The position numbers and the translations under genes were made by a program. Source: Sphagnum compactum (taxonomy: Eukaryota). Taken from it: 64,000 nt of DNA. The stretch lies in the NCBI GenBank assembly GCA_965153455.1, contig OZ234493.1:34028213-34092212 (forward strand). The letters are read 5' to 3'. Positions 1 through 64,000 of this stretch are shown here, piece by piece. Under the pieces are notes generated by a model. That model did no database searches. It saw only the letters and a list, made by a program, of their open reading frames with translations, and was not told the DNA's origin. Position 1 is the stretch's first letter. Each line of letters opens with the position of its first letter.

Positions 1-3000
1 GAATAGTATCAGAGAAATGGAGGTAAGAACACGGTAACCAATCGCCATCCCTGCCAGTATGAGAACGTTTTCCCACTTGCCTATTCTCGCCTTTGGTACT
101 TGGAAGGTGGTTTGCAAAGTAACTTGCGGGGATATTGCAGGTGCATTTGGAATGTTGGATGGAAATGTTACCCCTGTATACTCATTTTCCAAAAGCCCCT
201 GTGTGTGGCAACCATCATCAACCCCCTCCCCTCAATTAGTTCTTGATGTAGATTGGAAACAATGTGTAGAGTTAGTTGGCAAAATCCGAGAGAAATAATA
301 TCCATTCCATGATTTGATGAAAAACACAAACAAAAATGAGTTCAAGAAAGACCTGGATGGCATAAGTGTAAAATGAAAGATAGGATACTGGGTAAGTCCA
401 CACTGGCTTTGGTAGCTCATCTCCCAGCCGGAAATATCCCGCAACCAGCAGCATCAGTATCTGTCACCAGCAAAGAATCCAGCATGCATCAGATGAAATG
501 CTTCTTCCCAAACCGAAAGCACCGGATGCAAAAATGGACTCAGTATTCACACATTCATGAATGTAGTAGCAGCTTTGAGAGAGAGAGAGAGAGCTCAGGA
601 AATTGCAAGTATGTAGGTAGGTAAGTGTTCAGAAGACTGGTGTACCTGGATGCAAAGTGTGGTAATGATCCCTTCAAAAACTTTGGGCAAGGCGGTTGCT
701 ATGAACATCATCAGGCCATCCATGATAGCAAAACACATGAAGACATTGATCACAAAATACATAAAGTGGGTGAAAGATGGATGAAGTCCAATGAGGAAGT
801 ATGAGATTGAAGAGCACACAAGTGCCAGCACCAGTAAGAAAGGAATTGATGCCAACAGGTTTGCAAAGACAAACTTGCTGCTGATTGCTGTACTACGTCT
901 GTTTGCAATTTCTTGAGAAACAACCTGTTGGGGAAAGCCAAATTATCAGAGCCACCACACAATTTGGTGCATGACTACCAGAGACATGAGACGTAGATTT
1001 CCACATAATCCATCTGTAACAGGTCAGATTACATACCAAACCCAACAAGCATAACTAAAAGTATAGCCTTCATGAGATGACTCAGAAAGAGAGCAGACAA
1101 ACGGTTCACAAAAGAAACTAACCTTAACTTCTTTTACGATAGCAGGAAAACCTGCGATTGATAGAAACCCAAGAAACGCAACTGTCACAAAGATGGCAGC
1201 TGCTCTTCCCTGGCCAACACATCACCAGTTCAGACAATCATTTACATCAATACTGCAGAGAAAATGAACTTCAAAGATTTCTAAAAAGTGCAGATGTGGA
1301 AATTTCTGAAATCATGTCCAAAACATCATCACATCATCATATTGCCCATAGGATTTCTGATGTGATGAGAAAACAATGTAAAAAGAGTGTAAAAACAAGG
1401 GATACTATCCACACATTCCCACAGTCAATCTATACATTTGTGCTTACCCGAATGGAGTTGAAGGAATGGCCAAGATTGTAAAACATAGTCCCAATGCACA
1501 AGGTTAGCACTGTGGAGAGCAGCAACCGCAGCCAATAGTAGCCAAAATTACGTCCCATGCTCACACATGAACGCCATGTCAAAACTGACATGCACATCAA
1601 CAGGCCAGCATGGCCTGCGCTTTCCAAAATTGGCCCTTCCTGAACATACATGAAAATTCACCGAACTTTTACACACTCGAGAGAAAATATGAGTGACTAC
1701 TGACAGATCACAGAATGAAATAGAAAGTCTTCCCTGTTGACAGACTGATCACGGTGGTAGCAGTATCCTGAAGAGAGGTACAGTACAGCAGCATCTAGGG
1801 TTGGTTGCCAAACATAATAGTTGACTTTTTTTTCTCTTGGAAGTAGTGGTGTGCCAAATCCTTAAAAGACATAGGTGAGATGTTGAAGGGTTTTTCCATA
1901 CATTTTCGCAAAGCTGAACCACAAGAGACTGCACAAGTCCGAAGTCAGATGAAGCTTGAAAAGTTGCTTCCAACGTGCGTAATGCCACAGATGACTCAAT
2001 TTGGCTCCATGCTTGGTCCCCAGATTCCTCATCCTATACAATAACATATCACCACAAAAAAAACTGTCAATTCCAGAGTGCAGCAACCCATCATTGGCAA
2101 AGTTCATCTCTATAAACATTTTGCTTCAGAGAAGGATTTTTTCCACTTGTGGATGGAGTGTTTGGAGCCTAAACCTGCCCAAACTTGAATACAGAATTGA
2201 TGTTGTCCAGGTTGGGATCGATAACACCCAGAAAGTAGTCAGTTGGATTTTGCAAGCGAGGACATGGAAATCCTGAGTTTGCAAAATGCTGCAATCACAT
2301 TTGGATGCACCCACCACTTTTAGCATGTGTATGACAGCAGACATACACAATCAAAGCTAAGTAGAGCTAGACGATAACCCTATTTGTTGTTGAGGAGATT
2401 GTGAGGAGGAGAAGCTTAGAAAGGGTTTTGTGGCTCGTATTCTAAAACTCAAACAAGGAATGTATGTGTGTGTGAGAGAACATACATCAAGAGCACCTCT
2501 GGACGGCCCAAAATAGACAGTAACACCAAGAGAGAGAAGACACAGCTGGTCCAGCAGAGGCCATGCATGACTCGTAGCTTGCTGCATTGTGGTTACAATT
2601 GTACACCGTCGGGTCCATGCTAACTTCCTCAGCGTAGCAATCACTAGAACACTTCCCACACTGCAATAACATCCCAAGACAGACCCACTCAGTGCCCACC
2701 CACCACAATAGATGATTACAGTCAAAAAACCTAACAAGAGTCCTTAGCTCACAAAGCATGTCAGATCATCATCAGGAATAGCAGTGACAATGAGCTGCCA
2801 CAACCAACTTCCCAGTTACTTCATCAGCTCCACAAAGACTGTAGAAAGACAAGTAAGAAAAAATAGAGAGGGGGAGGGAGATGAGGGAATTAGAAGCAGG
2901 GGCGAAGAAGGAGGAAGGAAGGAAGGAAGGAAGGAAGGGGGTTCTCTACCTATCGAGGCCATATGTGGGTTCTTCCAGAAATAGCAAGTATGGGCATGAG

Positions 3001-4266
3001 AGCATGTGCACAGCTAAACTGAGCCGTTTCCTTTCCACTTGGGAGAGACCACCAGTTTCATGTGAGCACCCGATGCGGACACTCACCAGATCTTCCAAGT
3101 CCATCTCTGAAATGGATGCATCAACCCGGGAAAGCTTTTTGGAAAGAGGTAGCCGACTTGGAAGTTGCGAGAGAGCAGAATAGTAAAGAAGTTCGCGAAC
3201 TGTCAGTGATTCAATCAGTTCTTCATCTGGTCTCATGTATGCCTGCCATGGGCCCCAGAAAAACAAAACCAGACAACCTTTGATCATCATGATTCCTCAA
3301 TTCTGATCAAGAAATTCAAATGGATATTGAGATGCTCAAAGAAACAAGCTTTCTTGACACTGGTGATACATATGGAGAAAGAAAGAAAAGGGCCCGGGAG
3401 CTTACATATGTGCCATATGGAAGCTGTTGTCGGAAACCATTGAGCAGAATTTCTCCATACAATTTTGCATTCTTGGGAAGCTGGTCTGTTACAGATCCCG
3501 AATGAAAACACAACAGAAATTCAGCAGAAAGCAAGATTTTCCCACTAAACAGATGCAAATACAGACAACTCCAGATGACTCTGTCACCTCCAAGAAATGC
3601 CATTGTGTGTGCTTTCTTGCATTATAGAGCAAATGGAGTTGAGGAGGAATAAATGAATCCAACAAGCAATTTGTGATCTCAAGTCATGTGCATTCTGCAC
3701 CTACCTGCCAAAGCTTTCAACAAAGTTTTCTTCCCAGAACATGCAGGACCCATGATGGAGAGCACAGAACCCGGTCGAGCGAATCCAGTAGCACTCTTCA
3801 GTAGCTTTGTAGGAGCTTCTCCTCTTTTCCCACCATTCAATGTGACAGTCAGATCCCGCCATACAAGAGTTGCACCCTTCTCAGGTTTCTTTGGGTCCGG
3901 AGTTTCCATAGCATTACTTGGTGAGAACATTACAGCCCTCGGGATGTCCTGCAGGGTTGATGGTGGCACGGACATCATGGCAGATATATTGCTCTTTGAA
4001 ACTGGCTGATGGTCCTGCTGCTGCTGTGCTAGAAGAGGTAAGTACTTTGTGGGAGATTCCGGAGGCTGCATGAGCCGGTGGTGGCTTCCAGCTGCTGCTT
4101 GCAGATGGTCTCCGTCAGATGACGGGCACCGAATCTCATGCTCTTGCATTGTGGTGCCTGCTAGGCCTAATGGACTCCGACCTGGTCCCTGCTTTTTGTT
4201 TGCAGATTGTTGAACACTTGCAGATAAAAGGTCTGTTGCTGTTGTGGGTGATGATGCATCACCCAT
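1..4266 (-). CDS. ABCG half-size ABC transporter (NBD-TMD, WBC/ABCG3-like) with degenerate ATPase motifs; 3' end beyond the window edge
   Basis: Hand-spliced GT-AG exons: 3705-4266, 3406-3485, 2950-3242, 2486-2660, 2175-2288, 1902-2033, 1448-1639, 1123-1209, 646-924, 353-460, 1-198. The reading frame is continuous across junctions. Motifs: LVWRDLTV, ATGFARPGSVLSIMGPACSGKKTLL, LTVRELLYYSA, FPCPRLQNPTDYFL, YYWLRLLL, GYFRL..ELPKPVWTYP, GLLENEY, KWENVLILAGMAIGYR. Confidence 0.92.
2715..2845 (-). mobile_element. Short, decayed copy of the Penelope-like 3'-end repeat in ABCG intron 3
   Basis: gctcacaaagcatgtcagatcatc...gaatagcagtgacaatgagctgcca...cttcatcagctcc aligns by eye with 38252-38333 and 38969-39050. 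Confidence 0.7.
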
Positions 4267-5481
4267 CTTGGCAGCTGTTGCAAGAAAGAAAGAGAGAAAG
4301 AGAGAGAGAGTTCAATTTGAGAGGAAAGTGCAGAGCACTCCAAGTGAAGCAGAAGAAGAAGACTTGATTGCAAAACTGTCGCCTTCTACTTTGAGCATCC
4401 TGGCCACCAAATGCCCCAAGAACTTGTCAAGTCTAATGACAACAAGTTTGTGCAAGACTACAAGCATAACACATTTCACAACATCCGTTGGAGAAGGAGA
4501 GAGAGAGAGCGAAAGAGAGAGACAGAGACACAGAGTCACAAAAACATGCACATACACTGTGTGAGAGGTCTTGTTTTTCTACAATGCTAGCAAACTTTGT
4601 TGTGGGTGTCTTCTCGCACACAACATCATCACAGCAAGCAACTGACACCCACTACAAAACAAGAAGAGTACAAGCTCATACCATGTTGTAAAACAGCAAC
4701 GAAGCTCACACAACAGAAAGAAGCAAGAAGAAGCAGAAGAACAACACAGCACTAACAGCAGGAGAAAAACACGGCACTAACGACAGCTTTCAACACCTTG
4801 CAATCAAAGTAGCAGAAGAAGAAGAAGAAGAAAGAAGTTATTGCTGCAGAGACATACCCATTATAGCCGCCGCTGCCGCCGCCGCCTTCTTCAACAGTCC
4901 GCTTGCAGTTTGCCACCTTTTGTATATTATATCGAAAAATGGGGGTGGAAGGAAGGTTCACGAACTTTTTTTGTTTTGTTTTTTGCTTTCAGCTGAGCTG
5001 CAAAATGTGTTGGAGAATCCTCCTTTCTTTCAAGACACAAAAAAACCACTCAAAAAATGAAGCTCACGTACTATATAAGTGGTACTAGTAGTCCTAGACT
5101 TCTTCCTCCTCCTCACACCAAAACAACTTCATCTGCAAAACAAAACAGTGACCCACTTCAGGAACAGAAATACAGCAGCTGTTGGAGTGCAGCTGCATGT
5201 TTGCATGGACTGCAGTGCTCAAGCTACAAAGTCAAGGAACAGGAATCAAACAAACAATGCAGCTGGCTGCTTATAACAAAAAAGCCAGAGAAAAACAGGG
5301 GGGTGAAAAAAAAAGATAAAAGATGCAATGGTAGCTACAACAAAATTCCCCAAAGACACAGAGAGACGAAGAAGAAGAAGAAGAAGAAGAAAGAATGATA
5401 CAACAGTAGCAACAACAACTTTCCACAGAGCAAAAGAGAGAAAGAAAACTGATGCAACAGTACAGAGGTGGCAACAAAAAC

Positions 5482-5500
5482 AAAGAGAGAGAGGGAGAGA

Positions 5501-5553
<53 letters not shown>

Positions 5554-5560
5554 AGAAGAA
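5482..5560. repeat. (GA)n/(GAA)n microsatellite within the SSR-rich upstream/5' UTR region of the ABCG gene (about 4280-6060)
   Basis: Direct reading: gagagagagggagagagagggagagagaga... followed by gaagaagaag. Confidence 0.95.
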
Positions 5561-7684
5561 GCAGTGCTCAGCTGATGCAAAAGTGGGAAAAACAAAATTT
5601 GAGAGAGAGAGAAGAACAAGAAAGAAAAACAAGAACAAGAAGCTGATGAAGCAAAGTGGCAAAAAGAATAAGATTCCTGAGAGGGAAAAGCAGCAGCAGC
5701 TGATGCAGCTTGCAACCAAAATTCCTTACCAAAAATGCTTGACAACACGGCAGTAGTAGTAATTATGAAAAAACTGTTTCTTCTTAGACTTCTACCAACT
5801 CCTCCTCCTCCTGTCAGCTGCTGCTGCTGCTTTGCAGCTTGCATGCACTTGTTGTACCCTCCTCCTACTTCTCCTGAGTCTGCTTTCCTCCCAGGGCTCC
5901 TAACTCACCAGTGTGCAGTGAGATTTGTGTATGTCAGCAGCAACAGCAAGCAACAGCAGGCATTTTTCTTCTTGTTCTTGTTCTTGTCCACAACTAGTGT
6001 GTTAGTTAGTGAATCTGGAAATTTCTCCTCTCCCCAGCAGCAACAACAAACAACAAATAACAATACTGTCTCTCTAGCCTAAACCCAAAAACCCCTTTTT
6101 TAATTGAGAATGTGTTTTTTGGCAATTTTACTTCAACACTTCTCTTCTCTCTCCAAAATCTTCTCTTTGATGAAGAGTGGCATATTTTCCATATAATACC
6201 ATTTGGTGTCTTTCCCAATCCAATTGTGCATATTCTACTCATTGAGGATTGATTTAGATCTTTTTTCTTGGGGGTTTTTTTTTTTTTTTTTCCTTCTTTT
6301 TTTGGGGTGGGTTGCCTTGCTTTTTTGGCATTTGATCCATCATCCAACAAGAGGAATGATGGGATGGAAGAGGGTGAGTCGGTGGGGGTGGAGGGGGGAA
6401 GAGAGGCTGGGCTGTCTGCAAGCTTCAGCTAGGTACACCATTTGTAGGAGTGAATAGAGATTTGTTTGTTTTTTGGGGTTTTCTTTGGTAGAGTAATAAA
6501 AAAAAATAGTTGTGAAGGTTTGATGACACTCTCTGAATTGAATTCAACACTGTGTGAATTGAATGAAAGCTTCCCAACCCACCCCCTCATTATGGCTCAA
6601 CTATTAAGAAACTCAACTTTGAATTGCAAATTTCCATTTCCATTTATTGAACTTTTCTACAAACCTCCTTCCTCCAATACCTCAACTCCTCAAGGTTTAT
6701 ATAAAAGAGGGAGATTAGAGAGAGAGAGAGAGAGATGAGATGCTATAGCAACAAAAAGTTGATAACAATAGTGGGTGGGACTTTGGCCAAATCCCCATCC
6801 CAAGAACCAACCCAAATTTTGGGCAAATTTGAAAATGTTTTTCGTTGTCAATTCGAATACCTACTAATTTCTATGCTGGAATCATAACAAGATAGAGAGA
6901 GAGAGAGAGAAAGTGGAAATCCCTATTTGATTTGAGGCAATTGGTGCTAGTCTGAAATATCTGCACCTTTCCTTCAAGGAAGGAGGAGCAGTGTTTTTTT
7001 TTTTTTTTCTTTTTCCCCACATTTTTGAGGTGTGTGGGTTGGTGATGATCCACAAGAAGACTTTGCCAAATTTGTCTAAATATGGCGATTTTTTTATTAA
7101 AAAACAATCCTCATAATGCGGTTGATTTTGGGCCATATTGTTTCCCCCAAAAAAACTTGGCTTTGTATATGTTGCACTGCCTTCTTATTTGTTGCCAGGA
7201 TGTGAAAATTTGCACAAAAACAAGAAAAACAAAAACACTAATGGGGAGGAGGGGAGGACTATTTTGTTTGCAAGTTTGGGTTTCAATTTTAAGTTAGCAA
7301 TTTTCGAATTTATGAACAGATAGATACATATTAAATATTTTTTCAGAATTATTTTTTGCTTCCTATATAGGCTAGCCAAGGGTTTTGCAATTGAAAGCAT
7401 GGCTATCAATTTGCAAGAAAAATGGGGCCTCCCCACCCTCACTCAAGAACATAGAGTTTGGGTGATCACTATTAAATGCACTCACTCGGTCACAATAGCA
7501 ATGGGACTCTTTTCTTTTTTTTAAATGAAAAAAATTCACCACATGGTAGGTAGGTCAAACAAACCCAAGTCTTGTGAAACACAAGTTACAACACTTGTGG
7601 AAGGGTGGCCTGACTATTGTTGCAACCCTAAAACCAGCACCTACATGAATGGGTTACCCATGGTGAAAACAAAACCTCAAACTG

Positions 7685-7704
7685 TTTAGGGTTTAGGGTT
7701 TAGG
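7685..7704 (+). repeat. Short interstitial plant telomeric repeat (TTTAGGG)x~3
   Basis: tttagggtttagggtttagg. Confidence 0.8.
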
Positions 7705-9767
7705 ATTCTAAACATTATAATAGAATATCCCATCCCTAGACTGAATAGGTAGGGTGTTCTTAGGAAGTGCTCTTTAGTCTAGGCCCAAATTGTGACACAG
7801 CCAATATTAGGAATAGAATTTCCATGCAACCAAATGAGAAGTCACAACATCATGTAGTGAAGGAGCCTCCTCCCCCTTTGTTTCCTTAGGGTCTGTTAGT
7901 CCAAATGTTAACATTTTCCTTTGATTAGCTCTATCAGAGCTTACTTACTCAAGAAGGTGAAGGTACCACCAGAGTAGCCTGGTGCTGCTGGCCCAGTTTC
8001 AAAAAGCTCTGAACAAAAATGGGTGTTTGTTTCTTCAGTTGACTTCTGTCAATCAAATCCACAAAACTGTGACCTAAATATATTCATTGGAATTGGTGTG
8101 TGCACTACTAGGTAGGTACTTGTCAGAAAGAAACCTGCCACATTATGTATGTATGTATGTATGTATGTATGGATGGACTCAAGAGAGTCCAAAAGGTTTT
8201 TGAACCTCACCCACCTCAAGAAAGAAAAAACATATATATAATGTGTTTGTGGGAAGCAAAATGATGAGAAGTTCAAGAATTTGTTAACAGGCACAAAAAT
8301 CATATACCTACTACCTACTTAGTAACTTACATACCAAATGCAGTAGTAGTACAGTAGTACCATGGCAAGTTCAACCTTTCAGTGTTGAATTATTATATTT
8401 TTTTTATTTTGAAGATTGCATGTCCAGAAATATATGTATATTTCAAAAATTAATTTTATTGGAAAAAATTCCATCAAATTCATGTTTTTGAGGGGAAAAA
8501 AAATTTCAATCATTTTTTGGAAAAACAATATGATTAGGCTAGTGTGGGAGCTGCCAAGGTAGGAGAGTATATATTGAGATTGAAGAGGCAGTTGAAGACT
8601 AGTAGTAGTTTAGCTTGGTTGTGGGTACTTAATACTTACTGGTCAGGAGTTGACAGCTTCTAGTCTGAAGTTTGGATGATGCCTTTATATTTTATGGCAG
8701 GACTGGTGTCCAATTTCCCAGAGCAGCAGCAGCAGTTTGGCAGGTTAGAATTTATTGGTAAAAAAATAAATATGTTTACAATTAATTAATTAATTACATT
8801 TGTATTATGTTTAATGGAATTGGAATTGAGTCTGATTTTTGGAATTGGTTCCAGAATCTAAATTCAATTTCTTTTCTTTCAAAGAAGTAGATTCCCCAAT
8901 TTCATTCTGGTGTGAAATCATAACAGGAACCTAAATATTTTTTAAAAAAAATTGAGGGAAAAAAATTAAAAATACTAGAACTGGGGACTAACCAGAGGTT
9001 AAACAGCAATTAGCCACGGGACCAATTAGCCAGAATGACCCAAAACCAGCTCTGATTTTTCAAACCCGAATCAAAATCAAAACCAGAATTTATTTACCTT
9101 TTTTTTTTTTTTTTTTTTTTTTGGGGGGGGGGGGGGGGAAGAATCAGACCCAGAACTGGATTCTTTATTCCATTTATGTGTGAAAGAACCCAAACCATTC
9201 TAATAATGTCTTTTTTTTTTAAGTGTTGGCCAGTACCTCTGGTAAGACTTAAACCAGAACCATAGATACTAACTACTACCCAACACTGTTTGTTGTTATA
9301 GCTCTGATACTGAGACTTGTATAGCCTTGGTATATGAAACTGGTATTACCTCAAGTCCTTACCTTGCCAAGCAAGTATTGGTAACTAGGCTATGTAGTAG
9401 TAGTAGTAGTAGTAGTAGTACCTTAGGTCCCAAGTAGGCAAGTACTGGTACCAGATAGGTATTACCTCAGGGTCACACCTATCTGGTGGGTTCTCTCTCT
9501 CTCATGAGCTGATGATGCCAGGACCAGTTCCAGTCTATATACCAAGGTTGGTTGGTGCCCACTAACACTGGTTAGAACTTGAGCTGTGTGATTTGATTCC
9601 CAAAAAGCAACAATAAACAAACAAGGGGGTGGTGTGTCACACTGTAGCCTTGCCATTCATATTAAAAAATAAGTATCTTTAAGGCAAAAGAAGAATAATG
9701 GAAATTCAAAATATTTCACACGGCAAAAATATAATCTATCTTCAAAAAAAAAAATCCTTTCTAAAAG

Positions 9768-10101
9768 AAACCAAAACCCTTCAAGATGTTATTACTCCGT
9801 AACTAATCTAAGTTTCAACACAAGCCAAAATATCATCTTTCACAAATCCTCATATAGAAATAGACCTACTTACCTAGACCTACTTACCTAGGGGCCAAAA
9901 TCCATTCATAAGCTACTTACCCTCAAAACCCTAAATCTAAACCCTTCAACCCTAAACCCTAAACCAAAACCCTTCAAGATATTATTACTACGTAACTAAT
10001 CTAAAGTTTCAACACAAGCCAAAATATCATCTTTCAAAACAAAATCCTCATATAGAAATAGACCTACTTACCTAGGGGCCAAAATCCATTCATAAGCTAC
10101 T
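9768..10101. repeat. Tandem duplication of a ~140-150 bp unit separated by degenerate CCCTAAA repeats
   Basis: ccaaaacccttcaagat...ggggccaaaatccattcataagctact occurs at about 9771-9917 and 9964-10101; the spacer reads aaaccctaaatctaaacccttcaaccctaaaccctaaa. Confidence 0.9.
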
Positions 10102-13100
10102 ATTATACAACTAGAATGAATCTAAACACAATATCCTTCTTGCCTTGGTAGGCAAGGCCAATATCCTTGCCTTGGCTGCATTTGCAAAGCAAGAATTGAA
10201 TTTGAGGGTGATGGGGGGCGGGGTTTTGGTTGGGTTAGTTGTTTGTGTGTGTGTTTGTGTGTGTGGGGGGGATGTGAGCTTTGTAAGTTTTCATTACAAG
10301 TACAATGACAATTAACACTCTGCTACAATAATAGGGAAGAGTTTCTTAAACCTTCTACACACAAGAATATCCCAAGGAGATCTAAATGCAGCATTCAAAG
10401 TTGTTGTCATTGATACACAAATCAACACCAGCTGCTAATACCCACTACTAATTAATAATATTGTCATTATTGGGTCAGGAGAAGGATTGCACAGTTCACC
10501 AAGCACACTAGTATAGTTACCGTTGTTGTGTAGGCCAGGAGATTGATGCATTATGATTCTTCTTGCTTGATCAATGATGATGATGACTCATGATCAGCTT
10601 CTTGTTGTTGTTGTTTGATCTTCTTACCGTTTGTACCTCCCCCGCCCCCAACCATATTCACAACTCTCTATAAGAAGAAATGGTGTTCTGATGATCTGAC
10701 AACAATTTTTTATAATAATGAAGGACGAATCAGCTTCACAACTGCTTGCTCCCATTTTTCAATTAGACACCCACCCAAAAAACAGAATTATAAACAAATC
10801 TCTGGCCTAACTCTGTCACCCTTTGCAGTGGAAGATTGGAGGCTGCGATTTTGAAAGGTTTGTTTTGGGACTGTTTTTTGTGGATCTCAGATCTTTCACA
10901 TTCTTTCTTTGCCATCTCTGTTCTTGATTAATTTCGTTGACTGATCTCAGATCTTTACATCTTCCTGCTACTGATGTTTTATTCAATCAAAAATCCAACA
11001 CTTGGGAGGATGTGGAACTTGGAACCCAAATAAATAGCCGCATCCAAAAGAAAACCAAGAAAACCAGGGTGGGTCCTCACCCTGGTTTTGCAGTGTACTC
11101 TTTTTCTCTTTGCAATGGACTTGTCCTTTGTGTCAGAAGAAGAAAAAAAAGGGCAAAAAACCCAAACAAAGGACATCTGATTTGCTTCTGATTGCACAAA
11201 ATTGCAATTGGGCACTTCCAGACTTTATTACCGCAGGAGTGGGGTGCAAGAAGCAACATTTTTGTCAATAAGGTTCTTTTGCTCATTCTGAGACATGAAA
11301 AATTTATAAAGAGCATGTATTTCTTTCCAGGAATGAAAACTATCTCCTTACAGTTGTTGTTCTATCATCTGCTTCTTCTATATCAGTTAACCCGAGAGCT
11401 GAACTTGAAACAAAAACCCTACACTTTTTACTACTCTGAATCCAAGGGAGTGAAGTGGCCTAATGACAACATTGGGCCACCCTACCACGACTATTTAAAA
11501 ATTCAGAACTAAGTTAAGCGATATTCAAAAAATGTGATTCCACTTGTATGGAGATGTGAATCAACTTTGCACTGTTTTAGTCAAAATGCTTTTTTCAACA
11601 GTTTGTGATGCTACTACCAACCTTACTTACTCACAGTGAATCATTTTGTTTTATGCTGTTCTCAAAGTCATCTGCTTGCTTGCTTGCTTGCTTACTCACC
11701 TGTGGCATCAATCCAAGCTCAGTCATGAGCACATCATTCACGAGCCAAACCAAATTATGCCCACGAAACCCAATAAATGTGCATAGATCTCTTTGAGTCT
11801 TGAAGGAAGATTTATTTGAGAGAAAAGAACATATAAAATTCTTGTCCAGAACAAACTCCTTGCCTCTTTCTTGACCACAAATATGACAATAAATTCTTAG
11901 TCAACTACTAAACCACATTTACAAGTACGGGATAGAGACTAAGTGACTGAATTTATGTGTGAAATAAATACCAGTCTTGGGCGGTTCTTTGAGCTTTTAA
12001 AGAACCACTAGCCTAGTTCCGATTCTTTTAAATCTTTCATAATCAAAGAACTGTCAATTCTGATCATTTCAAACATCTCAAAGAACTGGCAGTTTTCATC
12101 AAAGAATCAGAGGTCCTCTGGCCAGTTCTTTTTGACTTTGGAAATTTGGCAATCACACTTATATTCCCAAGACCTGGTTGCTTTGAAAATTTTGGGAATC
12201 GACGGATAAGTGTGTATATATATATGGGTTGATAATACCAGTGGGTATCCATCTCTCATTTTGAGAGCCACCCAACACTGGTAAATATGGCTTCTGAATT
12301 TCAAGCTGTGAATCCTTTGTGCCTGCACCCTGAGTATCTTATTGTCACTTTGATGAATTGCTTCCTCACGAGCCTTTGAAACCTTAAACCCTAAACCCTA
12401 AACAAAGTTCAAAACCAAAACCTAGCCTCTCAACGACAAAGCAAGCAGAGCAATTAGCCAAGATTGATGAGGGAGCAGTAATGTTGATTAAGTAAATGTG
12501 TTAACTAATTAGGTCTTGTTTTTGTAGTTGTTGTGGGTTAATTAAGATCATTAGATACTTCATAAAGTCTATAAACTGAAATTGGAACATTTTAAAAGTA
12601 GCCTCAAACTCCTCTGATCTGACTTATGACAGTTTAACATTTTCAAATATTCAATTCAAAATTGCGACGACTCGACAATATTGTGACAATATATTCAACA
12701 TTCACAAAATTTCAATATCTCCCACACCTTAGGTAACAAAATTTCCAAATCAGCTTCATTAAATCATACTCATGGAGGGCTTTCAGGGAATACCAAGATC
12801 ATGCCCAAATTCCCATGTAATGTTTAGTTTTGATTTTATATGAATTTTGATTTCAGAAAAAAATTATGTTCAATATTCAATAACTTCTCCAATGTAGGTT
12901 GAAACATTACAAAGCCAACTCAATGCACCCCTACTACTCATTGAGTGCTTTCTGATGATACCAATAGCATGGCAAGAGGCACTGTGATTTGGGAGATCTC
13001 AACATGACAAACAAAACAAATAAACAAACTACTTTCATAGATAGATATGAAGGGAACTTTTTTGATTGCCAAAACATCCCCTTTTGTAAATATGATATTT

Positions 13101-16100
13101 CTTATGGTAACTTTTATGTTGTAGTAGCTTGGAAAGTTCAACAACAAATATTTGTGAGTGAAAAATTCAACAAAAATTTGAAAATTTCTCAAGATATATT
13201 GTTGAAATTTTTTGAAATAAAAGTCAATAATTTTTTTAATATTTTAAATTAGGTTCCTGAAATTAAGTTCATGAAGCTATTAGCTGCAATGGATGAATGA
13301 ATTGTCATGAATTTAACAATATTCTCGTTGGATTGTCAAAGACATTAAAATTTTCCCCAAAGAATGCTGGTGATTTTATTAAAAAATTAATGATTATGTC
13401 AAAATCTTAGGAAAGAAAATTAAACATTCAACAATAAATCATTGAACATGCCAAGCTACTATGGTATTTTGGAGTTTTACAACAACAAAAAATATTGAAT
13501 ACAAAAATAAAATAAAATTGCAAGCTTTTGTAAGAACTTTTAAAATATTGTTACATAACCTAAACCATAAGGCATTAAGAGATGATTAGATTCCAAAATT
13601 CAACATGACATTGCATTAAAAAAAAACCTTACACAACATTAGTTCAAACCAATTTTGGCAAGTTCTTGATTTCAAAATTGGTCTAGGACCAAGTTCTAGG
13701 TTAGATCTTAGAGTATTCACATTAAAGGTTTAACATTTGTTGTTGGAAACCCCGTTGAAACTCAACCAAGGAACAAGCCTTTTTTTAAAATTGATTTAAA
13801 ATCTGAATTTGGGTGTTATCCCTTTTCAAACAAGTTCAAGTTCTTTAAGTACATAAGTACAACTTTTTAAAAATATATATTAAAAGCTTGACCCTACCTT
13901 TATGCAAGTAGTTAATGGTTCATGATACATAGGTAATATTACATGTTCCCTATCTTGGATTATCTAATATTACCTATGTACCAATAAATAATAGTATCAT
14001 GACCAAATTAGAGGTTCCATTGAAAACTTTAAAAGTTTCAAAATTGCAATCAAAGGTTTCTGAAAAACTAAGAATTGGGCAACATTATAAAATAAGAACA
14101 CCAATTTAAAAACACTTCAGGTTTTTGAGAAGGATCATGATTTGAATTGAGATCTATTGTTCTACATCCCAAAAATGCATGTAGTGTAGTTCATTTTTGG
14201 GCACCCTAGTACACTCTAGATCACTCAATTCCATTGAGGAATGAACAAGGTACAACCCCCCAAAGTCAAGGGGGCCCTTGCCTTGAAAAAATCTTTACCA
14301 ATCATCACATGCCCCTATTTTCAAGCATTTAATTCCCTACTAATGCACATTCCAAAGTTGACAAATCACTAGCATATTCTATCCCTATTTCAAAAGATCT
14401 CAAACCTAAAACCAATATCATAGTACCTTGGCCATTTCAACACATGTTCGTTGAATAACTAATTAATTTTGAAAAATTCATTTCAACAAATGGGATATTC
14501 TTAAATATTCACTGTTATCCCTCTCCATATTTTTTTTTTGGAAGGAATAATTTTTGAAAATTTCAACATTTCTGAAAATAATATAATTAATGTTGAATTG
14601 GCTAAGGTACTAGGGTAACCTTTTTTTCTTGTAATGCTCATTTTTATTCAACAACCATAGTTACAAGTTAGAAATGTAATGTTCATTTTATTCAACAACC
14701 ATGGTTACAAGTTAGAAATGGGAGAGCTAATCTATGATACGATAAGAAAGGGTTTTGTTGGCTTGCCTACCAAGGCAAGGATATTGTGTGTAGATTCACA
14801 TTTGGTGATGGGTCTGCTTACCCTAGTTCAAACCACCTGCTAAGACAACAAAAATTGCATTGCATTGCATATTGAATGTCACAATTCAAATGTTGCATGT
14901 TGAAAATTACATTGTAACCAATTTTAGCTACCATTCAAATCACAGCCCTTCTTCTACTACTACTGCACAATGTGTTGGGAATTGTGATTATGAACTAGAG
15001 AAATTGTGGTAAAGGTCGATGCTTGCGAGCCCTATACCATCCCTTCCTTTGGATAATTGCTAGAACATAGAAAGGATCTTAAAAAGCCGATTGATCGATG
15101 AGTTTCAATGAGGTTCCTATTGTCTCTAATTTCATAGGGAAGAAACCCATGTGTTGGTGTAGGATTTTGGGCATAAAACTTTGGCTTGAATTTAACGCAA
15201 TGTGTAATTGACATTTGAAGTGTTGTGTGTGCACTGTGCATGTTCCAATGCAATTAGATGAAAAGTTCTAAATCATTGTCATCATCTAAACCTTGTAAGA
15301 GAAGTTGTTTTAGTTTGAACCAATGTTGGGCAGGTATTTACTACAACACGAAATAATCGTTGATTCTAGTTTTATTTAGTAGTAATCAAACTGGAATTGG
15401 GTTTGATTTTTTGAATGAAAATAGGGAATTGGAACCTAATTTTATTTTCTTAAATAACCAGACCTAGAATCAGGTTCTCTCCACTTTATTTTAAGTACAA
15501 AACCAAAACCAGAACTCAGATTTTGCGGGGGCAAAAAGTGACAAGGATTAAGGTAAACTAATTGCTAATTCTGATCGAAGTTAGTAAAAAATCAAATTAG
15601 AACCAGATCTGATTTTTAGAAACTGAAACTGCAATCAGATGTTGTTTTCGAAAAACCAAACCTTGACTTGAAAATCCCAGAACCAACATAAAAATAGTTC
15701 TAATTTACTTTTAAAACCAGACTTTACATTCTTCACAAAAGTAAAGAACAACCCATCACGGGTTTGAAGTTTGAACCTGCGATATAGGGCAGAGTCAATA
15801 CATCGTGACTAGTGACCTACTTGCTATTATAATCATATGATACAAAACCAACATGTCCTTGTGGAACAATCACTAGAATTGGACATGAGACAAAGTCCAT
15901 ATTAGTGTAGTAATAATTCCCTTAAACACCCATGTGAAAATGTTCTTCACAGTGTAGGTTGGTGTCCCCAAGATGGGCCCCAAGCTCAAGAACACACTGA
16001 ATCTTTTGAGAGCTCTTATCCAAAAATTTGCTTATTTTTTAAAAAATGGGTTCAGCAGTTCCAATTCTATTATTTAAAAATTCAACTCTTGAATAAGGAC

Positions 16101-18254
16101 ATCCTTCCGTTAAGAGCTGATGTGATCATAACTATGGCCCCAATAACAGCTTTTCATTATTCTTAGAGTTCTATTACTCAAGCGGTAACCAAATGCAAGA
16201 GCTATAATAAGTCAAATTGTGAAATCGTCATAAAATATAACATTTTTTGTCATTTTTCATGAAAACAAGTGTTGTTTTTAAGATTCTCCAAAAAAAAATT
16301 CACATATAAAATGTTTCGAAGAGTTCCTAACACTGATTACCTACATATTTTGAACCAAGTTACAACTCTCCAATGGGAAAGCACCTTCCCATGTAGGAAG
16401 AAACAAGGCTCTATTTTAGTGGCTTTCCATTAGGTGGTTGTGCTCACAATACATTGTGTGTAACTATGATAACAACAACCTAATGGGAAACGGCCTTTAA
16501 GTATGTATGGTATGGTGTTGACTTAATGATAAGGTACAATGATTTAACTATGTTTGAGCAACTCCACCTGTTATTTAGGCTTTTAGGAATGTTAGTCACA
16601 TCCAACATGATGTACAATTGTTTCTCAATCCTCACCAATAAACATGACAGTAAAGACAATATAAGGTGAAAGAATCGACCAAAGGAGGCTATTCATTATA
16701 GCCCATCTATCCAAACTGATGATTTCATTTTGCAGTGCCCTTTACATAAGTATTGGATCATGTGCAGATCTATTGACCCAAACCCACATGGTCTTGATTT
16801 AAACTATTGTAGTATAAGTGATGTATTTCATCCAGAATAATATTGTGCAAGCCATGGGTGGAATTGCTCTTAAGTTGAGTTCATTCCACTTCTTTATTTA
16901 TCTTATACAAATGGGTTTTTAAAACCAGAATTGCTCTCTCACTTCAAAAAAAATAAAAAATAAAAAAAAACTTTAGTCCTGTCAGAGACAGCTGATGACA
17001 AAATATATATTTTTTATTTAACTACAATTCCAATTGACACAAGAATGCAATGAGTTGACAATCTCATACACAAGTGTCCTCCTCCTCCCCCACCAAATTC
17101 CAATGGAGGGAACAGCCAGCCCCCCCCAGTGGCTCAGTATAAGGCCCAATTGAAACTGCACCTAAAAAGTACATCAATGGATGAAACCCTATTATCACTC
17201 ACTGTTCTGGATGAATCCCTTTTCCAGGGTTGGCTGGTAGGATTGGTACCTATATATAGCCCACCAGCCAACAAACTATGTACATACTTATTACTCAACA
17301 CTGGTATGTAATATGTTACCTCTTCTCATATCACATTCTTTGCTGACTCACTCCAATTTTTACTTGACAAAGTTTTAAGCAGAAATAGTAATAATTAAGT
17401 TAGGTGGTAATTGGATAATGGGTACATGTCAGGGGCTACTAAAATTATATATTTGGATTGATCTAAGCATAAGGAAGGGTACATAGGATGGTGAGCCACA
17501 ACTAATAAATGAATGTGCCAGTAAGTTTGAGTACTTGTTGTGGTAATGGGTGAGCAGATAAAATTGTTTTTGCAATGGGCTGTAACACTCTCTCTCTCTT
17601 CAGGTCTATGGAGATGGTACATATTTATGTATGGTCTCTAATAAGTTTTTACTTTGCAAGTAGAAAACAATAGAGTCAAACCCTCATACCCTCATAACTT
17701 TTCATATAACATTGTAAATTGACATAGCAACTTAATATGTTAATAAGATATGATGGAAATTTTACTTGGAATGGTATTTTACATGAGCCAATTAGATTTG
17801 TAATTTGCAAGGGGCTCAACTTATGGGGTTGGTCAAAGTAGGGTTAAACAAATCATATGACCTAAGAAAACAAAAGACTGTTTTTGTTTGTTGTTGGATA
17901 ATGGAACTAGTTAGTTAGAGATCCTTGTCCCTATTGAACATTTACATTGTCATTTTCACAATGTATAATGGAAATGATGCATGTATGCATGCATTAAAGA
18001 AAAGGATGTCACATGCACAATATGTCATGGAAAGGAATTGTGTCATGCATGGCTTAATTGAACATGAGAATAAAATCAAATTAAAAAGGAAGGGTTGTTC
18101 CCTAGTGCATTTACAAACCCCTTGTTTTTTTCACCTCTAAATTGCACCCTCTCTGTATTGGCATAAATTCCAGAGTTTGGAAGGTCAAAAAGCTGAAAAT
18201 TTCAGGTAGATTTTTGAGACCTTCAGACACACTAAGGTCAAAGGCTTTTCTTCA

Positions 18255-18510
18255 GTTTTGAGATGTAGCCACATTGGCAATCATCCACAAGAGGAAATTA
18301 GCCAAATTTGACTAGAGGTGTCAGAGAGGAAAGTAGAATTTTTTAAAGATTCTGCTCTATTTTGGTGACCTGCTGAAACCTATTGTCTAAAAATAGCAAT
18401 TTATTTACAAAATTCCTCAAAATCTGGCAACTTTGGCAAATTTTTCACAGAAATCCACTCAAATTTTTGGTTGTCAAGTGGCAAAAAATTGTCCAAAAAA
18501 AGAAAAAACC
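18255..18510. repeat. Dispersed AT-rich MITE-like repeat family (other fragments at about 7040-7230, 23350-23580, 41340-41560)
   Basis: Recurring motif atcatccacaagagga..ttagccaaatttg(g/a)cta in both orientations at several loci. Confidence 0.6.
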
Positions 18511-21448
18511 ATGTTATTGAGTGATATATTCCTACACATATCCATAGATTGAATTTGAAACACACTTGTTTTGCCCTATCCAAAGTCCAAATTGTAAAGA
18601 TTCTTGCTTCGTGCTAAACCCTTTTAAGACAAGGCAAGAATTGTTACAAAGTCATCTCAATCGATGAGCTAGAGATCTAATGCTCGAATCTCAATTACAT
18701 TCTGAAGCAATGACATGCGCACAATCGTCTGGAATTCAAATTGGAGTTGCAATCATGCACTTTTGAGACTCAATGTCTCCACTTATTTCCTTCCATTCAT
18801 GAGCGATTTGAAATGGGTTTGAAGAAGATCAAACTGCAGTTTAAATCATCTGCCATGGGTGTTGTACAAATCATATGAGGCTTGTGAAAAAGGTTTCTTC
18901 TTACTCTCCCTGTCCTCAAGAAACACTTAAAGAAACACTTGAGGAGTATGCTGTACATAGTCAAATTACCCTTCAAATATCCAATATCATGCATAATTGA
19001 AAATTTGGAAATATTAAAATTTTCCATTTATTGCCAATATATGGCTAACAGAAAGAAAAGTAAAGTAAATGAGATAATTAATTGAGGAAAGTAAAGCCTC
19101 CATTTTAGAGTTGGCCACTTTCTAACCCACCATAAGAACAATTGCCAAACTTCCACAATTTTTCAGTCATATTATCCTTTGTATGCCCTATGAACCCTGA
19201 CAATAATTGGCTTGCTATATAGTAGATGAAATTTAGCATTGGTGTAAATAATGGTGAATGGATACCAGAAAATAATCGTCTACATTCTCTGAGTTCATCA
19301 TACCCAGACAACTACCCCATTAGCCAACAACGAAACTATTTGAAAACCTGAAATCATTTGTATGAATAAGCATTAAAAGCCACAAGCTAATGAACAAAAT
19401 TCACGTAGAAGAAGGTACTTAGTATTCAAATACAATTCCAAAAGTCCCAATTTGAAGAGTATGGCATTGGTCTCATGTGCATCTTGATCAAACATCCAAG
19501 CTTGTTAAAGAAATGCATCTCTTTGTGCTGATTGGTTTTGTTTGGACAAGCTTCAATTCTTCATAGCAATTTCTTTGATCTCTTTCATACATTTGCACAT
19601 GTAAAAATTCACATTAATCTTTTTGGTCATGTTTGTAGTGTTCATCATAACTTTCCTCCAAGCATGTTTATGCAAGCAAAAAAACAGCCCAGTATGTGCA
19701 AAGCTTGGTTGAGATCTTGTGTGCAAAAATCTCATCACAAAAGCAATAACAAGCTTTGACAACCAAACTAGAAGACACACACGCTAGTAATGCGTATCTG
19801 GATCACCCCACTATTTGCATAATCTCCTGTCTGATATTAATCCCAGTTTGTACCCTTGACACTAGGTAAAGTTATCACAATAAAGAGCTTCTTCCCACGT
19901 TCATTGTTCATGTTATCTCTGAAGAAGATACAATCCATATCATTCAACAATAAATTTGTCACACATGTATGCCAGTCATTTTGTTTTCCAATGAAGCATT
20001 CAAATGTCCAAAGGTATTGTGGATTCAGTGCCTTGTAGCTTCACCCATCACTACCATATATCAAGCATTCACAAACCATATCCTTCACCTCTTTTTGTTG
20101 TTCATTGTAGTGTGCAGTGCACCCACAGACTCCTGGAAACAATGCAATGTACCTGGCACAGAAATTTAAGTGGAGAATTTTGTGGTACATCAAAAGATTA
20201 AATGGTAGATAATCATGTATATACATTGGGGAAGGCCTGTTCCCTTGGCCCTCACATGCTTTTCAGGCAGGAGAACTCAGGCTACTACAATTACAAGTTC
20301 TCAGGCAGGGAAACTCAGGCTACCACACTTTTGTTTCCCTCAAACCACAATGGGCCTTGAGAGGAGGCCTTTCCTCTCAAGGTTCTCACATAATTCATCT
20401 CTCATCCATAGCACTGATGCAAGAGCATCACATTCCAGAACTCAATGTGCAATAGACAGTGCTGAAATCACTCTCCTTCTTGATGAATGTACATTGGAGA
20501 GATGGGGAACAGCTTCCATCTATGCAGTCAACTCCTCTTCTACAAGATGCAATAATGGATTGTAACCTTACCCACGGACAGATGGCTGAATCAGCAATGA
20601 AAAACATGGCATTGGGAGTTGCAGGATCCAGGTACAAACATGCTCTTAAACACTTGCTCAATTTTGTTTGGCCCAACACTTTTGAGAATCTTTCTATGGG
20701 ATCAAACAATATGAACACAAGCTGAGCAGATTGGTTGGTTAGATCCCACAACAACAGGGGTGAAGTTGGTTGCTGAGAGAGACCCAGCACATCAGCAAAA
20801 ATATGATGCAACCCCATGGAAATCCTGGAGATTCCCTCGCAAAGAAAACCCTTACAATCCAAGCAGGAAAACAGACACTCTTGGGTTCACTCTTGGGTGC
20901 TGCATTTGACAATCTGAGTTCACAATACCTGCATTTTCCAACAGAGCAGCATTGCTGATCTGCCTCAGACTGCTCCCCATACAGGCCATACCTGAGTTTG
21001 TTGTTTCGAAATCGTCACCTATTAAAGCCTCATCCAGGATCCTGCAATGATTTAGAGCTCCATGCAAGGGGCTTAATATTCACTGGGCACAGAGGAATGG
21101 TTAAAACACTTTGTCCGGTCTTGATCAAAAGGTTTTCTTCAATTCTGCAATTGTTCAAAATTTGGAGAGATCAAAAGGGTTGGATTCAGTTCTTTAGCTA
21201 GATGTCATCATGAGCTAAGCCTATCCTTCTTGCCAAAAGAACTATTATGTATGCGTTTCAGCTCTAGATGGAGGATAGGTTGAGGGTTTAGGGGCAGATC
21301 TGTTTCCAAACCTGATGAGATTCTTCAACATGTTGATACAACACGCTCAACCTGAATTTTACAACAGCCCTCAAGAGTGCCAGCTTATTCTCGTTGCGTT
21401 AGGCATAGCCGCAGCATTATTATTATCTCAGGAAAGTACGAGAAAACA

Positions 21449-22669
21449 TCAAGTCGGTGGTGGCTGCTCCATCGCTCCTTCGTCAGCGGACCAGAATAGA
21501 ACCCAAATTGATAGCACGAGCGAGAGTCCAGTGAGTAGCACCACTCGGATGTTACACCTCTGGCGCGATACGTACCTTCCTTCCTTGTCAGAAGAGAAAT
21601 GCGCTCTCGCCGTGGTTTCCACCGGCTCCACCTCCGCTTCGGGCTCTGCCGTAGTTTCTATACCTCTGAGGAAAGTTTCCGTACATCGTTTTGGAGAAGG
21701 AATGGCCTCCAAGGAGACTGCCTCGTCCTGTTTCAGGAGGTCTTTGTCTGGCAAATGGCAGGCTGTGTAGTCGTGAGTCTCAACACGGGTTGCCGTAACA
21801 GCAAGAGTCGGTGATACTGACTTCTTGTTAACATTCGGGACCTCCAAGGCAGCGTTTGCGGATTCGGAAATATCACTGCCAACAGGTCCGGTGTTCGTGC
21901 AAACTGTAGTGGATATAACTGGCTTGATCTGTTCTGGAAGAGGATTGGAGAGATCAGGGACGCCTTCTTCTTCTTGAGCAATATAGTCACTGCCGCTTCC
22001 ATTGCAAGCGATTGTTATAGCATTTGGCTGAGATGTCTTCTGTTCGCAGAAAATTGCAACAAAGAACACGGAAAGGAAGATGAGGCATATTGTCACTGCC
22101 GCTTCCATTGCAAGCAATTGTCATATCATTTGGCTGAGAGGTCTTCTGTTCGCAGAAAAATTGTAACAAAGAACACGGACAGGAAGATTTCAAGATCGGC
22201 AACAACGAATTACAGAAGAAACACCATCCTGTGCAAGCAATGAATGATGGATATATATCTGGAATCCGGATTCAGGGAGAGACGTAAATGCCGTGTGGAA
22301 TCTGAAACCAGGGATAGAGCAATTTCTCTTATTTGCTACATCTTTCGCAGGTCAGTGCAATTGTTTCAAAGCTTTGTTTGACGACAATTCCGTACCTCAT
22401 GTGCTTGGCACAACATGAAAATCGTGTCCTGATTTGTACGTAAATCGACGGAAGTCTTGAGGAATGTTCTTTACCTTTCCGCCTTTGAGCGCCTTCTTTT
22501 CACCGGTTTCTTCTGTGATACTCGAAGTCGAATTAATAGTTGAGCTCCGCGTATTCTTTGACGCCAGCGCTGATGCCTGCTTTGAAGGACTTGCCTTTCT
22601 CTGATTCAGGAACCGCGCAATATCGGTGCCAGTCACTGGAGCTATGTGGCGCTCGCTCCTCATAGCCAT
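21449..22669 (-). CDS. Putative plant KASH-domain (tail-anchored outer nuclear membrane) protein, about 261 aa
   Basis: Exon 22475-22669 (MAMRSE...LKGGK, GTAAAG donor, phase 0) joins the acceptor ttttctgcgaacag and exon 21449-22039 (KTSQPN...). The C-terminus is RVVLLTGLSLVLSIWVLFW-SADEGAMEQPPPT-stop. Probable 5' UTR splice sites lie near 22720 (acceptor) and 23260 (GTGAGT donor). An intermediate exon cannot be excluded. Confidence 0.65.
21986..22189. repeat. 106-bp tandem duplication spanning an intron acceptor and the start of the exon
   Basis: gtcactgccgcttccattgcaagc...tcttctgttcgcagaaaa.ttg.aacaaagaacacgga.aggaagat is present twice; the acceptors are at 22040-22041 and 22146-22147. Confidence 0.9.
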
Positions 22670-22819
22670 CAGCTAGTAGCAGCCAAAGCATACAACCCTG
22701 CTCGCACTCCTTCAGTTCTCTGCAAAATATCAATTTCAAGATTGTCAAAATGATCCAACAACTATAAGCACAGTCCAGATTCCAGAATAGATTTATTCTG
22801 AAGAAAAAACCAAGTCTAT

Positions 22820-23036
22820 TAGTTTCGCGATCATGAAGCTTACGCACACATAAAACTGCACAGATCGCAAAATTTACTGAAACAACCAGAAAACCGAGGG
22901 GGAAAAAAAACAGCTATCCTCCTTAGTTTCGAGGTCATGAAGCTTTATGCGCATATAAAACTCCACAGATCGCATTACCGCAACAACCAGAAAACGAGGG
23001 AAACACGACCAAAAAAAAAAAAAACAGCAATCCTCC
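22820..23036. repeat. ~100-bp imperfect tandem duplication in the putative 5' UTR intron
   Basis: tagtttcg...tcatgaagctt...ataaaact.cacagatcgca...aacaaccagaaaac.gaggg...aaaacagc.atcctcc occurs twice. Confidence 0.85.
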
Positions 23037-25100
23037 GCAAAGAGACCTCCAAGCGCTTGCTTAATGTTGCGACATGAAGACAGAATTCAAGCATCATTAA
23101 TTCACGACAATTCCTCAACAATCACTAAGATCTTGACACCGAATAGACCAAAAATTCCACAGATATGTCAATCTCGTTAGATCATCTTCATCAGCAGTGT
23201 ACAGGATGGCATCATCAGTATTGGAACATCCAGTTTGAAACAAAACAACTCCTTACTCACCGTTGATGCGCGCTCCCGGGCACAGAAAGGCCTGCAACAG
23301 CCACAACAACAGCAGCAACAACAAACAAAGTGGGGGTTTTCTTTTTCTGTGGCAATTTGCGAAAAATATTTTTTGGAAAAAGAATATTCTGATGCCAAAT
23401 GCCATGTTTTTTTATTGAAGAAAATCACCAAAAAATAAATTAAAAAAAATCCCCAAAATTTGTCACAATTGCCTGAAATTGTGCTTAAGATTTTTTACTT
23501 TCATATTTTGAATATCGCCAAATTTGGCTGAACACTCTTACGGATGATTGCCACTTGAGTAATATTGCAAATCGAAGAAAACATTCAATTTCAATTCTTC
23601 ATACATTAGCACACATTCTCACAATAGACCTATTCTATTTCACAATGCAAAACTCCCAAGTCTAACTCCCAAGTCTAATTCACTCCCAAGTAAATTGACA
23701 TCATACATACCCACATTAACAAAGATCCACACCAATCAAACATCACAAATACCACACCATCCCAAGACTACAATACCTAGTTCAAATCTCAATTTGAAGC
23801 CATAATCTATAAGTGCAAAACATAATAAGAAATGTTTTCAACAAAATACGATAGATTCACACAAAGGCTTTGTCAACCATTATATTACATATTTGAGCAA
23901 GGGTTTAAAGTACAATCAAGGACTTCCAAATTGACATTGAAGTTCAATCTCAAAACTTCAACATAGATTTTCAATTATGACAATTATATATGGTAACGAT
24001 AATATCTTGGCACTATGATCACAAATATGAACTTTCAACATATGAAGCTTCACATCATTCGAAAGCCTTTCCAAAATTTAACCTAACTTTTATATTGTTG
24101 GGACCAAACAAAAAAAATTCCACAAATTTAATTCTAACATTTATCTTGCAAACCTTGAGACATTGCAAAATAACATTCATGACATGCTGCATACTTCCTA
24201 TATGTTCACATGAACCCTAATTATCCTTATTCTATGATCATTTCCATTAACCTCAAATGTAAGTTGTTAAAAATAGATGTGCAATGAAAAATCATTCTTC
24301 TACAACTCTCTTGGACACAACTACAAGTTGCAAAAAAGTCCTATTTACACAACTATAAAGGTTCAAAGTCATGGACTTTTCCTTGAATATAGATAATGTT
24401 TTAACAAACATGATGTTCCTAAATTTATCAATTTATATAGTCCTTTTGACTCTTGCCATTGCAATCCAACACATAATAAATGCAAAGCTAAGCATCACAC
24501 ACCCTTTGCACACTTTTCGTTATCTAATTTGTGATGCTTAAGTTATCACCTTTGCAAACACTACATGAGACAAATTTATTGGAGCTTTTGTCCATTTCAA
24601 GGGTCATGTTTGTGAACAAATCTTTAATTGTAGCCTCCCAAACCTTTTGAAGTTCAATAAAAGATTTTTATTATTTGTAATCATTGATTTTTTTCATGTT
24701 TTTGGCTACAATAATATGTAAAACCATTATAAAAATTATTTTTCATATTGGCTTGGTTGAAGTTCAAAATGCCACATCTAGGAAAATAATATTTGTGACA
24801 ACATTTTTGTTCATTGAAATGTGTTTTCACCTTATGCTTGTTGTGTGTGTGTCTGTGTGTGTGTTTGTGTAATTAAAAACATTAACATGAATAATTTTTT
24901 CATTTGAAATACATGCATTTATTAATAAGTACCTCCTACCTACCTAGGTTAACCTACCTATAACCTACCTATTTATGTAAGTAATACATAAAAAAATTCA
25001 AGTTCATTTAGTGCAATATGTTGAAAAAAAATTCATGAAAATTGATTATAATATGTTGGTCCAAAATCATGTTCAATACAATTATTATAATATCACCTTA

Positions 25101-25166
25101 TGGGGTGATGGTGCAATGGTTAAGGACTTGATTTCTCAATGTGGAGGTGAGGAGTTCAAGTCCCCA
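25101..25166 (+). other. tRNA-like head (Pol III A- and B-box), probably part of a SINE or other repeat rather than a functional tRNA
   Basis: TGGGG...CCCCA terminal pairing, A-box-like TGGTGCAATGG (25109-25119), B-box-like GAGTTCAAGTCC (25152-25163). The anticodon arm pairs poorly. Confidence 0.4.
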
Positions 25167-25344
25167 CACTTACAACCTAGGCTACCTTGGCTACTTAGGT
25201 AACATAAATAGGTAGCCTAAGTTGCAAAAACTACTAGACCACCTAGCCTAGGCTACTTGGCCTAGTTTAAGGGGTTTGACTTAGTCTAAGTGGTTTGGTC
25301 TAGCCTAGGTGGCTAAACTAGGTGGCCTAGCCTAGGCCTAGGAC

Positions 25345-25872
25345 ATAAAGTTGGTAAGTAAATAAATAAATATTTTTTTGGCATGAAATTATGAGTTTAT
25401 AATTAAGTAACTAAGTAGGCAGGTAGGTAGGTAAGTAAGTAAGTAAGATAAGGTAGGTAAGGTAATTGATTAATTAATATTTTCATATCAATTTTAAATA
25501 AAATAATTTAAATAATATGTTTTGGTTGTTGCCCAAATTTTATTATTGTCACGATGGTTCGGTCAATAAAAGCTAGTAAAAAAAACCCAGCCAAAAAAAC
25601 TAGGTGGCTTGGGCCTAGGTTGGTAAGTAAATAAATAAATAAATAAATTTTTGGCATTAAACGTTAAGTTTATTAATTAAGTAGATAAGTAGGTAGGTAG
25701 GTGGGTAAGTAGGATAGGGTAGGTAAGGTAATTGATTAATTAATATTTTCATATCAAATTTAAATAAAATAATTTAAATAATTATTATTTTTGGTTGTTG
25801 CACAAATTTTATTATTGTCACGGTGGTTCAGTCAATAAAAGCTGGTAAAAAAAACCCAATCAAAAAAACTAA
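25345..25872. repeat. ~270-bp tandem duplication rich in AGGT/TAAG motifs
   Basis: gttggtaagtaaataaataaat...gtcaataaaagct.gtaaaaaaaaccca occurs twice (about 25350-25600 and 25619-25870). Confidence 0.85.
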
Positions 25873-27049
25873 TCAAAAAAATTTAGTCAAAATGGTTGGG
25901 TCCAAATCGATTGTCCAAAATGGCACTTTGGTCAAGTTGAACATGGGGGCAAAAAAACCATAGGGGGTTTTTTTTATCGAAATTCCCAATCAAAAAATTT
26001 ATGATTTCTTGTAGTGATTTGAAACCATAAGATGGTTTCCATCATGTGTTGCCCATAACCCATGATCTCCTAACATATATGGCATATTCTCACCTACTGC
26101 CACTGATCCTAAAAAACTAATTTCACAAAATAATCTTAGATCAACATCTAAACCATATGATTGACCATCTTTTCGATCCTTGACCTTTATTGACCCAAAT
26201 GTAATAGATTTCACTTGGGCCGCCATGTTTATGATTAGGGCAAACCTAACCATGCAAACCTAGCCTCCATGGTGTTGGGTTGGCCTTGAGTTGGCTTGGT
26301 GGCTGAACATTTGTTGGCCACACTTTTCCCCTTTTGGCCTTTCCCAAAACCTTGGCCCCTACTAACATTGGTGTTCCATGACTGGCCATGTTATAATTTT
26401 GGATGAAGTGTAAAGCAATGATCGGCATTTTGTTCATATGCATTACAATAGGAACATGAATGGCTGGGATTAAGGTTAAAAGTTGTGGCCTATGGTGGAT
26501 TGGAATTTATTTTTTCTTGTGAGGCCCACCATACCTCCAACATTTTTTTTTTCCACCTTGTTTTGTCGAATAGGATGTGAAACCACCACCTGAATCGAGT
26601 TTGGCCCCCTTGGCCTTTGGTGGTGTAACCTTGGTTGGCTAACTATGTTGGTTAACATGTGTCAGAAAAAAAGACACATGTTAATCTCTTGAAATAATCT
26701 CAACATATTAAAATGAAATAACACATGTTTACATTTGTATGAAATTACATGTAAACATGTGTATGAAATTGGGAAGACACAAAGATTCAATTTTTTTTTG
26801 AAAGAACACAAAGATTCCAAAATACATTGAAAAATTAAACATATTTGTTTTTCTTTCGATATCTTAGGATTCATAAGGTTATTTTGAAACATTACAATTT
26901 GTAAAATGTTTATTTAAAAAAAATTCTAGTTTGGAATCAACCTCTAATAAATTTGTAGTTTGAAATTGTTTTTTTGTACGACCTACGATTATAGCCCATC
27001 CCACCTAAACCAGCTATGATGAAATCATCGTCACTAAAATAAATGACTA

Positions 27050-30000
27050 TGGATTCAATTTGTTCTTTTCAAGGTCAAAAAATTTGTTGTCGTATCCAAA
27101 TTGTTCTTTTGCTTCCAATGTATGGGCCATGCACTTTGCTTCAGTGGAAAATAAATAAATTATTGTTTGTCTTTTGCTAGTCCAACTTCCAACTCCCAAG
27201 GATAAAATAAAAATGTATCCAAAGGTGGATTTTGTGGTGTCAATGTCATTAGCCCAATCTATGTTAGAATACCCATGACATATTATATTAGTTTTGAGTA
27301 AGGGATTGAGATGTGAATTTCTTTGTAAATGAGCCCATGAGTAATTGAAGTTCTTTTAAGGTAATGCATTATTCTTTTTATTGTAGACCAATGAGTAACT
27401 CTAAGGTTAGCCAAATATTGGGATACAACTCCCATAGAAATATCTTGCAATATCTTGTTGTGTACAAACCGTTGCATACATCAAACTCCATACTACGAAT
27501 TTATAAGGAATTTTAGCCATCTTTCGCCTTTGTTCATTTGAACTAAGAGATTGGTTTTTAGTTAATTTTAATCTAGTTTCATGTGAAGTGGAAATTGGTT
27601 TATAATTTTCCATGCCATATCTTTTTAATACATCATTTATGTATTTAAATCAATTTAGTTCCATCATATGTAGTTGATGATTCCTTTTAATTTGGAAACC
27701 AAGACAAGATTTATTTCCCCCATGTTAGTCATTTGAAATTCTACACAAAGTAAAGTTTTTGTTTGTGATAACAATTCTTTACAATCATTTGTGATTATAA
27801 TATAATCATTTATATATAGGGCTATGGCAACAAATAATGTTCCCACTTTTTTCACATAAATATTTGTGTTTGCCATATTTTTCTCAAAACCATTTTGAAG
27901 TAAATAGGTATGTATGTGGGCATACCAAGCTCACGAACTTTGTAATTTAAGTCCATACAAACTTTTATTTAGTTTACAAACAAGATTATCCTTCTTTGTT
28001 TGTATGAAACCTTCAGGTTGTCTCATATATATATATATATCTCTCTCTCTTACTCAAGTTCACCATTCAGAAAATTATTTTTATGTCTATTTGATGGACC
28101 TCATAATCATTTTCAGCTGTAAGGGTCATTAAAATTCTATTGGAACTTAATTTTACTACTAGTGAGAAAGTTTTAATATAGTCAATACTTCGAACTTGGG
28201 AGTAGCCTTTTGTCATGAAATGAACTTATATTTGTCAATTTGACCATTCAATTTAAGTTTAATACAAAAAACCCATCTACAACCAATAACATGTCTACTA
28301 GGAGGCAATTTTGTTAAACTCCAAGTTTTATTTCTAATTAATGATTTATACTTATCTTGGATAACACTATGCCATTGAGTAACATCATCTCGTCCCAAAG
28401 CCTCTTTTAAGGTTTCCAGTAGTGCTTGATGTATGTCAATTGTAGCTCATTATATATACTTATGAATAACTTATTGAATCTAGGAATTGTTGAGATGATT
28501 TTGATGTTCGAGATGACCATCAAACTAATAAATATAATATAATGATATAAAAGGCTAGTTTCATCCATGTCGTCAAATTGGTCATCTTCTTGATTTTGGG
28601 AAAAATATATATTTTAGAATCAATATGATGAGCAATTGTAAAAAGTAATTCTAGAGGAATAACCTCATTTTAAGTTTGTGAAAGTACTACAAGGTTTACT
28701 AGAGGATTGATGAAAGGCATATGGTTTGGTGGACTTACTAAAGGTTCTTGGTAAATTTTTATTAAATGTCAAATAGATTCATTTGGTTCTTTGTTGACTT
28801 TATGTGAATATCTAGAATTGTTAGTTGATTTGATTTGATTATTAATAGATAATTTCTTTGCTCTAATTATGTTATGTAATGGAGGGTTTTCATTAAATAT
28901 GACATCCTTACTAAGTATTATAGTTTTTGAAAAAATGTTATATAATCTATAAGCCTTAGCAATATCATTATACGCACTAAAATGCATTTTTGACTTTTAA
29001 AGTCCATTTTTTTAATACAAATCTTTGGGTATATGCACATATGCATCGCAACCAAAGATCCTTAAATGAGACAAGGAGGGTTTTATACTTGCTCATTCTT
29101 CTTCAAGGGTCACTATCCCATCCAACACATTACTCAATTTTAAATATAATTTGTTGTAGATATGGTTTCAACCCAAAAAGAGTTTGGAAGATTAACAAAA
29201 TTTATCATACATCGTGCATTTTCAACCAAGGTTAATTTTTTCCATTTAGCCACTCTGTTTTGTTCTAGAGTATAGGTTGTTGTCATTTGTTTTAATAATT
29301 CCATTTTCTTTACATAATTATTTAAATTGATTAAAAAATATTTTCCACCACTGTCACTTTGGATTATTTTAATTTTTCTTCCTATTAAAGGTTTTTATTT
29401 CAGCTTTGTATATTTAAAAATAATCAAAAACTTTAAATTGATATTTCATAACATAAGTATAAGTTTTTCTTGATTTATCAACAATAAAGGTTAAGAAATA
29501 CTTGAATCCTCAATGTGATTAGGTTTGCATGGGTCTGTAAACATCCAAATGCACTAGGTTTAGTAGAAAGTTAGCTCCTTGACCCCCCCCATTTTGAAAA
29601 TTTGCATCTTGTTTATTTATGGTATACATAACTTGGACAAAATGAAATTTAGGAGGGTGTTTAAAATATAAAATTTAAACATTATTGTTGATGCATTAGT
29701 TTCATCTTCTGCACTTGATTCTTATTGACAACATTGGTTGTCTAAAAACAAGTTTTAATTTGATCTCATATTTCTTGTGATGTTGTTAAGGATTTAGCAT
29801 GGACAAATTGATTATATTTCATGCATTAAAAGGAGATTAGCTCTTACTTTTGAACCTTTTATACCCCAAGCAACTTGATTTTTTTATGGGATCTGCAGGT
29901 CTTGTAGTAGAACCATTGACACGATCCCATTGCTCTTCTCGACGGAGAATCATCTCCATGCAAGGAGACCATGTTTGATAATTGCTACTGTTGGATCTAT

Positions 30001-30291
30001 CGAGAAAATGTTCTAACCCAATATAATTAGCCATATGATGAGTACTAGGAAACACTTGTCTCCTAATACTTACCAAGCTTTGATACCACGTTGAAATACT
30101 CATGAAAAGCAAAGATTCATTAAAACAGATCCTCCAACCATAGACGCTCAAAATACTCTTAGGAGTTTCACCCACCATGCGTTTTCAATAGTTCTTGGGA
30201 GTCATAGCTCTTGGGAGCAGTTATGTTCCTTCCTAACTAAGTCTCTAAACTAAGTGTCCTTTCAAACCTTATACTAACTTATTATTTAACA
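27050..30291 (-). mobile_element. Degenerate Ty1/Copia LTR retrotransposon (gag-INT-RT-RNaseH relics)
   Basis: PBS TGGTATCAAAGC (30077-30088, tRNA-iMet type). Gag-like NYQTWSPCMEMILRREEQWDRVNG; post-integrase AKAYRLYNIFSKTIILSKDVIFNE; RT fragments NKTWSLTKLPPSRHVIGCRWVF, ALYINDYII, IPYKFVVWSLMYATVCT; RNaseH WTSKRQT..FSTEAK. Many stops and frameshifts. The 5' LTR limit (about 30092-30291) is tentative and no 3' LTR was seen. Confidence 0.88.
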
Positions 30292-31428
30292 TCTGAACCT
30301 GACTTGCTCTACATCATGTACTACAAGTACAAACCTACCACTCGGTGAAGATGAACTCCCTGAGCATGTGTTTAAACATACCTCCTTTTTTCTTGATGAT
30401 GGCAAGAAGGCCCATGGATGTCAGCAGGGTCTTATTTTTCCTGGGAAGTTCAAGGACAAGGTAGCCATTGTGATAAAAGAGCTTCAAACTTAACTTGAAA
30501 AGTTTGATTGCCCTTCTTCTTGACAAAGGAGCTTTTCAAGGGTGAGAAGGGATGTCTTATAGCACATATGAATGAGCTTCTGTCATTTGCCTTACCACAT
30601 CAAGGTGATTCCATTCTTTTCACCATACTTGTTCTTGGATCCTTTCTGGGACGCCTACAACTTGTGGATGGAGGTCCAGGGTTTGATGATTTCTTCCACC
30701 TTTGGCAAAGGAGCATAGTAGGACTAGGGTTACTAGGAGTTGGAGCCAGCTAATGGTTGGCTAGCTAGGAAGGCCACTGCCGCATGGTACAATGTGTCAC
30801 ATGTGGTGAGGCTGCCGTTTTTTCTTCCTGTCCTGCATCAAGGGGCATTAGGTTCTTTGGTGTTTTACAAGGGATGTCTTCCACATGGAACTTGCCTCCT
30901 TGATCTCTCTATTTCCAGTACCTGTGCTTCTCTTGCCTTTTCAGTTGCCCTCATTTCAGCAGTCCCTTCACATGGGGTTCTTCATTGGCAACCAGAGCAG
31001 ACTTTTGTGACTTCCTGTTGGTTCCTGAGCAGATGTTTGCCTACTCCAGTCCACTCACATGGCTTCTGCATAAGCTTTGCTTAGCTACTCTGAGCGATGA
31101 AGTTGGGCAATTGGACTTGGTTGTAAGCCCATTCACTTTGGCAGGGCTCCTGGGGCTTCATTTCACAGCAATTACACTTCTGCCAGTAAGGATTTTGGAT
31201 ACTGGCCAGATTGTGACAGCGGTGTTGGGTATAGGTGTGCAGCACACATATCGACAGGCTTTAGCTTCTTGGTTACAGCAGTCTTGTTTCTTACCACAAG
31301 CAAGGACTTACATGAATGGTTTACTCCAGACCAGCACTTATTGATGACTGGTTCCAGCTAGATGAGGCTTCACAGCCCAGCCTTGGACTGGCTTGCTCTT
31401 TAGCCTTTTTTGCATCTTTTGACAAGAA

Positions 31429-33751
31429 TATCTTTCATGAGAATAGAGAAATCTCCGTTCTCACGATGAAGAAGAAACAGCAAGGCTAACTCTTCCTCAG
31501 GAAGCCACAGAAAGAACCAAACAAGGGAAGACAAGAAACAAAACAAAAAACACACACCGGTATGAACAAAAGTGCCAGTCTCACACCTGTTCAGGGACCA
31601 TCAACAGTAGTATGTATGATAGTGACTTAACTATCACAACTTCCCCACTGACTTCATCAGCTCCCTACAGTGGGTAAAGGCCGGTGACAAGCACCATCCT
31701 GCGAACTGAGTTTCTGCTGCAATTCAGGAAGCAACGGGAAGACTCAGCCATACTACTGGCTAGCAACAGACACCACAACAAAGACCAGACAAAGAAACAA
31801 AGAAAGACAGAAAGGGAAAAGGAAAAAGGGAAAAGACAGGGAAAGACAAAAAACAAGTGGGCTTACAGAAAGCTCCCCACTTACATGACCCGAAGCAAAA
31901 TCATTCTGAAAATGCCAAAAGCTGAAATTCCAAAGAGGAATTCTTCTTTAAGAACCAACCCTCTAGTTCTCTTTAGAAGAACTTTTAAAGGGTAGCCTTT
32001 TGCCTTCAGAAAGACAATAAGACTGACCATCTGGAAGACAAAAAACTTCTTACAACTACAAAGTCTCAAGAACCTGTAAAATTGACTATTGATAACCCCG
32101 AGCTTCGCAGTCATTGAGATATTGGAATGAACGTGTGGCATTCTAATCATTTCAATACCTGCATACTCTGGTTGAGAGCGTTTGTCAAAAATGTCACAGG
32201 ATAAACCTTGAGGACTCTGGCTCACAGTTAGATCCAAGAAATTACAAGAGAAGCCTTTAGATGTACAATTCAACTCGCAAGAGGTTTTTGGGTATATGCC
32301 GCTACCAAAAGAGTCTTGGTTAAGGTACATGAAGTTCTCAAAATCTGGAAAATCTGGAACAAAAAGATCATCCACAAACCTACGAACCAAGGACAAACTA
32401 TGAAGCACAAAAGGACATGTGTTACTCTTCAAGAGACGCTTAATGAAATCAAACTCATAGGTGAAGAGATAGAAATTAGCCAAATAGACCGCACAATTTG
32501 TACCCATGGGGATACCAATGCATTGTCTATAAACACCCTGGCCAAAACAAAGAAACAAATTGTTTAATAAGAAATCCAGCCAAGAGATCAAATCTGAAGC
32601 CTCTGCAACTTTGAAGCTATGAAGATTTTCAAACAAATTGATCTCTGCTTTATTTTTCAGCCACAAAAACCTAAAGTTCAAAGCTGTTTTTTGAACCAAC
32701 AAAAACTTAAAACGACGAAGCTTCAGCATCCGATTAAACACTTTATTTATCAGAACTCTCATACGAGCTTTTAGATCCACTAGGTCAATTTTAGTGTATA
32801 GAGTTGAGAAATCAAAAGACTGCAACAGAAGTGGGGAGACCTTATCAATTTCAGATCTCGAACGATTAAGATTATTTATTACCTCCACCATTCCTGTAGA
32901 GTCATTGAGAATCCAACTACTATCACAAGGAACATCTGCTTTTTTGAGTTTAGACACCCAAAGGTCATTGACCGTAGGAAACATAGCATTGAAGAAAGAA
33001 CACAGCCACTTAGAAACATCAGTCAGAGAACTAGAGCTGGCTGCACAGATAAATCTAGGTTTAATTGGATTTTTACGAAACTTCCAAACTGCACAAAGAA
33101 ACGGGAGACGAGGGCCACACTTAACACCTTTAAAATTATGAGCCTTATTAAAAGAGAGATGAAAATTCAGAATATCAGATTGGGCAAGATTGGAGACCAC
33201 ATATGCACCAACAGGAGAATTAAGCTCAGAGAAAACAGAAGAAACATAAAACTTTTTACAAACAAACACAAAGTTGTTACAACATTTATCCATGTAAGTA
33301 ATGACAAAGGACCGTTGGAGAATCTTTAGGTGATCCAGATCTCCTAAAGGAACAGACAAAGAAGAATGAGAAGAGGTTTGAACCACTAAGGAAGCACGAG
33401 TCCTCTTCTGTACAAAGAAAAGAACTTTGGCCTTCCACTCACTTAATATCCCTTGAACTCCTAGAAGCTCTTCTTGCTTGTTGACAAACTTCTTAAGACC
33501 TTTATCAATAGCTTCTTCAATAGACAACATAGACAAGAAGCCACTTCTGAACTTAGTGCCTCTAGAAAACAGTTCAATTAGGCTGGGCCTTGAAAGGATA
33601 TTAAGGTTAGCAGAAATAACATGACCATGATGTGAATCAACAAAACTAGGGAAACGAAAACAAGCATAACCAGAGTGAATAATTTTATTAACTTGAGAAG
33701 CACAAACAGATCTTCCCAACGCCCCATAGCTGAAAAACTCTTGACCAGAAG
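31429..33751 (-). mobile_element. Penelope-like retroelement (Naiad/Chlamys type), 5'-truncated, with a structured 3' UTR
   Basis: Flanked by a 12-bp near-perfect direct repeat, ttttgacaagaa (31417-31428) and ttttaacaagaa (33752-33763). Contains the RT ORF and a ~450-nt 3' UTR ending in the GGAGATTTCTCT motif, which is shared with the short copies. Confidence 0.8.
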
Positions 33752-33830
33752 TTTTAACAAGAAGCAGGGGAATTTCTTCCTGCTTGCATTTAGGTGGGGT
33801 CCTAGAGACCTTGGTGGCCAAAGAAGTCAT
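31881..33830 (-). CDS. Penelope-like reverse transcriptase ORF (649 aa, intronless, no endonuclease domain present)
   Basis: Linker motif YAC...FVDSHHGHVISANL...LFSRGTKFR; DKG-like motif DKCCNNFVFVCKKFY; LP.L.AVWKFRKNP.KPRFI (RT1/2); SFDFSTLYT (motif A); long A-B insert; YRQCIGIPMGTNCAVYLAN (B); RFVDDL (C); NFLDL (E); thumb GVINSQFYRFLRLCS...KGYP. Confidence 0.9.
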   Translation of the reverse strand: MTSLATKVSRTPPKCKQEEIPLLLVKTSGQEFFSYGALGRSVCASQVNKIIHSGYACFRFPSFVDSHHGHVISANLNILSRPSLIELFSRGTKFRSGFLSMLSIEEAIDKGLKKFVNKQEELLGVQGILSEWKAKVLFFVQKRTRASLVVQTSSHSSLSVPLGDLDHLKILQRSFVITYMDKCCNNFVFVCKKFYVSSVFSELNSPVGAYVVSNLAQSDILNFHLSFNKAHNFKGVKCGPRLPFLCAVWKFRKNPIKPRFICAASSSSLTDVSKWLCSFFNAMFPTVNDLWVSKLKKADVPCDSSWILNDSTGMVEVINNLNRSRSEIDKVSPLLLQSFDFSTLYTKIDLVDLKARMRVLINKVFNRMLKLRRFKFLLVQKTALNFRFLWLKNKAEINLFENLHSFKVAEASDLISWLDFLLNNLFLCFGQGVYRQCIGIPMGTNCAVYLANFYLFTYEFDFIKRLLKSNTCPFVLHSLSLVRRFVDDLFVPDFPDFENFMYLNQDSFGSGIYPKTSCELNCTSKGFSCNFLDLTVSQSPQGLSCDIFDKRSQPEYAGIEMIRMPHVHSNISMTAKLGVINSQFYRFLRLCSCKKFFVFQMVSLIVFLKAKGYPLKVLLKRTRGLVLKEEFLFGISAFGIFRMILLRVM

Positions 33831-34189
33831 CTGTGAGCCTCACATGGACTTCATCACATGATGTAAGCTGAAACTTAAATATGTACAATGGTAATGAACT
33901 ATGGCATTGTGCAACTAGGATTGAAGCAAAGGCTCAGTTTAGAACAAGCTTTATCATGCCTTAGAAGTTTCTTGATGATAAAGCTTTCTCTCAGGTAAGC
34001 ATTCAACATGGGCATAGCAGGCATATTTGCCAGCCAATTTGTGTTGGCATGTTCCCTCTTTGTCTCTATATCTTGAGACCTCAATCTCAGAGGTCCTCTA
34101 GGTAGATGACTGAGCATCCTACAAGAAGCAACCCTGCAGTCATGCAAGGCCTCCATAGTCCAAGGTAATATATTAGAATGAATAAAAGA

Positions 34190-34460
34190 TGTGAATGAAA
34201 TTGAAGAAAGTAATCAAAAAGTTGTGTCAGCTCTGGCCAACCCAAAACAAACATGAGAATGAGTATGGTCATAAAGCATCAGATAATTATCTTTTGCCAT
34301 AAATGGCAGTGGCCAGGTGCTCTTACACTCCCACCAACTTCATCATCTCCCAATAGTGGGTGTAGGTAAAAATTTGCCCAGAAATTAGGACAAACAATCA
34401 CACATTTCAAGAAATATGTGAGAAGACTTGGCATGATGTTGGCTAGCATTCAAGACACAC
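34190..34460 (-). mobile_element. Short decayed copy of the Penelope-like 3'-end repeat in or near the PheRS-beta 3' UTR
   Basis: Shares aatgagt...gtcataa, ggcagtg, cttcatca.ctcccaa.agtgggtgtag and gaagact...tgatgttggctagca.tcaaga with the 38886-39198 copy. Possible TSD atat(t/a)agaatgaa(t/a)a(a/g)aaga at 34170-34189 and 34461-34480. Confidence 0.7.
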
Positions 34461-34538
34461 ATATAAGAATGAAAAGAAGAAGATATTGGAACCCTGTAAC
34501 AATAAAAGTCTACACTGTAATACAAAACTTGCTCAATG

Positions 34539-37500
34539 CTATCCAGACAAAAAGGGTTCAATAATCATCTCCACCGCTGAGCATGGATCTGTGATGTCAA
34601 AACGCTGCATGACCTACATAAAGAGACACATGATGGATACCCATGAGTTGACAAGCTTATAACCAGCCAGGAGGCAATCAACTGCAACAAACTATTTGGA
34701 AACAGGAACAGAAAACTAGATAGAGGAAATATGCCAACACAACACAATGTATAAACTAATCACAATACAACAGGAGTTATAGGGTGATCAGTGTTTGACC
34801 TCAGGGTGAACAATGCCAAAGGTCCCAATGCGAGACCCCTTGAACATAATGTTGGCTTGCCGTCCTGTGAAAAATTCAGGTTCCTGCCCCATACATGGAA
34901 AACTGAGTTAAATGGAACAGTGGTTGGCACAATTGACAATGGCAAGTACTTTATAAGCATGATACTTCCTTGGATCCCTCATTGTCCTTTATCCTGGATG
35001 GAAAGTCAAACACCTCATGCAATAATTTTCAGCATATAGCTTGCCCTGGAAAGTCGTCATTTCAGTCTTGTTCTCAGATGTTCAGCAGAACAACATGCTA
35101 AAATAGTATGTAATGAGCATCGTACTTGAGATGGGGTTATGTAATATCCATTGTCACTGTAGCTTTGAGTATTTTCATCAAACTCAACAACTGGGACACC
35201 CACCATCTCCATTAATCTGTCCACAAGTCCATGGATAACCTGTTTGTAACCCAGCCAAACAACAGATAATGTGTTCACATATATTTCAATGTAGCAAAAT
35301 AGAAAAGGGATGGGGTGAGAGTGAAGTACAGGAACCCACAGCCAACAAGAGCATGGAAAGAAACTGAGGGATTACCTCAAAACCTGAGTTAAGATTGCAA
35401 TAGAGAGCAGCAAGATGCCGATGGTTGGCAGCACCTACATCCTCTTCTGTATCAAGTCTGACGATATCAGACACCTCAAACAGCTGCCATGACAGATAAC
35501 ACTTCAGTGATTTCATGTTAGAGCTAAACAGCCTTTAAGTGAAGTTACTATACAATTAAGTAACAGGAGTTTATTGCAAGCATGTCAGTGTACTGATGGA
35601 ACCTTAATTGGCCGAGGTGAATCTTTGTTGTGACCCATTGTTTTCAATATTCCTGGCAGCAGACTACTGCGGACAACCTGCAATCCTCCAGCGGAGCTTC
35701 CTTTAGCATACAACAAACAGATATACTGTATATAATAGATATATGACAAGCCAAAACCACACCAGTAATATCAAGCCTACACATACTGTTCAAAACTTCC
35801 ACCATGCACTCTCTCTTACCTCGAATTCTGATGTTCGTGGATTGCCAACAATTACTGCTGTCTTTCCATTGTCTTCACGGTTCACCATTGCAAAATTCTC
35901 ATGATGTGAACCCAGAATCCATGTAACCACCTCCGTGAAGCCTGCCATGGCAATCTGCACCAATACAAAGATAGCAACATGCTTAGCTGAAGTTTCCCAG
36001 CCGTAAAATAGATCAGTTTGAAGTCATTTGCAACCATATGAATAAGATTTGACCAACCTGAGGACACTAGATCACAAATGCATTAGGGGAATTCTGACAA
36101 GATCCCATAACAACTCTCATCCAATGCAAGCCTGAGCAACACAAGTTTACGGTGGTGATCAACTGGTTGGCTGAGAGGAGGAGAATAGAGTCTTCACATT
36201 ATTACAAGTTTACAATAAAAGGAAGGTTAAGATGGTGAATATACCTCAGCTCGGACCAAGTCACTGAAATGGTTCAAAGGTTGCGGTTTGCCTTGTGTGT
36301 ATGAAGTTGGCACTGTTCTTACAATGTTGTTGTACCCATACGCTATGGCAACATCCTGTGACATTGTTGAGAAAACCCAAATTCTACTCAGCATAAGAAA
36401 TTTCTAGACATGGAAACAGCTTCTTTTGCATCACAATGTGAGATTTTCTTTTGGGTGTTCAGAACACAGTGGAGTTAACAATGACTTACCTCTGCCACAT
36501 CACATGGATGCAATATGTCACTTCTTGTGGGTGGCACCAATACTTTTAGTTTTGCATCAGACTTGACTGTTGCAGATAGCTGCATCCTGTTCAGCAACTC
36601 TGCCATCTGTTCGCCTCACATCCCCTTAGAATGAAACTGAAACCTTTTTAAGACTTTGACTGACCACTTCCAAAGAATCTGGCAATGGGACTGTAAAGAA
36701 AGTAAAATATGTCAGTTCACCTGTCAAAGGACAAGCGAATCTCTGGAATACTCTCCACCAAGTGCTCATTATTAAATATCCTCAAAAGTATTGAGATGAC
36801 TCCATACTTAGAATTTAAATCAACCTGAATAGAATGTAGGGATGACCTGACAAAGGTTATAAAAATCTGCCCAACTGACAAGCAACAGCAACATGTATGA
36901 TAGTGACCAGCTACCATAACATTCCCATTGACTTATTAGCTCCTTGGATGAGATGGAGAGCAATGGAAACAAATGCATGGATGGACAATTGAATCCAGTA
37001 ATGAACCATAAGGGGGAGGATCCCTCTCCATCCAGAGAGGTTTAGGAAGAAAACAGCAGCAAGACCAGAAGGAAGGGATTGAACTTCAGGCTTGCAAACC
37101 TTACTTTTAGGGCTCAGAACATGAGGATTAGGACCTATTCTACATAAGTGTAGATTTATCACCTCTGATTTTGTGACTACTACTTGACTTACCTTCTAAG
37201 TTATAGACCTCTCAGAAAGAAATATCTCCTTCATTATTTAGTATCTGCACACTTATTTGAATTAACCTCAAAAGAATTGAGAGATGGCCTGATAATAAGG
37301 TTACAGATATTTTAGATCTGACAGAATAGCTGCAACCAATTGGCAAGCATGGAAAGAAAGAGGAAATCCAACACTAAAGAAAAAAGAAAACAGGACCAAA
37401 AATAAAACTGAGAAGCAGTTTGAATGTCACTGACAGTCATAGACATGTTTAGGCACCTTTAATGCAGCATGCATGGTATTGACCACCTACCATAGTATCT

Positions 37501-40500
37501 AGGAAAGAATGAACTAAGGATATTGGTCCCTTCTCTTTCTGCTCATTGATTAACACTGGCCTAGCAGTGAAAAGGTTCCTCAATCCTCACAAACTCTCTA
37601 AGTTTTCCCAATGTCATCATCTTCTCAATCAACTATAGCATGGATGAAGGTAGGGACACCAACCTCTTGTGCTTGCAAAGAAACTCCAATAACACCATTG
37701 ATGGCGGATACATCAACTTCAAGTGAGCGAACTGAAAGATCTGGGTATAAATTTGATGTTCCATCTGGACTTACAACCTCAACAGGCTCAACCTCAAACT
37801 GTGGGGTGCTGTATTGAGAGAACATTGTGACCTGGTCCCAGCATATCACAGATTAGAGCATAGAGAGTCATATGCAATTGTGTGGTATTCAAGAGCATGT
37901 CACTGATGAACTGAACTCAAGGCACCAGACACTCTGCAACTAAAAACATTTTTCATACCATAGTGTTGAGGACTATTTTAGCTTTTGTCAAATCTGTTGC
38001 TGTGCACTCAATGAAGACATTTCTCGTCTTCAGGGTGATGGCTGAGTGTGCCCCATTGATGATAGGTGGCAGTGAAAGAACTCTCCTGTTAAAACAATCC
38101 ATTACCAGAACCAAATGTGAAGCAGCTGGCTGTCCAGACCCACATTCCATGAGGCAAATAGAACACAAACTATCTAGGAGATTGTAGAGAAATCTCCACA
38201 ACATTTTGGAGGTAACATGACAAGAAGTGCAGTCACAACCTTATGAGAGTTGCTCACAAAGTGTCAGACCATCACCTTCTTCATGAATAGCAGTGACAAG
38301 CTGCCATTTGTACCAACTGATTTCATCAGCTCCCACAGTGGGTGTAGATAAGTAAATAACGATCAGCCCAAAATTTTGGGCAATTTTGAGGCACATGGAA
38401 CAGACCAGACAGACCAGAACAACACTTGCATTTTTTAAGCCTTATCATGAGGAGAGGGAAGACCGAAAGACACGTAGTACTCACCTTTTGCTGTCATACA
38501 AGACAGGGTAGACAAGAGAGCTCTCAATGATGCTCAGAAACTTCTTCAGCTTCATGTCCGACTGCCACCACATACAAGGACTGACATAAGACAATTTTCT
38601 TACATGCTCTGAGCACTTTCAAGTGCAGTAATGGTGTACTCAAAAGGCAACACCCCAAGTCACTTGAAAGGAAAATGTCAAGGAATGATGAGAGGAAAGG
38701 ACCTTGTAAAATTCCATCAGCTCAGCAGCATTGAACTCATTTCTCTGCATTCAGAGGCAATTTTCTTTTAGGATACCTCACTAATGTGCAAGATCTGGAT
38801 TCAGACTTGGTCTGCATAGGGACTATCCCAGTCATGACAACAGCAACAGAAGGAGAAGTCAACCTCATTGGAGTCCAAAACTAAAGATCGATGAAGTTGC
38901 AGAGAAATCTCCACAACAACAATTAAAGGTAACACGACAATGAGTGCAGTCATAACCTCATGAGAGTCGCTCACAAAGTGACAGACCATCACCTTCATCA
39001 CGAACGGCAGTGACGAGCTGCCATGACTACCCACTGAGTTCATCAGCTCCCAACAGTGGGTGTAGATAAGCATATAATAATCTTCCCAAAAAACTTGGGC
39101 AAACCATTATACACAAACTGCGTCCTGAGTTTCTGTTGCCTTTCCGGAAGCAATGGGAAGACTCAGACGTGATGTTGGCTAGCACTCAAGAGACATTGTT
39201 GGAGTCCAAAACTAAAAATTGGGTGACCTTACCTGTTTCAAGGGAACAAAATTGATATCAGCTGGAGGTAGTGCCTGCAAGGAGCAAACCAAATGTCAGA
39301 CAGAAAGCTCCTCACAGATGGCAATTACTTGCTACCACTCAAACAGCAAGACTCCAGTGAGACTACTAACAATCTCAGACATCCTCCTAGTGAATTCACA
39401 CAACCATATCAAGGTGTTCTGCAACTCTTAATTTGTGTTGCAAATGAACTGTGACTACACAGTGAAATTCTCGACTGCAATAGCTTGCCTCATATGTGAA
39501 GGGGCCTTGAAGTGTATCCAGATCATGAGTTCCAATAGCTACCAAAGTCCTTTTTCTGTACAAATGAAGTAAAGTCATTTTACATGGAAATGATGCAACA
39601 CGCCTTCCTCAGAATTTCATTGCCTTACTCTAAGATTTAACCCAGTAAGATTAAGCTAACTTACTAAAGACTTCTGCAAGCTTAAGTTGTTTTCAGTGAA
39701 GAGCAGTACCGACAAATATTCTGGTGAAGTTTGTCTTGAAGATCAATGAAACTGTTGTACCGAGACTCAGTAAGTGTAACACCTCTCAACACCGCACACA
39801 CAACAAATGGCCTGATCAATGCTGTCTGTTCTCCTCCCAACATGAGTGAAGCAACATTTCCAGGTAAGATATTTTTCAACCCGAAAACTTTTTGGCCTGG
39901 AAAATCAACAAGCTAAAAAAGCTGAAATGGATCACCCACCTCAGGTTTCACAACCATTCTCTGATAAGAGTGTGTCAGGCTGCTTTTACAGCTAAAAGTT
40001 GGAACAGACTGCTTCTGGCCAAAAATGCGAAGTGCCCTTGCGATGCCTTCAAGGCACAAAAGGTCATATCTGCATCACAAAACAGACCTTGCTGATTTAT
40101 TTCAAGGGACAAGGATTCAATGTTGATTTGAGAAATGAGCTAAAGCAATAACTAGACTGCAAAGAAAAAAACACTGTCTTTTACTCTTTCCTAAACTTTA
40201 TCACATACATCCATCCACAGGGGGAGCACATAGGGATGTGACAGGAGAAACAGGGGAGAAGGCTTTGAGAGGACTGAAACAGACCGGTTGGCCGGCACAT
40301 CAATCTTATATATGATCTCCTCGTCTTCATCCTCATCTTCTTCATGGTCCAAATGCTTCTCCTTACGTACTATTGCCTTCTCAGTTGTCTGCCACAATCA
40401 ATCTACATGTGAGTACATGGCTGATGATTTCAACAAGATCCAATCATCATTGTGAACTAGAAAGTGGCAAGTGCTCCTCCATAGTTTGGGGAAATTACAA

Positions 40501-40927
40501 CCTACCACATCGTCAAGTTCGATGCCAAACTCGAAACAAAGCTCATCGAATTCAGCTTCACCTAAAACAAGCCAAAAATAAGACGAGTCTTAGCAACTGC
40601 AATAGCTCTTCTGAGATTCTCTTCCTTTGCATTCCAAATCCAGAAACAGGTAATACCTACCTATCCTAGTAGCTAGCTCACAAACAGACCAAAAAAAGGT
40701 CGCCACTCCTCTACTCTTCTTCATGATCTCCCAGTCCCACAACAAATTCTCACACAACAAGGTCTTTAATGAATCCACAAAACTGCGGAAAAAAGAACGT
40801 GTCGTGCTCTGCTAAGTAGTACAAAAGAGCATTGTCAACACGAGGAGAGGCGAAGAAGAAGGCTCTTACTGTATGTCTGCTCCAAAGCTGCAAAGAGGCG
40901 ATCACGGCCCACGCTTACGGTCGGCAT
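34539..40927 (-). CDS. FARSB: Phenylalanine--tRNA ligase beta subunit, cytosolic (19 exons)
   Basis: Exons: 40870-40927, 40506-40561, 40285-40388, 39940-40069, 39710-39825, 39489-39555, 39233-39274, 38703-38744, 38485-38561, 37959-38085, 37664-37831, 36490-36606, 36245-36355, 35820-35954, 35603-35677, 35376-35483, 35126-35239, 34800-34883, 34539-34613. Translation: [12 protein letters not shown]...FGIELDDV...[12 protein letters not shown]...[30 protein letters not shown]...[10 protein letters not shown]...[25 protein letters not shown]...FGIVHPEV...FDITDPCS..stop. Confidence 0.97.
38166..38386 (-). mobile_element. Short copy of the Penelope-like 3'-end repeat in PheRS-beta intron 9
   Basis: High similarity to 38895-39100. 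Flanked by tgaggca(a/c)at(a/g)gaaca at 38150-38165 and 38387-38402 (14/16 identical). Confidence 0.8.
38886..39198 (-). mobile_element. 313-bp copy of the Penelope-like 3'-end repeat in PheRS-beta intron 7, with a perfect 18-bp TSD
   Basis: TSD ttggagtccaaaactaaa at 38868-38885 and 39199-39216. Internal blocks match the 3' UTR of the RT element (31645-31675, 31706-31765, 31445-31456). Confidence 0.9.
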
Positions 40928-41019
40928 CACGCCCGCCTTTGGGTCTCCTCTCCCGCCTTCGCCACAAGAGCTCCAACTGCTGGAACGTCAACAACGAGCG
41001 AAGCTGAGGATAGGGACTT

Positions 41020-41035
41020 AAACCCTAACCCTAAA
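41020..41035. promoter_or_regulatory. Telo-box (AAACCCTA) about 90 bp upstream of the PheRS-beta start codon
   Basis: aaaccctaaccctaaa. Telo-boxes are established elements near the TSS of plant translation-machinery genes. Confidence 0.65.
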
Positions 41036-41116
41036 TACCGTAGCGACGCCCGAAATCTTCATAGAAAAGGCGTGGAAAATCCGAAAGTTTGAATTTTTTG
41101 AGAAAATTTGGAAGAT

Positions 41117-41144
41117 GCTAAGCTAAGCTAAGCTAAGCTAAGCT
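41117..41144. repeat. (GCTAA)n pentanucleotide microsatellite in the PheRS-beta promoter region
   Basis: gctaagctaagctaagctaagctaagct. Confidence 0.9.
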
Positions 41145-42962
41145 TTGTCCTCTATAGCCAAAAAGATTCATTTTTGTGCGAAATTTCGCCAAACTGTGGC
41201 ACAGATGCAGATTTGCCATCGCAAGATTCAGTCCTTTATTCTTTACACTAATTCGTCATATTTAGAGCTTTTGGGGTCTGAATCGCCACGATTTTATCTC
41301 TGGCTGAAACAACTAGGAAATTTATTTATTTATAATTTCAACTTTCATACTTTGAAATAGCCAAATTTGGCTAGATGTTCTTATGGTTGATCGCAAGCTG
41401 TGTTACAGCAGAAATTTGAAAAAAAAAAACCCCTGGTTCTCTGCAGTTTTACAAAATTTGGAGAAAGAAAATGATAGTTTTGACACAGGCAAATTGATGA
41501 TCATCCAGGAAATAATTTAGCCAAATTTGGCTATTCTCTGGATACAAAAGTTTAAGCCAAAAAGTCCTCCTATATTCTTGCACTAGTACAAAATGTGGGT
41601 GTAGTTCATTAGTCCATGTTTGTGAGTGTAATTCATTAGTCCTCATTTGCTAGAGCGGTGAATTCATTGCTTCATCAATAAATCTCATTCCCTCCGATGA
41701 TTAGTAAATTCGTTCAAAATCCAATGAAATCACTTGACATATAAACACCTTTTGTTCTAGTTTTCACTTGACATATAAACACCTTTTGTTCTAGTGTTGG
41801 CTGCCCTATTGGATAGTTTTTTTCCCCTCCAACTTCGTGATATCAAAAATTAGGGAAAATTTTCAACAATTAACAAAATTAGTCAAATTTACATTTTTAA
41901 AAAATCAAATTTTTGGGTCGAAAAAATAAAATTTAAAAATTAAAAAAATTGAAATATGAAAATTTTAAAAGTTGGATTGAAAAATATCACATATTTATAT
42001 TTGTGAAATTTAATCATTCCACTTATCATAATACTAATATGGATGAAATGACTAGGTATAATAATTATTTAATGTATCATTTAACAATGTCACATATAAC
42101 TAGATTAATTCAACCAAATTCATAATCTATCATGAACTTTGTACAAATGTATTTTAGATTTTTGTTCAATAAAAAGAAACAAAAGTAAAAAATAAAAATT
42201 GGTTGGCATTTGACATTCAATAAACAATAAATTTTAGTGAAACACCTAAGGATTTACTTAGGTTATGGGATACCTAATGATTATTTAGGAAGTTACTTAA
42301 GACCTACTTGAGGAATCCAACGAAACACTTAAAGATCTATCTAAGTTATGGGATACCCAAGGGTTATTTAAAGGGGCTATACATAGCTTATTACCAATAT
42401 GAGAAATTGTGCCTTTGAAACCTCAATACCTTGTAGTTAAAGCTTTGAAACAATTAATTGATAATTACATTGTAACTATCCCATGGAAATATGATGAATT
42501 AAAAACAAAAATATCATATCAAAAATTTGTGAAGTTATATTGTAATTGCATAGTAGTCCCAAAATGAATTGTTATAAAGATGAATGTATGCATTGTATAA
42601 ATAATTTTTGTCAACCATGTTTGATTTTGTTAACAATTGCACGAAAATCACATATGACAATTACAATATAATAGAATAAATAAAGCACTAATTAAGAACT
42701 TTTTTGAAACTACTTTACAATTATTTTACTGAATCTTCATGCAACTACCCAATTACTAACTTTTATATATATATATATATATATATAAGGCTATGCTACC
42801 ATAACCTAATTTAACATAATTAAAAGTTAATGATAACTAGCCTAGCAAATTATTTAAAATAATAATGAGAAATTTATTTTTATTACTATTATACAATAGT
42901 ATAAGTTGGCTTCTAGATTAATAGTTAATACACATAGTAGATAGATAATGCTAAGGTAGAAC

Positions 42963-45512
42963 TATTGGTCCGTATGTATAATTGTAGTATTATACTCGCG
43001 ATATTATACGATGGTATTATACCACCATCAGAAACAACTATACACTGTATAATTATTGTATAATAGGCAAGTGCGCCCACGGATTGCGCAAACGGTTCGA
43101 TTCTTGCCCCACCCACGGATTGCACAAACGGTTCGATTCTTGCCCCACCCACGGATTGCGTAAACGGTTCGATTCAGGCAATCTGGTGCTCTGGTTTCTG
43201 GTGTTCATCTGTGTTCATGGGGAAGACTAAAGACGATATCTGGTCTAAGTTTGGCCAATCTTACAAGCAGGGCGATGCGAAATCGAGCTACTGCAAGTGC
43301 TTGGTGTGCGATAAGCCTGTGATTACGGCAGTGGGCCACATGCGCGATCATTGAGCGAAGTGCAAGAAGTGTCCCCACGCCATTGGCTAACTTGATGCAG
43401 GTTTTCAGCCATCACAAAAGTTGGCAAAGACGTGGACTATGCAGTCATCTTCAGCGCATTCCTTGGCGGGTAATGGTGGCAGTACGGTTGGGGAGTTGGT
43501 TGAACCACTGAATCCCTCACCCTTTTTCATTGGCGGTCGCCAGCATTTTGATTCGTTGAAGAAAGGCGAATTGGAGAAGCTGCACCAGTTGTTCGCCCGC
43601 GGTGTTCATCATACGGCCATGCCTTACTCTGCTTTTGAGCACCCGACATGGAAAGATTTCTTTCAAGTGCTGCACGACTACTTTCAGCTTCCATCTTCAG
43701 CCGCAATCAATGGTGAGCTTATGCGAGCAGAATATGCAATTACCATGAACGATGTTCTGCTCGCCCTTGGCAAGCATTCGCTCATTTGCTTCACGCTGGA
43801 CGGTGCCACAAACTTGCAGGGGAAATAAGTCATCAACATGATGGCTTGTGGACCTAAGTCGTTCTTCCTTGAGCACTTCACGATAGAGCTCCGCAGAGAG
43901 AGCGCGGCCAATCTGCTGGAAAAGTTGCTGAACTGTAAGTTGCGCCTACTTGGATCGATTCGCCAGTCGGCTCTTGGTTTCGTGTTATCGAGGGACGTCA
44001 GAATGTTTGACGACAGCGACATTGACGTGGTGGAGCCGTAGGAAGAAGGACAGGTTTGCACCAAGAATGAACACTTCATTAATCCCCCGATGTTTTGCTT
44101 CTACAACGATTCCTCGAATGTCATGGTCAAGCTGCGTAAGGAGTGCCTAAAGACGAAGGAGTTCGCGTTCGCTTACGGTTGTGCGCCCCATGCAATCCAC
44201 AATCTTTGCATGGATCTGATCAAGAACTTCACTGGAGTGAAGCACGTCTTGAAGCAAATAGTATTCATGGTCAAAACCTTGAAATCGTCGCATCTTTTTC
44301 TACAATTATTTGACAAGCTGTGTTTGGAGAAGTTCAAGAAGACCTACGTGTTTATCCTCTTCACGAAGACCCGATGGGGCACCGTAATCTTCACCGTGCA
44401 ACGTGCCAACACAGTCAAGGCGGCGTGCATAGCGTTGCCAAGCGAAATTCTGAACGCCAAACTCGACATTGATATATGTGACGAGCTCAAAGCGTTGGTT
44501 ATTGATCCAGTTTATTGGAAAGGCATCGTTGTGATGGAGACGCTCTTCGTGACGATTAGCTCCTATTTAACTTACCTGGAGGGAGACGAAACGATGTTTT
44601 CTACCGTGTATGCGTGTTTTGTGACGATCAAGTACCACATTAAGACGCTCAATCGCGCCGTCATGGACACCTTCAACCTGGGTGACGATGATATCAAACA
44701 GATGATGATGCTGCTCCACCATCGTTTTTCATCTATTCGGAGGCCCATGGTCTTGCATTCGCGACAGATCCAATGTTCACTATCATGCGCAGTAAGATCG
44801 CGGCCAAGTTCGACGAAGACTTCCTGCAAGTTGGGAAAGGTTCGATCAACCAGCAGGCGAAGGCTGCACTCGTCCGTCTCTCGAATGGCAACGAGGACCT
44901 CCAGCGATCATATTTCAGTGAGTTCACCACGTTTATCATGCGACCAATAAACAGTGATTATGATTTCAACGATATCAAGTTTAAGCCGTCAGAATTGTGG
45001 ACATTGTGTGACGATTTGTGCTATGGCTCCATCAAGGGTGCGCTATCGGCATTGCACAAGAACTCGGCCGGGGGAAGCGGGGGCGAGCGGAATCACAAGG
45101 CGGGCAAGCGCGTTCACAGTCGCTCACATGCTCGGTTGGGCCAAGCCAAGATCGAGACGGGGACCACCATCCTGTTCAACGCAAAGCAGTTCGATCGCCG
45201 AATAGCTACAACATGGGATACAAAGTTCTGCAGGTGGCTGCAACAGCTCGGTGCTGACATCGGAGATGACGCTGAAAAGGAGCCCCTAGACGAGGAAGAG
45301 GATGCCGCTGGTGGCTACATTGAAGAATTTGATCGCCTTGACATTTCTAGCAGCATCGACGGCATTGTTGACGAGGATCTCTTAGACGAGGAGGTGGTGG
45401 ACGAGGGTAACATCTTCAATTGAGGTGGACTCTGACTGTTGTATAATACAATTTGGTATTATACGATATTATACCATGCAGTCCGCGTAGGTTCCAATTA
45501 TACAGAACAGTA
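42963..45512 (+). mobile_element. Full-length hAT DNA transposon with an inactivated transposase
   Basis: Perfect 8-bp TSD GGTAGAAC (42955-42962, 45513-45520). Imperfect TIRs TATTGGTCCGTAT(GTAT)AATTG versus TACTGTTCTGTATAATTG (reverse complement of the right end). TATTATAC subterminal motifs at both ends and 3x ~33-bp repeats at 43075-43174. Confidence 0.88.
43217..45423 (+). pseudogene. hAT transposase pseudogene (BED finger, DUF659-like catalytic region, C-terminal dimerization-like region)
   Basis: MGKTKDDIWSKF...CKCLVC...HMRDH*AKC; FTLDGATN; YNDSSNVM; GCAPHAIHNLCMD; TKTRWGT; GERNHKAGKRVHSRSHARL. In-frame stops at 43352, 43388, 43826 and 44039, plus a frameshift near 44735. Confidence 0.88.
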
Positions 45513-48500
45513 GGTAGAACCACCCATCATGAATTATTGGCCAATGATTGAATAATTGTGGATCATTCTTGTTTTTTGTTTATTTTGTGTGATGTAAAGC
45601 ATCATGGGAACACTAAGGTAAGCTTTACATTATATGTTTTAAGTCCAAAAGTAAAATAACAACATAGAAAAAACACGACGCATGTCAAAATTGCATAGTG
45701 TGTTTTTAAAGAAATTGACCTTTTATTTTAAAAACTTCATATCTTCCTTGTTTCTTAACCATTTTTAACAATTTAAAGTGTTATGGGTGCATCAAGTTAA
45801 GCTTTACATTAATTATTTGATCTCTAGAGATAAAAGAACAACATAAAAGAATCATGAAGAAAACAAATGTGTTAAATCTTAAAGTGTGAATTAAGCCAAT
45901 GACCAAACATTGACCTTATTTACTCTTAACAACTGTATCTTCCTCATTTTGCATTTTTTTTGAATAATTTAAATGGATGTGTGTGCACCAAGCCAAGATC
46001 AAAAAAATCTTTTGCATTTGCAAGGTAATGTCTTAGGATTTAAAGTTTTTTGAAAAATTACGTGTTTGTTCATTAGCCTATCTTGTAATAGTTGTAAATA
46101 GTTTGCGATTATAATGCACAATTTTCTTAACCCATATTTTTTGTCTTACTTTTCAAGTTTGTAAAGATATAATTAGATGCATTGAAAATATTAAAAACAA
46201 GTGACATTTGGAATAATCCGTTAAAAGAACTTTTGGCCTTAAAAGTTAAACCCAATTAAATATGATTATTTCAAATAACCTAGCTATTAGGCTTAAGCCT
46301 ACCTACCTATCTATCTAAGCCTAACTACCTATTTACTTAGCTTAGAAAAGGTAAGTAGTAATGCCTACCTATTTTAGGTCTATTTATTTATTGAACTAAA
46401 CACAACATGTCAACATTTTATTAGCTTTAAGTTGGATGACCTAAATTAAATTAATAAATATATTAAATATTAAAACAAACTTAGAATTGCCACCTATCCA
46501 TTGATGATTTGTTAGCACATCATTGCCGCATTAACACATTGTTGTTTATGTAATTGCATAGTAGTTACAATGATATACTTGCAATATAGTTGCACGAATT
46601 GCATATGTATATGGTTTCATATACAATGAATTTTGTTTGTTGCAACTCTTGCAACTTGTTCAATCACATTCGAATTGTAAAAACACATTAAATTACAAGT
46701 GATCGTTGCAACTCAAAACCTAGTTGTAAGCTTAATTGCAAAACATCCTATTTTTTCATAATGTACCTTGGAGACTACCTAGGGTTATCAAAAGCCTACA
46801 TAAAGGGCCAAATATAACTTACTTAAGGATTACCGAAGGCTTACATAGGTTATGGGATATTTAAAGGCTATTTAAAAATTACATAAAACTCTTATGTAAT
46901 CTTTAAATATCCTTTAGGTAGTTCCTAAATAATCTCCTTATGTAGTCACATAAATAACCTTCCTAGGTATCCCCTAACTTAAAAAAATCCCTAGATAGTT
47001 TCCTAAATAGCCTCATAACTATCCCTTAACTTTAAGACATTTTAAAATTATCTTTTAGGTAAGCCTTACATTGTCCTCAATTATTCTTTGACTAAGGTAG
47101 GATCTTAGGTACAATCCCTAAATATCCCTTAGGCAATCCCCTAAGTAGCTTTTAAATAAACCCCTATGTAATTTGATAAGTAATTTTTAGAATCCCTTGA
47201 CTTAGGAAGTTTTCTTATAGTTGCCTAAGTAGATGTTATGTGATTTTCTAAATAATTTTAAAACAACTTTTAAATAGTCCTTAAAATGACCTTATGTGGT
47301 TTCAAATGTAATCTTTTGACAACTCCTATTTTAAGTAAATAGGTGAATAGCCCATAAGTAAATAAGTAAATATTTTTTGGGTAGGAAAATAAATTGCCCA
47401 TAATTAAATAAGTAAATAACCCATGGTTAAATAGATAGGTAGCTAATAAGTAAGTAGGTAGGCCTAACCTAATTAACCGTTAAATAAATAATCCTTAGTT
47501 TATGTGACCATAATGTACGTAGATTATAATGTGGTTAGAGAAGTGATTATGAAAATCACTTTTGAAGCCTTTATCTTTAGTTTTGAAAATTATTTCTCAC
47601 TTTGCTAGACTTTAGATAGTCTGAATAGGGAAGATGAATGGTATAGTCCGAATCAAAGTGAGGCTCAAAGTAAGGATTGCTTTACGAATAACTCTATTGC
47701 ATAATTAATTTCAAATATGCTTGTGCTTAACTTAAACCAAGTAAAATTTGAATTTTTGTGGAGTAAATTTTTTTGATTACTAACTTCAATAAATGGTTTA
47801 AAATGTGAAAAGCACTTGTAAAACCAATCGTGACAATGGTACAAATTCATATAGGTGGAAAATATGTGATTTCGAAGAACTATGTATTTTTACCCATAAA
47901 TTTTGGTTGCAAATATTGTGAATACCCTAAGCAATCAAAGTTCATTTTAAGAAAGCCAAGTTACAAGTCATGTTCTGAATTTTTTTTTCCTTAATAAAAC
48001 TTAAGAATTTCCCATTACATAAAAACTAAAATTTCCTTGATCGTAAGAGAATGACTTTAAGAAATTGTACATACCTTAAAAGTCTTTTTTTGCTTCAAGT
48101 GAACAAAATTCAAAGAATAATGTGGTTTAATTTGTGAAACATGGCTCAACTTCAAAATAGTTTTCCTTAAAATAACTTATAATCTTTAGAATTTTGTTTA
48201 CTTTTATTGCATAGGCCTTTGAAAAATCTTCGAGAAAAATGATCCTTTATTTCAATTGAGCAAAATATAAAAAAGGTTGAAGGCATGCAAAAGTTCGAAT
48301 ACACAATATTTAATATATTTTTCCAAAAACATTAGCAAAATTACTCAAATCTACACTAGGGAAAGGAAAAACCCGCAACTTTTCCCCCTTTTTTTGTTGG
48401 GAAAAAACAACAAAAAAATTGTCAAAAATAAAAACCACTGGTGTTGTGTGCCCTCTTTCTTTATAATGTCATCATGCAACCATTTCTATGTTGGTCATTG

Positions 48501-50869
48501 GAACCCCATATCACCAAAAGTTCCTCTTTCATGTGTAAGTTGAAGTTCAACATCAATATATGTGATCAATTTGATTGTATTTTTTGGGGGTCATGCATCC
48601 TTGGCCTTAGTAGGTACTCAAGACTGTGAGTAAATCTACTTTGAATTCTGTTATGAAATGAACATGCCTTATGAATTTGTCAAATCTGAAGGAATTCTGA
48701 AATTATGACTTGCAATAACATCCTCATCTAGTGATGACCACCAAGTTCAACCCAATACAAGTTCTAAGAGGCATCAATGACATGTGAATTTGCTAATAGG
48801 AGAATGCCGACATAGTTGGATATATTGAACAAGAATGGGGATTGTGTAACACTGATTAACCAAATTTGCATGTTGCATGAAGTGGACCATTGTTGCCTCA
48901 CTACTACATTTTTACATGGCTATACATAGTGCATTCCAAGCAAGTTTACATTGAAGAGCAAATTCCCTAATTTGGACTCGTTTAAGGTGGTGAATCCCTC
49001 TAGTTATTATGAGTGAATAAGTTATGTTTACATGTGTGTGCAGCCTCTTGGATTTACAGAAGCAGACTTGAAGAATGCAGACTTCAAATTGCAGGCAAAA
49101 AGATTCAAAGGAAGATGGTAGGAAAGCAGCTGACACTGACTTCAGAATCATATAGTTTCATGGGCCAGTGAGTATATATGCATTTGCTCAAGGCTGTCAT
49201 GATGTAACCCAAAAAGGATGTGGGATGGAAACTCTCTTTGTTTGTTAGGGCTAGGTACTGTTTTTGGAAAGCTGAACTGCTTCAAGCTCAGACGGGTAGT
49301 CAGCATGATGTGACCCTTGGCAAGCTCCTTGACAAGTTGGGTAACTGATGGGGAGCTTAGTGGATCCCCTTTTGATTTTTTGTGCTTTTGTGTGGGATGG
49401 TGTAGAAGGAGCATATATGGCTGTTCAGAAGGTGCTCACACACTCATGATTGTGCTTGGATAAAGGGGCTGCAGATGATGATGCTAAGGGTCTGAATGGA
49501 AGCTAGTCAGTTGTTAGTAGCTTGTGGAACTGAAGAAGAGAGTGGCAGCAGCATCAATTGAGCTTTCAACATGGAAGCAGGAAGCAGGAGAGGTGTGTAT
49601 AAAATATTCAGTTTGTGTGCAGATGTGAGAAGTTGTAATAATGGTATGTAGGCAAAAGAATGTGTTGTTCTACTAGCTAGAGAATGAGCAATTTTGGCAA
49701 GCAAGAGTGCAGACCTGTGCTAATTTGTTCTAAAATTGAACTTTGAGATTTGAATGCATGACATCTTATGAGTTGTTTGTGAAAGAGGCTGAAATTGACT
49801 AATTTTTTGTTGGAAAAATATATATCATTGGTTGTGGCCAGGACTAGAAATAACTATCCATCTTTGGAAAAGAACAAGGTTGTACAAGTAAGGTCAGATG
49901 ACATGTTTTGTTGTCCAATTCCATGACCTTCTTCTTTGTGAAAGGATGTAGAACACAGTTTGTCAATAACCTGACATGATTTATTTAAGAGATGACCTTT
50001 TCTCAAGTCATTGGCAAATTGCATGTTTGAAAGGGTTTTCATTCAGGAAAATGCAAGTGAATGGATGGATTGTTCTTGAAGGGCTAATAGGACATAAATG
50101 CATGAAGTTGGTTGCTGTTGAAAAGAACCCTTGGTACGTTTCATTGGTCCCAGTTAAATTCCCAGTTAAGTTTGGAACTTGATATAACCATGGTTAGTTT
50201 CCAACCTTAGTTAGTTAGTTTTTTTTTTTTTTTCAAAAATTTCATGAATCAACATGTAGTTTGGTTTTGAACCTGGTTCTTCACATTCTTGAACTTTCTT
50301 CCCATTTTGGATCCTTGAAAAGAGTCCAAAGAAATGTCTAGTTTTAGGTACTTACACACAACTTAACATTGAGGATTGGGCAAGTACTAGCATTGTACAA
50401 CCAATAAAAAGGTTGCCACCCGAATAAAAAAAAGGTATAATTCTACATACAACCTTTTCCAAAATGAAAATACCTATGTACCTAAGAAAAAGTACAAAAT
50501 TCAATACCTGACTAAATAGAGAAATTGAAATCTATAGGAGAAAGATTTGCAAGCAGTTCTAGTTCCTGCAAAGGGTATGGTATGACAGGGTCCAGTTTTG
50601 AAACTTGCTTATTAGTACAGGGTCAGCTTCAGCACATGTTTGCCGAATAACTAACTAACTAATTAATTAATTAGTTAGTTTTGAAGATTCAATTTGAAAA
50701 ATAAAAATATTCCTGAGTAATTCAAAAAAAATCTTTTAAATTTACCTTCACAAATTTTTTTTCTTTGAGACTTTTAAGAAAAAAAATTCAGCATAAAGAA
50801 ATTTATGAAAAAAAATCCACAATACCTACCTACTCACACTACTTGCTGACGTTTTATCTTTTTCTAGTT

Positions 50870-51405
50870 AAACTTCTATTTATGAACAAAAACCTCTAGC
50901 TCTTCCAGGCTAAACCTTTACCTCTGAGCAAAACCTCTCTATTAATTTTTGTCTAAACCTTTATCTCTTAGCAAAATGTTTTATTTCTTCTTGATTATAT
51001 ATTTAGTTCTTAACAAAACCTTTCTATTTCATGGCTTAATCTTTACATTTTGTCCAAACCTATATCTTCTTAGCTAAACTTCTCTTTTTTGGGGAAATTT
51101 TTTATTTTTTTCTAACTAAATTTCTATCTCTTAACAAAACTTCTTTATTTCTTAACAAAACTTTGCCTCTCTTCGAAACCTCTATATTTTCTTGAATAAA
51201 ATTTTACCTCTTGATAATAGCTCTCTATTTATTAGCTAAACTTTTTTTTTTTTAACAAGACTTTTTTATTTTTTTAACTAAACCTTTAACTATTTTTTAA
51301 CCTAAACTTTTACCTCTCAACAAATTTTTTTTATTACTTGACTAAACCTTTACTTTTTGACAAAACTTTTTTACTTTTTAACTAAACTTTTACCTCTTTA
51401 TTAAC
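50870..51405. repeat. Array of degenerate ~40-bp units (ctaaac(c/t)tttacctct.aacaaaac), probably TE subterminal repeats
   Basis: The motif recurs more than 10 times head to tail. Confidence 0.65.
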
Positions 51406-52299
51406 CTTAGGTGGGTATTACTAGTGAGTCAAATTTGTAATGAGCTGACAACTTTCCTTATGTAGGTATTGTATTGTTTTAAAATTCGTGACATTACCAA
51501 TAAAACTTTGCAATTCAAATGGGATTATTGTATTTATGTTTTTTAATCCATTTGTTGCATTTAATTTTACCTCCAAATTAATATATTGCGTTCATGAATA
51601 TGAGTGTTTGATGTAATACTTGGAATTAGTATGGTGAATTTATATTATCATATGATGCATAAAGACACTTGGTGCAAATGGGATAACATTGTTACAATAC
51701 ATGTTTGTTATATTGGAAATAATAGATTATCATGTAATTTTATTCCAATGATGGAAGTAGTTTTAGGGTAGTTTTTCTTTTTATGTATGTAATAATTAAT
51801 ATTTTTTTCATCAAATTTTAACACTGTTGTGACCAAAAATACCTTGGTGTGAATTAGACAAAACTTTGTTTTGAAAAATAAAATGCAAAAGTAACCATAT
51901 TGAAATAGTGAATTCCCATCTGCCAAAAGTAAAAAAAATTTTACAAAAAAATTATTTTATTATTTACCCTTGCTTTAAAAAATGCATGGTCAAAACAACT
52001 ATTTATAAAGCTTTCCTCCAAACCTAATATTTCACAATTTACAATTTTAATAATGTAACAATCATAGTGTTTAGTTTATATCCTTCATCTTTCACATATT
52101 AGGCAGTGATTGTTTTCTTCAAATCATGTTGTTCCAACAAATAAACTAATTTTTTAGCTAGATGTTACAAGACATTATTTTTGTAGTTTCAAAAAGTCTA
52201 ATGGTAAGAGCTTTGGTTGGTAACTAGGTTACAAAAAATTAATTACAAGTGGGAAAATATCACGACCCTTTTTTGAGGTTCATAAATCAAAGCTTATAG

Positions 52300-52870
52300 T
52301 TACCAAAAACATTTTGCCAATGTTGGTAAAACATATTTAATAATTTCACTTTTTCCACCAACTTACGTAGAATCTTTTATGGAAATTAATTCTTAAAAGG
52401 AAAGAGAATCCTTGGACACAAATGCATAATCAAACATTGAACCACACATTTTTCACAAACTACATAAACAAATCATTTTTGACGATCGAAAGGCCAATAT
52501 CTTGCACAAAGTCCCTTTGTTTCACATATCATCTTTCTTGAAAAGAATTTTTGCAAGAAAAAAACTAGAAATTAAATTTTCAAATACATTTGACCTTTTC
52601 TTTATTGGTTGCCTTTAAACACACCTCCTTTCAAGGGAGAATTAATTTCCTCATCAAATATTTTTGCAATTATATAATGTTTATATCCTTTTCTTGCTTT
52701 AGTTTTTAGATTTAGAATTAAGATTATATTATCATAACAAATAATACATTGCATAGTTTGTGCATGAGAAACTTCTAAACATCTTTGTTATCATTCACAC
52801 AAAAGAAATCCCAACAATGCATTCTTGTTATGTGGTTTCCAAGCTTCTCTTTGGCCATGCAATTTTTACA
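52300..52870 (-). mobile_element. Highly degraded N-terminal fragment of a hAT-like transposase
   Basis: Broken frames read ...KPHNKNAL.WDFFCVNDNKD...FDEEINSPLK...FKKDD...FVKNVWF...IMHLCPRILFP, resembling the region upstream of the hAT catalytic domain. Confidence 0.4.
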
Positions 52871-54944
52871 ATTTTAAAAATTTACTTATTTGCATTTTTA
52901 TTTATGTTTAATTACATTATCCTCTCTTAATTGCAAAGGTTCTTCTTCCATTGTTACTTCATTCATAAATATTTCACATGTATTTTCACTTATTTTATTT
53001 TCATTTTCAAAGGACTTCTTGAAATTTCAATTTTCACAAGATAATGTAACAAAAGGTGTAGGAAAAAAAATACCATTATATGATATACCAAATTCTACCA
53101 ACAATGTACAACAAAAAAAAACATTTACTAAAACATTTCTACTCTCATTAATGTGCAAAATTACAATAAAGAAATACTTTCCACAAATAAAAATATTAAT
53201 TTTTGTAGGTAAGATCACAAATCTTTCACAAAAATAAACTAAAATGTTAGAATTAAAATTCAAAAACTTGCTTTTGAAACACCACAAAAGATATTTTAAA
53301 ATATAAAAAAAAATAAAAACAAAAATTAATTACAAAGAAAACCAAAAAGAAAAGAAAAGAAAAAGGCTAAACAAAATACATAAAAAATAAAACAATGAAG
53401 GAAAAAAACTGAATTTTTTTTCTTTTGAAGCGTATTTTTACAACTTGAAGTTAATGTCCAAGTGCAAGTGCTCTAGGATTCACAACTTGCACTTCAAAAG
53501 GGAACTTGCACAACCACAAACAACACATAACATTGGCTTGAATCAACAACAAAAATCACTAGGAAAGGAAGGGGTTAGTACTTGCTTGAAGTAGCTCACA
53601 ATAGCTTGAAGCAATAATTCACAACAATTCACACCTTACAACTCCACCACACCAAACTCACACAAAGAACCTTGCAAATCGAACCTCATAATAGCTTGCA
53701 TGAAACACATGAAAATCACACAAAGCAAAACAAATTCAGACACAAACCATAAAATTTATGAACCAAAACACAAAACATAATATAAAAGCACAAGAGGTGA
53801 GAGTTCAAGCACTAAAGTAAGTTAAAAAACAACCATTATCACATTGGGGAAACAAGAAAAGATAAATATGTTGAATGCTACCAAAAGAAACAAAAATTGG
53901 AAAACATAAAACAGTAAACCCTAGTTGCTTTAATCCTACACTAACCCTAAGAATTGGATCAAGGTTCCTTGAAAGAATCTCCTATTTATATATATATATA
54001 TTTTTTAAATGAACCCAATTATTGAAGTGAAAATTTTTTTTGTAACCGAAATCAATTTATAACTAAATCCAGTAGAATCTTAAGTGATGCAATGTAACCA
54101 AAACTGGTTTTATGGTGTAACCGAAATCAAATTTATGGAACTAAAACTGGATTTGTTTTAATTGAAACTGGATTTAAGGATGTTTATTTTTAGAATTGAA
54201 AATCTAGAAATGATCAGTTAAACTGATAGTTAGGGTGTTTTTTAATAAGGTTTGGAAGGCATATATCTAGGGGGAACTTTAGTTTCTCTCCCTTTCCAAA
54301 AAGAAGATTGTACGAAGTTTTTTCAAGCCTCCTTGTGAAGAAAGCTCAAACCTTTTGAGCTTTTGCCTTCTTTTGGAAATAATCAATGTTTTTTGCTAGA
54401 CTATTATTTTCTCCATAGGCTTTTTATGTTTCCAATTATGTTCATTCAATGTGTGTGTTTTTCCAGGGTTATCTTATTGCTATCACATGAGTTTTAGGTT
54501 TGTGTTTTGATATCTAAGGTGGTTGCAAGTGTATTACCCCACTTCAAATCTAGTAGTGTGAATCCCCTACCGAAAATTGCAATACTCCGGAAATCTAATT
54601 GATTCACTAATAGTTGAATTTCGGTGGTTTCAAATATCACCCCCCTTTAAATAAGAATTTATTAAATTTTTGTTGCATTCACAAACCTAGTTATTTACCA
54701 AGTGGCCTTAACATTTGGTGACCATACTACGGATACAAAACTAGAATACCTAGTTCCATAACTATAAGCTTGGCATAAGGATAAAGTTATTTGACTTTAT
54801 TTAGCATTGGCCTTTTTGGCTTGATCTCATAAGGATTATTTTTAAATATTTTTCACTAAATGTTTTTGCTATTTTTTTTCCATTAATTTTTTTTGTCTTA
54901 GCACAATAAAAGAAAAATAAATATAACGAAATATCTACCATTTT

Positions 54945-56420
54945 TTGTTTGGGTGTATTATGTCGACTATTATGATGAAAGGTATGCTGAAAAATTTGGA
55001 TGAGGTTTTGCAAGAAAGTGCAAGAAATGGCCGACCAATTTATGAACCGGATCAATCCAAAGTGGATGATGACATTGTCACTACATTTCATAACAGCGAT
55101 GCGTTGGAAACCAGAATCGAAAAAATAGAACTGGACATCGAAATAGTTCAATTACCGAAATTGATGGGGGAGCCTTTCCCGAGGCTATTGCCCATTACAT
55201 TACAACAAGGAGTCTCTTGAGATCCTACCGAAAATCCAACTTTTTGGTACCATGAAGGAATGCGCCCTAGCTCAACCGCTTCGAAGGCCAATTTAAATCA
55301 AATCCAAGAACGTTTGGAAGAGTTATGACACCCTCAAGACCCTCAGGAAAAAGATAACTTGGAAGATAACTATAACAGTCGTTTGTCGAGAATGAATCTC
55401 GTGGGTGACAATGAGCTTCACCTAGAAAATCCGATAACTTATGTTTTCAATGTGAAAGCTTCTCCTCATGTGTGTTCATTTTGTCATGGGTTTGGGCATT
55501 TGTTAACCAGCTATCCCTATAGATTTAATCGAGTTAAAGTTCAGCCAATTTTGCCAATCGCACTTCCTCTAGTAAATCCTCCCATAGCTCCAGTTCCTAC
55601 TTACCCAAATATTGTACCAAGGAATTCTGGTTCACACTTGGGTATCGAGGGAGATAGGGGTGAATTTCCAGGATTTTCAAATCCCACAGGAAATCTTTTC
55701 CTCCCCCAAAGGCCTATGGTTTTTTTGTGGCATTGGCTTCTATGCAGCCCTATTGGCCCATTATGGGATAACCCTATCAAGGGGGGAGACCGGTTGCAAC
55801 ACCAAGATGGGGCTGGTCAAATATGATGCCAGGAGACGACGTGGTTATGGTTGTAATGACCATGGTCGAAAAATGAAAAGTGCAATGATTGGGACGAACA
55901 TTTGCACACAATTTTATTTGTTTGCCAAACAACATTCAAGGTCACTATTAGGCGTACCCCTTTCCAACTCATATATGGGCTTCACCCATTAATGCCCACA
56001 GAATATTTCCTTCCTTTGGAGAATAATCCAATGGATCACACTCTGATACTTGTTCTATCTAGTTGAATAGTCGACTTAGAAAAGCTGGAAGAATCTTATC
56101 ATTTGCTGCTGAGATGACTACAAAACGATAATCCAATTTGGCAAAATGGGCGAATCAACACTACAAATAGAAATCCTTTGCCCTTGGTGACCATCTCTTA
56201 TGGTTTCCGAAGTCCAGAAAAACTCACCATGGAAATTTCAAATGGCAATGATTTGGGCTATACCGAATCTAGTATTGTCTCCCCAACAACACTGTTTTGT
56301 TGGTCACGGTAAACAAATTCGACCCACACCCCATCCTTGTAAATGTAAACAAGCTCAGGCCTTACCAACTTTCTGTAGTTTCCTGACGATAGGAATCAAG
56401 GGTACAAGGGGGGGGGGAGA
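54945..56420 (+). mobile_element. Ty3/Gypsy LTR retrotransposon relic (gag-like zinc knuckle and integrase C-terminus; RT/RNaseH not seen)
   Basis: Degenerate knuckle CSFCHGFGHLLTSY. Integrase fragments TTFKVTIRRTPFQLIYGLHPLMPTEY (about 55925-56010) and the GPY/F-type region YCLPNNTVLLVTVNKFDPHPILVNVNKLRPY (about 56270-56366). Purine tract at 56406-56420. Confidence 0.75.
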
Positions 56421-57255
56421 TCCCAATGAACAACCAAAATGGAATGAAGAAAACAAATCGGAAGTGGAGGATGACACACAACCAAAAGTGAACAGTTAGC
56501 CAATTATCGTTCCATTGAAACAATACTTCAACAATGAATTGGAAATGGACAATCATCCGGTTATAGCTCCATCGAAATTGTTCTTTGACAATGAACCGAA
56601 ATTCAATGAGGTTTAGGTTAGTCTGGAAAAGTAATTGGAAACGAATCATATGGATACTACTTCACCAAAAAAAATCTTTGGCCCAAAACCAAAATGGAAT
56701 AAGGATCCGGTTACAACTCCTCCAGAAACGGAGATTACACATTTGATTACATTTTTCATCTACCGGAACTGGAAGTGACAGAAACAGTTTCCTTCCTACC
56801 ATTAAATGATGGGCGTGGCATAGGTGGCTTTTCACTTGAAAGATGATGCGAACAAACTCCAAATGGGACAAAGAACAATGAAACATGGTGTAAGAAAAAC
56901 CAAGTTGGGTGTTACATGGTACAAATTGTGTACCTGGAAATAACCATGGGAAGACTGGGAATCAGAGAAGAAAAATCGATGACAATTTCTCTTTCGCACA
57001 TTGAAGACGTGTAAAACGGAAGTGACGAATCAAACACCACTAGATCCAGTAAAATTGATGTCATCAACAAAGAAACAATTACCAATAATAGTTATCAAAA
57101 ACCAATTACGAAAAACTGAGGTCAAAGAACCAACTAGAAAACAACATTACAAATAATCAAGTACAAAAACAAAATTACCCAAAAACAATTATAAAAAAGC
57201 GGTTACCAAAAGTAGTTATGAAATAAATATTACCAAGGAAATAGCAAAATTTGGT

Positions 57256-60200
57256 TTGTGGATGAATAAAGCAGCATGTGACACTTTTGCCTTTGTCATC
57301 AATTTTCTAACACCACAATGGGAGCCTCGTCATGTATGTGTGGGTCTTTTTGAGGTTAATGACACAACAAGGGCTAGATTAACAAAACAAATGACAACTT
57401 TATTAGAAAGGTTCAAGCTTACTTCCAAGATTTTATGTTTTGTTAAAAATGAAGGCACAAACCTAGGGACAATGATTGCAACCTTAAGATTTGTGGTGAC
57501 ATGTGAAGCATTAAAACTATATGTGCCTTTTGATGGGTTTGCTTTGGGCATGCAATGAATAAGGCTACCAAATGTAACTTCTAATGAGAAGGTTGCAACA
57601 GATTTGGCACCAATGAATATTAAATCATCATAAACAACTTTACAAGCTTGCATTACTTGGCCCAAAAAATCAATGATTAGAGTCGTAAGAAATTATATCA
57701 TTGACTATAGTCATAAGATATTACTTCAAATCCTATGTGTAAAAAGTTATAGTCATATATTAATGGTGCATTTGATTTGATAAATGATAACATGATAATA
57801 GGAAAGATGACATCATTTTTTCATTGCAAGTTTTCATCCATACGACATCTATGGATTGATGACAAAATAATGTGAATATCCAAAATATTATTTGAAAATG
57901 TGATAATGATAAAATCATTTCAAATATAACTAAGGAATGATAATGCAAATGACATGGATAAAATGATTTATCAGGACATAGACAATATGGACATAAAATT
58001 AATTTACAATGATTTAAAAATGACTAATAATCATTAATAGACAAATATAAGGAATTACATCATGCAAGGAATTAATTTTGACTAATGTTTATACATGTAT
58101 AGGCAATCTAAAAAATTTTATATTTTAATTTAAAAATCAAATAGAAATGTAAAATGTGGGAAATATATAATTTATTTGTAAATTAAAATTTTATCATAAA
58201 TTTAAGTACATATATATATATGTATGTATATAAGAAAATAAATTTATAATAAATGTGTAAAATAATAATATTACTATGCAACAATATTAAATTTTATATG
58301 TAAAAATGAATAAAATTCATATGTTCAAAAATTATTAATTTCCTAATATTAAATTAGTATTTAAGAATTTTAACTAAAATATTTTGAATAAATTTATACA
58401 TCATACTTAATAGGATTAATATTTAAAAAATTAATATATATTTTAGATATAATTTATTTATGATCTAGTTATAAATATTTTATGTGGATAAATTATATGG
58501 ACTCATATGTCTAAATTAGAATTTATTAATAAAATTATGACATATGTTGGAAACAAAATTGTTTAATATAAATTCCCAAATCAAATGAAGGTTTAAAATA
58601 TGAAGTATATATTTTATTTATTCTTGTATTAACCATTAAGGTTTTTCCAATTTACAAATCATGTGTTTGAATTTATTTTTTAAAGAAGGGTCATTAAAAG
58701 GTTATTCAATAGTGAAATTCAAAATTGTTTTTGAAATGAATTTATATATATTTCTAAAAAATTACATATTTTTGTACATTATTGAAGAAAATTTATGAAT
58801 AAAATTTCAATTTTTTCATTTAGGAAAATTATCAATGAGATATGACTTATCAAATTTGAAGCTTTGTGTTATTTTTAAATGAAATATCGTGTAAATGGAA
58901 TAAACATTAAATTATTTACACAACAAGTGTGGTGGCTTGATGATAAAGGAATTGAACTGCATCTTTGGGACCCCCTTGGGGTCCAAGAGTCAAACTTCAC
59001 AAATGACATTTATTATGGTCAACAATGGAATATTGATTGAATATTTTTTAACCTACTTAGTTTACTTAGGTTAGGTGCTTACTTAGGTAGATTAAATGGC
59101 TACTTAGCCATTTAAACTAGGTGATGATACATGTCAACAATGGATAGGATGAAAAATATTGAAATTAAAATACATAATTTATTATTTATATTATATACAA
59201 TAAATTTATGATAATTAATATTATGGTGTAAAAATTTAATTTTACCCAAGTTTTTTGGGTTCAATTTATAATAGTAAAAAACAAATTACACAATGATTAA
59301 ACTATCACTAATGGTTTCACATATGTCCTTCATGAACACAGGATGAAGTGTGCCACATCATGTACTAAATGACTATTGTCCTAAACAAATTGTTCGTAAT
59401 GACTTTAGGGCTATTAATCATTTTTATCCTTTTTGATTGGAATACTAATCATAGACTCAATCATGTATTTGAAGATTTTTTATAATGAAGAAAGAAATTG
59501 ATAAAGTTGATGTTGTGTTGAGATTTGTTCAATGTTTAGGAGTTTTTCATTTTCAAGGTAACACATGGCTTCGAGTTGTTTATTGTGCATTTTAAGGAAA
59601 GGCTCCAAAGAATGGAAGTGTGTATGCTTGGATTGTGGTTCACACGAATGAAAGCTAACAACACCTATGAATATTCATTTTGCACCAAAGGTATCAATGT
59701 TTCAACAATATTTGATTTATCAAAAATCAATTGTTATGTGTTATGATTGTCAAACTAAAGCATTGGCCAACAAGATTCCTTGTGCAATGACATGGGTGAT
59801 TATAGAAGCAATTTGTGAAGTCCTTGTTCCAATTGTAGCAACTTGGTTGCTTTTTGATGCACTTGCTAGCACAATCAAGTTGTATGTGAGATTGGAGAAG
59901 GAGAAATTGGACATGTAGGCCAAAGTTGATCTTGTCACATATTTGGACATCCAAATGAATGTGAAACAATTTGAGGCTAACATAAAATAGCAAGTGACAT
60001 GTGTTTTGCACCTTTTTTTGGGTTTCATGAATTGCCATAATGCACCCAAGGCACACAATATGTTGGCTTTCATGTTAGATCCTCGTCTTAAGCATTATAG
60101 CTTGGTAGGAAATTATGTTGGTCATGCATCAACAATTGATATTGCTTATACATATGATGCACACTTTTTCCTTCCAACCTTCCAAGAGTTGTATCAGAAG

Positions 60201-61215
60201 ATGCAAGGACGGTTGGTTACTTCAAATGTTTAACAAGAGATTGTGCACAACACCAACATTGTATTTGGAGTTGGGGCATTAGAGATAGGGAGGAGCTTTG
60301 AACAAGTAAGTTTCTTGTTTCTTTCGTGTGTTTATGTGACATGTGATTTCATTTGTTTTTTATTCTACATGTAGAATGTAGACCACTAACATTTTTCCAT
60401 ACACTACATGTGAATTTATGTTCATTGTGAATTTAATTGTTTTTGGACCCTTGATGTGGCCTTCAAGGAAGCCAAATCACCTCTTCAGTGGTGGGCAAAG
60501 CATGAGGGGCAATTCCCAAGAGTTACCTTTCTTACAAGAGCAATGTTGGGCATACTTGGTAGTCAGGTACATAGAGACTCAATGTGTTTTTTCTATTGTA
60601 GGGATCTTCATGGTCCTTTGTTGATGTCACCTTGGTGCAAAGAACCTAGATTTGTTAATTTTGCTCATTAAAAATTGACTGAGTGATCCATGTGTGGGAT
60701 TAGAAGATGCGGAAAGGTTTGAGGAGCTAGAAGAGAGACTTTTAGATCTTCTTGCTTCTGAATTATTTGGAGCAATTGAGTGCCACATAGAGGAGTGCCA
60801 AGAAGATTGGGAAAACTTTACTTTTGGATTTTGGACATTCATTTGCACACACCACATACTATTGAGTTTTTTCTGTCATGGCACTTCTTCTTTTTTTTTT
60901 CCCCATGCAAGCAATTTTTTAACATAATTTTACTTTTTCAAAAAAAATCAGACATTTATTTTAATTTACATGGTTTAATGCAGATTTACATGGCGGGCAA
61001 GTGTAAATCACTAAATACACTTACACTTGTCCGGTTTTACATGATTCAAAATCAATTTACACGATTTTACACTTACACATTATAGGCTAGATATTTACAC
61101 TTACACTGATGTGGATTGAAAGTTTACACTTACATGAACACAAAGTGTAAATAAAATTCCTAATTACACTTACATGATGTGTATTTTTAAAACCACATAC
61201 ATGCCCAACATTGGT
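57256..61215 (+). mobile_element. Degenerate Ac-like hAT transposon interrupted by a ~1.8-kb AT-rich insert (about 57680-59480)
   Basis: WMNKAACDTFAFVINFLTPQWEPRHVCVGLFE...ILCFVKNEGTN; LQACITWPKKS; MLAFMLDPRLK; dimerization-like PLQWWAKHEGQFPRVTFLTRAMLGILGSQ..ETQCVFSIVG. TTTACACTTACA subterminal repeats at 61015-61175. Confidence 0.8.
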
Positions 61216-62498
61216 ATCTTCACCTTTTTGAGTGAGGCCTCTTAGGGGCCATTTTAAGCCCAAAAGAAGTGAGATTTGAACTCAGAGACCCTAATTTTGT
61301 CTTGGGGTGGGATATTTGTAATATCTAGAAATAATTTAAATGGATTTTGAGATTTTGACCGTGGCTCCAATGAGCAATTTAAGTTATTCGTGGAGTTTTG
61401 GGAGCTAATGGAAAAGCCCATCTATTTGCAATTAGGGGGGTGCTGGTTCACCCAAGGCCTGTGATAACCGCCAAAACACAGGTTAGAACTGAAGGGTGCA
61501 ATTGGGGGAAGAAGCAGAGGGAGGAGGGGGACAACAAACTGGCCATCTTGGAAAGGAGGTTCCATTAATAATAATGTCAAGTCAACTCAGCAGCTGCAGC
61601 TGTTTTGTTCACTGTTTCACTGGAAATCAGGAAGATTATCATCAATGGGGTTGGACCATGAAAAACCGTCCCAAGACAAGTTAGTATTCCATTTGCAGGC
61701 CCAGAAGGAGGCAAAGGTTGTAGCAACAAATTTCAAGCATAGAAGAAAGGCATATTTTGCTCCCCTGCCTGTATGGCATATGCCTATACGTTTGTAAGCT
61801 GTTCCAAATACCTTACCCTAAAGAAAGTCAGTTTCGTCACTAAATAATCCTCAAAATAGCTGTGAAATGAAATTTTGTGAAAATATGAAGTTGACATGTT
61901 AAAAATCATCATAATTGTCATAGGTTACATTCTGAATAATTTCACTACTCATATCACAATATTATAGTAGATAATGGAAATATATATAACTCCAAAATTA
62001 AAAAACGAATTCTGGTTTTGAAAAAAATAATTATTCATTTTGTCAATGTGGAAACTGACCCTAGGCTATGGTATTAGTGAATGTTGCTTTTAGAACTGAG
62101 TCAAAAGTGGGTCTCCAATGCTCACCAGGGAGATGCTTCATTTTCGAGCTATACATTCAGTTCACTACATATTCCCAGATTTCAATATTGTCTCCTCGTT
62201 AAGTTAACCCACTAAATGACCTCCCCATCTAGCATCTACTAGGGTTACGAGCCCAGGTGTCCAAGGACCTCCTGATCGGAGCGTCCCCATAAAAATGTAG
62301 ACTCAGAATGGTAACTTATGGTTTTGGGACATCCCAGCGTAGCTCAGACTACGAGAGCCCTGATAAGCACCAGGCAGCATGCCAAAAGCTTTGAGGTAAT
62401 TACGGTGAGTGCCAAGAAACGTTGGGAGTGTTTGGGAGTGTTGGGCATCATCACGGGAGCACCAAGCACTGTTGGGAAATACCTGGCCCAAAAAACAA

Positions 62499-62530
<32 letters not shown>

Positions 62531-62693
62531 GCCAATGGTTTCCATGTTGGGAGCATGGCAAAGCACTATCGAGCATGCTGACATGTCCAGGATCATGCTG
62601 AGGAACATGCCAGCACATCAGGGTCGCCTTGGGGGAACGAGCACCTACACTGGCACCATGATACAAACCCTAAATATCCCATGGCTAGACTAA

Positions 62694-63031
62694 GGCCCGC
62701 TTTAGACCAGGGTCCAGGGTCCAATTTCCTAGGAACCAATTTGGACTGATTTGAAGCAAATTGAATCCTTGAGTTGGACAATACCTCAGTCCCTAGCCTG
62801 ATTCCTGGTTCTCCAAATTAGGAGCTCTCCTTTTAGCACTGTTTTTTGGTCTAAACTCTTTTTTGGTTTGTTTCCCTCTGAAACAGGTGCCATGTAGGTT
62901 TAGCCTCAATTTGCCACTTTTTGGTCTTGGACCCTCATCTAAAGGCCTTGGGACCAGTTAAAAGCTTTCGACCAATAAAGTTGCTTGAATTCATTCGTCC
63001 CTGGACCCTGGACCCTTGTCTAAAGTTGCCC
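62694..63031. mobile_element. Tourist-like (PIF/Harbinger) MITE
   Basis: ~30-bp TIRs GGCCCGCTTTAGACCAGGGTCCAGGGTCCA versus GGGCAACTTTAGACAAGGGTCCAGGGTCCA (reverse complement of the right end), flanked by TAA at 62691-62693 and 63032-63034. Confidence 0.8.
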
Positions 63032-64000
63032 TAAATCAGGGTCTCCAAGTCCAAGTTTAACAGTTTCTCAAATAATCATTAGCTAGCGCTAAGAGGTCTT
63101 GCTCAAGAAGGTGAAGGTACCAACATAGGTGCTTGTTCACCCTGGCTCTCAGGGACCATGCCGAGTAGTGTGCCAGCACATGTTGAGGACAACGTAGAGA
63201 GCACTGGTCACAAGGTAAATTTGAACCAGAAATGCAATAAAGTAAACATAGGTAAGAATGAAAAAAAAATTTGCTAGGGAGGGATTTACCAGGACGTCCC
63301 TCGTGGCAATCCCGCAACCTATACCCACTCAAGAATTGAGAGTATCCCATGACCACCAAGTTGGAATGAGTGTGGGGCAGATATCACTTTTCTTAAAGAT
63401 CAGTTCAGGCCAGTTCTTTGCTTTAAAAAAAAAGAAATCAAAGAAGTTGCAAGGTCTTTAAAATCTCTAATTTTTACCACTAAATATTTATCAAATAAAT
63501 CTCCCCAATATCATAATTATTGAATATGTGAAATCGTTTCTTTGATTAAAATTAGAATTTTATTCTCATAATTTACATATACATAGAATGAAGAATACAA
63601 TAATTATTAATCACCTGTAAAACCTAACCTTAAACTCTAACCCTAGCCTAAACCCTAATCTGAGAACTGTGGGGTTCTCAGGCAGAGCTGAATACTTGAG
63701 GGAGCCAGTTCTTTCCAAGAATGGTTGTTAGTTCTTTCAGCGGACAGATATCTACCATAGTCACATCCCGCAGCTACATGGGAAAGAACCGCCCATATAT
63801 TCAGTTGGCAAGCATGTATCTATTATTGTTAATCCACCCTTGATTGGTGGATATACCTACCTGAAACATCTTTGAGTTCCGTAGCCTAGGGTCAGTTTCC
63901 ACGTTGACAAAATGATTTTATTTTTTCAAAAAATGAATTTGTTTTAAAATTTTGAAATTATATTTTTTTCCATAATTTACTATAATATTGTGATATGAAT

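Follow-up and report, generated by a model that had tools for sequence, protein, structure and literature searches.

A 5'-truncated copy of a high-copy Chlamys-type Penelope-like element, probably dead on arrival, beside the PheRS beta-subunit gene of the moss Sphagnum compactum

The minus strand of the Sphagnum compactum genome between positions 31429 and 33759 of the 64,000-nucleotide window that was analysed is best explained as a dead-on-arrival, 5'-truncated insertion of a high-copy, Chlamys-type Penelope-like element (PLE) of the N-terminal-endonuclease kind, a reading to which a probability of about 0.88 is given. The copy is situated just downstream of a multi-exon, intron-rich gene for the beta subunit of PheRS and lies on the same strand. 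A first-pass annotation had described the element as intact and this is true of the open frame and of the catalytic residues of the reverse transcriptase (RT), but not of the element, the N-terminal third of which is gone and the CxC motif of which is broken by a C58Y change.

The longest stop-to-stop open reading frame (ORF) encodes 652 amino acids (31881..33839, minus strand), compared to 302 for the runner-up across the whole window, and the chance of a 652-codon open frame was calculated at approximately 8e-21 for the window GC of 0.366. The frame had previously been given as 649 uninterrupted codons; it is indeed uninterrupted, but its length from stop to stop is 652. The 625 codons derived from the element span a linker with the CxC and GxKF motifs, the fingers and palm of the RT with an insert resembling an IFD (insertion-in-fingers domain), and the thumb (Table 1). 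Codons 1-27 are flanking DNA read in frame, since homology to the repeat ends at 33759, and the only upstream ATG is residue 4 of the ORF, inside these flank-derived codons. All the motifs quoted in the first-pass annotation were found in the translation, including HHGHV at residues 69-73, the GxKF/Y motif (as defined in section 6 of PMC8557442) and the DK motif (sections 6 and 9 of the same paper), in which K185 is invariant and D184 almost invariant among aligned relatives and which reads DKC in the window copy, as opposed to DKA in Naiad. The long insert reported between motifs A and B is borne out by a spacing of 99 residues, and the frame stops after the thumb, no further domain being apparent in either the translation or the predicted model, in keeping with the reported lack of a C-terminal endonuclease. 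The catalytic residues D343, D490 and D491 are all retained. In contrast, of 62 non-redundant copies only that in the window has the C58Y change, and the position it affects is a cysteine in at least 90% of 50 aligned relatives. Pfam calls no RVT_1 domain in the window ORF.

Table 1. Positions, within the window, of the truncated element, its reading frame, its motifs and the insertion signature
Feature	Position	Strand	Basis
5'-truncated Penelope-like element copy, ~2.33 kb of ~4.2 kb full length	31429..33759	-	blastn
Element-derived part of open frame, 625 codons (P0001 residues 28-652)	31884..33758	-	translation, alignment
Flank codons (27), open by happenstance in the RT frame	33760..33839	-	alignment divergence, low pLDDT
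CxC motif position, residues 58-60, Y-A-C here, C-A-C in family majority	33660..33668	-	copy comparison
RGTKFR, the GxKF/Y motif of Penelope-like elements, residues 93-98	33546..33563	-	relatives' consensus G.KFR
DK motif DKCCNNFVFVCKKFY, residues 184-198	33246..33290	-	translation, alignment of relatives
RT motif A SFDFSTLY, residues 341-348, catalytic D343	32796..32819	-	translation, alignment of relatives
Motif A-to-B insert, residues 350-438, at IFD position	32526..32792	-	spacing, model
RT motif B QCIGIPMGTNCA, residues 439-450, containing GIPMGTNCA	32490..32525	-	translation, alignment of relatives
RT motif C RFVDD, residues 487-491, catalytic D490 and D491	32367..32381	-	translation, alignment of relatives
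Stop codon of ORF	31881-31883	-	
3' UTR, CT-rich, ending ...TTCTCATGAAAGATA, no poly(A) tail	31429..31880	-	conserved 3' end, 35 listed loci
Upstream target-site duplication TTCTTGT, last 3 nt (TGT) also match element	33757..33763	-	junction comparison
Downstream target-site duplication TTCTTGT	31422..31428	-	junction comparison

Homology between the window and 79 related loci is confined to approximately 31429-33759 (blastn) and is sharp-edged, ending at 33759 on one side and at about 31427-31429 on the other, with an uncertainty of 3 nt at the 5' junction arising from TGT microhomology. The span originally proposed, 31429-33830, was therefore nearly exact at the 3' end but overshot the 5' end by about 70 nt. 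Beyond 33759 eight other copies continue to agree with each other whilst the window diverges; other copies run further upstream than the window copy by 197 to about 1900 nt, and the point of truncation differs among copies. At the opposite end the element terminates in ...GAAAGATA at 31429 without an A-tail, and this 3' end is conserved among the 35 loci listed, each of which has its own flank. The window copy has a target-site duplication of 7 bp at its two junctions, and duplications in other family copies range from about 5 to more than 12 bp; both ends lie on the contig in 25 rows, representing 19 distinct loci, and, with the comparison of junction strings limited to a ceiling of 12 nt, 20 of these rows shared a string of at least 4 nt and 16 (12 loci) one of at least 6 nt. 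As the duplication brackets the truncated copy, truncation dates to the insertion event itself, and it is confirmed that the window copy was truncated on insertion. The suggestion that the endonuclease had been lost by 5' truncation is thus upheld, both by this duplication and by the upstream continuation of longer copies. Contigs from two DNA studies cross the 5' junction and join the element to unique flank that lies beside the PheRS locus, and the 3' junction is spanned by only 26 nt of one contig. No pseudo-LTR is present at the window copy; elsewhere in the family, tandem or pseudo-LTR structure was limited to a head-to-tail arrangement in L027 and an inverted piece in L046.

The window copy is one member of a dispersed, high-copy repeat. 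Of 529 pattern-matched stretches in metagenome contigs 468 encode a relative, and 79 loci (62 non-redundant) were retained from such contigs. Word depth in two DNA runs, which is a rough indicator only, was 9.7 and 29.9 for the unique flanks and 160-5900 for the element body, climbing toward the 3' end of the latter. Longer copies of the family, 90-95% identical to the window copy at the DNA level, contain what the window copy lacks. In one of them (L012:575-3670) a single frame with two stops carries the nuclease, SGCAC and the RT in that order, and its N-terminal part reads VIYSV..LYVGQT..RF..H..PIE..ERKW..PRGYN; two others (P0296 and P0299) have the nuclease domain and the CxC motif, reading SGCACF, in one frame, and the order in the family majority sequence is SGCAC...GHV...RGTKFR. 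An in-frame upstream GIY-YIG domain and an intact CxC, which the first-pass annotation had proposed should be sought in longer copies, are accordingly present. Pfam itself makes no GIY-YIG call in the N-terminal part of the moss family, and so the assignment rests on profile comparison through relatives: the N-terminal part of L012 matches a profile of 24 relatives with a probability of 99.95% (hhalign, E 2e-38), and the same profile matches the GIY-YIG domain of I-TevI (1mk0, 1ln0) at E 2e-6. In P0290 the stretch from VIY to YVG is the cysteine-free SVSNSRML, the 85 residues upstream hold a single cysteine and no CX2-5CxxC, and R108, H112, E150/E176 and N192 are retained.

No intact full-length copy was found among the 79 loci, the longest frames, of 803 and 714 codons, being located in truncated or frameshifted copies, and the three longest copies have no in-frame ATG upstream of the GIY motif. 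At full length the element measures about 4.2 kb, made up of about 0.7 kb of 5' UTR, a single ORF of 1031 codons or more and about 0.45 kb of 3' UTR. On sequence comparison the ORF would run from a GIY-YIG nuclease and a linker through CxC and GxKF to a telomerase-like RT bearing an IFD-like insert, and last to the thumb. Rfam (gathering threshold or E <=1) revealed no hammerhead ribozyme or rRNA in the window and no match in four long loci (L001, L002, L012 and L027); no accessory PHD, SAP or Josephin domains were seen in the family. No (CA)n or (C)n repeat was seen among the 35 listed 3' flanks, most of which start with T or TT(C).

The placement of the family was assessed with 282 RT-bearing proteins gathered by RT similarity, in which, going by Pfam positions, the nuclease is N-terminal in 106 and C-terminal in none. 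Together with the N-terminal nuclease of the family's own longer copies this supports membership of the N-terminal-endonuclease PLE clade, in agreement with the original assignment to a Naiad/Chlamys type, but the sequence features narrow that assignment to Chlamys-type rather than Naiad. Evidence for this comes from the nuclease cysteines, the DKC motif, the spacing of motifs A and B (median 86 residues for 43 two-cysteine relatives and 99 for 22 without the two nuclease cysteines) and the tree. A quick maximum likelihood RT tree of 97 rows, built without a canonical PLE or TERT outgroup, contains a Naiad-like (two-cysteine) clade of 61 rows with a support of 98 that excludes the window, the labels "Naiad-like" and "Chlamys-like" being a proxy derived from nuclease cysteine content and not from named references. 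The window sequence lies instead within a starred (97) set of 24 rows that includes 17 relatives with fewer than two nuclease-core cysteines, three that are unclear and none of the two-cysteine class. Forcing the window sequence into the Naiad-like clade costs 50 lnL units with a p-AU of 0.02, in a test for which the group was picked after the tree had been viewed. The nearest named relative of the window RT is a fern protein with 53% identity; relatives at this level of identity occur in a fern and in one further cluster.

Of all mobile elements, PLEs are those most closely related to telomerase, and the AlphaFold2 model of the window ORF (pLDDT 89.6, pTM 0.88, with residues 1-24 below a pLDDT of 50) is predicted to have a fold closest to that of the telomerase RT (TERT). 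The best 15 Foldseek matches are all TERT (E 1e-11 to 4e-6), as are the best 17 obtained with VIA, with Z scores of 13.9-19.0 over model residues 25-652, whereas LINE-1, R2 and group II RTs reach a Z of at most 13.0 and align over residues 190-636 only. The resemblance to TERT, at Z up to 19.0, takes in the region N-terminal to the fingers as well as the thumb, and both have an insert at the IFD position, modelled here as a helix, a beta-hairpin and a helix. Sequence identity to TERT is however only 11-13%, and, whereas TERT is a single-copy cellular gene, the moss protein belongs to a mobile element that has many copies, a nuclease and target-site duplications.

The window copy is young. It differs from the copy majority at 47 of 2320 sites, of which 14 are private, a private divergence of 0.6%, and there are no indels. 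The private changes within the ORF comprise 6 synonymous and 7 non-synonymous substitutions and no stops; the other copies combined have 714 non-synonymous to 255 synonymous private changes, and the 7:6 of the window copy is too few to exclude some constraint. All 34 ORF differences would spare the frame a stop with a probability of 0.27, and the 13 private ones, calculated from the same stop rate, with one of about 0.6; the frame is most probably open because the copy is young and not because it is under selection. Recent activity, which had been deduced from the lack of stops, is thus sustained by the low private divergence and the absence of indels, whilst the open frame itself says little. 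Hundreds of copies and a private divergence of at most 0.6% are the basis on which recency was judged. Family sequence is found in RNA libraries labelled as moss or plant metagenome, and DNA runs of a single organism contain the window locus, which is consistent with the moss host that had been suspected; the RNA contigs are 75-184 nt long, fall in the repeat body and never reach the flanks, and as they cover only the repeat body they are not assignable to the window copy.

Whereas the repeat status, the truncation, the duplication, the order of domains in longer copies, the fold and the position in the tree come from the data, how the copy arose, and that it does not function, are inferred. 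The GIY-YIG nuclease would, by analogy with relatives, nick chromosomal DNA with a stagger, and the RT would prime on the nick and copy the element RNA from its 3' end, that is, by target-primed reverse transcription. Premature termination or loss of the template would then produce 5'-truncated copies with short, variable target-site duplications. In the case of the window insertion copying would have halted about 1.9 kb short, leaving it without a nuclease, a 5' UTR or a start codon of its own, and some 0.6% of private changes would have been gained since, one of them abolishing the first cysteine of CxC.

An important consideration is whether the open frame might be a working RT gene that lacks an endonuclease. 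It would then be a PLE RT that has been domesticated or else an EN-minus element that is active, with translation beginning at the flank ATG (residue 4) or taking place on read-through transcripts of PheRS-beta. The 652 open codons and intact catalytic aspartates are what such a gene would require, an in-frame ATG is available in the flank, the frame follows the PheRS-beta exons on the same strand, the non-synonymous share of its private changes (7:6) is somewhat lower than in other copies, and RNA libraries contain family sequence. However, the copy is one of hundreds, bears a target-site duplication and is truncated at a random point; residues 1-27 stem from unrelated flank and have a low pLDDT (<50), the private C58Y change strikes a cysteine that is at least 90% conserved, a frame with only 13 private changes is expected to stay open about 6 times in 10, and the short RNA contigs from the repeat body are not attributable to it, all of which makes a functional gene improbable. 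Slightly less probable still is that the family belongs to PLE-X, the endonuclease-less subgroup of Chlamys, in spite of the non-seed-plant host, the CxC in the family, the window copy's own lack of a nuclease and the tie drawn between moss hits and PLE-X in the sections of Craig et al. (2021; PMC8557442) drawn on here. Longer copies with 90-95% identical DNA have an in-frame GIY-YIG domain, neither the window nor the four long loci have a hammerhead ribozyme, and the flanks are unique to each locus and lack 28S rDNA, the comparison with PLE-X being one with its published description.

An animal-type Naiad element, brought in with contaminating invertebrate DNA or by a recent horizontal transfer, would have the same domain order, and many of the database relatives come from metagenome contigs. 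This is very unlikely, given that neither the two core cysteines nor the zinc-finger motif upstream of them is found in the family nuclease, that the tree and the AU test put the RT outside the two-cysteine clade, that contigs of two DNA studies tie the element to unique flank beside the intron-rich PheRS-beta gene, and that the nearest named relative is a fern protein. The least credible of the readings considered is a LINE-type non-LTR retrotransposon or a group II intron-type RT. The 5' truncation and variable target-site duplications are LINE-like, but there is no poly(A) or A-rich tail, the nuclease of the longer copies is GIY-YIG and not an APE or restriction-like enzyme, TERT structures score above LINE-1, R2 and group II RTs and over a longer span, and CxC, GxKF and DK, motifs specific to PLEs, all occur.

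The Chlamys-type insertion thus remains the preferred reading, and the family can be compared with described PLEs, the published statements being those of the sections of PMC8557442 and PMC9033089 drawn on here. Craig, Yushenova, Rodriguez and Arkhipova (2021, PMC8557442) describe Chlamys elements as N-terminal GIY-YIG PLEs that occur in green algae, Chara and Physarum. The moss family resembles them in several respects: CxC, a zf-CDGSH-like motif, stands between the nuclease and the RT and is followed by GxKF; the third residue of the DK motif is not fixed; motifs A and B are separated by a long insert; the nuclease is without the CCHH cysteines or the CX2-5CxxC linker but keeps R, H, E and N; a canonical hammerhead ribozyme is lacking; copies are often 5'-truncated and are scattered across the genome; and the size of about 4.2 kb is inside the reported range of 3.3-8.2 kb (PMC8557442). 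It differs in its land-plant host, since EN+ Chlamys are listed there only from algae and a slime mold, in the absence of a pseudo-LTR at the window copy and of PHD, SAP and Josephin domains, and in flanks that begin with T or TT(C), with duplications of about 5 to >12 bp, rather than (CA)n or (C)n. An insertion bias to such microsatellites is reported for "many" Chlamys and not for all (PMC8557442), and thus is not strictly defining. PLE-X, the EN-minus subgroup of Selaginella and Chara, resembles the moss family in its hosts, which are non-seed plants, in having CxC and in its RT of Chlamys type, but lacks GIY-YIG and has canonical hammerhead ribozymes, the reverse of the situation in the moss (PMC8557442); its N-terminus is also extended, with a CxCX1-8C that lies behind an intron, none of which was found in the moss family, and in Selaginella it has a single 28S rDNA target site, in contrast to dispersed, unique flanks. 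Craig et al. mention a few BlastP hits in moss species (PMC8557442), and these may be truncated copies like that in the window. The Naiad elements of invertebrates share the permuted domain order, CxC, IFD, the lack of a hammerhead ribozyme, 5' truncation and high copy number, but have CCHH cysteines and a CX2-5CxxC finger in the nuclease, DKA instead of the DKC of the window copy, (TA)n targets (PMC8557442) and, in the relatives labelled by cysteine content, a shorter A-to-B spacing (median 86 against 99). Canonical PLEs with a C-terminal endonuclease, namely Penelope/Poseidon, including the conifer "Dryad", and Neptune (PMC8557442, PMC9033089), likewise have a PLE-type RT with GxKF and DK, a GIY-YIG nuclease and 5' truncation, but in these the nuclease is C-terminal and hammerhead ribozymes are found in pseudo-LTRs (PMC8557442, PMC9033089), whereas the window frame ends past the thumb and none of the 282 relatives has a C-terminal nuclease. 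Nematis and Hydra elements are further canonical EN+ PLEs to which the C-terminal GIY-YIG applies.

The locus itself is ordinary, a probably dead, truncated insertion adjoining a housekeeping gene. The family is a new family of a described clade: a full-text literature search found no published description of such a family for mosses, in line with the earlier suggestion that it was possibly undescribed, although Craig et al. do note the few moss BlastP hits. The chances are about even that it is the first endonuclease-bearing Chlamys-type PLE to be documented in a land plant, active in moss until very recently, with non-microsatellite targets and variable duplications. The clade with an N-terminal nuclease was recognised only in 2021, and the sections of PMC8557442 drawn on give for land plants only endonuclease-less, rDNA-targeting spike-moss forms and the unexplained moss BlastP hits, a gap that would be filled by a recently active, genome-wide, endonuclease-bearing moss family with fern relatives. 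Standard annotation misses the family, as Pfam finds nothing in the window ORF. It would provide a plant system in which to study PLE integration, be it the choice of target, the truncation at the 5' end or the part that CxC plays. If the interpretation is correct, a lineage of PLEs with permuted domains would have passed vertically from streptophyte algae to embryophytes and would have been either lost or overlooked in seed plants.

The stop-to-stop frame carrying the reverse transcriptase (RT) is listed at 31881..33839 on the minus strand with 652 codons, the runner-up in the 64-kb window being 302 codons long, and at the window GC of 0.366 the chance probability of an open frame of this length is about 8e-21. 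Its translation, P0001, contains all the RT motifs that had been quoted in the first-pass annotation, and the frame terminates soon after the final helices with no additional domain. Both Pfam (E <=1) and a PDB sequence search returned no match for the ORF, so that standard annotation would leave it as a hypothetical protein. Since there is no direct database match for either this ORF or the nuclease part of longer copies, homology was shown by way of relatives and profiles.

Motifs of the window RT and features flanking the element (window nucleotides unless residues of P0001 are stated)
Feature	Position	Strand
HHGHV	residues 69-73 of P0001	
RGTKFR	residues 93-98 of P0001	
DKCCNNFVFVCKKFY (DK motif)	residues 184-198 of P0001	
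SFDFSTLY (motif A)	residues 341-348 of P0001	
QCIGIPMGTNCA (motif B)	residues 439-450 of P0001	
RFVDD (motif C)	residues 487-491 of P0001	
Copia-type LTR retrotransposon, decayed, all pieces in short broken frames	27667-30184	minus
Copia-type element, RVT_2 pieces	27667-27930 and 28070-28225	minus
Copia-type element, integrase SH3-like piece	28772-28996	minus
Copia-type element, gag-like piece	29840-30184	minus
PheRS beta-subunit gene, core domain exon	35793-36023	minus
PheRS beta-subunit gene, B5 domain exon	36478-36615	minus
PheRS beta-subunit gene, B3_4 domain exon	37956-38240	minus

An AlphaFold2 model of the window RT, built with a 50-row alignment of RT relatives (A4), had a mean pLDDT of 89.6 and a pTM of 0.88. 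When the model was compared with the PDB by Foldseek the first 15 matches were telomerase RT (TERT) from Tetrahymena, human, Candida and yeast (E 1e-11 to 4e-6), and VIA-align, run on Foldseek's top 999 chains, placed TERT in the first 17 positions with Z of 13.9-19.0 and 326-498 residues aligned. Twelve of these 17 span model residues from about 25 to 652, the remaining five ending at 551-588, and a span of that extent means that the match takes in the CxC/GxKF region and the thumb. The RTs of LINE-1 ORF2p, R2 and group II introns are also found by their fold, but they rank lower, with Z of at most 13.0 over residues 190-636 only, and an origin of the window RT from a LINE or group II intron is thus argued against by a ranking in which TERT comes first and over a longer span. 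The RTs of Penelope-like elements (PLEs) and TERT are established sister groups, and the ranking of the modelled fold agrees with that kinship.

A word-indexed search produced 417 relatives of the window protein and HMMER 5391 (E <=0.001, among 50%-identity cluster representatives), whilst a back-translated scan of metagenome contigs gave 529 stretches, 468 of which encode a relative. Seventy-nine loci were retained from these contigs, of which 62 are non-redundant when copies are collapsed at 99.3% identity, and both copy number and full-length copies were sampled from metagenome contigs rather than from a whole genome. Homology to the 79 loci is confined to approximately 31427-33759 (blastn of window 26001-40000). 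The 3' end of the element is sharp, as 35 listed loci end ...TTCT(T/C)ATGAAAGATA with a different flank in each, and no A-tail was found in any of the 35. At the other end all alignments that reach the 5' end of the window copy stop at 33759, and in the DNA alignment of copies at this junction eight others continue upstream of that point, sharing about 90-95% identity among themselves over at least 240 nt, a region in which the window has unrelated sequence. The upstream extension in other copies amounts to 197, 378, 543, 606, 749, about 900, 968, 1124 and 1298 nt, and in L001 and L027 homology runs about 600 nt beyond that. Because the furthest point adjoins another element fragment in L027 and unrelated DNA in L001 it is taken as the 5' terminus, which would make the full length about 4235 bp. 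As homology stops at 33759, codons 1-27 of the window ORF (33760-33839) are flanking DNA that is open in frame by chance, and AlphaFold assigned a pLDDT of <50 to residues 1-24. Just two of the 79 loci, L002 (803 codons) and L001 (714 codons), exceed the window copy in ORF length, and an intact full-length ORF was seen in none. Matches to the element's 3' UTR at 36877-39184 (32-69 nt, CT-rich) are probably low-complexity and were set aside.

Some variation was observed among the family loci. The pieces L026:4184-5599, L040:3393-4808, L079:3813-4310 and L045:3803-4426 are 65-75% identical to the C-terminal coding part and 3' UTR of the element, a level of identity that suggests a second PLE family in the genome, older or distinct. 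A subfamily comprising L022, L025, L026, L040, L075 and L079 has a second copy, of 101-123 nt and up to 224 nt, of the segment equivalent to window 33659-33759, lying about 930 nt downstream of the first.

What the window copy lacks can be seen in the longer copies. L012:575-3670 is one reading frame with two stops, the first 404 codons of which (P0290) read ...GVNYVIYSVSNSRMLYVGQTCKSAFERFQEHIREAKR...FPIEKV...LERKWMSILHTFFPRGYN..., with the motifs in the order GIY, YIG and then R, H, E and N residues. In P0290 no GIY-YIG domain is called by Pfam, the sole match being a chance WD40 (E 0.098). Using phmmer, residues 55-205 match the N-terminal parts of proteins of about 1000 residues at about 30% identity, and the consensus of 24 aligned nuclease relatives (A3) is VIYAI...YVGQT..SA..RF..H....PLE....RE.FW....P.G.N. 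The A3 profile matches the GIY-YIG catalytic domain of I-TevI (1mk0, 1ln0) at E 2e-6 and P0290 with a probability of 99.95% (E 2e-38, 328 columns), and the case that P0290 carries a GIY-YIG nuclease domain is indirect but strong. Pfam GIY-YIG was found in nine of 16 tested relatives (E <=0.01; above the curated cut-off in six), at residues 18-221 and always N-terminal to RVT_1. A domain scan with HMMs cut from A3 covered 291 proteins, and of the 282 with an RT the nuclease was N-terminal in 106 and C-terminal in none, the 176 in which none was seen being mostly fragments. In P0296 and P0299, predicted proteins of other moss copies, the nuclease domain is followed in a single frame by ...FWSPPLVAWKYVKTSGQEFF...SGCACFRFPSFVDS.HGHV...RGTKFR, and this continuity gives the domain order nuclease, linker, CxC, GxKF, RT, which is that of the PLEs with an N-terminal endonuclease (EN) in the available part of Craig et al. 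2021 (PMC8557442). The first-pass annotation had placed the element in the N-terminal-GIY-YIG clade (Naiad/Chlamys), correctly, as the longer copies carry the nuclease before the CxC and RT.

A search for longer, fused forms of the N-terminal part found one distant protein, and a near-relative search restricted to the nuclease region returned only 25 same-family fragments (79-100% identity) and no plant homologue under a species name. No in-frame ATG upstream of GIY was found in the three longest copies (L012:575, L001:3984-4059 and the 5' parts of L027), and neither was an upstream exon that would supply one; the start codon of the full element may lie in such an exon. Within the 5' UTR, which measures about 680 nt, a stretch of about 170 nt is duplicated.

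Assignment within this clade turns on a small number of characters. According to the available part of PMC8557442, Naiads have two CCHH-motif cysteines within their GIY-YIG core, a CX2-5CxxC finger upstream of it and a DK motif of the form DKA, and their insertion-in-fingers domain is shorter than that of Chlamys. In contrast, the moss family is without a cysteine in the eight residues between VIY and YVG, has a single cysteine in the 85 residues upstream of its core and has DKC as its DK motif. The spacing between motifs A and B is 99 residues in the moss family, and the median is 86 for 43 relatives with two core cysteines compared to 99 for 22 with zero or one. The RT relationships were examined in a quick maximum-likelihood tree (97 rows and 398 columns, rooted at the midpoint without an outgroup, with SH-aLRT as the sole support), in which the Naiad-like and Chlamys-like labels are a proxy based on cysteine content, named Naiad, Chlamys, PLE-X, canonical PLE and TERT references not being in the tree. 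The two-cysteine and unclear rows form a 61-row clade (support 98) and the window RT falls outside it, as sister (support 99) to an ENA cluster of 53% identity (P0004, P0133 and P0134). A starred (97) set of 24 rows comprises 17 Chlamys-like rows (fewer than two core cysteines), three unclear, the three of the 53% cluster and the window, and includes proteins named by EukProt as those of Amoebidium parasiticum. Forcing the window and its sister to group with the two-cysteine rows cost 50.0 lnL (p-AU 0.0196), for a group that was defined after inspection of the tree. Judged on these characters, the moss family is Chlamys-type rather than Naiad-type. Among relatives with a species name the nearest comes from a fern, Ceratopteris richardii (P0012, a hypothetical protein; 53% identity over 66% of the query). 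The clusters that the Protein Atlas returned for the RT were unnamed or PLE-like (RVT_1, HTH_animal, DUF8422) and serve as a lead only.

Membership of PLE-X, the EN-minus Chlamys subgroup, has also to be considered. PLE-X elements carry hammerhead ribozymes and, in Selaginella, target 28S rDNA (PMC8557442, available part). Rfam detected no hammerhead ribozyme and no rRNA in the whole window at the gathering threshold, in 27000-39000 at E <=1 or in L001, L002, L012 and L027, which argues against PLE-X; the lack of the ribozyme in these sequences fits Naiad/Chlamys. One departure from Chlamys, many of which are reported to target (CA)n or (C)n (PMC8557442, available part), is that no such repeats were seen at the moss family flanks, which mostly start T or TT(C).

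The window copy records the manner of its own insertion. The heptamer TTCTTGT lies directly outside the element at both junctions (33763-33757 and 31428-31422), and at the 5' junction its final three bases are shared with the element; microhomology is usual at joins of truncated cDNA to target. In a junction survey of 25 rows, representing 19 distinct loci with both ends on the contig, and with a comparison ceiling of 12 nt, a shared string of at least 4 nt was present in 20 rows and one of at least 6 nt in 16 (12 loci), and longer shared strings were identified by eye in L003 (at least 16 nt) and L049 (15 nt). The products of target-primed reverse transcription share a fixed 3' end but vary in their 5' truncation and in their target-site duplications. 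As the duplication brackets an already truncated copy the truncation must have occurred during insertion, and the copy was therefore dead on arrival. Loss of the nuclease by 5' truncation, as the first-pass annotation had supposed, is borne out by this flanking target-site duplication. No pseudo-LTR was found at the window copy, and among the family loci one, L027, has element pieces arranged head to tail and another, L046, has an inverted piece. At L027:2223-6720 head-to-tail and nested element pieces form a complex array, in which one fragment adjoins a copy that begins at the inferred 5' terminus, an arrangement that resembles the partial tandems described for PLEs.

An important consideration is whether the open frame indicates anything about selection. 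Of 2320 sites compared, 47 (2.0%) in the window copy depart from the base that most of the 62 copies have, 34 of the differences being in the ORF (codon positions 7:5:22; pN/pS 0.28). Of the 47, 33 are common to other copies, and the pN/pS mostly reflects subfamily differences fixed in active lineages; it was set aside as a measure of selection on the window copy for that reason. There are 14 private differences (0.6%) and no indel relative to the majority, making this the 11th youngest of 63 copies by private differences. The private ORF changes (six synonymous, seven non-synonymous, no stops) are too few for a selection test; the remaining copies combined have 255 synonymous changes, 686 non-synonymous changes and 28 stops. 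As about 3.7% of single-base changes make a stop, the probability of no stop is 0.27 for 34 changes and, by simple arithmetic, about 0.6 for 13, and the open frame is thus explicable without selection. The first CxC cysteine is lost to a private change, C58Y at window 33667, in a column where at least 90% of the 50 relatives in A4 have C.

The window copy lies downstream of the PheRS beta-subunit exons (35793-38240) on the same strand, and these exons, together with the copia-type element in the other flank, show the locus to be chromosomal and eukaryotic; the Protein Atlas gave no match to the PheRS exon query. Directly adjoining the 3' end of the element is a 146-codon frame (30904-31341, plus strand) with a weak Peptidase_M50 match (E 3.4e-4, under the curated cut-off), which may be either a host exon or fortuitous. 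Three studies contributed eight DNA runs of one organism, which contained 0.59-0.69 of the sampled words, and the corresponding share was 0.33-0.36 in six RNA libraries with a moss or plant metagenome label. With reads placed on the window at a likeness of at least 98%, word depth, which is not a copy number, was 9.7 (run X1) and 29.9 (run X7) for unique flank, 160-5900 for the element body and up to 5100 (X1) and 27000 (X7) for the 3' UTR, a climb towards the 3' end that 5' truncation predicts. At 31508-31795, within the 3' UTR, both DNA runs showed a depth 4-5 times as great as over the ORF body, an excess to be explained either by many extremely truncated copies or by a 3' end common to another repeat. 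An 848-nt contig from X1 and a 4128-nt contig from X7 begin 34 nt inside the element and continue into the 5' flank, and at the 3' junction a single X1 contig gives a bridge of only 26 nt. A joint of 31607 to 34330, in three runs, had 21 nt on its short side and was treated as a repeated short word. Contigs from the RNA libraries (75-184 nt) fall in the repeat body only, with none on the flanks; family sequence is present in these libraries, and neither expression nor silence of the window copy follows.

In the available part of Craig et al. 2021 (PMC8557442) the EN+ Chlamys hosts are green algae, Mesostigma, Chlorokybus, Chara and Physarum, and the only land-plant entries are EN-minus PLE-X from two Selaginella species. 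A 2022 review of land-plant transposable elements (PMC9033089), in its available part, has only conifer Dryads and EN-minus PLEs. No description of a moss PLE family of this kind was found in the full-text literature on Penelope-like elements in moss, bryophyte, Physcomitr- or land plants, to which the search was confined, and the supplementary lists of PMC8557442 may name moss or fern entries. The suggestion of a possibly undescribed bryophyte lineage therefore stands as far as the literature goes. The moss PLE family is real and probably undescribed, and the window locus itself is an ordinary dead insertion.
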